A stretch of 64,000 nucleotides of DNA from contig RBZT01000261.1 of the NCBI GenBank assembly GCA_003693705.1, forward strand, positions 1 to 64,000, written 5' to 3'. The position numbers and the translations under genes are program-made. Shown here one piece after another: positions 1 through 64,000 of this stretch. Below the pieces are notes generated by a model, which was not told where the DNA came from, searched no databases, and worked only from the letters and a program-made list of their open reading frames with translations. The DNA comes from Polymyxa betae A26-41 (lineage: Eukaryota; Protista; Endomyxa: Phytomyxea). Each line of letters starts with the position of its first letter. The first letter of the stretch is position 1.

Positions 1-278
1 GGTCGGTTACGATTGTCCAAACGGTTGTTGAGTTGATGCGAAAATCCTCCGACATGACCAATGGCAGCAACTTGCTCGGCTGTTTTCGCTAATCCGGTTA
101 GATGATTCAAGATTGCTTCCGCCTGCTTTAATACATCAAGTGTTTGTGTCCATATTTTATTTTCTCGCTCCAGTTTAGTGTTTGTAGAAAGGGATTTTTA
201 GGGTTAGGGTTGAGTGGCCTCTTGTATCGTTCCAATCATGATCCTGTTTGTTTTTCATTTCTTTTTGAATATTGAAGC

Positions 279-2151
279 ATGGCATCAACGGCCGTCTCGA
301 GTGCTGCCCGGGCGATCTCGAGCCGCCCTCGAGTCGTTGTGGTCGGGACGGGGTGGGCCGGATTCCGATTTGCGAGAAGCGTCGATCGCCACCATTTCGA
401 CGTGGTCGTCGTCAGCCCTCGTGATCACTTCATCTTCACTCCACTTCTGGCGGTATACTGAAGCGCATCGGCTAACTTATTCCTGAACATTTATGAACGT
501 AGTCGACAACGGTCGGGACTGTTGAGTTTCGAGCAATCATAGAACCGATTCGAATCCTGAGCGAGTTGAAATATTATGAAGCCGAAGTGGCAGCGATCGA
601 TTTGAAAGATAAAACTGTCCGCTGTGTTGATTCTACAGTATGCTATATGTACAGGCGGCCGGCTTATTTCGTTCCAATTGCTTGATCAGGTTTTGTTTGG
701 TCAAGATGAACCACATCGGAAATTCACTGTCAATTACGATTATTTAGTTCTGGCTGCTGGAGCCAGATCTCAGGTCTGAGCTCTACCAGATTTCTCACTT
801 TGTTTAACAACCTGCAGACGTTCTCGATTCCCGGTGTTGAACAGCACGCGATGTTTCTGAAACAAGTTGGAGATGCAAGAAAGATCCGACAACGTATCGT
901 TCACGTTTTTGAACGAGCATGTCAACCAGGAGTGCGTTTGGTTAGACGTTTCGTCTCGTCAGTAGTAATGTATCAGTAGATCTCGGAAGAAGAGCGACGA
1001 AATCTTTTATCGTTTGTCGTTGTTGGAGGGTAATTACAATATTTCGCTCTCTATCAAAGTCTCTGATCTTGGTTGTAGAGGAGTAAGTCACAAAATGGCC
1101 TAGCTCGATATCGCTTGTTTATCGTTTTATAAGCCAACATCGATCGAGTTCGCCTCCGAACTGTACGATTTTGTTCAGGAAGATGTGACGCGATGGTATG
1201 GGCCAACTTTAGCTGCCGAAGTTCGAGTTGCTGTTTTGGAGGCAGGCAAAAACATTCTTGGTTCCTTCGACCGGAAACTTGCGGATTATACAACCAAGTT
1301 GTTCAAGCAGAGAAATATTGAAGTGTTCACTGAAGCTAAAGTGAAACGAGTTCTCAAGGAAGGCGTCGAGCTGGAAGACGGGTCCACCATTAAGGCCAGC
1401 TTGATAGTTTGGTCAACAGGTGAATACTGCAGTTACCTTCTGAGTATTTATTGATAAGCGTCAGGCGTTGCTCCAATTCCGTTAATCAAAAATGTATAAT
1501 GCTCGCTAACCAGCAGAGAGTGTTATCTAACTTTTTTCGCAGATGGACTGTCCAAAAGATGCCCGAAGTGGCCGAATTCTCGTAGATGGCCATCTGCGAG
1601 TTTCTTCACTAACAGGAGTATTTGCATTAGGTGATTGTGCAGTTAACAAAGAAGAACCGCTTCCATGTACAGCACAGGTTGCTCAGCAACAAGGCAAATA
1701 TTTGGCCGATCTTTTCAACAACTCGAAACTTGCTCCTCAGATACTGGAACCTAATAACGTTAGGATGCCAGATCAGTTACGACGTTTCGTTTGATTCTGA
1801 CAACCTCGTAGGCAGATGCGAAACCGTTCAAATATCATCATTTAGCAATGCTGGCTTATGTTGGAGGTTGGAATGCCATTGCTGATATTAAGAATTTTGC
1901 TGCTACTGGATTCGGAACATGGCTTTTTTGGCGCTCGGCCTATTGGACAAAGTACGTTTTCTATTCAAATCTCTGTCTATGAAAGACCTTAATTGTATAC
2001 TCTTTAGGAATGTCTCCATCAGAAACAAGATTTTGATACCGATGTGTAGGTTTCACAGCAAATGAAGAGCTCGTGTTTGCAATCAGTAATAACTTATTGG
2101 TTAGATTGGTTCAAGGCATGGATTTTCGGTCGTGATATCAGCTCCTTCTGA
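279..2151 (+). CDS. NDH2: Type II NADH:quinone oxidoreductase (alternative NADH dehydrogenase), multi-exon
   Basis: [13 protein letters not shown] first Rossmann motif, [12 protein letters not shown], spliced VVVGGGPTSIEF second motif, [21 protein letters not shown]-terminus [14 protein letters not shown]; many ~50-nt GT-AG introns. Confidence 0.93.
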
Positions 2152-2280
2152 TAATTTGATCTCCAATCCTAACTCCACACTGCGTTATTCTCAATAAAAC
2201 TTTTGAAGATCAGAAATTCGAAGAGAAACTTGATGGGTCATCACTTCGGAAACTGAGACGGAAAGTGATCGTCATCTGCA

Positions 2281-2590
2281 ATGGCGTCTACAAGACCAAA
2301 GCCTCGGGTCGTAGTGGTAGGGTCGGGATGGGCATGATGCAGGTTCATATGTGATATTGATCGTCATCGATTCGACTTCGTCGTCGTCAGTTCTCGTGAT
2401 CATTTTGTATTTACACCTCTGCTTTCTGTAAGGAAATCATTTCAAAACTTCACTGCGCTTATTGCTTCAAGCCAACTACACTTGGTACAAATGCTTATGA
2501 AGCAATTATCGAGCCTGTTCGAAAACTTTCCAATATTACGTTTATGAAGCTCAAGTCATTGATGTGAAGGCTACAGGCAAGCATCGATTT
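2281..2590 (+). pseudogene. Truncated, disrupted duplicate of the NDH-2 5' end
   Basis: MASTRPKPRVVVVGSGWA*CRF...SSRDHFVFTPLL; in-frame TGA at 2335-2337; same intron position (2428-2471); frameshift before YEAQVIDVK; homology stops near 2590. Confidence 0.85.
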
Positions 2591-2907
2591 TTGGCCGGAG
2601 TAAAACTTAGGTGTAAAAAACCCGATTCAAACAGCAACCAGAAAACACAAGAAGAAATAGCGGGTTCCGAGGTGAAATAAATGAATTAATGTGAAAATCA
2701 GTGGAAGATGTGAAAGCGTTGTAAATGACCGAGCCGACGCCAAGTCGCAAACCTGGTGGGCATGAGCATGAGCGCAGTTTCGGGATAAAGAAGCGCATCC
2801 AAAGCGGAAAATCGTGCCCAGCGCTGAGCCGCAGACCAGTCGGCAGGTCATCGTCGTGACCCTCGACACAGTCCTGTAATGCGATATCCCTTAACCGCAT
2901 TCTGGCC

Positions 2908-4238
2908 ATGGAGAAGGATGGTTCTGGTGGAGATGCGCCTCCATCCAACAGTAAGCTAAGAATGTCACGAGTTAAGGTCGCCTGTTGTCTGTGCTCGGCC
3001 GCCAAAGTTCGTTGTGATCAGAATCGCCCTTGCTCCAGATGCAAGGCACGTGGCACCAGCGATCTTTGCGTCGATCGGGCCGTGACGTCGACCCCGAACC
3101 GTGCCGTCACCAAGCAGCTCAAAGAAGTCAAAGCTTGCAACCCTTGCTATCTGGCTAAAGTCGCTTGCAGTGATACGCGACCATGCCCTCGCTGTGTTCG
3201 TCTCCAACAGCCTGAGAGTTGCATTATTCTTTCAAGACGGAACTCTTCCCAGCAGCAGCGTCAGCACCCAACGCATCCACCGGATGCAAGCGGTAAACCG
3301 GCGACGTCGGCAGCCGCTCTAATATCGGTATTCGCGATCCCCGTCATGGTCCCGACATCTCTTCGAAACCTGTTCATGAATGCTGCATATGTTCGATATA
3401 GCGTCGGCGAAATAGCGAGGTTTGTGAGAAACTCCAGCAGAATGTAAGAACGCGTCAATATCTAAATCAATTCAAAATCAACCGGTTATATGAAAAACAA
3501 ACCAGCAACGCTTACTGACTTCGCCAGGTCTCCTCTACTGGAATCGCTATCATCAACTCTATCGGCTAGCGATCAAGTAAAATTGCGGAAAAACCTTCTT
3601 TCCATTGCCGCTGGCAAGGAATTGGTCGACGAACCCGAAGCAGATGAAGCTCCCACCGCCTGCAGCCCGTTTTCTGTAGTGAACAATTGCGTCAGATCTT
3701 TTCTTGGGTTGTTCGAGTTTTTACCAAAGTTAACTGAATGTGTGCAGCTGCCTATCGATCTGCTTAGCATTGAGCCGAGCACCACATCTGACGCCGTTGT
3801 GAGATTTCAGGTCAACATTAACGACCCTTCAACAATTCGGAACACGATACAGATGTCTGCTTCAGCAGAATTACTGCTCGGATATTCGGTCGTGCAAATC
3901 CAGCGCGCCATCGAATCGACTCCGGCGCCCAAATCGCAGTCGTCTGTCACATTTATAAATGTATACTGGAAGTAAGCGAAACTAGTATGATCGGTTTTAG
4001 CGGCTATAAACCTGGTCTATCGGTCAGATTGTTCCATCCATCTTCATGGGAAGTCATCGCCTGCAATTACCTGGACTGCGTCATTCGTGAGTTGAGCTCA
4101 GCCCAGTTTCCTGTCCGTCTAATGCGAAGCGATGCCCGGACTGTCGATGTGTTATCAAGCTGGCAAATGGGAGTGACATCGTCTGGAATCCATACAATCA
4201 CTGTCCTCTTTACCCCGCTCATTACAGATCAAACCTGA
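2908..4238 (+). CDS. Transcription factor with two Zn(II)2Cys6 clusters and a C-terminal PAS-like region
   Basis: ACCLCSAAKVRCDQNRPCSRCKARGTSDLC and ACNPCYLAKVACSDTRPCPRCVRLQQPESC fit the CxxC-x6-C-x5-CxxC-x8-C pattern; C-terminal SASAELLLGYS...LFHPSS...VRLMRSD is PAS-like; 3 exons. Confidence 0.85.
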
Positions 4239-4922
4239 TTTCACTTCTGCTAAAGCGATATATGATTATAAATGTTTTGACTTATTAAAGTTACAAACCT
4301 AGCGTAGGCCATACCGTGATACTTGCCAAGCGTTAGCGTTCACCCGACAAACGCGTGGTTTGAAAAAATTAGAGCTTTGAATTGGGAAGTGATCACTTGA
4401 ACGGAACGAGGGCAAAACAACATGACCAACAGCATCCCTGTCAGATATGGGAACCACCAAATTGCGAACCAACGCGCCTCAAGGCACAAGCTCGCTTTGG
4501 AGCGACGACGGCGACAATACGAAAAGCTAAGAGCTTCGTAAGCGACCCTGAACTAGGCGTGATATTACTGTGAATGGCCAAACGAAGCCAGATTCGGCTC
4601 GGTCTTTCTCCTCCTTGAAGGATTGCCGTGCCGAAACTAAGCACGCAGTTTAGCCTCGTGTCATTCGCACTCAAATGAAACGGTACTTTACGGTTGATAC
4701 CACAGGCCCAGCCTTCTATTTGAAACGTGACAGCAGGCAACTCGAACTGGAGGTCCCTTTTCGGGTGTCGGCTGTCTTCCTTACTGTTTTGCTTTGCGTT
4801 GTAGACAGGTAGGTAGATATTGGCTTCAAGAGCCATACCAACATGATATCTAACACCATGAGGTAGGATTCGATGAGTTAAGAAGATGTATTCTTGCGAT
4901 CTCTCGTAATGTTTTATTCTAG

Positions 4923-5790
4923 TTACGCTTCATGCATTTTGTTAGCGTCGTCATTTTCAAGCAGGGATCTTTCCGATAATATCTGGTAGTGTAAGCGTTT
5001 CAATGACAGGTAGAAGGAAACAATAAGAAAAGAGCAGCTATAAGAAATTACCATAACCTGAATGACCTCACACAGTAAGTCACTGGATTTGAGGGGCCTA
5101 ATAGCGATTACCTGATTATGATTCATGAACGCGCTAAGAAACAGATAGGAATGATAAACAACTATTGAACAAAGAATTTTGGCTGTTTTCCAAATATCTT
5201 CGGTTATGCTGGAAACAGGACCTCGAAGTAAACGAACACCTTGTAGGGTTGCTTCAAACAGGCTATAGAATGTCAATACCAGAAAAAACGGGTAACCATT
5301 TGCTTACGAAAACACCAAGATTAGAGATGAATATGGGAATGTCTTGGTAGCAATATGAGCCCAGGTCATCAGTAACGACCCATTAAGGAATATGGCATCA
5401 AATATAATACTTTCACGATTGCGATGCGTTTTGCCGATGCTTTCGATTAATTCATAAAATTGGCTAGTGCATTCAGAGGTTGGCTTAGCTTTATCCAAAC
5501 AAATACCTGAAGTAAAACAAATAAATGCATGGTAGTAAACTTGACCAGCTGCTTTGATCAAGAGTTATCAGAATCAAATCAGTGGGAGAGGCGGCATGAA
5601 GAAGTTGCTGAATCGTTCTGCATGTAATCACAAGCGAGATTGTAAATCTAATTGCGACACTGTATTTCGGTGGAATCTGAGATTGTGGCTGTTGCCGGCA
5701 GATTGCTAGATTCGGCATTCGGGAGAGATGCGTCAGGCTTGCAATCATTGGAAAAGCAGCAGTATCCAACGGAAATGAAGCTATCATCAT
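4923..5790 (-). CDS. Hypothetical multi-exon protein
   Basis: Chain of minus-strand ORFs separated by intron-sized gaps; no recognisable domain; start uncertain. Confidence 0.35.
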
Positions 5791-5923
5791 TGGGAAAGAT
5801 ATAAAAAGATCGAGAAGATTCGGTACAGGCGTGATCAAACAGCACAAAAAAAGTCAAAAAGAACATTCTGCAAGCAATTACAATCAGGAATTTATAGTTG
5901 GCATTGGAAGAGAAGTAAGCAAT

Positions 5924-6943
5924 TTAGGCAACCTTCTTCTTGGCTTCCGGCTTGCGACTATAGGTGGCAATTGCAAACTCTATAAACATGTAGAGAACAA
6001 TAGCCGCATACGTTTGAGTAAGCGACAATGACATGGTCTGAATCAGATAGCGTTATTAAGGTTGTAATGGTAAACAAAAAAGTAATACCTGGTGTGGATT
6101 TAAAGCACCTTCGGTAGCGTAGTATCCATACGTCACAAACAAGCCCAAAAAGAACTGGAAGATCTGCAACAAAGTCACCATGATCTTGAGTTTTGGGCGG
6201 AACCCAATCGTCGTCATCGCATAATAAAAGTACATGACGGTATGAACCTATCCAATCATAAAGAATATTGGAATGGGCCAAAAAGGCTACTTACAAATGC
6301 ATTGAAGATGACAAAGACCCAAGTGCAGGGGCATCGCGTAACGACGGCAGTCCACATAGTGATCACAGCACCGATATGGTGGAAAACCTGCAAGGTTGAA
6401 GGACGGCCGCCCTTATACAAGATGATCCAGGTATCCAAGAACTCGTAAAATTTACTAGCAAGTAAATTTAGCAATAGATTCGATAAAGTCAAAAACAGAC
6501 CGACCTGATGTAGAACGCCCAAGCAAACGGCCCAAAGAACGCCCAATGTTCACCTTTGTAGGCATTCAAAGCGAAACTACGCCATGATGATGCCTTTTGG
6601 ACGGCTTGAATAAAATCGGGACAAGTTAAAGCGAAAATAGCAGCAGAGAACACCATCAAGCCAATGTTGTGAAGGAACAAAAATATCTTCACGATAGCGG
6701 AATCGGGTTTACGCCTTTTAGCATTGCCATTGGATTTCGGCCAGAATACCAACAGAGTCAACACATAGCTGCAAATTGTTATTTCGATTGCAATAAAAAC
6801 TGATGGAAGATTTACAAGGCGCAACCGATAAACGGAGCTTTCACGTCCATGAGAGGATAAGGTTCGTTCATAGACGAGAACCGTTGAATAAGATCGTTAG
6901 ACTTGGACGCGAAATTGGAGGTGAGCGAGTTCATGAAGTCCAT
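5924..6943 (-). CDS. GNS1/SUR4 (ELO) fatty-acid elongase
   Basis: SKFYEFLDTWIILYKG, LQVFHHIGA His box, FLFLHNIGLMVFS, spliced C-terminus KPEAKKKVA* with a KKxx ER-retrieval signal. Confidence 0.92.
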
Positions 6944-7425
6944 AGCGAAGTTGGCGGCCGTCCAAGCGGAATGAGATCGATAGCCGATAGGGGTCGATGG
7001 CGGATCCCTCTTCCGGACTAAAATTCCGCACATAATCTGCCGGCTCGGCGGGCTTGACAGCTGATTTGCAACAAAATGTTTCCGGTTATGTTCCCGTGAA
7101 ACGGTGTCCAGCAATCTAACCTGACGACTTGGTGCCTGTGAGCATGAATTAATTTAAAATTATGTTTTCTGTACGCGAAGCCTGTTATCCATCATGGTTG
7201 AATTTAATTTTTATATAAATCGAAAACAGCTCTGAAAATCTGAGTTTCTAAAAGTTGAGAAATTATTATTCAGGATAATGATAGAAATGTGATTTCGGTT
7301 TCCGAGATGACTAATATAATATAAACTGTGTTTTCGTTCGAGTACCATAGGCAACCCTGTAGAGAGACATCAGCTCGATTGGATCGAATCTCTGTATACG
7401 CATTCCTTAATCGGAGCTAGAAGTA

Positions 7426-8485
7426 ATGCCGGCGGAGATGGAGGGCGACGAGCTCGTGGCCAAGGCTCGCAAAGCTCATACTAAAAATCTGTTTAATTGG
7501 ACGGCGGATTGGGCGTCAGCACTGCTGTACTATGAGCAGGCCGCCAACGCCTACAAGAAAGACGCCGGTGCCAGTTGCCAGACAAAAGCTGTTGAAGCCT
7601 TGCGCCAGGCGTCCAAAGCAGCGGAGGAACTATCTAACGCTAACGCTGCCGCAAAGCATTTATCAGCGGCTGCCGCGATAACCTTGAAACTTGGCGATAA
7701 GGTATTGATGGTTTCAACATTCGGCAAAAGTTAAAAGAAAACTGCAGAACACTGCGGTAGCTTTAATGAAGGATGCTGGGAAATTGTATCAGGAGAACAC
7801 GCAAGCCAGAAAAGCCGCCGAAGAACTTACTAAAGCTGCCGGATGGATTCGAGATGAGAATCCTGATCAGGCTTATGCCTTGTATAGCGATGCCTGCGAC
7901 ATCTACGAGACCGAGGGCCAGACTCAAATGGCACAAGACCTGTACAGGACGGCTTTGGCGTTCCTGATAAGGGAGAATCGCCTCTCGGACGCCATTAAAC
8001 TTTTGACCAAGCAGAACAAGGGCTTATTCAAACACATCGGTTCTTTTTCGGAGGCCTTTAATAAGAATTGCCTGAACGTTTGCGTGTTGCATCTGTCTTG
8101 CCGCGAGACACAAGAAGCCGCCATCAAGTTGACCGAATTTCAAAGGTAGCTCCACTGCTTCCTTGCTGTTAATGTTGTTTAGTGCCGTCGCAGCGCTCCA
8201 TCGAACTTTCTAAACTCGAATGAGGGCACCTGTGCGCAAGCACTCGTCTCTGCGTTCCAAGAATGCGACCCGGAAGCACTGACGAAAGCGAAATCCGATC
8301 GCACCTTAAATTACGTTGACAATCAGGTTTGTATCAAAGCTTTTTCTAGAGCTGAAAATACTGAGTGCTGGTACAAGATTGCTCGATTGGCCCGGGATCT
8401 TACTATTGACGATTCGGCAAGAGAAGCTGCCAAAACGATGGGTGCTGCAGCTGCGTCAGGCGGTGATGAGATCGACTTGACTTAG
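7426..8485 (+). CDS. NAPG: Gamma-soluble NSF attachment protein
   Basis: KNLFNWTADWASALLYYEQAANAYK N-terminus, TPR-like SNAP helices, acidic end GGDEIDLT*. Confidence 0.85.
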
Positions 8486-8564
8486 AAACAGTTGACTTTC
8501 TTGACATGGATTCGCCCATGCCGACTATTTATAGGTTAAATAAAGATAATCGTGACAATTTGGG

Positions 8565-9037
8565 TCAACTAGAAGAGCTTTCTTGCTCCTGGGCGAGATT
8601 CTTGGCCTTTTCTTCCATTCGTCTTTTATAAGCGATCGTTCGCTCACCAACTACTGTTTTCAGTCTGGCCATCGACTGTTTAACCTTCTTTAGACGTCCC
8701 GGATTTGGCATCATAACTTTCTGGGTTCGGCAGGCGTGACGAAGTGATAGCAACATGTTCTTTTCTTTCAACAGAACATACCAAAGCTTGTGCAGATCTT
8801 CAAACGACTTCAGTCTTAATTCTGACGCCCTCCATGCTCGGCCTACGAATCAATGTTAATTTCGCTACAAAATAACACCCAGCTATAACAGTACCCACCG
8901 ACGCGAATGGCATTGGGATCGTCGACGAAAGCATTCAAAGGGCTGTTATTGGCAACAGAAGATGTCGAGCTCCATCGAGCAATAATAGACGAGCGCATGC
9001 GACCGGTAGTAGACCCAGACAGCAATCGCTGCAGCAT
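8565..9037 (-). CDS. MRPL47: Mitochondrial ribosomal protein L47 (uL29m)
   Basis: Spliced [33 protein letters not shown] and [19 protein letters not shown]; Arg/Ser-rich transit-like N-terminus. Confidence 0.93.
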
Positions 9038-9275
9038 GGTTGGAGGAAATGATGATGGTGAGAGGCCACCTACCTAAGCGACATAGTTGCGGGACCCTCT
9101 ATCAGTCACCATCTCGCATTTTCTCAATTCATTTTGTGTTTTATCAAGATAAGGAACAATGAATTGGATTGGATTCATCTAGTTCGTCGATCTTTGTCAA
9201 GAGGCGGCTCTGCAGGATTTTTATGAAATTGGAATACCTGGGGTGCTCGGGTTAGAACTGGTGGCCATTTTATTA

Positions 9276-10883
9276 TTACTTTGGCTTTTTTTGGTTCTTT
9301 AGCAGCGATTTCGAGCGGACGAATGGCCTCGGCGCCATCGCTTGTTTTGTCTGCTGGATGCCCAGATTGCATTCGAACAGGTTCACGAACGTGTTTGATA
9401 TTTCAAATGATAGCTGCTGCGACCGAAACAGGCAGTTGTCTTGGAATTTGAGAGTGTTCAGATACGCCTCAATCCACAACGTATGACAGCATGGGTTCCT
9501 CTGTTTCACTGTTAAATCTCTGATTGTTGCAAACGCTCGATCAAACCATGATCCGTAAATCATCGCTTCGTAAGCTTGCCTGAAGCTGTTTATATGCTTC
9601 CTCTAAGTTAGCTTTGATATCGAATTTGTCCTACCATTTGTTTCAGTTTTAATAGCCTACACGTTTGATTTTAACCTCTTTTGTTGGTCGTTTCGGAGTC
9701 TCAAGAAGATCGACCAGCTGTTGCTTCTGCTTGTTTTTTAACGATCGTTTTTTTCGGTATATCAATGAATTTCTTTTGTTGTTGCGAAGGCTTTCTTCTT
9801 CAGCTTGTGCCTGATCCAAATTTTCGATTACAATACCTGAGCAAAGCTTTACGAATTAATTGACATGCCCTTTCTTATACCTATAAACAGGTTTGCAAAG
9901 ACAAAGTTCCCTATGAATACAAAGGTAATTAGAAACAATCTGGGCCAATCTTGCCCAGGATAGGCCTGGTCGAGATCTTGTTGGAAATTTGTCCAGTTAT
10001 TACAAGTAACCATATCCCAGAGAGTGTATCTAAATGAGGTCAGTCTCCAACGGCTAAATGATATTCAGGTATACAGAGCTGTTGGTAGATCAACCCAGTC
10101 ATTCGGGACGTTGTCTGGAATATCCTGTCCGAAAAGATACAGTCCTGCTACAGCGAATATGTACATGATTAACAACAATAGGACCAGCAGGCTGCCGATA
10201 GAATATATCGTTTTAAGCAACGCAACCACAATAATTTGCAATGATCGAACGAAAGATACGCTTCGTAACGCCCGTATTGCTCTTAAAGCTAGACGATATC
10301 AATTTCTCTAGTTTGCTAAATAGCTGGAATTCACCGCGAAAAACACGAAGGTAGGCCACATTTCCCAGTATTGCTATATCAAACGTGTCGCGAATGAAAT
10401 CGAATATCGAAACCACCAGAACGAAGAAGTCGAATCGGTTGTAGCTGTTAGAAAGATACCCTTTTCCTAGGGCAATGGCTTTAAGAACGAATTCCGCCAA
10501 ATAAAGGACCAAGAACACGATATCGGCTATCTGATACGACTTATTTGAAATCGAGAGATCGGGGACTGTCTTCAATGCGATGGAAACCGAATTCATCAAT
10601 ATCGCTAGCATGATTACTCTCTCAAAGTACACATTCTGTTTGGCATTAAGCATCGATACGAAAATGCCTTTCGGGATCTGCTTACATTCACGATGAAAGC
10701 GACGAACTGCTGAACCGATACATCATCCGTGTTGTTTTTGGTGTTGTCTGCAGTTTTTTTCAGGATACGCGATTACAAAACCAATGACAATGCACCACCT
10801 GATAGAGTATTTAGCTGTGCTTGCAATATTGATTTCGCGAATCGAATATCATCATCAATCGCGGAGAGACGATTTGCTTCCAT
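9276..10883 (-). CDS. CATSPER3: Single-domain 6TM cation channel, CatSper3-like
   Basis: S2-S3 EFVLK...YNRFDFFV; S4 LRVFRALRAIRALRSVS; pore ALYTLWDMVTCNNWTNFQQDLD; S6 FIGNFVFANLFIG; tail WIEAYLNTLKFQDNCLFRSQQLSFEI resembles the CatSper3 C-terminus as I recall it. Confidence 0.75.
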
Positions 10884-11076
10884 TATATCAATCGGGTACC
10901 ATTGGACCGCTCCTCTATTGGTGTCATATTTAAGATACAGATGGCATAGTTAAAGTTTATTTAGCCAATAGGCCCAGCCCTTCACACCAATATTAGCTTG
11001 ATAACTCAATAGGCGGGACAACCATGCCGACATTGCTACAACTTTCACAATTGCAAGGTTGTAGGAAAGCCATAGT

Positions 11077-12366
11077 TCAAGAAAATCTTCGCGGCCGTTT
11101 TGTGCCAGCAACGTTGTCATTATCAAATGATTCTGGAGCAGGAGAACTTGCAGGCTCTCCAGCTGCTGTAGCTGACCGCTTACGTCTTCTGGACTCTTCT
11201 TGAAATCCCTCATCCGGGTTAACATCACTGGCTTTGTCATCGTTTTCGGCGTCTATCAGCCCGCTTAACACACGCCATTTTTTGGCAAGCGATTTGGTCG
11301 AGCGATCGGGGTTATCACCCCAATATTCGGCTAAAATTCGACCCCAATCCTGTCCAAATCTAGCCACACCTTCCTGAGTAGAATGTCAGGTACAACATTA
11401 AAGAAGGAGGCCTATCACATACTCGAAGGTTTTGCTCTTCCTTCTCAGTATAGAACCTCTGCGTTGCACAGATGTGCGATCTATCGCCGTTCTCTGTGGA
11501 CTCAGGAGCCGAAGAACGTCTCGTTCTGCCGCCACGCTTCCCTCGTAATTTGGGCGCTGGCAGGCTTGACCGCCTCGTCTGATTTTCCTCCATATTCTCC
11601 TCGCCACCCTGTTCGGGTTTCGTCTCTTCTGGAGCCATCTCTGCTGTCAGACGATGCCATCTCTCACTCAGTGCCTAAATGACAACTGAAAATCTGCTTC
11701 AAATAAACCACCAATGCTCATACTCTCGTGTTCCTTCCCCGGAAATCATACGTTTCTAGAATGGCGTGCCAATCCTTGCCAAATTGAGCGACGCCGGCTC
11801 GAAGATTATCGAGATCGGCTGTCGTCCAGCGCATCGCAACCCGGCGCTTCCCTTTGGGGGAACGGACAGCGACGTCCTCCTCATCAGCCCGAACTGAATC
11901 AATACTTTGCATTTCCTCATCAGAGACGTCCTGATCGGATGGAGATTGTATCGCAGCCGGAACGAACGTTGGATCGTGGCGTCGGAAAACGACATAGAGA
12001 TATTTATGGTCGAGGCAAAATCGTGAATAAGTCCCGACGTCATACTCGGCGATATCGCAGGTCAGCTCCTTATCGGTGCTCCGGATGACGTACCAGCCCG
12101 TCAGAAGAGCCTGGTCACGGTTGAAGTGATCGCACATGACCTGACGATATCAGGAAGGGCTGAGAGTTAGCAGCGAACGCGCTTACCTCGGGAGAAGGCG
12201 AACGACTGCAGCTGAACGCCAAGGCGTTGGTCAGCGTCGATAGGAAAAGCCGGAAGCCGACCGGAGTCAGGTCGTGGTCGAAGACCTCGCAGGTGACGCC
12301 GGTTGGCAAGCGATAGGCCGCCGGCAGCGTCGAACTGGGCTGGAAGTACATCATTGAGGACGTCAT
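11077..12366 (-). CDS. Protein with two Myb/SANT (TRF/telobox-like) domains
   Basis: RWTTADLDNLRAGVAQFGKDWHAILETYDF and FYTEKEEQNLR.GVARFGQDWGRILAEYW...RSTKSLAKKWR; basic NLS-like stretches. Confidence 0.8.
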
Positions 12367-12857
12367 CGCAGCTGGTCGTGGCTCTGAAAATCTGACTGCC
12401 ACGACGGAGTTCTTTCCGCACAATCTTCTCAGGCGACGTTCTTGTTCGAATGAGTCGACCTGGGCTCCTCCGTAACCGACACGAATTCGTTGATTCACCA
12501 CTGGCAACCATCAAGCGGCACATTGAGCAACTCCTGCCACGCTTAGAAAAATCGTAAAAAAAGCGCGGCTCTGTTATTGATAAGATGGGAATTGCATCAG
12601 AAATCATTGAATGAAACTATGAAACGTCCCCGCGTCTTAGAAATGTATTGTTGGAGTATCATATTGATTCCACGACTACATGCATCGTTATAAGATGGGG
12701 CGATGGTGCTGCCTACGGGGTCTCTATACCGAGATGGGTGGGAGCAGCCCTCTCAATTTTGCTGCTTGTTACTAGAGGAAGGAACTTGTCGGCGCCATCT
12801 TCAGTCATAATCATATCGGACCTCGACGCTGCCGGCGCTGGGCTCCAGGACCCGATT

Positions 12858-14107
12858 ATGAACCGGGCCTCGGGGCTCAAAACCGACGATACCGATTCGC
12901 TGCTGAATGACGACGAGGTCGCATGCTGATCACCCGCGTCGCAAATCACTGAACTGTTTAGAAATCGCTCTTCCAGTCGGTCCTGATTGACAACGCGGTC
13001 GATCCCAGAGGACGTTGGAGTAAGAAACTGCCCTGGACTCGTCGGGTTCTGTTCTGGGATTGGGTCCTAGCTTTAGGGCTCCTATTCGCGGCTTATGGCG
13101 TCACTTTATTCGAACCATTCCATCAAGACATAATCGATCATGACCCATTCCTTTCAGTAAGTAGAATTGAAAACATGCTCTGTTTACGCTTTCTTGCGTT
13201 TGAAATGGCCTTTGCCTTTCTGATATCTCGAGTTTGGTCCACACAGGCAGTTTTGCTATTTTCTGATTGTATGCGTTTGCTGACATGTTGAAAGCATCCT
13301 GTCAAGGAACAAACTGTTCCGACTTGGCTTTGTGTATTATTGGGAGCTGGGCTGCCGGTAATCATCTTCGTCGTCTTCAGTCGATTTATCGTTGGCGAGT
13401 CGCTGGATGCGCTACGATCTATGGTACTGATCAACCTCCAACGCAACCAAAGTCTATTTTAATGTTTTTCAAACAGCTGGGTTTGATACAAAGCATTTCG
13501 ATTACCGAGACAACTACGGCCTTGCTGAAGAATTTTGTTGGGCGCCCTCGCCCGAATTTCTTTCAGCTTTGTAAATTCAGCAATGGGTTGTGTCAGGATC
13601 GGGTTGGCATTAATCTTTTCCTGTTCATATCACGAACTCATCTGTTTATTCAGACGACTGAATGGGAAGCATATCGCAGTTTCCCGTCCGGTCATTCGTC
13701 GTTTGCATTTTCAGGTATGTCTGTTTACTTGTGATGATTTCAAATCACCAACTCGATTTAATAGGCCTACTTTTCCTATCTTTATGGCTACTAGGGAAAT
13801 CGAGAATATCGTGCTCTTCGGGTCCTTCATTTGCGAAAACTTTGAGCTCTATGACACCTATCGTGTTGGTGTGGGATTCCTGTATGCTGCTTTTCGACTC
13901 TTACATTTGAACTGTTTTCTCAGACTGGCCATGTTTATCGCTACCAGTCGTATCCGAGATTGTTGGCATCACCATAGTGATGTTCTTGCCGGGGTTCTGA
14001 TTGGCTCAGCGACCTCGTTATACGCGTATCGTACACATTTCCCTTCTATATGGCACCGAACAAGTCCAGATAGACCGTTTCCATTACCGCCTGAATCAGA
14101 TTTTTAA
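12858..14107 (+). CDS. PAP2-family lipid phosphate phosphatase
   Basis: Three catalytic motifs: KNFVGRPRP, SFPSGHSS, SRIRDCWHHHSDVLAG. Confidence 0.93.
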
Positions 14108-14186
14108 CCGCTGTTTTCTCTCTGCAACTGGACGACTGGTTGTTCATTATGTGATTTCAATCCCATTAACTTAACAGATGTATATA

Positions 14187-15142
14187 TTAATGATCTTTAT
14201 CTGTATCAACGCGATTTCGGTCACATTTAGAATTTATCTTTTTTCTGACTTGTCGGATCAAAGCTTCCACAGTTTCATCAGGCTCTAAATGCATTGATTT
14301 CATAGCGTCATACATCTCTACGCACCGATGATGGTTTCGCCGTTTAGCGTGCATGTGGATCATCATGGAGTACGTGACAGCATCTGGTTTTACATTCCAG
14401 CGATCGATATCTTTGAAGATGGAATCAGCAAGGTCGATGCCTTGGCACCTTTCGGCAGCAGATATAATAGCTGTGTAAGTTATGGCATCCAGTTGGACGC
14501 GTAATGTTCTTGATTTACATAATAAGCTAAAAACAACGTTAAATTGTCCTTCAGAGTTACAGTTTTGGAACAGAAACAGAAATGTTTTTCTATCAGGTGC
14601 GATATTTTTAGTTTGCATCTCCTTGAGAATGTCAAAGGCCGATTGCATCGAGGAGATACTCAGTAAGGCATTATAATGGAAGGCCTAAACCTGTCAACAT
14701 AAAAAGAACAATGAAATAGATGACTATACTACCTTGGCAGAATATCTTTGCTGGTACGATACGAATATTTTTTTGGCGACGCCAAGTGATTTCATTTTGA
14801 CAGCTTCCACTAGAGAATCGCCTAAGGCTTTCCCAGTGACTCGCAAACGATCCTGGAGGATTCGTTTTCGAGTCTTGGAATCCGTTGTGGTCTCAGCCAT
14901 GCTGCGGGATCGGTCGGCATCGTTGCATAACGCTTGAACCGTTCGTAACAGCCGCTGCTCAGCTGAAGAAACCGTCTTAACAGGCTCCTGCACGCGGCAA
15001 TTAATAAAAAAGGGAAAGCTGGAAATGAGAACCTTACAAGTTTCGCAAGAAGACGGTCGAAGCATGAAGCAGTTTGAGAAGGTTGCAAACGATTACTCGC
15101 CACGTTGGAATGGCGCCGGATGGCTGAGAACAGCGTTATCAT
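14187..15142 (-). CDS. Pentatricopeptide-repeat protein, probably mitochondrial
   Basis: PPR motifs PDRKTFLFLF, LDAITYTAIISA, PDAVTYSMMIHMHAK...MYDAMKSMHLEPD; transit-like N-terminus. Confidence 0.85.
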
Positions 15143-15303
15143 AATGACATGGTTCCCGCATGGGGCTCATGCCCGAGTAAATCGCAGTATGCGCGCATAA
15201 ACCGTATCAAACGACAGATAATCATATTGTATGATCAATGACAAGGTTTCACTACTGTTAGATGAATTGGCTCTTATATTAAATTCATATTATCATCTAT
15301 TAT

Positions 15304-18300
15304 CTAACTTGACGTTGCCCTTAAGGCCTTTACTAAAGGCAAGTTTTCGAAGACACCAAAGTTCTGAGCTATCCCCAGCAAACTAAACGACAGCCAGTCG
15401 TTGCATGTCTGTTGGTCGAAATACGCCCCGTATCTGTACAATAATGGGTTAAATGAACTTGCTTGACGATTCAAAACAGCATACGCTAATAACATCAAAG
15501 AGACACCGACAACTAGAACGGCAATCACAGAGTAGGCAGCTATCAGGACTGGACTGCATGATACGTACTGGACTCCCATCTGTCTCTCAGCAGGTATAGC
15601 ATTTCTTATGTGATCAATGCGGTCGACCAGTCTCCGCCAGGAACTTTTCTCCTTCTCATTCATCGATTCATATCTCATTTGTTTCAACCGGGACAGCTTA
15701 GCTTCAGGATTTTGGATTTGATAAGGCTTGGTCTTTCCTTGACCCTTAACCCAAATAGCAGACGAGTTTTGCCTCGAAAGCGTTGTTTTCGTTGCTTCGA
15801 CTTGGACAGTATTTTCGGTAGCTGGTATTTCTTTGATCGAGCTCATACGTGACAACGTTCCGTGCGTTGGCACAACCTGTAAAGCAGGATATGGAGTCGA
15901 AAGGTTCCCGGACGAAGGTTGCTTTGACTGTAGATTACTCAACGAACCTTGCCGGGATAAACTGAAAGTATTTTTGATTCTTTCGGTGACGTCAGCTACC
16001 AGGCCGCTCGAAGTTCCTTGCTGAGGCGCTTTGGAAGCTGTTGGGGAACTTGTCAACTTAGGGGAATTCTTTAAAGCAGGGTGGGCTGCAGCTTGTTTCC
16101 CAGCTTCTGTTGAATCTTGTTTAGGTTGAGCAGGGAATGAAACGACCTCAGCCTTCTGGAAACGATTTGACTCTGTAGTTTCAATCGCCATGTATAATCG
16201 GTTCTTAGCAAACGACCTGTTCTTTGTTGAAGAGGCTGATGGTGCTAACTGCTTGATTGCATCCGATCCAGCCGAATTACTGGGCGGTTCAGCACCTGAT
16301 GCAGAGCCTGCTGGATTCTGATCACTGCTGCCATCCGGTGGACGTGCAGTAACATCGAATTGTGGAAAATCAGCAATCACAATTGGAAGAGATTGCGATT
16401 GGCTTGCTCTGTGTGCAGTTAACGACCAGGCAGTGGCAATCTCATTAGATGGATGAATCTTTAAGCGCGAATTGGTTGTACTTGTAAGTTGTTCATTAAG
16501 CGGTTTCTTCTTTACTAGAGGTAAAGAGAAAGTCTAGCAGCAAGATATCAGAACTTCAAACAGACCTTGACATTCTTCTTCTTACCAATCCTTTTCGAAA
16601 CCGGTTAAACGTGATCTCGGGTGCAAGAAGGTCAATGCCTTGCTCTGTAAAACAATTAGAATAAGATCGAGATGCCGAAACGCATAAGTGGATTCTTACC
16701 GAAAGCCCATCTACGCTCGATAATAGACATTTTCTTGAAATGAATAAAGAAAAAATAAGTCATCATCGTGGATGCGGGTAACTAGTCCGATGTTAGGGGG
16801 GAACAATCACAGTAAAGGATGTTGGAATACCTGAATGGCAGCGGTGCAGATTCCAACTCCGACCTTCTGTTGCCAAGTCGTCTCTTTGAACCTGGTGAAC
16901 AATGCTGATAGCATCATATTGCATAAAATCGACCAGGACAAAACTACGATCCTTTGCGGGCGAGAGAGCGACATGCAATCATGAAATACCAACGAAGACA
17001 CAATGGTATGGTTGAATTTCCAGTACTCAAAAAGTCTTTCGAATATCGACTGCAAAAAGTTAACAGAGCAAAAATAAGGCAAAATGTAACTCCTTACCAT
17101 AGGCTTAATGGGTTTCAGTTCATTGCCAAGAGCGGCATCCATTGCTAGAGAGCATGAAGAATCGGCAGACGACGCCACTCGTCCAGAATGAAGCTCACCA
17201 TCCACCAAATAATCTAGTGGAATGTAGAACTTCGCTGTCGTTTGCAGGCGCTTTGCAACGTTGGCAGAGATGTCCAGATTAGAATCCACAACTCCTTCCG
17301 CCGTCACAACAATGCGCTCTTCGCCTTCAACGTGTTTCAAAGAAAGCTCAAACGGTACGACCTGATTCGGTTTCGCAGAACCATACAGCTTTTTTGTAAC
17401 CACAAGTGAATGCGACATTGCACCGATCTGCAAGGTGATTTTCACAGCTGTACCCTAAAAACACAGAGTTATTTCAGGACCATGCAAACACTTTGAGCTT
17501 ACTAGAAGCCCTTCGAGCTCGTTCAATCGCAGGTAGAGAATACTTGAGCCAATGCCGAATTGGAAATCAGCGTTCTTAACCATAGCGCGTCGGCGGGTCT
17601 CCATCACTTTCACATCCTGATAGCGACCCCAAATAATTCCCATTAACGTCACGCCCAAGATCGAGGATATAACGGCGACCACATTCATATTGATGTTTTG
17701 GCCAGTGAGCACCTCAACAAATGCTTTCTCATCAGGAATTACAGGTTTCGGTACGAAAGGAGTCAGTTGCGCCGTAAAATCGGTAGCGTGATCGCAATGG
17801 CATGACACCAAACCAGTTGCTGCCGAGACTGAACGAGTGCATCCGGATTGTGTCCAAGTTTGGTTCACAGAATCGAACCAGGAACACACAACCTGGAGAC
17901 CACACGATGGTCCCTGGAAGCCTGGATGGCAAACACACGAATACGTCCCGTTCATCGCGAGGCAGCTGCCTTGACCATTGCAAGGTACAAAAACTGTTCC
18001 ATTCTGCCAAAGACCCGGGCATGGACTCAGAGACGCGTTTCCCGAAGAGCTCGTAACTTGACTTGATGGCATTATTGTAGTCGTTGAAGCCTGAGATTTT
18101 CTGTCAGAGGTAACGCAAGCGCCAACTGCCACCGCTAAAGGATCTATCAGGCCAGATAACTTGATTTTATGTCCAGCACTGTTAACCACATTGACAGTTT
18201 GAACCTAAAACGATCGTCGTTAAACTCAATGCCTGGGATAGTCAGTTTGACAACCTTTCCGCAGATGGTCTGATTAGTGTAAGCGTACAAGTTTGTTGCC

Positions 18301-21300
18301 CAAGAAGTTGACTGTAAGCCGACAGGACCACCAACACTTGCCAGAGCTGTCGACGGAATCTCAACCGAGGCGGAGATAATTGGAGCACCTTTAGCAACTT
18401 TGACGGATTCACTTACAAACTGCTTCGTGACCAGAACTTGGGGAGCCTCTCCAGGTTGCATGGTATTCAAGGCTGCTGTCGCAATCGACGAAATGATGTT
18501 GCGGACGTTATCGCCGACCGCCTTTAGGTTGGCAGCTGGAGCCGCAGCTGGAGCCCCTGCCGATGTCGTACTAGTAGTGACGGGTCCCAAAAGCGCCTCC
18601 ATCACAGACGACGTCGACTGAGCCAAAGCAGTTTGGGCTGTGGTTGAAATTGGTGAGGAAGATTTGAGTATTCCGGAGATGAGGTTGATGGCAGTGGATG
18701 CCGTCGAAGTTGATAGCGCTTCAGGAGCGGCGGTGATGGCTTGAAGTGTCTGCGTCTGGCAATTGACTTCCGTGGCAGTCAACTGCCGATCGCTTCCAGT
18801 CGATTTGCCGACAACAGCGACCAGTGCATTGACGAGCGATGCACGAATCTGCGTTGAAGCGGCAGTATCGTTGGTGTGAGCAGAGTTTAACATTGTCGCG
18901 CCCATTGAAATCAGGTCTGTAGCTTTCGATGTATCAGCACCCTGTAATGCGTCGCCCAAGCTGCCGTTGACGAAGTTGGTGAAGAACGTTGCAATCTGGG
19001 CAGCCTTGATGGGCTGAACGGTAACAACAGCGCTGACGCTTGCGCTTATTGCACCATAATAATCCAAAGCTCGAACGAAAACAGTTAGGTTACCGCTTTG
19101 AGCATCACCGGCGGGCAGAACTGTCGCCATTTCATTGGACGACGTGGCAACTCCTCCTCCAAGAAGTATTTCTTGTTGACTGGAAGGATCGAAATAAGAC
19201 CAAAGGTAAGAGAGAGGAGTGTCCTCATCGGCCCATCCTGATGTGGTGAAGGCAAAATTGGTAATAAGAGGATTTCCGGAAGTGGGACTGACAGAGACGA
19301 GGCCCCCAAACGGAGCAGAGTTGACCGGGACGTCAATGGAAGCAGTCTATGAGAAAAAGCAATTAAGAAGCGCATTAAATCATCAGCAAAAGAATATGTT
19401 ACCGCGGTCAACTTCCCATCGGTCGGATCAATGGCTTTCACCTCGAAAGTATAAGTTTTCGATCCTTGAAGAACGTTGGGACGAAATTTTAATATGGGAT
19501 TAACAGAAGAGGTCAACAAAGTAGAAGAGTCCATTGGATAACTCGGATCTGAGACACACGTCCAGGTCACCGCTGGCACCACAGAGGGAGCCATGAAGGA
19601 TTGTGGGGTGGCAATCAGCAAGACGCTACTAGTAGGATCGACTTTCGGGACTCGAAGAGGCGCGATTGTAACGGTCGGGTAGATCTTGTTTTCAGATTTT
19701 GGACGGATCTGAATGGTGGAAGACCCAGAAGCCTTCCTCGGTGATCCATTTTTGCTGGTAATCGAAACACTGAACGTTACTGTAACCGGTTCCGAAACAT
19801 CTGGAGCGTTGAATTTCAAAGAAGGAGAATTCAATCCAGTCTCTGGGGCATATGTAAAACCAAGACATGGATTGCCTGAACATCTCCACAAAAACAACAG
19901 ATTCTGCGAACCTGGATAATCGGGATCGTTTGAGTGAGATGCATCAATTATGACTGTGCCTCCGGAGGTGTACTGCCCAGATCCAGAGATGACGACAAGC
20001 AGATTTGATGCTTTCACTGAGACTACTGTGAGCGCAGACGAGCTATAAGCCTGAGTCAAACTCTTTGTAGAGGCTGTGACGTGGAACGTGTAATTCTTCC
20101 CGGCTTGCAATAAAAAACCTGGCAATGTCAATGTCCGGGAATTGAGGGTGACACCAGTGAAAGCGACGCCAGAAACAGGCGCCCATTGATACGACAAGCT
20201 CGTCTCGCAGGTCGAAGCAGTAGCCACAGCTTCTAAGATAATGGAATCAGCAGCCCGGATTATTTTGATGGCGTCACCGCCAATTTTAACTTTGGGCGTT
20301 GCAGATTCAACTGTGATGTTCCAGGTTACCGTCCTGCTTCGAACTTGGAAAAAGCTGGTAGCAGCTAAAGTTGCAGAGATGAACGAATTTGGGGTCAGCC
20401 TGGAGAAAGTAATTGAAGATGCTTTGGATGTTGTCTTTGAAAGACTATTTGTCCAAGTGTACTGCAATGGACGCAGATCTTTCGTAAAGGATGATGCTCC
20501 AGATAGAACAACTTCGTCACAATAACGGACAGGATTTACAGGACCTGTAATGACAGCAACTGGTGCAGGCAAAGATGTAGGAGCGGATAAGGCAATCGAC
20601 TTATTATAAACCGAAATAAGGTCACCAGGCTTCAGCGTGGAAGTTGGGGAAATGTTCCAAACCGAGATTCGGTTTGAGGTCCCATTGACAGTCCCTGTAG
20701 AGTTGCAAAAGATACTGCTGCCGAGCCCCTTTAAAGTATTCAGGCTAAACATGGAGCAGGTTTTGGCGTCAGTGATGACATTTTTTGTGAAGGTCATAAA
20801 AGTGACATCGACGCTTATAGCTGTCCAAGCAAACAGAGCCAGCTTAGGGACCGGACTGGATCCGCTGCCAAGATATTAGAAAAATCAAAGCCATGGTAAA
20901 CAACACTCACCTGGATGGAAAATTGTGTTTGGTGGCAGTTGTCGTTCTCTTTTTGGCAGTGCTCGTTCGCTTTCTTGCTTTCGCTGTTGTTGTTCTCATT
21001 TTGGTAGTCGTTCGCCTTTTTGCTTTAGCCGTTGTCGTTCTCTTTTTCGCAGTTGTGGGTTTCTTTTTGATTGTTGTCGCCCGATTTTTCGCCGTTGTGG
21101 TCTTCTTTCTTAGTCGTGTAGTTGTTCGTTTGATGTTGGTGGATTGTTTGACGACAGGTTTCTGAACAGCCTGGTAGAGAGCTTCCCAGATTGGACTCTG
21201 ATCGGATAGTCTTGAGGAAAATTGCAGAAAAATAGATGAGCCATTCGATTGAATATAAGGCGTAGGAATCCTTGTGCTGGAATTTACCGTTGATAAACGA

Positions 21301-24300
21301 ATTTCAGACCGGGTAAGGTCGCCTTCATTCAAAACAACACTGTCAAGAAGATCATTAACAGCGAAATCGACGAAAATGATGCGAACGTAATCGGTTGGAT
21401 CGGCAGTTAGGTTAAGACGACAAGACAATCCAGGCTGAAGCATAATTCCATCCAAATGGCTTTTCAAACCAAGCCATTCATTGCGGATGGCACGAACTTG
21501 CATAGTTTTGTTCGCACACGTCTCGTATGGCACGAACGGGCATCGAGGCAAATTTGTTGAAGCCGCCGTCCGATGTATAGATGTCGTTTTTTTTAAAACG
21601 GTCCCTTTGTTAATCGTCGATTTCTTGACGGTTGCTTTCTTCGTCGTTGGCTGTTTTGTCGTCGGCTTTCTAGTTGTTAACTTCTTTACAGTCGATTTTT
21701 TAGTGGTCAAAATTCTGGAAGTCGATTCCTTTAATATCGGTTTGCTAGTCCTCGTTCTCTTGGTGGTAGGCTTTGTGGTCGAAATTGTTTTAGTAGTGAC
21801 TTTTCGGGTAATAGGCATCGTAGTTTTCGGTTTCTTAGTGGTCTCTTTCTTAGTTGTCAATCTCTTTGTTGTCGATTTCATAATGATCGGTTTCTTAGTA
21901 GTCAATTTCCTAGTGGTCGGCTTCTTAGTAGTTAATTTCTTAGTGGTTGGTTTCTTAGTTGTCAACTTCTTGGTTGTCGATTTCTTAGTAGTCCGTTTTT
22001 TGGTAGTTGGACTTTTGGTGGTTGGCTTTTTAGTCGAAAGTTTTGTAGTGAGTTTTTTAGTACTACGCTTCCTAGTTGTAAATTCTCTGCTGGTGGACTT
22101 GTTTGCAGTCGGATTCTTGGTCGTTTGCTTCTTAGTAGTTTGCTTTTTTGTTGTTATGGATGACTGTGCCGTGTGCTGAGATATTGTAGGGTTCTTTGTC
22201 GTTAACTTTCTTGTGGTCGACTGCTTAGTTGTCGGATTCTTAGAAGTTACTCTATTGGTAAACCAGTTCTGTGTGGCGAGCTTCGAGGTAGAATGTCTTG
22301 TGAAATTTGTTGTTGAATTCAAAGTTAGAGTGGTAAATAAGAGCTTGCCGGAGGTCTTCGCGGTCGTCGACATCCTTTTTGTCGATCCTCTCTTCGACGT
22401 TTCATGTTTTGTAGTCAATATATGTCGGGTGGTAGGTTTCCGTGTTGTCAGGGTTTGATTGTTTTGACTAGTTGACGTGGAGTATTTAGTTGATGTTCTC
22501 TTTGTAGTTGGCATCCCAGTCGCAGCTCTGCTGGTGCTGGACAAAATTACCGATTTCGTTGTTGGTATTTGAGTTAATCTCTTGGTAGTTGAATTTACCG
22601 GGTTCGACATCTTGGCTGAGGAGATTCTTAATTTCGTAGTTGTGGTATGGGCGAAATCAGTCTTCGTCGTGGAATACTGACCCTGCGTGACGAGTTTTGC
22701 TGTCCCTACAGTGGCCTTTACTGTAGGCATTGCTGTCGAGGAGGATGTTAAGGGCCCTGTCGTAATGTGTTGAAAGAATGTTGGGGCTACAGTTGAAGCT
22801 GGTGGGCTTGTGTAATAATGGGTCCAATTCGATCCAAGCACATTACCAATGTGCGACCACAAATAGTTCCAGTGTTGCCCGTAAGCAAGACTACTGGGCC
22901 AGTAGGTGAAATAATTTACATCTCCAGAGAGTGGTAATCCGTTAGAGCCATCGTCGGCTCCTCCAAGGTACACTTTATCAGTACTCCTTGACAAATGAGA
23001 AGCAAACGATAGTGATGATATTGTGAGAGGAGAATAGGGGTTCTGGCTTGTCAGCTAGTTGTTACAAATTATTGAATTCGAACGAAATCGCGAAATGCCT
23101 ATCAGATTACCTGCTGGTAACATATCGCAGTTGTCCCCGAAATGGTCAGAGCAACGAAACTCCAATCGCTTGCTAAAACTTCAAGCGGGCAGTCCAGCTC
23201 AAGGTCCACGTTTCCGCTGTAGTCCTTTGATTTAAAAGTAAGCCTATTTCAATGACGTAAGTAAATTTGGCTTTCACCTATCAAGCTTACTTAAAATGCG
23301 TGATACCAGCAGAAACCAATAAAGCTGGATAATAATCTCCTTCTGGAGTATTTGGGGTCTGAACCTTAAATATTGTATCAATGAAGTCGATAGAGTCGAC
23401 TTTGACGAACAGAGCGAAGCTGAAATTTTGATTAGCAGTCATGTTTACTACACCGTCGCCGACAATGAGATCATAAGCGGGCTGAGCTACGTTCGCAACA
23501 AGCAAATTTCCAAGAGTGTATGTTAACGTTGACATGGAAGGCATCATGGAGAACGATGTTGTCGCTAGCCTGTGAGTAGTTGATGATTTGGATGGTGACA
23601 GATGCAATGTGGATAGATCCGAAGAAGAGGTTGTTGTGCTGATCTGTTTGACTGATGTTTGAGGCGTTGTAAGACGCTTTGTACTATTGAATGCCAAGAT
23701 CGTTGTCGTAGATAGCGTCGTAGCCGGCTGGGCGGTTGTTTTCACCTTTGATGTCGCCGCTATTGCTGTTGTTGTCTTGACCGCTGATGGCTGCAAAGTG
23801 GTTTGATGCCCAGTCATCGACTTGGTTGTTGTCCATCCGCCTCTTGTTGGAGATGTCGTTGCAGACCTTTTTGTCGTTTTTTGTGGCGACAATGTTGTAA
23901 AAGGTGACGTAGTTTGCAGGCTTGGCGACGGAGGTTGAGGGTTAGCAGTTGGTGGCGGATTGGTGTAGTATTGCCACCAATTTGGTCCCAGCACGTCGTC
24001 AATGTGCGACCATAAGTAATTCCAGTTTTGCCAGTAAGCAAGACTGCTCGGCCAATAGGTGAAATACGATACGACACCATCCATTGGTTGCCCTCCGGTT
24101 CCGTCATTAGCTCCACCAAGATATACAAGATCAGTACTCCTTGGTAGATTCGGTGTAAACGAAACAGAGGACGTAATGAATCCAGAATAGGGAGATTGGC
24201 TTGTTAACTAAGGCCAAGTTAGCAAGCAAAACGAAATCGTTGTCATTTGCCATTTACCTGTTGATAACAAGTTGCAGTGCTTCCTGAAACAGTCATGGCA

Positions 24301-27300
24301 ACAAAAGTCCAATTATTAGCTTGCAATTGCAATGGACAGTCCAGATCCAAGTTAGCACTACCATTGGAGTCGACCGACTTAAAAGTGAGCCTGAAAATTA
24401 ATCAGAACAACCCATAACCAGAACTGGCAAGCCGACTTGTAATTCAAGATGCCAGCAGAGACCAATAAAGCCGGATAATATTCTCCTTCAGGAGTATTTG
24501 GCGTCTGGACCTTGAACACTGTATCAAAGAAATCAACGGATTGGACTTTGAGAAAGAGGGCGAAGGTGAAGTCTTCAGAAGTTGTCACGTTTACAATACC
24601 GTCACTGACAGTGAGGTCATAAGCCGGCTGAGCCGCATTTGAAACAAGTAAGTATCCAGGAGAATAAGTAATTGGTGCCGGTGTAGGAGCTGGAGTGGCA
24701 GCTGGTGTAGTCGATGCGATTGCTGTAGTTTGGATCCTTGTCGTGGATTGCTTAGACTGCGAAAACATCATCACTACAGAGTTTGTCTCCAAATGCTCTC
24801 GAATACTCACCAAAGATTGTGTTACAGTTGAATTCTGGGCGGTTCCATTTGGATGCAATGTAGCCTTCGCGGTGGTTGACATAAACGTTAACTTGGAGGT
24901 GGTTTTTGAAAGGCTAGTAGCCAGTTTTGTGGACAATTTAGAAGTTGTTGTAGCTGAGCTTTTCGTGGTTAATAACGGGCTCGTCGCGGTCGTCGCAGTT
25001 GTCGATTTTGGCGTCACCTGAAATGTCATGGCAATTGTCGAATTTGGCGGCTGAGTGGCAACTGGTGCAGTCGATGCGATTCCGGAAGTTTGGATCTTAG
25101 TCGTAGATTGCTTAGACTGCGACAAACCATCATCATTACAGAGTTTGTCTCTAAATGCGCAAGTACTCACCACAGTTTGTGTTACAGTTGAGTTCACGAA
25201 GGTTCCATTTGGATGCAATGTAGCCTTCGCGGTGGTTGACATAAACGTCACCTTTGAGGTGGTTTTAGAAACGCTAGTAACCAGTTTTGTGGACAGTTTA
25301 GATGTTGTTATAGCCGAGCTTTTGGTGGTTAATAACGGGCTGGTCGCTTTTTTCGCAGTTGTCGATTTTGGCGTCACCTGAAATGTCCTGGCAGTTGTCG
25401 AGTTCGACGGCAATATAGTATGAGAAATCTTAATCGTTGAGTTCGGCGGTAAACCATGTGAAGTAGTTGATCCTATTTGAGTTGTTGCTTTCACAAAAGA
25501 ACTGTTAGCAGATGACGTTGGCTTCAAAGAAGTAGTAAATTTGGGGGATACAGACGGAAACACAGTCATTGTAGATGCTTGGCCGAGCAGATCGAGTATA
25601 TGTTGATTCCGGTAGCTATAAACTTGCCACAGTGGCAGTGTGGCGGGCCAATACGTGAAATAGGCCACCAAACCTGTCATCGGCACAGTATAGAGATTGT
25701 CATTTGCCCCACCTAGAAAGATCATACTGGTGTTTCTTGGCATCTTCGGTTGAAAATAAAGAGAAGAGCTAGCAACAGGGCCTGTTGAATTTCCACCAAG
25801 AATCTGACAGTAAGTCAGAAAAAAAAATTCCAATCGACGATTCTACCTGTTGATAGCATGTCGCGATGTTTCCCGAGATAGTCAGTACGACATACACCCA
25901 TAAGTTTAATGGGACGTCCAATGGGCATTGCAAGTACAGAGTCGCATTAGTATTGGGACGAAAAAACAGCCTTCAAGTAATTAGAAAACTTCTTGAAAGA
26001 TGAAATAAATGCAACTTACGAATTGCCTGTATCTTTAGATACTTGCAGCGAAGGAAACAGATCTTGGTTAGGACCAGAAGGCGTTTGAACTCGGAAAACC
26101 ACATCCATCAGGTCAACGGATGAGACATTGACGAACAATCCAAAGCTAAAATTTGCAGATGAAGATAAGTCAATCCCATTGCCAACTACGAGACCCAGTG
26201 CTGGCGCGATGGGATTAGAAACCAGATTCTGTCCCGGAACGAAAGGTGGAGTAAATGGTGGCGATGTTGAGTTAGATACTGACGATGTTGACGAAAACGT
26301 TGATGTTGTAGTAGGCGATGGTGTCGGCGTTGGAGGAGGAAGTGCAAGGGAGAGGTACTCACCCAGCCATCCGGGTCCCAAAAGAGCAGTTTGATACACA
26401 TAACGGTAATTATAGACTTGCCAAAGGTTCAGTGTAAAAGGCCAATACGAAAAAAACGTAACGATGCCGTTAGCAACAGAGGTACCGTCGTCTACGTTGA
26501 CTTGGCCGAGGAAAATCCTATCTGAATCTTGGAAACCATGCGGTGTGAACGTTACCGTGGATGACAGTAACGGATCAACAGGATGATTGGAGATGCTCTA
26601 ACAATATTAGGCAATCTCGACATTATGGATTCCATTGAGTCAAACAAACCTGTGCATAGCATGTGGCTCTGTTCCCAGACACGGTAAAAGCGATAAAAAT
26701 CCAACTATTCACATCAACTGAAATTGGACATGACAACGATAAATCCAAGTTCCCATCACTGTTTAAAGAACGAAACAGCGGCCTACAAAACACTTGTAAG
26801 GACGCGAACAATTACACGAGTACAGAGCATACACTCCTGAGGTCGTAACGGCTAAACTAGGATAGTAAGTATTTCCAGGGGCAAATGGAGTCTGTACTTT
26901 GAATATGGTATTCGACAAGGTCACCGAAAAAAGCTTGACAAACAAGGCAAACGTAAAGTTTGCAGAATGACTGACATTTACAGAACTGCCGACAACCATA
27001 TCAAAATTTGGAGTAACAGGTGTAGAGACAAGCATAAACGGTGTTGGGAAGCTGACAGGATTCGCAAAAGTCTCCGTCGTAGCCACGAGAGAACTTTTTT
27101 TGGTCGTTGAAAAGACCGAATTGTTCGAAGGCATAAACTCCCTCGTTGTTGCTTTGAGCGTTAAAGCGGTACTGTTTTTCTTCGTTGCAGTCAATACGGA
27201 AATTGTTCCCATTTTCAAAGAAGTGGCCACATTTGCTCTGGTTGTTGATTGCTTGGCTGTATTAGTAGCTTTGACTTTGGTCGTCACCTCTACCGCAGTG

Positions 27301-30300
27301 GACGTCTTCACAGTTTTTGTGGTGAACTGCTGAGCAGGTGATTGTAGTTGTGATGTCGACTTAAAAGCAGAATGCGAGCTAATAGCAGAAAATCGCGAAG
27401 TTGAATGCATAGTTGCTTGAGTTGTGATAGGTAGAGTTGTTCCTTGCTTGATTGTTGGAACTTTAGTGGTCGGGTTCGGCGATTCCGCAATGGCTTTGGT
27501 CGTAGGTTTCGAATTCGAGTATGGAGATGTGATGGAAACACTTGTCACCAGCTTCGATGTCTTTTGCGTTACTGCTGTTGTCCTATGTTTGGTTGATTGG
27601 GTTGCGGTCGAATGCGATGTAGCTTGTGGAATAACAGATGATTTTGTCGTTGTTCCTTTGACCAAAGAGCTTGTCACTTTAATGGTTGTCGGAGCATGAG
27701 ATGGTGCCGATGAGTTTGTATAATACTGAGGCCAATTCGGCCCTAAAATATTTCCAATGTTTGCCAAAAGATAGTTCTGGAGCTGCCAGTTGACAAGAGA
27801 GCTTGGCCAGTAAGTAAAATAAGCAGCATTTCCCGCAAGTGGTAACCCGCTTAATCCGTCATCGGCCCCACCCAGGTAAACTTTATCAGTGGCTCTCGAA
27901 ATGTGTGGTGTAAACGAGAAAGAGGATACTGATAGCCCAGAATAGGGGTTTTTGCTTGTTTCCTAAGGTAGTATTATAAAGAATGAAGGAAACTGAAACA
28001 CTTCTTCGATTACCTGCTGGTAGCAAATCGCACTGGTCTCCGAAATTGTCAGGGCAACAAAAGCCCAATTATTTGCTTCTACTTCCAGTGGACAATCCAA
28101 AGACAGACCAACATCCCCGTTGTAATCTACTGACTTGAAAGTGAGCCTAGAAGAAGTTAAATATTTATAGAATACGAGACGGATAAAACATGTTACTTAA
28201 AATTTGCATCCCCAGATGAGACTAGTAATGCCGGGTAATAATCTCCATTCGGCGTGTTTGGAGTTTGAACTTTAAAAACGGTATCTATAAAATCGAGAGA
28301 ATCGATTTTGACGAACAAAGCGAAGCTGAAATCTTCCGAGGCAGTCATATTGAACACACCATCTCCCACAATAAGGTCATAGGAGGGATGAGTCGCATTC
28401 GAAACAAGCAAATACCCGGGAGAATACGTCATTGGTGCCGGCGTTAGTGCTGGAGTGATAGCCGTTGTGGTGGAAGGAAATTTGGTAGTAGCGATCTTGG
28501 TCGCAGATTTCGTTGTTTTAAAACCAACAGTGCTCGGAAAACTTGTAGACTTTGCTAGCCTGGTAGTCGTTACATGGGCAACGGCGGTCGTAGACTGCAT
28601 GATTTGCGGCTTGGTAGTTGTTTGAAATTTTGAAGTTTTCGCCAGCTTCGTTGTGCGAACGGTCGACTGAACTGGCAGTGCACTAGAGCTAGAAACTGTG
28701 GTTTTTTGATAGACTGTTGTAAGTTTGAGGGTACTTTGCAGCCTTGAGGTAGTTCGCGATTGGGAGGTCGACTTTATATGCGGCTGTGTTGTGGTAGCTG
28801 GCTCTTTCACTTGTTGCGTCGTCGAAGGATGCAAAGTAACGGAATTTTTCTGAGAAGATTTTGATACCGACGTTGAACGCATAATTGGCACAGTCGAATT
28901 TGGTATGAGCGTCAATTGACTGGTAACGGTTATAGATGATGTCGCATTTCGCGTTGTTCCTTGCGAACTCAAGTTGAGATGAAGAGCGGATGTAATTGGC
29001 TGACTGGGGCTCGAATGTGACCCCATGGAAGTGATGTTAACTGGAGCAAGACTCGGTAACGCAGTTAGAGAAACGGAAGGGCTTGCTGTGGGCGATGCTG
29101 TGTAGCTTGCCAGCCAATTTGGCCCAATTATATTGCTGAAATGAACAGAACGATAGTAGTATAATGTCCAGATATCAATTGGGACCGACCAGTAGGTGAA
29201 GTCTGACACCCATCCAATTAAAGAAGGAAGCCCCACACCGTTAAATCCTCCCGCATAAATACAGTCATTTAAATCCATTTGCTGTGGTGAAAATTCGACG
29301 CTGGACACATATATAGGGCCAATCGCATTCTGACTGATTATCTGTAGATGTGTGAGTCATGAGCAATATGCAACAATCCAAAATTAAGGGCAATCCACCT
29401 GCTGATAGCACGTTGCGGTGAACCCCGAAACAGTTAATGCGACGAAAACCCAGGAATTTAAGGGGACCTTGAGCGGACATAAAAGCGACAGGTTGGGATT
29501 GCCTTCATTATCAACGGACTGAAATTTCATCCTATTGAAAATTACGATTCATGGATCCTTTGAGCAAGTTAGATTTCGTTACCGTCCACTTGAGGAAACT
29601 GTTAAAGCTGGGAAATAACCTATAGTGTTAGGAGATAGCACTTCAAAAACAACAGCAGATGTCTGAAGTGAGGTCACGTTCACAAACATTGCAAAAGCAA
29701 AGTTGCTTGATGTAGTTATGAGGTCGCTATTGGCAACTGAGAAATTGTAATGTGGCTTAGTCGGAGACAAAATCAGGCTAACTCCTGCTGGAAAGGGATT
29801 CGGTGTTGAGATAGGGGCCGAGGACTGGAAATGAGGGGAGGAGGGAGCTTGTGAGTACATTATTGGCGGGCCTGAAACCAAATTCTGGTACATTAATCTG
29901 TAAGTTTGGAGCTGACCCAAAGACAGTTGTGTTGACCAAAATTCCATGTAAGCCACGCGACATGAGAGCGGAATTGAAGCATTATCAGCGCCACCTAAAT
30001 AAATCTGGTCGGTGTTCAGAATTGCATGTGGGTCGATCAACGCGTGCGCTTCTATCAGCGGAGTGAAGGAGTTGAAAAAGACGGTCTAAGCAACATAGCT
30101 CATTGCATAATCGTTTAACCAAAGAAGGGTCTCTTGACCTGTTGATAGCATTTAGCAAAGCGTCCTGCTACTGTGAATGCTGCGAATATCCAGCTATTAA
30201 TGGCGACTGGCAGAGGGCAGGTTAAAAGGAACTCTACATCGCCACCGCTGCCATACGAAGACAGCATTAGCCTACCATTGTATAATCAACATTTATAAAA

Positions 30301-33300
30301 TCATAGATATGATAACCGTACCGGCTCGACGAATCCAGTTCCACAACTGGATATGCATAAAAATTTCCAGGAGTCTGAACTTTTAGTAGAATGGACCGAT
30401 TCAAAGCTGTTGTGATATTGGCAAAGAAAGCAAACGTAAAGTTTGAAGAGCTGCTCATGGACACCTGGCCCGAACCCAAAAGAAAATACAAGCTGGGGGT
30501 GGCAGGAGCAGTAACAAGGGGTATTCCAGGTGGAGGGAAATCTGTTTCAAATTGCGGCCATGGTGTCGGCTGAAATTGTACTTTCTTGGGCAACCAATCA
30601 CTTAGCAAGAACTGTTGCTGATAATAGCGGTAGGCATCTAGCTGCCACCCACTAACAGCGAACGCCCAGTAAGAGAACGATAAAATGCACCCCTTCATCG
30701 GCAGCGCGGTAAAGCTTGAGTTATTGCTCATTACACCTAGATAGATTTTGTTTTGTGGATTGAATGGGGCTGTCATCACCGCATAGGCAACTGAAGCTAA
30801 TGGTTGAATTGGATATTGATCGACAATCTATAAAGTGCTACCAATTAGAAAATATAAAGCAATGGCGCATCAGTAACCTGTTGATAGCATACGATTTGAT
30901 TGGCTGTCCAAGTCACACCGATAAATATCATTCTCTGTGTACTCACTTTCAAGGGACACGGTAGCGAACTGAGCAATCGGCCGTCGGGCTCTTTAACCAC
31001 CACTGCAATGCTGTAAAGAAAACAGTTAGGTGCCGATAACTCTAACAGCAGTACTCTAGGCTACCTTGCATTGGTGATCTGCAAGGCTGTGAAGGTTGAG
31101 TTTGGTGACCTGATTTCAAGGATAACCGAATCAATTTGTAACGAGATGTTCATGAACATTGCCAATGTGAAATTTCTGCTTGCACTTAGATTCAACGAAG
31201 GGCCCATAATGAGATCATAGTCTGGCAACACAGGTCCTGTTGCCAGTTTGTTGGCAGTAGACAAAGGCTCGATTTGGTCAGCGGGGTTCAGAATGCCACT
31301 GACCAAAGTAGGTGAGAATCGGGCTTTCATCATGTTCCTATATTCGCCAATTCCAGATGCATTCAAACTGAAAGGCCAGAAAGCGAAGGAAGCAACTAAT
31401 CCGCCAACGAAACCGAAATTATCAACATTAAAGCCTCCGCCAAGAAATATTGAATCGCTATTCAAAAACGGGACCAGTTGGACAGTTTCTTGTGTAATTT
31501 GCATGACAGGATCTGCGACTGGGCTAATTTTCTGATCCACACTGTTCAGAGTGATGCCAGAAATACTGTGTAGACTTACTTGAAGATAACATGTCATTAC
31601 ATTGCTTGACAAAGATATACCAAGAAAATACCACATTCCTGGCTGAATTCGTTTTCCACATGGTATACCCAAACTGTGAGTTAGGGTATTACTTATGTAA
31701 ACCCATATCCTAGATAACCTTTGATTTAGTTTTTGAAATGAAATGTTCTGGATGCTTACAGGCCAGTTTCTAGCAGCAGTGCTCTAGGCTGAAACTTCGC
31801 ATATGGCGTCGAACCGGATATCGGTGAATGAACATCGAAAATAATCCCGGTTTCCAGTGCAGTGATATTTAAAAACATAGCAAAGGTGACATTTTGAGAA
31901 CGGCTGAGATCCAAACCGGTTCCAATCGGACCTTGCAAATTTTGAGGCCGGTCGACGAGGATAGATCCATTAAAAGGCATTCTAAAGTTAAAAGTATGAT
32001 TGAACGGGCCATGGTTTTGCGAATGTTTGAATAAACTAGACATCCCCAAGTTGGCATACTCTACCAATTTTGTAGTGGTTAAGACAGAAGAGAACAAAGA
32101 GAAATATCCGACGTCGGCGTCTACCGGGACGAACCCATAGCTATTGTAATCTCCGCCCAAATAAATTCGATCCGTTGGAGCAAATGCTATTTGCCCAAAC
32201 TCCAAATCCGAGACAGAAAGTACTGAGACAGAGCCATTCAGAACCTATTCACGATTGAAGTAAGAAATTAAATTGCAGATTCCTAACAAGCTAGCAATGG
32301 TAACTCACGGCTTGATAGCACAAGGTCTGACCTGGTCTAATAGTGACAGCCAAATAACTCCAGGCACCAGAGACCACATAATCTGGACATCTTAATCCGG
32401 GATAACCTAGATTAATTGACCCAATCCAAATGCTAAAAGTTGCAAACGTCAGAATCCCGTTAATCACAAAAATCGCTACGCTTGAACCTTCCAAATGCAT
32501 CCACCTGCAGAAATGGGTAGATTGAATACGTAGGACTGCTTGTTGGAGTATGCACATCAAGAATGGTCCGAATTGACGATGGTACTGTGGCTACTCTGTA
32601 GAAGAATGCAAAGGTAACCTCCGTCAAGCGAGATAAATCGAGGAAATTGCCAATAGTGAAATTGAATCGTGGTTGGGTTGCGTTCCGTAGTATTGTCACA
32701 TTAAAATCTGATGAGAATGAGGCTGCTGTAGACGGAACTTGTGTTGCCGGATTCAATGTTGGCGTATTTGTTGGAAGCTGTCCAGAAGTTAACACTGTCG
32801 AATGCCGAGTTGTTGGGTGCCGAGTCGTTGGCCGTCCAGTTGTTGGTCCTCGAGTAGTCCGTCTTCGAGTGGTTGGCTTCCTCGTAGTTGGCTTCCGAGT
32901 TGTCAGTTTCCGGGTCGTCGATTTCCTAGTGGTTGATTTTAGAGTTGTCGGCTTTCGGGTTGTTGGTTTTGGTGTCTTTTTTCGAGTCGTCGGTTTCCTA
33001 GTTGTTCTTATTGGAGTTGTCGGCTTTCGTGTTGTTGGTTTTCGAGTTGTCTGTTTTTTGGTCGTCGGCTTATGAGTCGTGGGTTTTCGAGTCGTTTTTC
33101 TTCGAGTAGTGGGCTTTCGGGTGGTCGGCTCATGAGTTGTGGGTTTTCGAGTCGTTTTTCTTCGAGTAGTGGGCTTTCGGGTGGTCGGCTTCCGAGAACT
33201 TGGTTTTCGAGTTGTTCGTCTCGAAGTCACTGGCTTTCGAGTGGTTCCCTTCACCGTCGGCTGTCGGGTTGTTAGCCTTTTCGTTGCCAGTTTGGTGGTC

Positions 33301-33863
33301 GGCATTCGAGTTGTTGATTTTTTCGTCGCTCTCCGGCTGGTAATGGCGGGCTTCTTTGTCGTGCTAATTCTTGGTGTTTGCAGTACTGCAGTTATGAACC
33401 CTTTCCATCCAGAAAATTGCCCAAACGAATTCGTGTTAAATTGTAATTGAGCCCGATTCGAAAAAGTTGAATAAAACTGTGTTGGGACGGTTGGCGTCCC
33501 ATTCAATGATGCAAGCATTACATAAGATGTTGCCGTATCAAAAAATCTGACAACATCAGCCCCGCGCTCGGTGTTAAATTCCACAAAAGTGATTCGAATG
33601 ACATATCCGGGTGGAGAAGTGATGTTTAGCCGACATTTCGTGTTGGGTAAATATGCAGGTAGGCTGAAATCCTGACTAGTAATGGCCGTCCACTCATTTG
33701 GTTGGGCAGAGACGACTGATGTCGAATTCAAAGTACATGATACATAGCTTGTCAAAGCACATTGTGGTTGCGATGTCTGCGAACTGACAATTTTAAGATA
33801 TACAATGGCGAAGATCACCCATTTCCTGAGTACTGAAATTCCGAGGCCAATATTCTTCACCAT
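15304..33863 (-). CDS. Giant polycystin-1/PKDREJ-like receptor (CUB, 10 LamG-like, mucin-like, CUB, REJ, GAIN/EGF/GPS, ~5 TM)
   Basis: Signal-like N-terminus; CUB at ~33400-33770 and ~21170-21540; REJ motif NSAPFGGLVSVSPTSG...GWADEDTPLSY; GPS CSWFD...WTQSGC...CHCDHATDF; PKD1-like TM motifs HTIVS...SRPQRIVV and DWLSFSLLG; the junctions checked (e.g. ~20910 to ~20865) splice in frame. Confidence 0.85.
20910..22320 (-). repeat. Coding low-complexity K/R-x-T-T repeats flanking the second CUB domain
   Basis: Dozens of KKPTT/KKLTT/KKRTTT units. Confidence 0.9.
24695..25400 (-). repeat. Tandem duplication with a 360-bp unit inside the mucin-like stalk
   Basis: FQVTPKSTTA...TSPLLTTKSSA...FMSTTAKATLHPNGT...SQSKQSTT occurs twice, offset 360 bp. 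Confidence 0.9.
32800..33360 (-). repeat. Coding RKPTT pentapeptide array containing a near-exact 60-bp tandem pair (33072-33190)
   Basis: RKPTTRKPTTRRKTT units; lines 33061 and 33121 are almost identical. Confidence 0.9.
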
Positions 33864-34125
33864 AGGCCATTAATCAAACAAATTGAGTTGAAAACAAATT
33901 CGGATTCTTGTCTCTGTCTGAAATCTGGAACAGAAAAACGATCACTTGGTACACACTGACAGACTGATCAGATGTCATTATCCTTTGTATCGTCGGAGTC
34001 AGAGTTATACTGGCCCGGCACCCGGTCTACTTTTGAACAGACCCTGCTTGCTGCTGGTATCGGCTCGTTGAGGAACTGAAGAATGAGGCTAGATGGAACT
34101 TATTTAAGCATCGCCATAACACAGA

Positions 34126-34998
34126 TTAGCCTTTATTTTTTTCAAGTGAAGCATGAATCAGGTCGTACAGCTCTCTGGCTTGACCAGATAACGAGCGATT
34201 GGCAAAGCCATGGATCGCATTAAAATCCAAAACGATATGCTCAGCTCCCGGTTGTGAACAAAACCCGCCAGCGATAGGCGGCTCTTGCTGAGGTTTTCGA
34301 TTTAGATTCCATTCCAGGACTGGAAAGAAAAAACTTACTTCATCAATGACTTTTGCAGCAGTCATCTTCTGTTGACTCTCTAAAATCGCTTCTTTCCTCA
34401 AGATCGCATCAGTTGCAGATGAATCAGTATAATCTTTATGGACAAAACAGCCGCAGAAGAAACAAGGACCTGATGAAACCAGTTCAGTTCAAAACATGAA
34501 AATCCTATAAGGAAGGCAACTTACCTTCCCCTTCAACAGTACAAAGAATTCGACCGCATGATAAACAATTTGAGAATACTTCATGCTGCGTTCCAAAGCA
34601 ATCACATGACGTCCTATCTGGAGCGACAACTTCAACTTAAAAATATTTCTTATACAACAAACCGTATGATTACTTCTATTTTGCTTTTTAGGTTTATTTG
34701 ACTGGACTTTTCGAATAACCAGTCCTTTACCACGATTAGGATCTTGGATATTTGAGTGCTGCTCTGCCTGCTTTTTCTTGCTGTGATGATGCTTTTTTTG
34801 GTACAAACGGTTAGCCAGTTCATCAATAAAATCAGGCGATTCGTCGCCAACTATTTCATTGCAGTAGGCCAGCAATTCGTCCCTATTGCCAATGGCGTAC
34901 AGGATATGGTCAGCGATTCCATCTACGTCGCTGAACCCCAGGATAGTCTGCAGCTGCATACAGATCCATTGCCGATGTTGAACCCGGGGATCTTCCAT
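34126..34998 (-). CDS. TRIP4: ASC-1/TRIP4/Rqt4-like C2HC5 zinc-finger protein
   Basis: Spliced CDCFGTQHEVFSNCLSCGRILCTVEGEGPCFFCG; N-terminal PWI-like helices; 3' end may extend to ~33970. Confidence 0.8.
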
Positions 34999-35381
34999 GA
35001 CAATTCACAATGCCGCTATAGCAAATCTGACAGCTCGCACAAATACGCAGCTGTGAAATGGCATTAAAAGATGAAAGCAAAGATGTGGCTCAGTGAGAAA
35101 CTCATTCAATCCGAAAAATGTCCCAAATTCGAAGATATAATCGGTACTAGACAAGTGGTACTGCTTAATGTCAAACCACTGCTCACCTCATTCCTGCGAT
35201 CCATTCTCAGATCACAGTATAGAAGCGCGTGGATTACATACTGGAGTGTTTCCATTGATGGATACTGTTCGATCGGAAGCTGCTATAGGCACGAGATCAG
35301 TCGTTGCCTGGATATCTTGTTGCTGTTGGGCAAAGGGTGAAGTGCTCGACTGGGTAGCGAGACCGTCTGGGTAGCCAGCCA

Positions 35382-38300
35382 ATGGCTCGCCTGCTACGAC
35401 TTGCTAAGCATCATGGAGTGCAGCCAGATCATATAGACTTCAGTATTCAGATCCATTCATTGGAACTATCGACCAATATGGAAGATAGAGTCCAGGTCAT
35501 CATTAGTCGAGGATCGAAAGCCTGGCCTGGAGCCGTCGTATCTTCTGTTAGCAAAGATGGACATTGGCAGTTTCTCTGGAATTCGCCTATTCAGATCACT
35601 TCCAGTATGTTCCCTAGCAAAAAGGGTCCAAGAAAGTATGACGTCAAGGCTGCAAAGATTATATTTAAACGCATCACGAAGAATAGCGCGAAAACGTTTG
35701 GTGAAATTGAGCTTGATTTATCGGAATTCTGTGAAGCCGAACATAATAATCGATTGCAACGGCCGCTTCATAAATGCAGTGATAAATATGCTCAAGTTGA
35801 TTTTACAATCACGTCATTGATAAGCCAAAGAGATGTCAGTCCATCAATGATGTGAGTACTACGTTTTCACTCGTGAAGGCATCTCTGATCAAGTGTAAAC
35901 CCTTTCAGAGACGACGAATCGATGGCATTGACCCCGGAGCAGAGCCAGATTGAGAACGAGGCAGTTTATTCGTCTCAGTCGTTGGCTTCTGTCCAACAAG
36001 CGTTCACCAGACAAGAAAACGGATCGAACTTAGCCAGCAAGAAGCCTGAGGAACAGCCAAATTCTAACGATGGCAGCAAACAATCGACGCAATCTGTCCA
36101 GCTCCTAATCGCTTTGAAAGATGATAGTATTAGCAGATTACGGAAGAAGGTGGATGAACTAGAACTTATCAATAAGTCTGCAATGGGCTTAGTCAACCGT
36201 GTCAACGAACTCGAAGAGCAATTGAACAGCAAAACGAAAGCCTACGATCAGCTTAAGCTAAATTCGCTGATGATGGAAAAGCTGCTTGCAGACGCTAATG
36301 CTAAAGTGGAAGACTTGGTGAAAGACAGCGATTCTGATGATGAGAATGTCAAGGATGCTCTTACAGAAAATATCGGCCCTGCTCCTTCGGTAAGAATCGT
36401 GATTTTTCTTGACCCATCGCTGAAGGTTTAACAGAATGACGAACTGCTAAAGCTATCACAAGAGAAAGAGCAACTATTAGCTGAAATCGCTAACTCAAAG
36501 CTTGACATGGCTTCACTTGAGGAATCTTACCGAAAAGAAGTGGTTGGTAGCCCTTATTCCAGTGACTCTAGATTTAGACATTCTGCTTCTTCGCAAAGAT
36601 GTTTCCTGTTTTCTGCATGAACTGTGTATAGGTTCTTGGACTGATTATCGCGTAGGGCGACCTCAAGTCAGAGTTGAATCAGGCAAGGAATGAAAGGAAC
36701 GATGCTTCCAACAAGTTAAATGAAATTCAAAAGAGTAGCAAAGAATCTGAACTGATGGAAGCTCTTGAATTAGAAAAAGTGTCTTGTGAATCACTCAGAG
36801 GGATTATTCGTCTTTTACAAGAGAAGTCTACAGAGCAAGAAAGCATGCTCGTGAAATTGCATGAAAGTAGTGAGCAAGAGATTTCAAAGATGAAGGAAAA
36901 GCTCCTGCAACTCGAGCAGGAGAAGGAAGCAGCTTCTCAGGATGCAAAACTGTTGAAATGTGAGAACACCAGCATTAAGAATAGTTTGGAGCAAAGTGAG
37001 GTTGCTGCCAAACAATTACTGAGTGAGACTGATGAACTCAAACGATCAGTTTTGGTGGAGACTCAAAACTTGGAAAGGGCAAAGGAAGAATTTAAATCGA
37101 ATTTGGATTCGCTCACCTCTAGTAACAAAACGGATGCTGATCGTGCTTTAACTGAAGAACGTCGTCGTTTTGCGTTAAAGGTTGAAGAACTGTCAAGTCA
37201 AATCCGAACAAACAATGCTGTTATTGGCAACCTGAGGCAAAGCATAGTCCATCTCGAACATAAGCTTTCAGAAGCTGAAGAGACGATTAGAAACAACGCA
37301 TCAAATTCTGAGAGGCAGATGGCAATTGTTCGTGACGTCTCTGAATCTTATCATCAATCGGAATCCACTTTAAAGCAGCTGATCGCGTTTCAAAGCTCTT
37401 CTTCCGGTCTCCAGGATCAATTTGCTCTAATCGAGAAGCTGATGTCGGAAGCAACTTCTGTCGACATCAAGCGTCGGGATACAGAGCTAAACCAAAACGA
37501 GCTCATTCAAAGGTTAACAGAGAAGATCCAGGACCAAAGCAATGCTCTCTCAATATGTGAGCGCTACCGGTACGAATCACTCAAAGCGTATAAAGCCAAG
37601 ATGTCGACCATGATGGCGGAACATTTGTCCCAAATCGATAGCTTAAACAATCGCATTGCTGAATATCAGCAGATTATCAATCTGTCCAACAACAATGATC
37701 TTGGAGAAATCAATGCACTCAACAACCAAGTCGCCAGTCTAAAGCAGCAAATAATCAATGATAGGCACAGTATCATCTCAAGTCTAGGATCTGCTTCTTC
37801 GTCAGCTCAAGAGCTCAGCCATGATATCTGTGAACTTGTGCATTCATTTTACACTCGCGATTATCTTCCTTCTGAGAATACTACAATAGTTACTGAAGCA
37901 ACTAATGATGCGTTTTTCGTGATCTCATGTCTGCAAGCAAACAACGAAGCATTACAGCGGCTTCTTAATATCGAAACGGAGCGGTCAGTTATGCATCGCG
38001 ATCGCTTACAACGAAAAATGGGCTCTATGAGAGATGAAGTTGAGCATTTGGAGGCCAAAGTGTACGAAGGTTACAAAGAGGGACAACGACTTGAGGTTGG
38101 AGGATTTTATCGAATATTGCTGCTCAACTAATCGAGTATGTAGTCTGAAGTGGATAAATTTCGAAACCAATATGATGAAGCTCAATCCATCATTCGAACG
38201 TTGCAGCAAAAAGTCGATCTTATGGAGAAATCTGCTCTGGCAGACCAAGCTAAATTCAATCAGGTAATGGCTAAATATGAAAAAGCGTGCATTGAGCGAG

Positions 38301-41052
38301 ATCATATTATTCGTGATTTTATTGGTCAACAAATGGAATATTCTGATTTGTACGACCTGCACGTTCACAAACTCTCTTTGTCTGCAGCATCGCTACAAAC
38401 AGAAACTCAAATTGAAGATACATCATTGATAATATATTTGGACGATTTTAATTCAAGGCACGACCGGATAAAGAATGAGCTTGACACTATAAGATGCGGA
38501 TTGAACAATACTCTGGGCGCTTTCTTGGTAAGAGAAGAAGCCACTTGGGATTTGAATGTTGACAGATTCGTCTAGGCTAATCATCACCAACTGGCTTCCC
38601 GAAAAACTGAATTAGAGAAGCTGACGTCTTTTCTGGATTCTGAGCTAAAACGGGTTAATGGCGAAACTACTTCTTCGCAAAGTGCCCTCCAATCGACTGA
38701 AAATTTGCTTCATGAAGAACGCGATTCATCAAAGCACGCCCAGATGAGGATCCAGCAGTTGGAACAGACAACCGCCTCACAAGCTGCTGTTCTGTTTAAG
38801 TCTACTGCATTGCTCCATCTATATGATCACGAACGCGAACGATTCGTGCAAACTATAGAGAGTTTAGAAGCTGATGTCGCAGAACTTTCCACCTGTTTAA
38901 TCGGCCGGGAAGCTGTTTTATCATCTAATCTTCAGACAAAGGAGCTCGAGAGATGGCAGATTGTCGATCAACTTGATGCAATTTCTGAGCAGCAGCACAG
39001 ACATGACTGGAATTTGACTGGGTTGATGGGTGTCTGTTCCAATGAAAATCGCCAGCTACGACACGATATCAAGATGCAACAAAACAGGAACCAAAGACAT
39101 GTAGATGAACTTTACCAGAGTCTTATCACATCTCAAAAGGAGAAAGTCGATTCTGAGAAGCAATCCAATAATGTCATCATGCATTTGGAAAGTGATATCG
39201 AGCATTTGAAAGAGGAATTGGCTCAATCTCAGCAACATACAACTGATAACATCGACTCTATGAAAGCTCGAACTCAACTTGATATGAATAAGATTGCTGA
39301 ACTTCAATGCGAGCTTCAGAGACTAAACGAAGAGACAGACGCCCGTGTAGCTAGATACGAGAGCAGCATCGCTTCAAATGCAGAGGAGCTCAGACAGAAA
39401 TTCGAAAATTTTGAAAAATCCACGTTTGAGCTGAAAGTAACTCTTAAAGCAAAGGAGGACTTATTGGATGAGCTCCAAGGCGAATTGGATGACCAGCAGA
39501 AAGAAATCAACCAAATTCAAAGCGAGCTTTTGGAAGAACGATCACGCGGTGTGAGATTGCAAGAAGAATATCAAAACAAAATTCGCTTACAATCAGGAGA
39601 GTGGACAGCAAAAACACAAGAATATGAGAACCTGATTAATGGTTTAAGAGCGGCTTTACTGGAAAATGAATGCCTTATGAGGCAACTACAAACTGATCTT
39701 GGAGACCTGAAAATGGACATTGAAAGAGATCGATCCTGTATGGTTAAATTGCAGGAAGATAGAGATGCGACGATAGCTCAATATGAATGCCGACTTCGTC
39801 TACAGTCAGAAGAATGGACTACGAAATCGCAAAATCGTGAACATTCGCTATCTGTATTACGAACGGCGTTAAGAGACAATGAAGTTTTTGTGGAGAAGTT
39901 ACAAAATGATCAAACGAGTCAAGATGAGAAAATCAAAAATTATGAAATGTCGATAACTGGATTGAAAACGACCTTGGAACAGAAAGATCAGTTTGTGGAA
40001 AAACTGCAAAGCAATTTGATGAAACAAAATGAGATATTAGACCAGATGAAAGACGAAATTGAGAAAAGGATCAGCCATCAGGTCGATCGGTCAAACCGCC
40101 CTGCTATCTCGCTCTTTGTTTTTGTTGTTGTTATTTTGAAACCGTGACCAATTAAATACTTTGAGTTGAGCTTAATGGATTTTATTTTAGGTGGAATCTG
40201 AAAAGCAGCATCTCGAAGCCAAGCAGAGATTCGAAAAATTACTGGAACAATACGAGGTATGATAGGGTCGATTGTCAAGCAAAGGTTCATATTAACTCGC
40301 TCTCAAGGAAATTAAGCGCTCTAAAGAAGAACAAGATAGACGTATCGCACACTACGAGCAACAAGAGTTAGACAGGGTAACATTTTGATCAACGTACAGA
40401 TATCACACGACTTAACATCAAATAGAGGTCATCAAAGAGCGACCAGCTCACCGAATTAAGCAAAGCTCGATCGACCATCCAACAACTTGAATCGCAATTA
40501 GATGACTTAAGGAGCAATGATAATCAAGATATGTTGGTCACTAAGCAGAAGATTTCTGAATTGGAGCAAGAACTTTTAGTTTCACAGCAAAGCTTACAAG
40601 ATCAAATCCAAGAACTAAAGTCAGCCCATCAAAGTTCGGAAGAAGAACTGCATAAAGCTCGTTCGATAATTTCCGTTCTAGAGGAAGAGCTTCAGAATTG
40701 GAAGCAGCAAAGACAAGAACAAAACAGAGAGGTTCAAGCGGTTGAAGAAACCTTGACGCGGGCAAGATATCCTGATGCAGTACAAGCTGAACAAGTCGCA
40801 CCATGTTCAGATGATGGAAAAAGTCTGAGGCATTTGATATCTGAAAAAGATCAGGAAATCGAACGGCTACGAATGAGTTTTGAAGATATCCAAAAACTGA
40901 ATAAGCATCTGGAAGAGCGATTAGTGAATACCAACGTCCGCATGAGCCAGATGCAAGACGAGGAGAACCAGCTCGAGGAACAGATCAAGACGCTGGAAGC
41001 TGTCTTAGACGACGTTGTTAAACAGAAAACAATGCAGGTGAAGAAGAAATAA
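35382..41052 (+). CDS. NT-C2 (EEIG1/EHBP1-type) domain protein with a very long coiled coil
   Basis: FSIQIHSL...W.SPIQITSSMF...FGEIELDLSEF NT-C2 pattern followed by >1000 aa of heptad E/Q/K/L-rich exons. Confidence 0.8.
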
Positions 41053-41232
41053 AACCTTCCAACATCTCTCTGAAGCGTCATTTCATTCGTTACGGCATTC
41101 GTCTGAAGAGCCCATGTAACAGAGTAGCGTAGATAGCGTCAGGAAGGAGGCCGGAGTCGGGGACCCCGTGACCCCATGGGGTCATGACTATCGGGAGGGG
41201 TGGCCTGTTGCGTAACGTCAATCATCTCGAAG

Positions 41233-43179
41233 ATGGGCAGCAGACTGCTGGGCTGTTTGATGACTCCATCACAGCCAGGTGGTGTCCCTGCTACACCCAA
41301 TACTCATTCGTCTGTACATTCGCGATCTGCCAGTGCCAAACAACCCAGTCCGACAGAACTCGGTCCTGCTGCCACCCAGCCATCGGTAACCGCTGATATT
41401 TCTGCCATGTAAATGTTCTGGGCTAAGGCAGCCTTAGCCGCATCCAAATAAACAAACTGCTCAGCTCCAGCAATCTCCTTGTCAAAATGTAACAGTTTAT
41501 AATTGCATACTTCTATGAATTCAATTGACATTTCTGCTTTAGAGCGATATCGTTAACAAAGCTAAAGATGAACAACGACAGATGAATGGTATCTTGGGCA
41601 AAAAAACGCACAGCATGTTTTCTGAAAGCACCAATAGGTGGGCCGCAATCGAAATCCCGAAATGCTTGCATACATTGCTGCGGTTGGCCTCCGCCTGCTT
41701 CTTTTTAATTGCTTGAAGTTAAACGACGCTTAGAGCGAAATCTTGAATGCACCGGATACCCAGGACCATGCGCCTTTTGCCTGTCGATGAAACCTGATTC
41801 ATTACAATGCACGTTTCCACTGAAGCGTAGCAGATCGGATCAACAGGGTGCTTATTTATCTGGAAGTATCTGCAGTGGTTTCGCTTTCTTTATCGCAATC
41901 TGAAGTTTCATTAAGATACGGTTTCGGCTGCCGCTGACGCTGAATCAGAAGATGACGAAGATGTTCCTGAAGAAGACCGCAAAAGATCCCGGTTTACTTC
42001 CCAAGTATTGACATGCTTTCACAGGCACTCTGGTTTTTGACATCGGATTCAGGTAAGCACCAAAAACCCTCTGAATGCGGTGCCAAGCTGTGTCATGGGC
42101 CCGCAACCCATCGACAAATGGAATGTGGATATGCTGATTCATATAACCATCAATCAGGTTTGATTAAGCATAGTTTCTGAATTTCTTTCAAATCAATGCG
42201 AGTAGGTGATCGACGACCTGAGGGCTAACCACTTCTTACGACCATCCGTTGCTACAGCGTCTTCTTTCAGAAACCAGGTGCATTTTCCTTCTGTGGAACC
42301 TAAGATGCTGTGTGAACACGGTTTGTAGTGCTATTATCGTCACTGGATTGCTGTTGGAGTAGCAACTTGGGTCACGACGTTGGGGCCTCTAAAAGCTGAC
42401 GCTGAATTTAATGAATTTGCCAAACTGTTCTCCGTATGTTGATCTTGTCAATTGGCTTGAGTTCTGACGGCCTTTCAGGCTCTCCAAGATGCAGGAACCC
42501 TTGAATCTGCTTGGAACTTAGATACTCTGGTGCTAAAGAAACTTTTCTGGCTTTCAGGTGCAGGTAGGATACCATACTCGGATCTTCGAACATTCACGTA
42601 GTTTCCCATAGGGTTTACAATACATGATCGAACTAAGAAATATTCTCCTCGAATGGTATTGCCTGAATTCTGCCTGCTCTTAATGTGGATGGGTCCTGCC
42701 GATATGACTGGCATTGTTTCTGCTTCTGATGCTGTTTGCATGATTTACAATTGGATCACGGCTTCGAAGGACAGGTTAAAAAATCAATCACTGACATGCA
42801 GAAGTGAATCTCAAATGCTGCTTGCAGAGTTTGTGTATTTCAAGGGCTGTGCTCACGGCAGTCGGCAATCAGCACGCTTCGCTTCAGCTCGTTCAATTGT
42901 GTCTACCACTTAAACGAAGGAAGAATGGAATGCGGGCGGGAGTTTCCAGCAGATTATCGCATCGAGTTTTTCTGCAGAAATCTTGTGTGTACAAGCGCTG
43001 TGAATCAAGCAGGTACTGTACATTTACTGAACGGTCTGGCTGCTTTTGCAACTGAATGCTCTGAAGGCCTGCTTGGGCCCGACAGGGGGCCTGCTGCATT
43101 TCGTCACGATCTTATGGTCGACATTACGAAAGTCAACGACCTTGCTGCTCCTTCAGTGACACCATGCCCCAAACAGTGA
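41233..43179 (+). CDS. Hypothetical multi-exon protein
   Basis: Short open segments bounded by GT/AG pairs (e.g. EDDEDVPEEDRKRSRFTSQ; ALQDAGTLESAWNLDTLVLKKLFWLSG); no domain recognised. Confidence 0.3.
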
Positions 43180-43339
43180 ACAATCAACTCTTCCTATTTA
43201 TCAGGACGTGCGTCCATTACAAATTGCTATTCTATTTATCAATATCATTCTCTCTATTCCCACACATATATTAATATTAAAGTATGGATTCGTTCACAAT
43301 CGATTCAATGCGGAATATATGTGACATATAATGCGACAA

Positions 43340-46025
43340 TTACTTGACAACTTTGGCCTTTTTACTCATTTTGTCTTGGGGGACTGCCTTGCTCTTGACA
43401 ACGTCGGAGAAATCCATGGTCCCATGAATGGCATTATTTACAGTGACGAACGAACGAGAAACTCCTTTCGGTATCAAAGGTTTCTCCAGTTCAGCCTTTA
43501 AAGCCTGCCGTAAGCTTTCTTGCTCTGACTGCAAAAGATCAATATAATTAGGACCAGCACAAACATCAGGAAGCAGTTTAACCGACCTCCTTTCTCTTTG
43601 CACTTCGATGATCGGTCATTTTCGGAGCCAGATCATCATCAAGGATGATATCCATCTCAGAAGCATTCTTCTCGAACCAGTTTCGCTGTGATTGCAGGTT
43701 GACATTCGCCGACATGAAAATTGATAAATAACAGTACCTCAGAGGAGGACTTCTTGGTGGATGAAAGCAGTTTATCAAGTCTGGATGCCAACTTTACACG
43801 CCTCTTGATCGGATCTAACATGTTTAACTCGACTGGAAACTCAGGGATCTGAGACACATCATTATCCGAGTAAAACCACACACAGCAAACACCAATACCT
43901 TATGCTTGAGATCCTGAACATGTCGGTTATAAGCAGTCATCTCATTGGGACTCACCAAAATCAAGCTGTTAACAATGCTTAAGGCCACCATCATGAAAAA
44001 GCAATTTCTGAGAGATTACCTGAACCCAGATGCAGACGCTCTTCCAGTTCTTCCAGACCGATGTACATAAACGTCAGAACTAGGTGACAGCTGTGAAAAG
44101 TCAGCAGAGGTTACTAAAGAAAGACGACTGCAAACCTGATAATGAATGACATTGTCAACATTAGGTACATCAATACCACGAGCTGCTACATCAGTACAAA
44201 TCAGAACACAGTTCGACATTGTCTTGAATCGATCCAGGTTTTTCAAGCGCTGTCGCTGTTGCATAGACGAATGCAGCGGATAGACCTGCGAAGGTGGATA
44301 TTGAGCGAAGGGAGAGGGATAGAGATGATCATGAGCTGTACCGGAAGTGATAGAAGGGAGAACAGACCATGGAAACGACGGACACTGGCGATGGAATTGG
44401 CAAATACGATCGTCCTGCCTGGATATTTATGAAGGAAATAATACACATAATAGTCCTTCTCTTCAGCCAGACATTGGATACGACCTTCAGTGATATCTGA
44501 AAGCAAACAGATTTGAATACCGGAAGAAAACACATGAAGCAAGAGAATCAGAAGGAAAGCAACGATAAACATCAACAGAATTGTGAAATCGCCAATAATG
44601 GATTTGCAGAGATCCATCCATTGTATAAATACACAGCGTAAATCAGTGAAAAACTGAAAGAAAACATTTTTGGAAACAATTCGCTGAACCGATTCGAAAG
44701 CAGCTTAATTGAGAGCGGAAACAGTTGCAAATGATGTTGGATCGTACTGGACGATGCCTTCATACTTACTTGATGCAACTCGCGTCTTGGTCGTGACATC
44801 GACAATCGCAGGTTTACCTCGGAAATTGATACGTCCGACCAGATCGTCTAACGAGGATCTCGCGGCCGCCCTGCACACACACGATCACCTTTAATCATCC
44901 GATCACGAAAACCCGCTCCAAATCATGCTCACCCAGTTCGTGCTGATTTCGGTTTCATTCTTGTATCAGCTGATGTCATGGTAGCCGATAGCAGGACGGT
45001 CTGAGGAGCGGCTCGTTGCCGGTCCAGTACGGCCAGGATGCGGTCCAGCTCCCGATAGCATCCCTGTGCTACCATACGATCTGCTTCATCAATAACCAGG
45101 AATTGTAGAGCGCTGAAATCCAGGGCGGCACCAAGATCAGGATCAGCGCCACCATCACCGATCAGATCCCAAATACGACCTGGAGTCGCTACCACGATCT
45201 CGGGACGCTTCATCAACAGACGTTTCTGTTTAGCGGCGGCCAGACCACCAACACATGATGCAATCTGCAATCAATAATGCATCAGCAATGCGATACATCG
45301 AACTTGAGCGATAAAGAATTCGATTCGAAAAAGAAAATCCGAAAAAGGTTTCGGAACCTGAATATTTGTGAATCGAGCAACAGCTTTAAGATGTTGAACG
45401 ATCTGGAGAGCTAATTCACGGGTCGGGCTCAGGACCAGGCCCAGAATCTTCCCAGGACGTGATGTCGTGGATAACGATCTCGATAACATCGGCAGACCAA
45501 ATGCCAACGTCTTTCCGGATCCCTAAAACATCAACAACGATCAGGGCGATGGAACGCGGGCAGCAAACAGGGAGCGAGGACCGTTTCAGCGGCGGCGATG
45601 GCGTCCTTTCTGAATCTAATGAGTGGATTTGCAAGACTTAATTGAATATGTGTTGGTTCATAAAATCCAAGTTCAGATAGACCACGAAGTAGACGTCGAT
45701 CTAGATCAAAAGGTAGCCATGATGCCATAACAGAATCATCAAAATCGTCATTCTCGACTTCAGCAATGGCGCCCAATAGTTCAGGGTCAGCGATGGGAAT
45801 GTCCTCGGCAGAGGATGGTTTCGATTGCGGTGATAATGATGATGATGGTTGTTGTATAGAATCAGGAGATGTTAAAGCACGGAATTGATCTCCTTTAATC
45901 TCATCTAATTGTATCATACCATGAAGTCCATCATCATCTGATATTAATGATAGATCTGCATTAACTGATGTCCATGGTAGGCTATCCCATGGACCGGGCG
46001 CTGGACGAGCTCGCTTTCGCCCCAT
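43340..46025 (-). CDS. DDX24: DEAD-box RNA helicase DDX24/MAK5
   Basis: [85 protein letters not shown]. Confidence 0.93.
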
Positions 46026-46072
46026 CAAAGAGAAATGAAATCCGCCACGGAGTCCGCCCTCATGTAGACCTC

Positions 46073-46220
46073 GGGGGGGGGGGGGGGAAAGGAAAAGGAA
46101 AAGAAAAAAGGAAAGAAAAAAAGAAATAGGAAAGAAAAAGAAAAGGGAAGGGAAAAAAAAAGGAAAAGTAAAGAAAAAGAAAAAGAAAAAAAGAGAANNG
46201 GGGGGGGGGGGGGGGGGGGG
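46073..46220. repeat. Poly-G / purine-only low-complexity tract containing an NN gap
   Basis: G run, ~110 nt of A/G, 'nn', then a run of ~21 G; lies between divergent DDX24 and AHI1. Confidence 0.9.
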
Positions 46221-46260
46221 ACTCCGTATCATTTTGGCATTCAGAGGCACGTGCACGGGG

Positions 46261-46367
46261 GTAACGTTTGGTCCGATTATGATGTCATGTCCAGCATGTA
46301 ACGTGACATGAGTCGGGCGCAGCCCGGACCGTCAGTTCGCCACGTTACAGTGCCAGTCGGGTAACGT
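46261..46367. promoter_or_regulatory. Cluster of four GTAACGT/ACGTTAC elements in a divergent promoter
   Basis: Copies at 46261, 46298, 46342 (reverse) and 46361. Confidence 0.45.
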
Positions 46368-46375
46368 GCTGAATC

Positions 46376-49300
46376 ATGACGACTCTGCGTCCGAACTTGA
46401 ATGATGGTCCTGGACCTGGATTTGCAGCTAATCGTCGTCTGCGAATCTCGGTCGCGACCAGTACGGTCTTGGCCACCGTCACCACGGATACGACCGCGCC
46501 GTCGTTCGCCGAACGTCGCCGTCGTACTCGAAATCTGTCTCCCATCAAGTCTCTGTATAAACATGCACCTGGTGCGTCATTCGCAGAACGACGACGACGA
46601 CGACGTTCTGATCGTGTTAACGATCATGATGATGAAGTTACTATTGGACCAGATACACAGACAGATGTTATTATATCAGAAACTTCTCCAGATCATGATA
46701 TTGGGGCTGTTATACAACCTATCACATCTAATATCAATAATCAACAAGTGGTGGTCGCCATCCCCAAACCGATCACCACGACGGAGGCGGTCACGGCAGT
46801 TGCTGATCCGGACCCTTTCCGGGGCGTACTGGCCTTGTTCGATTGTCAGCTAAGTTGAGATCTATATCCCATCTGCATGTTCTCTATCACTAAATCTGAT
46901 AATTATGTATAGCGGAGACTATATGGTCATGGATTCAGGAACTTCGTGGTGTTCATCGTCAACGTAATAAGACATTACAATTGGTATGTTATATAGATAA
47001 ACAGGGGTTTATATATATATGAAAGAGCTGGAGTTCACCAATTCATTACAAGGAACTCGATCGGGTCGTCATACCGCCCCATTGGCGTCAGGCGGATCCG
47101 GACGCGATCGCCGACATGCTGGCCCAGTACCCAGCCGATCCGATTCTGGCTCTATCGAATCTACAGACGTCGCTACTCGATGAAGTCGTCCCATGTGTCA
47201 ATCCGGTCGTTCGCGTCACGATCGTCGATATCCGGGACGGGACGTACTGGCCCAAGCGGCATCCGGACTGGTCGGTGGTGGCCCATTACGAATCAGGTCA
47301 GATCTGGCTGATTGGCTCTGACATTCATCCAATGATGGGTCGCGGCGTTCGCGCGCCTCTCCATATCTGACTGGGTCGTACAGGCCCCGGTGCTCGCCTG
47401 ATTCTACCAAATCAGACGCATCCGTGGTCCAGTTGTGGTCGGCGCGTACTGGCCCCGTCCTGGCCCGATCCGATTCTGTTCAATGAATCATTGATACACT
47501 TCTTCGATCCTCATGTTCTCATTCTATTCGAGCTACTAGGTCAGTATGGCCGGTTTCCGGGTGGGTCGTACTGATCCCGGCCCTTTTGGGGGAATAGATG
47601 TTGGGGCCCATATTGACCTGGATCGATATGGAGAGGGAGTACGACCAATAGCCTGGGCGTTCCTAAAACCTCTTAATATACATGGTATACCTAATCATGG
47701 ATATATAACATTACAGTTATATAATAGATTACAATTATATCCACTACGTATTAGACCAAATGTTCCATCTGTATGATATCAATCTATATATTATTATATT
47801 ATCAATTATTTAACTGTTGCTATATGGATGGGGATCTTATTCCTGATTTACCAACTGGTTTTTACCTTGTGTGTTAACATACAATATCATTAACTAATTT
47901 CATATCTAGGTATATTTTGAGTATATTGAACAGAAGAATACAAGATGGAGTCCATATACAGGTACAATATCTCTATATCTACATGGTATTGCTCCATTAC
48001 GTCCTCGTATTATTAAGGGACATCGTCCTATATTACCAACTGATATAGAACATGGACGTATTGATTTTCAGGTAGGCAGAGAGAGAGAGAGAGAGAGAAA
48101 GGGCCCAGATCTGTTCATTAACTAACTAATATCAATATCAGACTATGAAAGCGGATCTTCTCACCGATATATCGATGCCGTCGGTCGTACCGGCCCGCGA
48201 TGCGGGTCCATCCACGAGGAACACGACCATGCATACGATACGATCTGGTTCAGATTCATGTCTCATACCTAATAGACGTCTCTATAAACTACCAGCTGGA
48301 TCATTGGGTGCATTCGCCATCGAATTCAGTCCGGATGGGCGTTCGCTGGCCTGTGCCGTGGGCGAGTACGTCCTGTTCCCCGTCAAGATCGTCGATGTCG
48401 AATCGGGTCTGGTACAGGGCGTACTGGCCGGCCATCACGACCTTATACATGATGTCGCATGGTCGACTAACGCCAGGTTCTTGGTGACGGCATCGTCGGA
48501 TCGCACCGCCAAGGTACGTACTGCCCCCCGTGTTGGTCGTTGTTGTTGTTGTGTAACGTGTGTTTGATGGCAGGTCTGGTCCATAACCAGTAATCAGGCT
48601 GTAGTAACATTACAACATCCATGTTTTGTGTATCAATCGAAATTCTGTCCAATACCCCATGATGCTCCAGTACGTTCTGCGGTCGTACTGGAATTCTCCT
48701 GTCAACTGACTTTCCGATCGCTCAGAATCGTATGGTGATCACAGCCGGATCCGACGGCATCGTCCGTGTTTGGGACGGTACGACGGGATCGTTGATGTAT
48801 GAATTATGTGGCCATCATTCTGCTGCAATACATTCTATAGCATTAGATATAGCTGGATTAAGGTATGTGTGATGTATGATACTCTGTATATATATAGAGA
48901 TATCCCTATACATATGTATCCATATTATCTATCTAACTATCATATATAGATTATGGACAGGAGATTGTAATGGTACAGTGATATCATGGGATAGAGATCT
49001 ATCTTGTATAACCTCCAGATTCTGTCTATTACATCATCTTCAATATCCTGATCTACATTCTATACCTATCACATGTCTACGATATGATTCAAGCAATGAT
49101 CTACTTGGTATATTAGCTCGTAATAGCACTCTATACATATTCGGAGCACGCAGGTAACATAGAGTTCTTCATACACAGTTGCTGATCGAACTGATGCGTG
49201 GGCAGGTACGACCTGCGACAGACGTTGACCGGAGCCATCTGCACGAAATCGTCAATACGATTTGTGTTCTCTCCGGATGGGCAATACGTCCTGTCGGGAT

Positions 49301-49622
49301 CTGAAGATGGTGATCTCTATGTCTGGAAGACATCTGGGGCCGTACTCGAGGCCAGGATTGAACCAGGTCGGAATGTTAGGGTTTAGGGTTTCTATAAGGT
49401 GCTCATGATAGCCATTGTGCAGGATTCCAGACGGCATCGTTCGCTGTGAGTTGGAGTCCTACCCAGCATATCATTGCAGCAGCATCGTTCGGTGCTGATT
49501 ATCCAGTCTATGTATATGATTGTGTTGTAGATCAGCATAGAGAAGGACATCGACCTATTGATGTTTCCAGAAGATCTACAGATGCATCATCATTAGCAAT
49601 GATAATGCCACGTGCTCTTTAG
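46376..49622 (+). CDS. AHI1: Jouberin/AHI1-like ciliary transition-zone WD40 protein
   Basis: PVVRVTIVD..GTY, ILFELL, IAWAFLKP, CLIPNRRLYKLPAGSLGAFAIEFSPDG, GHHDLIHDVAWS...TASSDRTAKVW, LQHPCFVY; no SH3 domain seen. Confidence 0.85.
48078..48098 (+). repeat. (GA)n microsatellite in an AHI1 intron
   Basis: agagagagagagagagagaga directly after the GTAGGC donor. Confidence 0.9.
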
Positions 49623-50216
49623 TCAATTATTTTGCAATACTATTTAATTTAATCAAGGAAATAATAAATGTAAATACTATTCCATAGCTATATGTTTTCA
49701 TTAGCAGCTATTGACCTATCGCTCACCACAATGACTCTGAAGCTGTACACTTTTAAGCCTGTTCATAACAATTCCTGCCTACCTGATAAGAGCTGAAACT
49801 TGCCGTTCAAGCTTTTTCGATGAGTCTGAGCAGATACCTGTTGCTATTATTGCACCTAGCCTAGAATTGATACACGATAATCCAATGGTAGCATCAGCTG
49901 GAGATAGTAGAATGTAGACCATCACATGTAAATAGAGGATATGCACAGAACCAGCTTCTGCATAAAGCTTTGACCTGAAATATTGTAGACCATCTGACCG
50001 CAGTAGCCGATGTTCCAAAGCGATTCCAATTCATCACTCAATCTTTTAATGAAAACTGATAGCGCGCTATTGCAAACCAAGCCGATCTTGGTGATGATCC
50101 TGATGAATAAACAGGGACCTGGATGAGATAATCAGATAGGTATGTTGTATCTATTTGTCGCATCAGATTTTATTCTTGTCCGGGAACCCTCTATTGGCTC
50201 CGTTGATATCGTCATC

Positions 50217-50903
50217 ATGTCGTCGTCATGCCAAAAGCTGAGTCTGTCAAAATATCGCAAGCATACCATTGCACAGCACATCAATCATGTTGCCAATAAT
50301 GCCAGATTCGTGATGCTGGCTCACTGGAACAGCACGGCCGCCTTCGAACAGGCTCGTCGGGCTTGGAGGGCCGCCAACATTCAATCATCGATTGTGAAAG
50401 TAATCGCGATGAAAGGCGTTTATTGTTATGGTGACGCATTGAGCGACGATGCTAGGTGAGGGTTGGCAGGGTTGGATTCAAAGATACTCGCGCCTCGTTC
50501 CTGATCCCATGCCTACGAGGTCCGACCGCTCTGGTTTATGCTGATAAAACCAGCGATGATGATCGGCTCGGCCAGAAACTGATTTGTCAGGCAGCGAAAC
50601 CTGCTCTAGACTCCAACGACATCATGTTCATTGCGGCGTCGTTGGACGGTATGATGATTAATCGCGAGCAAGCCCAGGTCGGTGATCTATCGTTGGGAAA
50701 TGGGTTCCGAGCTAATACGTTTAGAGCAGTATTTACAAAAGGCGCGATCAACTCCAGATCAAGACCTTGGTGCAGCGTTGTCCAACCTGCCTATGTACTC
50801 ATTGCCTCGTTTATGCAGGACCAACATTGACGAAATCGCTCGTATCATGGAATTCCATCGCGATCGTCTTCAGGAACCCCCCTCCGCCGATGGCGAGGCG
50901 TAG
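50217..50903 (+). CDS. Ribosomal protein uL10-like, probably mitochondrial
   Basis: ARRAWRAANIQSSIVK.RVGRVGFKDT...LRGPTALVY...FIAASLDGMMI follows the L10 pattern. Confidence 0.6.
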
Positions 50904-51007
50904 CTCATGCCTATTGCTGGGATTTATTACATTAAAAACAAAGCCACTTCAGATCGTCATATGCTCTCAGTTCTCTCACTAAAATCTGACAATGCTCAGG
51001 CAATCGT

Positions 51008-53743
51008 TCAATTCATTTCAGCATCAGCAACGATGATATTGGTGTTGTGATCGTGGAATGGGTTGGTTTCGATGGCGATGCCCAGCATTTTTAGCTCTAT
51101 CTTCCTGCATTTTTTCTCCCATTGTCTCCGTTCCCTTGAAACTGCTACCTCGGCCTTATCCAGCTCCAGTTCTAAACGCGTCAACTGTTTCCTGAGGTTC
51201 TGTTCCTCTTCATTTGCCTGCTGTAGATGTATTTCTTTCTCGATCACATTCTGTTCCAGAATTGCAATTGTTGAACGTAGCTCTGAAGATTGACTGTTGT
51301 TGGATTCGAACTGATGCTTTAGTCCTTTGACGTGTTCGCGAAGCCGATTTGCCTCTGATTCGAAAGTTCTCGCTTTGCTTTGCGAAACAGCTGTTTCGTC
51401 TCGAAGGTCTCGAATCGTTTTTTGGAGCTGATTTACGCTTGAATTGTGCGATCTTTGTATCTGCTCTATTTTGTCGTCGTAATCTCGTTGTATTCGAACA
51501 TTTTTGGATTCGATTTTATCTCTCATATCATTTAAGTCCTGAATCCGATCATGCAAAGCGGCAATTTCCTTGTCCTTCGAGGTTTTCAAAACTTCATTTT
51601 GTTGCTGGAGTTGTGCTTGTGCTGCGCTATATTTTGCGATTTCGTTTAGAAGATCTTGCTTTGCTTTCTTCAACTCATTTTCGGCATTATTTAGTTTTTC
51701 TGTCAAAGATTTGCATTCTGAACGCCGCTCTCGTAATGATTCTGCTATCTGCGAAAGCTTGTCTTCGCAAATATCTCTTTCTTCTTCATATTGTTGTGTT
51801 TTCAACTAAAACATTTCATTAATCTCTGCGATCATTTCTGGTTGCTACAAGACCTTTAGCTCGTTTTCTAACTGACCATCCTTCTTCATCATCGTTTCTA
51901 GGCGGCTTTCTAAACGAACAATCTGAGCGCGGGCTTCGTTGAGAGTATCTCCAATCTCGTTTTGTACCCGAATTGAAGTCTCCTGCATATGCTGAAAACT
52001 ACATTGGAGAATTTCTTGTAAGTCGACAATATTATGATTCAGGATCATACTTTTTCATGGCAGACTGAGCGCGTCGATCGGCAATATCTCTGCTGTTTTC
52101 AAGCTCAGCGCATTTCGTTTGCAGTTGCTTGATATCTTCGAAAAGTTGTGACTCTTTGGCATTAGCTGTCGCAATAGCTTTTGATAGAGCGCTGGAGCTG
52201 CTTGAACGCAAAGACTGCAGAGCATCAGACAGCTGCTCGCACTCTGATTTTCTCTGATCGCAATTCAATTCATAAAATGAATGCATGATAGAATATCAAT
52301 TACCTGCTTCTCAGCATGTTCCGCTCGTTGTACAGCCTCGTCGCGTTTGAGTGTGGCATCAAGAAAAGAGCATTTCAATTCGCCCAATTCTGACATGAGT
52401 TTCAGATTTGAAGTATTGAGATCTTCAATGCTCTTTTCTAAATTCTTTATTGTACAGAGCATTCCTGTTTTCTGTTGATTGCTTGAATTTAGCAGATTCT
52501 ATAAGTCTCTTACCTTGTAGATCTGAGTCCTTTGAACCGATTATCTGCGTCTGCTGTCTGTTTTGTTCTAGAGAATCTTGAAGTAATTGATTTAGATGTC
52601 TCGCTTCTCCAGACGATTGCGTGTATTGAGTGTGCAATGTTGTCAGCTCACTTTTCAGCTCGTGGATGCATTTCTCACTTTCGACTTCGTGCTCTTTCAA
52701 CAGTTGCTTAAATTGCTCTGCATCCTTTGAACGACCCTGAAGCTCGACTTGAAGCTGCAGACTATCTTCTTGGGCTGATTTCATATGCCTTATAGCGTCC
52801 TCAGTCTGCTTTCTGTTAAAGGAAAGCTCCTTCTGCAGAGCCTCAATCTGGATCTCCATATCACTCATCTGCGAAACTTTCATTTCATAGTTATTGATAT
52901 CATTCCTATTTTGAGTTACTATCCGCAGCTACGAAAGAAGCAGCCAATTACCTCAGAGAAATTATAATGGTGTCTCGTTCTTCGAGAAGAGTTCTAGTGC
53001 CATCCAGTTCTCGACGAGACTCTAATTCTTGTGTCCGTAACAGATGGTTTTCATCTCCCAACAGGGAACATCGTTGGTTAAGTTCATGAAGCTCGCTACT
53101 ATCCATGATACCGCCTGAGTGCCCTCCGTCATCAAACCGCTGAACCAATTTTACAATATGTTCTTCCTAGAATGAACTTTAGATGCACAATAATCTCAAC
53201 CATGAGACCTCTGTTACAAGCTCTGATTCTAGCTCTTCATTGCGAGCAACGAGCCGATTGAGGTCCGATTTCAAATTTTGCAGATCACGGCGAAGCTCGG
53301 CATTGGCGGTGTTAGCTTGAGCTAATTGAGAATCATATGTGACCAATAAAGGAGATCTACGAGAATTTCAAAGAAACTCGATTTGTAATTAGAAGCTGGT
53401 ACATGTATTGTTGATTGACAGTCCAAGGCGCCAGGTCATCGTTGTCATTGTCGATTGCCACCAGAACGTCAGGAAGTTTCATTTGATAGGCTTTCAATTC
53501 GGCTTCCAATCGAGCAGCTAAACATCGCCTCCCGCAACATTCATATGCAATCCATTACGGTTGTGAAAGCTTACAATATGTTTTCAAAAAGTCCCTTTGA
53601 GATTCAGCCAGGTGCAGTTGGCGCAGTGTAGCATCGCGGTCGGCGAAGGCCAGTGATTGCTGCTGCACCTGAGCGGCCTGAGTTGGCTGGACGAGATCAG
53701 CATCAGGAGGATATGATTGTCGTAATGATTGGGCTCCAATCAT
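51008..53743 (-). CDS. CEP89: Coiled-coil centriolar protein, CEP89/CCDC123-like
   Basis: SPLLVTYDSQL...LVARNEELESEL and LLGDENHLLRTQ resemble CEP89 conserved blocks as I recall them; remainder coiled coil. Confidence 0.6.
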
Positions 53744-53966
53744 CACTTTTTAATCAAATCACAATAAGATTACGATACCAATGATTTGTACAACTCAACT
53801 GACAAGTGACGTTACATCACAGTCAAGTCATAGCATAACCCCATGAGGCCATGACCCATATGACTGGGACATTTCGCTTGAAAGCAACCTGCCGTTCCAA
53901 AACCATGCAATCTTGGTCAGTGGACGTAGGTAGGGATCTCGATGAATGGAAACAAAAGTTTTATTC

Positions 53967-55689
53967 TTATACTAAGAGCTCGCTGCTATTGTCAACTAGG
54001 ATTTGATACCCATTAAGAGCACAGTGGTCAATAATGGCTGGTTCTGGTACGCTTGGCATGTGGCTCTCAGGCGACATGATTCGGGAGATGCCGAGCCCAA
54101 CAACGGCCACAGCATATAATGTCGAGATTAGCATGTGCAGCGTAACTAGAACACGAGCACTGCTACTGATCGCCCAAACGTCTCCATAGCCGGTTGTGCT
54201 CTGGACTACTGTGCTGAAGAATAACAGCGTCCATGCTCGACGTTCCAGGCCATATTTTACTCCTGGAGTTCCATCTAATGATGAAATTCGGAATGCTGCT
54301 GGACCTTGAACCAACGATAGCAGCAGGTAGAAATGGGCGAATATCATAACAGTCGCGATCACCGATTGAAGCAAGAAAGAGAAATCGATATAGTTGACGT
54401 TGATTTTGTGGACGACTCGAACTGACATCGATATTACAACAATTGCCTATGAAAGCACAGTTGGTGATAAATCTGCAACATTTCGACTGACAGTCTTACC
54501 TGAATGAGTCCGATGAACGCCAGGGCGTAGAGCGTTGTCCTAGATGTCGGAGATGTGAGGTTCGTTTCGTCACCAATGACTAGTTTGATGATAATTAAAG
54601 ATGTCATTGAAGTCGTTATCACAAAAACTGCAAGATATCGAATCAAGAACTTCCGACATCTCTCCAGGCCTAATTATAAACACTAAACTGAAGTTCTGCC
54701 AATGACTTTAAATGCGACCTGGAATACGTTCCCTCATTTGCTTGAGCAGGCGCTGAAACAGATTTCGGTTCATGCGTGCATGTTCCCTTCTTAGCTGAAC
54801 TTCTTCAAGATCGAACGCTTTCTGAAAGTGAGAGCACAATATAGCAAATATGCCAATATTATACATTGTTCCAAGACACATTTGCAATGCAGCCAACGTT
54901 TGTCCAGGCCATTCCAAAGCGTACACATCACCGAATCCTTGATTAATCATGTTGATAAGCAGACACAATGTGACAAGCGCGGAAAAACCGACCTGTACTT
55001 GAGATGGTGGCCACCGAGTAGTAAACCAAACTAATAATGGATTGCCCGAGTGTTATCGGATTGATATCAATGTGATAGCTACTCGGATGGATGGTAAATG
55101 CTAACAAATGGAATCCAGAAAATGCGATGATCACTGCAATATACGTCTGTCCAATTCGCTTCATAGAGGGAATACCATGCAATATCATGTGGAATGTATG
55201 CTTTAGAAATGCAGCTAGGACCATGGCTTGCAGCACCTGAGGTTTATCAGCAAGTTTAGTAAAACCCATATTGTGTCGTACCTGGCAAACTGCCAAGCTA
55301 ATCAGAGTCCTGTGATCAGGCTGCTGTGGAATAGCATTTGATCCATTCCAAACAATTATGATCGCGATTGCTTGTAAGACCAAACTTGTTTCGACACAAT
55401 AAATAAATAAAATTCTGTAAAAATTCCATAATGGCCCTGTACGCTCAGATTCAGCAGAAATCGGGCTATCGGATTATATGCATACCGTGCATATGAGTCT
55501 GAATATCAGGACTATCGTTCCTTCGAATAGTAAGGAGTGTATCCCCTGAAGATGACACTTTCAATGATTCGCAGCCAGAACTAGATGTGATATAAACCGA
55601 CTGGGATTTGGGCAATGCTTATGATAGTCCTTCTCGAAACTCCATGCCTGGTACAGCTGATTAATGAGATTCGATCTATCCTGGATCAT
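53967..55689 (-). CDS. Tandem-pore potassium channel-like protein
   Basis: Two K+ pore loops, YYSVATISSTGFGDV (spliced) and FFSTVVQSTTGYGDV; ~8 hydrophobic segments; start codon uncertain. Confidence 0.85.
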
Positions 55690-55699
55690 AGTAGCGCGA

Positions 55700-56432
55700 A
55701 TGTCCTCTGTGTTGCATGCAGTCGAATATGTTGGGCAGCGATCTTCATGGGACTGTGCTATCGCCTGCAGTGCCATGGTCTGCAGGTCATACGATAGCGA
55801 ACGACCTCTCAGCTGCTGACGACTGATCTGGTCATAGGGCGCTGGCGCTGACCTGGTCCTATACCGACCTGGTTCTGCAATGCCAGACGACGACAGTGTG
55901 GACAATAGATATTCTGCTAGCTCTATATAGATCCGGTGTGAAAGCTATTATGTATACTATACATGTGGGAGCTGATAGACGGCATGAGGCCAAGCCATAT
56001 TATCAGGCGTCTTTCAGGCAGGATTCCCAAAGAGTTGGGCAGCTTTTCCTGGATGCTCGTCGCCTTGGGATTTCGATCACCGCTCATGCATTGACTTCAT
56101 CGGAATTGGTCACTTTGATTACCGAGAAGTCAGCCGTTGTTATTCTGCTGATCGACCAAAAGGTTCTTCATCAGGAACGCAATTCGCAGCCTGGCGGCCC
56201 GAATTCGTTCGTAGGACACTATATCTTATTGATTGGATTCCAGCAAGATTCGTCAGGAAACGAAATTTTTTGCTATTTAGATCCAGCAGCCCCTCCAGCT
56301 CCGTTTTCGTATAGTACGATAACGGTCCACGAGTTGGATCTAGCGCGGATGTCGCCTGGGACGGATCAGGACGCAATCGTCATAGACATCACACAGAAAG
56401 CCAAGATGTATTCATATTACGGCATTGAATGA
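55700..56432 (+). CDS. GUCD1: GUCD1-like protein (C39-peptidase-like fold)
   Basis: QRSSWDCAIACSAMV, VWTIDILLAL, FVGHYILLIGF, YLDPA, ARMSPGTDQD. Confidence 0.9.
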
Positions 56433-56543
56433 TTAATAAATAAGTAAAGAGATAAACTCTCGTAGTTTTGAATTCTTGGCTCAACTCGAAGAAGAAAATG
56501 CAAAGGCATCTATGACGGGCCAGGACTCCAACACCTGTTTGCA

Positions 56544-57774
56544 ATGGTTCCTGAATACGGCTCGAAATACAAGGTCATTGAAGAGATCGGCGAAGGCACA
56601 TTTGGGCACGTTTATCGGGCTGTGAGAATTAAAGACAACGTGGTTGTCGTCCTAAAGAAGATCCTAATCCGCCGGCCCGAACATGGACTGCCTAAAGCTG
56701 TCCTGCGAGAAATCCACGCCTATCATCAGGTCCAGCACAACCATGTCCTTAACCTACTAGAAACGTACGCAAGACCTTCATCGGTTGTGCTGGTTCTCGA
56801 ATCAATGCATAGCGACCTGCACCAATTCCTTAGAAAACTGACACGTCCGCTGACCGAAGGCGAAATCAAGGTCTGATTGTCTAAACGAGTTTGTTGAATA
56901 TCATGTGCTTAACTGCTGCTTAGTGCATCATGAGAATGCTGTTATCGGGGCTAGCAGCTGTTCATAAGTCCCACATTATACATCGAGTAATAACAATACC
57001 GAGCTGCTTTTTACCATCTCATGTTTTCGTCCTTTTTCGACGATTCTCGTCAGCTCATGAAGAAACAATGGTTTCAAGCTTGTTTTAACACAAAATTTAC
57101 AGGATATTAAGCCGTCCAACATCCTGTTCGACGATGTTGGCCGGGTCAAGATTGGCGATATGGGCCTGGCTCGGATTCACATCGGCGATGGCCGTTCGTA
57201 CTCACACCAGGTTGCGACCCGATTCTATCGGGCGCCCGAACTCCTCTATGGCAGTCGTCAGTACGATTACGGCGTCGATCTATGGGCCGTCGGTTGCGTG
57301 TTCGGTGAGATGCTGGGCCATGGGCCTGTATTCCAGGGCCAGACCGATATCGACCAGCTGTATCAGGTGGTCCGCGTTCTGGGAACGCCATCATGTGAAA
57401 ATTGGCCGGTAGGAAGACATCGATGACAGGTTTGAGAAACTCTGACGTTGCTAATTAGGGTGTCGAGCAGCTGCCTGACTATGATAAAATTCGATTCTCG
57501 CTGGTGCCTCCTACGCCGTTTCGCCAGCTGTTGCCAGATGCTTCTGAACTGGCTTTGGATTTACTGCAGCAATTCCTCGTATATGACTCAACAAAGCGGA
57601 TGCCTGCAGCAGAGGTGATTCGAAGCTGGCACTTTATAGACGAAACGTATTTAATTGGAAGGACAGGCGTTGGAGCATGACTATTTCTTCTCTGAGCCTT
57701 ATCCAGCAAGACATGAGTATCTATTGCATCTGACAAGGCATTGGAATGATTCATTGCCGTCACCGGAACGGTAG
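56544..57774 (+). CDS. CDK20: Cyclin-dependent kinase 20 / CCRK (LF2-like)
   Basis: IGEGTFG, GLPKAVLREI, HRDIKPSN, YSHQVATRFYRAPELLYGSRQYDYGVDLWAVGC, LPDYDKIRF. Confidence 0.88.
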
Positions 57775-58355
57775 AAATCATCTCGCTGCCAGCTTGGCAT
57801 TCTGATACCATTGCAATGACAATTCAGTCTTATTGAGGACTTTTAAAGCAAGATTATGGCCTGCCAGCTGGACACCGATTTGAACGTCTTCCTCGCGCCA
57901 ATCAGTACACAACCTACTTATCATCTATCTCATACCGACAACAATTTGGTCATATGCATCACTTGTTTCATAAAAAGTTCATGCTAAACTTGGAGTCAAT
58001 GAATTGCTGGCGACATCTCAAACATACAGCGGTCCTGCTGGACAATATTCACACTAAGTGGGCGATGAATTGGAAGCATGAAACATGACAAGACGAAGGC
58101 TCAATCCATGACATGTTGACAACTCAGCATTTCAGGCATGGTGAGATCTATTCAATGCTTAATAAAGCCGGGTCTGTCCAAACTTCTGAAACAGCTGGGT
58201 CTGACCAATCCTTTATGAGAGTATCTGTCTAATCCTTTAATAAGAGCCATGGGGCCATGATGGGGCGATATGGGGGCAGGGGTCATCGTCGACTGCGTGT
58301 GCAGCAACCCGTTTGTCATGTTACATCGTCTGTGAGTTCAAATCAGCATTAGGCG

Positions 58356-60174
58356 ATGTATGATCTAGAACGGGTCATTTCGACTAGTCAGGCGTTCGGT
58401 TGTCGCCATGCTGCACTCTTCTTCGCCGACAAGCTCGCATGCGCTCATCCTGACCAGCCCAACCATGCATATCTGCTAGCATCGGTGATGTTTCAACAGC
58501 GCGATTTTCGACGGGCCTATGACGTTCTCGTGAAATTTCAGCATTCGATGCCGTTAAAATTCAGACTCCTGGCAACACAGTGTCTGGTACCGGGAGCTGT
58601 TTATACCAACTTTTAGGTCTTTTATATCATACGGTAGGTAGAACTGAAAGATTGGGATGCTGCCCTAAACTTGATTGGTGACGATGATGAGTCGATAAGG
58701 GAATCCTCTCCACAACCTCATGACATGCTTGAGAACGAACTCAATGTAGGATCTTGCATGCATTTAGAGAGTGACCTAAACCTTTGTTGAAGCCCTTATC
58801 GGCAGTTTGCTATTGTCGTGGAATAATTTTCGAAGCTCTTGAGAATAGACGCAGAGCTGTGCATTGGTTCAAGCAGGCCTTGCTTCATGATGTAAGATGC
58901 TATGATGCTTTTAGGTATTCTAATGGTGCATCGGTTTGCCTCTTTAACAGCATTGATCAGGAAATTGATTTACGAGAGAATGCTTCCTGTCAAAGAAGAG
59001 CGCATCTTTGTAGAGGGACTAGAATTTCCAAAGGAATTCGGCTGGCTGAGAAGCATCTATTTATGTGAGATGAATCAGGTTGTATGTATGCTCATGTTTG
59101 TTTATATCTTACATTCGTTTTCAGTTTGACCACACCAATGAAACACTATCTTTTGATATTTCAGCTTTATCGAGATTCAATCTTCATGAAAATAATGACG
59201 TCGTTGTATGCCTTGCCCAGCAAGCATACAATCGAGATCGGTTAAAGACCGCATATGATATTTGCCAGAGTAACTACCTGAAGGGTTTTTATTGAATGGC
59301 TAAGCATAAAGTAGACATCCTGGAGAATGACGCATTTCATAAGAAAACCCTACCAATTTTTACTGGTTGTCTTGTTCATCTTCGAAGGAAGAGCGAGCTG
59401 TTCTATCTAGCACATCAGCTTGTAGATACATATCCAAGCCAAGCCATATCTTGGTATGCTGTCGGCTGTTATTATTTTCTCATCCAGAAATACGAACGTA
59501 ACCCAATTTCAGATTGCATGGCAAACCTAATATTTCCTATAGTTGCTCGGCGCTACTTGTCAAAATCATATAGAGCAGATGCAACATTCGCCTCTGCATG
59601 GATCGCTTATGGGCACTCATTTGCTGCCCAAAACGAATCTGATCAAGCAATGGGTGCCTATCGAACCGCAGAGCGGCTACTCTCTGGATCACATATACCG
59701 ATTCTATATCTGGGCCTAGAACATTTGAAGACGAATAATTTCAAGAGCGCACATTCGTTTATTGTCCAGAGCTTGACAATATGCCCTACTGATCCATACG
59801 TTTATAACGAACTTGGTGTCGTTCATTATGTAAACGGTGAGTATGTTGACGCCATTCATTGCTTCGAGAAGGTCATTGAATTGATTGCACCGGATGCCCT
59901 TGTTGAATGGGAGGCAGCGTTCTTCAATATTGGTCATTGCCATCGTAAAATTGGCGAGTACGAAAAGGCACTTGAATACTACGATACAGCAAAGTCGTTG
60001 AATCCGGGGTCGCCATCCATCCATTCCGCGATTGGATTCACATACCATCTGCAGCGCAACCAGCATGCAGCGATCGATAATTACCACAAGGCACTATCTA
60101 TTAAACCCGGCGACATGCTAACCAGCGATTTGTTATGTCGAGCACTATCAGAGTTGTTTTCAAATCAGCAATGA
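58356..60174 (+). CDS. CDC16: Anaphase-promoting complex subunit 6
   Basis: AALFFADK, ELFYLAHQLVDTYP, SWYAVGCYY, AWIAYGHSFAAQNESDQAMGAYRTA, TPR repeats. Confidence 0.95.
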
Positions 60175-60368
60175 TTGCATAAATGTAACAAGAACCTAAA
60201 ATCTCCAGCGTAAAATCAATGTATATGTACCGATTTCGAAGGCAGACTTTTCATTCTATCAAGTTTGGAGCCTGTAGGTCATTCTCACTTTATCATCAAG
60301 ATATGGCAGGAAGCAACAGGTATTCTTTGCCGTTTTACCTACTACATCTAGTTTCTAAAGTGTTTTTA

Positions 60369-61415
60369 TTACGAATTGGACATTGACTTAGTTAACTTCG
60401 AGACATTATTGTCAACAAGATCATCAATTTTTTGAATCAATTTACTGCCGACTTGTTTGGCATACTGATAACAGTTAGAGAAGCACCGGTGTTAAAAAGT
60501 TAGTACTTACCGCAAGCGAATCAACGAGATCTGAAGGAGTTAAACTTCCCGTCCCTAAATGTGGTTAGAATTGATATCAACTTGTTGCTCTACTAATTGT
60601 TTACCAAGTTTAACGATGCCGCAAATATCGCCTTGAACATTGACAGCGACTGCCACCTGAGCAGACATACAAAGTTCTTCTTGTACTGTAGCATCGGCTA
60701 CGAAACATCTGCCGATCTGCCGAAATTCAAAAGTGGAGCTTGTATCAAAGCAGAAAATGACCTTCGACAAGCAGGTACAGATTGGAGCAGAATCAGTGAG
60801 CAGTCTTGTGGAGTCCAGAGGATCCGGTGACACTTCAAAATCGATATCATCGGTCTCATCTTGGGCACCGATCAAATGAATAGTTGGCACCTGATGAAAA
60901 TCAGCATTCTCGAAAACCAAACGAAATTACTGCACCTGCGCTGTCTTTAACGATGCTCGCACACCGATAGAGATTGCATCTAGAGCGCTACCGTCCGTAT
61001 CAAGCACTTCGCAATCGATATAGACCGTCCAACAAAGACGTCCTGGTACAATACACAGTGACTCCAGGCTGATACTTTGATTGTAAAAACGCTGAATTGC
61101 GCCGGTGAGCTCAGTGTTAGGATCCAGGGCGCCATGGCCACGGAATCGATCCGAAGCAATTGCTGAGCATTCAACGCTGCAGATGATGCTACCCTGGTTG
61201 GGAGTATCATGACCAGGTTGATTGACCTCAAGTTTGACGCCGACGACGACATGCGTCTGATCTAAAAAGACCCGAGCTGAGCCATGAGCGGACGGAACGA
61301 CCTCTGTTTCGAGTTGAAGCGGTCTATAATCCAGTCGTGATCTGCCATCCGCTCTGCAATCGCCTTCTACGCCGCTAACGAGGAATTCTTTCTCTGACCT
61401 CGATAACGCGAACAT
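60369..61415 (-). CDS. EXOSC7: Exosome complex RNase PH-like subunit RRP42
   Basis: LSRSEKEFLVSGVEGDCRADGRSRLDYRP, GSARV, LCIVPGRLCWTVYID, VADATVQEE. Confidence 0.92.
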
Positions 61416-61473
61416 TTCCCAGAAATCGATTTTGGATGGCAAATGTCTGCGCAGCGCAAATTGTACATTTTTT

Positions 61474-62840
61474 CTATCTCTTTATTCGAAACTCGGCTAG
61501 ATCAGATTCTGTTACAAAAAATGTGATCTCTCCCTTGGACCAATCATCTGCTCGTTTGTAGTTGTTGACGACGTCTAAATCAAGTTCCCATACAACCAAA
61601 TCGAAAAATTCATTGGATTTTCCGCCATCAATGATCTCATTGAGAACTTGCCTGGAGTTTCGATCGGCATGTGGTGCATTGCTTTTGCTTAAGGCAAACT
61701 GAAATGAGAGCTGCCATTGCATTTCGGTGGTCGGTGTTCGAAAATTGGCACACGCATCAGGCCCATACGGTAGTAATAAGGAGAAATCGTCCGATCTGAG
61801 ATCTGCACATACTAATCTGTCTTCATGCCAGACCAGTCTTTCTTGGCGAATACATGCACCATTCTCGATTTCGTTTTCGCACGATACCAATTGAACTTGG
61901 ACGAAAACGCAGTCTGATGCGCCTTTTTCAAATGTAAGTTTACCTCGAATAACATCGGCCACTTTAAATTGCTTTTGGGTTAATAGGAGGACAACGAACG
62001 GCTGATCATTGAAATCTATTCGAAATTCTTCGGGCGACATAAGCAAGACGTTGTCCACAACGTCATCGGTGTCGTCGTAATATGGATCGTCTACATGCCA
62101 GTCTTTGTCTGGCTGTTTCAATCCAAGACGATCGATCATGGCGCGTAGCTTCCCTTCAAGCTCAGCTAACCTGCCTTCCATCATGCTATCTGATTCCGAT
62201 GGCGGTGGTGGAATATATACAGGGACCTCCGCTTGCTCCGGCTCTGCATCAAACACAGTCATGTCTGGCTAATCAAAGCTCAATAAATAACAAGCAGAAA
62301 ATAAATCCCTTACGATCCGCATCCAATCCGCAGAATAAGGAGACGATGGAATATCCAGATCGAAAACGCCAGGCGATGTACGAACGGTAATGGGGATTCG
62401 GAATCGCCGAAACCTTGCCTTTTCTTCACGTTCAATCCTGATCTCGGCAAAATAAGCGCATCGTAGCATTTTGCCTCGATGAAAAGAAGGTAACAAATTA
62501 GCGCTCGGAAGTCGTGATTCCCAATTAAACGAGCAATTTATAATAGTGCTGACAGGACTGGCCTGTAGTATAATCTATGATGAGATTGTAAATAACAATG
62601 ATGATGGACAAAACAACAACAACTAACAACTCTCTCTTCTTGTTTGATGAGGGCGGTTCCCACAAGGCGAACCGAAATGCAGAGATCTGGCAGAGGTGTA
62701 TTGGGTCGGGCTTGGATCATCCTTTGCAGTGGCGACAGGTCGAGCTCGTCGCGTGTTGGCGCATGTGAAAGCTGGACCCTGCCGGTGATGAGCTGTCCAG
62801 GCTGGACAATGGATGGTGAGATGGACAGCGTGATTTCCAT
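61474..62840 (-). CDS. RGP1: RGP1 (Ric1-Rgp1 Rab6 GEF subunit)
   Basis: LPSFHRGKMLRCAY...RIPITV; KQFKVADVIRGKLTF; FSLLLP...NFRTPTTEMQWQLSFQF. Confidence 0.75.
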
Positions 62841-63061
62841 CTGAGCCCCTCTGTCTCTCTCTTAACCTGTCTCACTATTTGATAGACCCCCACAGCCCAC
62901 GATCTCAGTTTCGCCGCTTTTATACGCTCACGTTCATCACAGACGCAAAACTGTTTTGTTACAACCTATTAGCACTCCTACGTGAGTTACTGGTGTATGT
63001 ATGTATGTACCTGACACTGTTTTTATTTGATAGGTTCATATCGTGACTAATTTACGCGAGT

Positions 63062-63915
63062 TCAGTAAGTCTGCCGCGTAAGAATTTCTAAGGTGATCTC
63101 ATCTGTCCATCGCTTCACTTCTTTGACAGAGGAAGCCGAAAGCCATGTCCTATTCTTGCCGGAATTCACGACACAAAACGTGTTCAACATACCATCCATT
63201 TTGCCATCTTCAGTCGTCTTAATTGATGCATTCATTAAAGGAATGGCGCCTTGGCAGTGCTTGTTCATTGCCATTGCAAACATCTTTCCTGAATGCAGAG
63301 CGATCCGTTGAAATGCTCGACAGCATAGCTCATCTTCAAAAGTATATATGCAGTTTTTCCCGACCTGAACTGAAATAAGCAAATGCGCAGTTAGTATGGA
63401 GAAAAGAGACCAACAGCGAAGTAATGTCGACTCCATTTAAACTTGTTCTTCTTGTACAGAAAGCCTTGTTTAGAAAATGGAAATTCGGGTAGAGGGGTAA
63501 TCATTGCTCTTATAGCCTCTATCCACTGACTTTTACCGTCAACAGAGCTCGCTTGGCAAACATATGTCCTTTGTAGAGTGACAATATCGAACACGGTTCC
63601 TGCATTCTCGCTATTCCCGGAACCTGTGGAATCGCCGACAGCCAGGGCGTCTGATAGATCTATCATCCCCAACATTGAGCGCTTGATTTCGGTTTTCGAT
63701 GTCTCGGGACCGATCTCTTGCGAAAAATAGCACAGATACCGGTCATTACGAAGTATGAAATACCTTACTAGCAATCAGTATCGACAGGAAATCCTATTTC
63801 TAACAGCAGACCTTCTTTTCCATGTTGAAACGAAACCGCCTCTTTTATTAAGCCATCCAGAGCAGAGGACATAAACCATAGACGACGACTCCTTGGCCAG
63901 AGCCTGATTTGTCAT
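63062..63915 (-). CDS. Tandem PH-domain protein
   Basis: GWLNKRGGFVSTWKRRYFIL...RTYVCQASS...WIEAIR and KQGFLYKKNKFKWSRHYF...WLSASS..EVKRW. Confidence 0.88.
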
Positions 63916-64000
63916 CGTGGCGAAATCGACAGCTTCAGCAGCGATGGTAGTCTAATTGAGCGACGCGGCCCGACACTATTCGTTGTCCACATTACAGGCC

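What the first reader, a model, noticed from the sequence alone, without database searches (positions are those of the whole stretch)
15304..33863. Giant chimeric polycystin-1-like adhesion/sensory receptor with a lectin-like array and no channel module
Seen: one collinear ~18.5 kb gene, roughly 5,500 aa by my estimate. Order is signal, CUB, polybasic stalk, 10 LamG/ConA-like units with Thr/Ser spacers, polybasic stalk, CUB, REJ, GAIN, GPS, TM1, a cytosolic beta domain, then four more TM helices and a stop. Known: polycystin-1 has REJ-GAIN-GPS-TM1-PLAT and 11 TM helices, the last six forming a TRP-like channel half. Here the protein ends after TM5 and the ectodomain is a combination I do not recognise. 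Inference: a self-cleaving surface receptor/adhesin for host or surface recognition, or for mating, in a flagellated cell.
Basis: partly seen in the sequence, partly recalled or inferred. Interest (0 to 1): 0.9.

Follow-up and report, generated by a model that had tools for sequence, protein, structure and literature searches.

The report
Giant channel-less polycystin-like parasite receptor
A root-infecting protist, almost certainly Polymyxa betae (the vector of sugar-beet rhizomania), has one huge surface-receptor gene built like the front half of human polycystin-1 with ten lectin-like domains on top; the clubroot pathogen has the same gene, which makes it a good but untested candidate for how these swimming spores recognise and stick to roots.

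Summary
Minus strand 33863-15304 splices into one stop-free model: 32 exons, 5,658 aa. Order: signal, CUB, basic stalk, ten LamG-like units, basic stalk, CUB, basic stalk, REJ, GAIN with an inserted EGF, GPS (H-A-T), five TM helices, stop. The genome matches Polymyxa betae (1,001 contigs, 27.09 Mb). Plasmodiophora brassicae has an ortholog (SPQ95616.1/A0A3P3Y614) with the same layout, LamG intron positions and stop. There, the end of the last LamG, a stalk and REJ-TM4 form one 1,978-codon ORF. So it is one gene with no channel half. The missing channel is not special: non-animal REJ-GAIN relatives such as Aphanomyces invadans H310_13163 also stop after TM5 without PLAT; only 3 animal-type hits carry PLAT plus channel. 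Particular to plasmodiophorids are the CUB/LamG10/basic-stalk ectodomain and a non-PLAT cytosolic beta domain. Four stand-alone polycystin-2-like channels lie elsewhere in the genome. Best guess: a zoospore surface adhesion/contact sensor, possibly signalling through those channels. Cleavage, ligand, stage and partner are all inferred; no reads were available. The scan's earlier notes cover this same locus plus a different REJ-GAIN-7TM gene. Verdict: new variant of a known kind.

The parts
15304..33863 (-). Whole gene: 32 exons, 31 introns, 5,658 aa, single copy
   Evidence: genome searches
33777..33863 (-). Likely signal peptide (judged by eye; ortholog also starts with one)
   Evidence: no SignalP available
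33402..33740 (-). CUB domain 1
   Evidence: PF00431 30.7 bits, over cut-off
32844..33371 (-). Polybasic Thr-rich stalk 1 (63 K+R, 1 D/E in 175 aa)
22827..32666 (-). Ten LamG/pentraxin-fold units with Thr/Ser-rich spacers (approx. 32666-32035, 31947-31322, 31249-30612, 30515-29876, 29776-29120, 28423-27735, 27035-26370, 26225-25585, 24663-23980, 23517-22827), each with the same two introns
   Evidence: PDB pentraxin 3flp E 0.0013; Atlas LamG3 0.97; unit HMM hits the ortholog's Pfam LamG3 units
24757..25170 (-). Two stop-free in-frame 54-nt introns (25170-25117, 24810-24757) in a ~360-nt direct repeat; all indels between the copies fall inside them
21560..22400 (-). Polybasic Thr/Lys stalk 2
21170..21542 (-). 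CUB-like domain 2
   Evidence: similar to CUB1, E 2e-13; no Pfam hit
20911..21150 (-). Polybasic stalk 3; the ortholog has an Arg/Thr/Pro stalk between its last LamG and REJ
18906..20864 (-). REJ module with PKD-like repeats
   Evidence: PF02010 at 20149-19391 and 19346-18906
17773..18905 (-). GAIN domain (helical A and beta B subdomains, GPS at its end)
   Evidence: ortholog model pLDDT 77; Foldseek best hit BAI3 GAIN E 1.4e-8
17905..18010 (-). EGF-like domain inserted in GAIN-B just before the GPS
   Evidence: PF07974 24.8 bits; conserved in the ortholog
17773..17889 (-). GPS motif; putative cleavage tripeptide H-A-T at 17790-17782
   Evidence: PF01825; identical tripeptide in P. brassicae
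17626..17682 (-). TM1
   Evidence: hydropathy 2.19; helix in models
17098..17541 (-). Cytosolic beta-sandwich domain in PLAT's place; no PLAT similarity found, fold unresolved, weak C2 hint
16730..16962 (-). TM2 and TM3 with the polycystin-1-type H..S....R.QR...M motif
15560..16720 (-). Long low-complexity cytosolic loop
15304..15552 (-). TM4, a 51-nt in-frame intron shared with P. brassicae (15484-15434), TM5, stop

Best explanation
One gene for a ~610 kDa plasma-membrane glycoprotein: the plasmodiophorid form of a widespread protist class of channel-less, five-TM polycystin-1-like receptors. Shown: the domain order, GAIN fold, five-TM bundle, absence of a channel half, single copy, and conservation in a second genus. 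Inferred mechanism: the long ectodomain projects from the zoospore or cyst. The LamG/CUB array binds host-surface glycoproteins or glycans with high avidity, and the strongly basic Thr-rich stalks add electrostatic sticking to acidic wall or mucilage polymers. Binding or pull on the probably self-cleaved GAIN domain is passed to the five-TM bundle. That signals in trans, most plausibly through one of four separately encoded polycystin-2-like Ca2+ channels, to drive attachment, encystment or firing of the Rohr/Stachel. My odds: one gene about 0.92; surface adhesion-type receptor about 0.8; zoospore-host contact role about 0.45; coupling to a TRPP channel about 0.3.
For: Gene model and intron regularity. 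Ortholog with the same layout, LamG intron positions and stop, and LamG-to-TM4 in one ORF. LamG fold. GAIN fold. A non-animal TM2-3 profile matches only human polycystin-1 in the PDB, weakly (E 0.05). Four stand-alone polycystin-type channel genes; the two tested match polycystin-2 best. Precedents: GAIN + five-TM Tetrahymena CRMP1/2 are needed for mucocyst discharge and Toxoplasma CRMPs are proposed host-contact sensors (PMC9670195). Spongospora zoospore attachment falls after trypsin or PNGase F treatment of roots (PMC9944879) and with Gd3+, La3+ or amiloride (PMC8921600). Infection is by Rohr und Stachel (PMC5772912). LamG units cluster by species, so the array is remodelled in each lineage.
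Against: No expression, localisation or ligand data. LamG folds often bind proteins rather than sugars, and binding residues were not tested. The GPS has Ala where the consensus has Leu, and some PKD1-like proteins are uncleaved (PMC9672506). In polycystin-1 the stalk is modelled as acting on its own TOP domain, which this protein lacks. The Ca2+ blockers cited are unspecific and were tested in another genus. Homology to the CRMPs was not tested.
Confidence: 0.45

Rival explanations
1. Gamete or self recognition: it mediates zoospore-zoospore or plasmodium fusion, like sea-urchin REJ proteins or the male-gamete REJ-GPS protein of Ectocarpus.
For: REJ-GPS proteins are gamete-linked in sea urchins and brown algae (PMC1934368, PMC4700764). 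Species-specific array.
Against: No stage data. Neighbourhood means little in a eukaryote, and that channel's best PDB hits are T-type Ca2+ channels. Basic stalks suit acidic plant surfaces equally well.
Confidence: 0.15
2. TRPP-independent receptor: the five-TM bundle and its beta domain signal directly (lipids, G proteins, exocytic machinery), CRMP-style, to trigger adhesive or extrusome release.
For: CRMP precedent without a channel (PMC9670195). The beta domain has a weak C2-like signal. The TOP/channel half that mediates polycystin-1/2 assembly is absent.
Against: C2 identity is unresolved (pLDDT about 50). The genome keeps four TRPP genes with no 11-TM polycystin-1 partner found.
Confidence: 0.2
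3. Mainly structural: a membrane-anchored surface-coat or flagellar filament, or a spore-wall tether, with little signalling.
For: Most of the chain is repeats and Thr/Ser-rich spacers, with 81 N-glycosylation sequons. The cleavage site is non-canonical.
Against: GAIN, GPS His/Thr, the five-TM bundle and the cytosolic domain are conserved across genera (REJ-to-loop block 35% identical), more than a tether needs.
Confidence: 0.12
4. The locus is two or more genes (a secreted LamG array plus a shorter REJ receptor), or a misassembly.
For: No read or transcript evidence here. One P. brassicae annotation starts a 1,727-aa protein at the REJ.
Against: No gap between exons exceeds 64 nt. In P. brassicae the end of the last LamG, the stalk and REJ-TM4 share one ORF, and a second annotation gives the full 3,908-aa protein. 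Two independent assemblies show the same order.
Confidence: 0.06

Closest known systems
Plasmodiophora brassicae SPQ95616.1 / A0A3P3Y614 (3' half = PBRA_003139, XXQ32468.1), auto-named 'EGF-like domain-containing protein'
   Same: Ortholog: signal, CUB-like, about 10 LamG with the same two introns, basic stalk, REJ, GAIN+EGF, H-A-T GPS, beta domain, five TM, same stop; PPR gene downstream in both
   Different: About 4,040 aa if the mis-called 402-nt intron is coding. No long Thr/Ser spacers or second CUB, and shorter basic stalks. LamG units cluster by species. Not described in any paper found.
Human polycystin-1 and animal PKD1L/REJ proteins
   Same: REJ-GAIN-GPS-TM1...TM5 with matching TM2-3 motif; large adhesion-type ectodomain with lectin-like modules
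   Different: No TOP/TRPP half (5 TM rather than 11); no PLAT detected; EGF inside GAIN; H-A-T site; LamG10/CUB/basic stalks instead of LRR/WSC/CTL/PKD repeats
Channel-less REJ-GAIN five-TM proteins of other eukaryotes (Aphanomyces invadans H310_13163; unnamed P0027, P0042, P0055)
   Same: REJ, GPS, TM2-3 and TM4-5 signatures, no PLAT, no channel; P0113 and P0027 are whole genes followed by an opposite-strand neighbour
   Different: Other ectodomains (cadherin, fn3, NHL); no globular domain after TM1 in those aligned; uncharacterised
Tetrahymena CRMP1/CRMP2 and apicomplexan CRMPs (PMC9670195)
   Same: GAIN plus five predicted TM (Tetrahymena); surface sensors coupled to extrusome exocytosis
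   Different: Cys-rich ectodomains rather than LamG; REJ not mentioned in the passages read; sequence homology not tested here
Ectocarpus Esi0130_0068 (PMC4700764) and sea-urchin SpREJ1/2/7 (PMC1934368)
   Same: REJ-GPS proteins with fewer than 11 TM; gamete-linked recognition candidates
   Different: 6-7, 1, 2 or 6 predicted TM; no LamG array

Membership tests
Polycystin-1 / PKD1-like (11-TM type) | REJ domain | tested here: met
   PF02010 81.4 and 66.6 bits
Polycystin-1 / PKD1-like (11-TM type) | GAIN domain with GPS before TM1 | tested here: met
   PF01825; Foldseek BAI3/BAI2/latrophilin GAIN E 1e-8 to 1e-7 on the ortholog model
Polycystin-1 / PKD1-like (11-TM type) | Canonical H-L-T/S cleavage tripeptide | tested here: inconclusive
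   His and Thr kept, Ala at -1 in both genera; cleavage itself needs an experiment
Polycystin-1 / PKD1-like (11-TM type) | PLAT domain after TM1 | tested here: not met
   hhalign against three PLAT domains prob 0.2%; no Pfam, PLAT-HMM or fold hit. Shallow profiles and a weak model, so a very divergent PLAT is not fully excluded.
Polycystin-1 / PKD1-like (11-TM type) | N-terminal five-TM bundle (TM1-5) | tested here: met
   (non-animal profile hits only polycystin-1, E 0.05)
Polycystin-1 / PKD1-like (11-TM type) | TOP domain plus six-TM TRPP-like half | tested here: not met
   stop after TM5 in both genera; no PF08016/PF20519 on this contig
Adhesion GPCR | GAIN followed by seven TM | tested here: not met
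   five TM of polycystin-1 type
LamG / ConA-like superfamily | LamG/pentraxin beta-sandwich units | tested here: met
   ortholog PF13385 156.6 bits in 7 stretches, and those units are hit by the unit HMM
LamG / ConA-like superfamily | Carbohydrate or Ca2+ binding (true lectin) | not testable with these tools
   no unit model or binding data
CRMP (cysteine repeat modular proteins) | Homology of the GAIN-multi-TM region to TtCRMP1/2 | not tested
   only the published description was read

The most novel reading that the evidence does not exclude
A 'split polycystin': this five-TM GAIN receptor pairs in trans with a stand-alone polycystin-2-like channel to form the root-contact sensor that triggers plasmodiophorid attachment and Stachel firing. 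The widespread protist five-TM form would then be the state before fusion with a TRPP gene gave animal polycystin-1.
Probability: 0.2. Interest if true: 0.85.

Novelty: new variant of a known kind. Interest (0 to 1): 0.55.

Why it matters
How plasmodiophorid zoospores recognise and attach to roots is stated to be unknown (PMC9944879). These organisms cause clubroot and powdery scab and carry beet and cereal viruses. A single-copy receptor kept in two genera, with a lineage-remodelled lectin-like array, is a concrete and testable candidate, and a possible target for blocking infection. Separately, the many channel-less five-TM relatives suggest that polycystin-1's N-terminal bundle is an old signalling unit in its own right. 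That idea comes from one 150-hit search here; I found no paper stating it in three searches of a partial library.

Tried and rejected
The message did not call the stretch human-like, so I went on sending references inside it to other search and fold tools; the operators should know this. The spliced model and joined LamG units were built and used only inside scripts; databases were searched exon by exon and the joined search was left out. Blank searches: word-based homolog searches for the TM region, the beta domain and the ortholog's LamG array found only the query or nothing (length limits apply). Two metagenome scans found nothing, so no Spongospora or P. graminis ortholog was seen. No paper or supplement names PBRA_003139. 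Pfam saw no LamG in single window exons because introns split each unit; two of three unit-third profiles had no useful PDB hit. The beta-domain model was too weak to name a fold. Rejected: a spliced-on downstream channel (the next gene is PPR, then Myb-like; the ion-transport gene at about 10.7-9.3 kb is a separate voltage-gated type); PLAT. The strong polycystin-1 match was partly circular because the profile held animal rows; it was repeated without them.

Full report
Organism. The window's genome has 27,085,814 bases in 1,001 contigs. The Polymyxa betae draft has 1,001 contigs and 27,085,946 bp (PMC6328671), and the closest protein relative is from Plasmodiophora brassicae. I take it to be P. 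betae, a zoosporic root parasite and virus vector. This is an inference from those matches.

Gene model. The minus-strand frames between 33863 and 15304 join through 29 introns of 43-64 nt into a stop-free 5,694-aa chain. Three of them are in frame and stop-free. Two of those are supported by the ortholog: the 16 residues at 17097-17050 are absent from it, and it has an intron at the same TM4/TM5 position. An earlier scan note pointed to two more 54-nt in-frame introns in a duplicated spacer. All indels between the two copies fall inside them, which gives 32 exons and 5,658 aa. Intron 1 is ambiguous (GC donor or a 74-nt GT alternative); both keep frame. The upstream gene ends about 260 bp before the ATG, and a PPR gene starts about 150-200 bp after the stop. 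The joined model was used only inside scripts; databases were searched exon by exon.

Ectodomain. Pfam finds CUB in exon 1, REJ in two exons, and EGF followed by GPS. Ten units of about 190 aa align along their length at 20-70% identity, each with a phase-2 and a phase-0 intron at the same sites; a unit profile finds exactly these ten in the genome. The middle third matches horseshoe-crab pentraxin (E 0.0013), and language-model features give Laminin_G_3 at 0.97. The unit HMM also hits the ortholog's repeats, which pass Pfam Laminin_G_3. The fold is therefore LamG/ConA-like; sugar binding is not shown. Three stalks are strongly basic (63, 87 and 30 K+R against 1, 5 and 1 D/E). A second CUB-like domain resembles the first (E 2e-13).

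Ortholog. A search of 1.84 billion representatives with the REJ/GAIN exon gave one close relative at 42% identity: P. brassicae PBRA_003139, with a longer annotation of 3,908 aa, SPQ95616.1. It has a signal, a CUB-like domain, about ten LamG units, REJ, EGF, the same H-A-T GPS and the same C-terminal end. Its LamG introns fall at the same two positions. The annotation's 402-nt intron before the REJ is open in frame and encodes an Arg/Thr/Pro stalk. So the last third of LamG10, the stalk, REJ, GAIN and TM1-4 are one 1,978-codon ORF. This is the best evidence that array and receptor are one polypeptide. In a tree of 20 units the two species separate (98/97). That suggests independent expansion or homogenisation, though branches are long; P. 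betae units 6, 9 and 10 are recent copies.

Membrane part. An AlphaFold model of the ortholog's pre-TM region (pLDDT 77) matches the GAIN domains of BAI3, BAI2 and latrophilin (best E 1.4e-8), with the EGF as a low-confidence insert before the GPS strands. His and Thr of the cleavage triad are kept, but position -1 is Ala against the H-L-T/S consensus (PMC9672506), so cleavage is likely but not shown. TM2-3 carry the polycystin-1 motif. A profile without the known animal rows hits only human polycystin-1 in the PDB, weakly (E 0.05). TM4-5 align with the same proteins. The beta domain after TM1 shows no PLAT similarity; its model is poor and its fold unresolved, with only weak C2 hints.

Is the missing channel special? 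No. Of the 150 REJ hits, about 25 have the TM2-3 or TM4-5 signature, and only three have PLAT and a channel half; the one with a source name is a hemichordate. Many of the rest may be partial ORFs, and seed sequences match their own profile. But Aphanomyces invadans H310_13163 and P0027 are whole genes that lack a channel and are followed closely by opposite-strand genes. Published parallels are Tetrahymena CRMP1/2 (GAIN, five predicted TM, needed for mucocyst discharge; PMC9670195), Ectocarpus Esi0130_0068 (PMC4700764) and short sea-urchin REJs (PMC1934368). P. betae has four separate TOP-plus-channel genes; the two tested match polycystin-2 far better than polycystin-1. No 11-TM polycystin-1 was found.

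Mechanism. The anatomy is that of an adhesion-type sensor: multivalent binding modules on long glycosylated and basic stalks, a force- or ligand-sensitive GAIN domain, and a conserved membrane bundle with a cytosolic domain. Plasmodiophorid zoospores attach, then inject through the Rohr und Stachel (PMC5772912). In Spongospora, attachment depends on root proteins and N-glycans (PMC9944879) and on Ca2+ entry (PMC8921600). I therefore favour a zoospore host-contact receptor (0.45), possibly coupled in trans to a TRPP channel. Rivals are TRPP-independent signalling, mating, or a structural role. Every functional step is inference.

Verdict. The feature is real and was well read. It works like the N-terminal half of polycystin-1, but fails membership of the 11-TM family on PLAT and the channel half. 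It belongs to a widespread, little-described channel-less class. Its CUB/LamG10/basic-stalk ectodomain and non-PLAT beta domain were seen only in the two plasmodiophorids. New variant of a known kind; interest 0.55.

Noticed in passing
window 10722-9280, minus strand: Single-repeat voltage-gated-type cation channel gene (Pfam Ion_trans).
   Followed up: partly
   Followed up: partly
G000:C804 about 5000-17400 (L009/L010): Another large REJ surface protein, single TM, no GPS seen, with Cys-rich and fn3-like stretches by eye.
   Followed up: partly
G000:C323, C613, C824, C766 (L011-L014): Four stand-alone TOP-plus-channel (TRPP) genes; the C824 one lies just upstream of a BK-like K+ channel gene (by eye).
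   Followed up: partly
L020 9328-9734 (P. brassicae CP145412.1): The public annotation SPQ95616.1 splices out a 402-nt open in-frame stretch that encodes a polybasic stalk; likely an annotation error. PBRA_003139 lacks the whole LamG array.
   Followed up: yes
window 15150-14190 minus; L020 20117-22201: A PPR gene lies downstream on the same strand in both genera (two genes intervene in P. brassicae); orthology not tested.
   Followed up: no
window 35004-34126 minus; 35382-35852 plus: Upstream neighbours: a TRI4_N/PWI-like gene and an NT-C2 domain gene.
   Followed up: no
G000:C620 about 69700-77200: Another gene with several Pfam LamG3 matches, not hit by this gene's unit profile.
   Followed up: no
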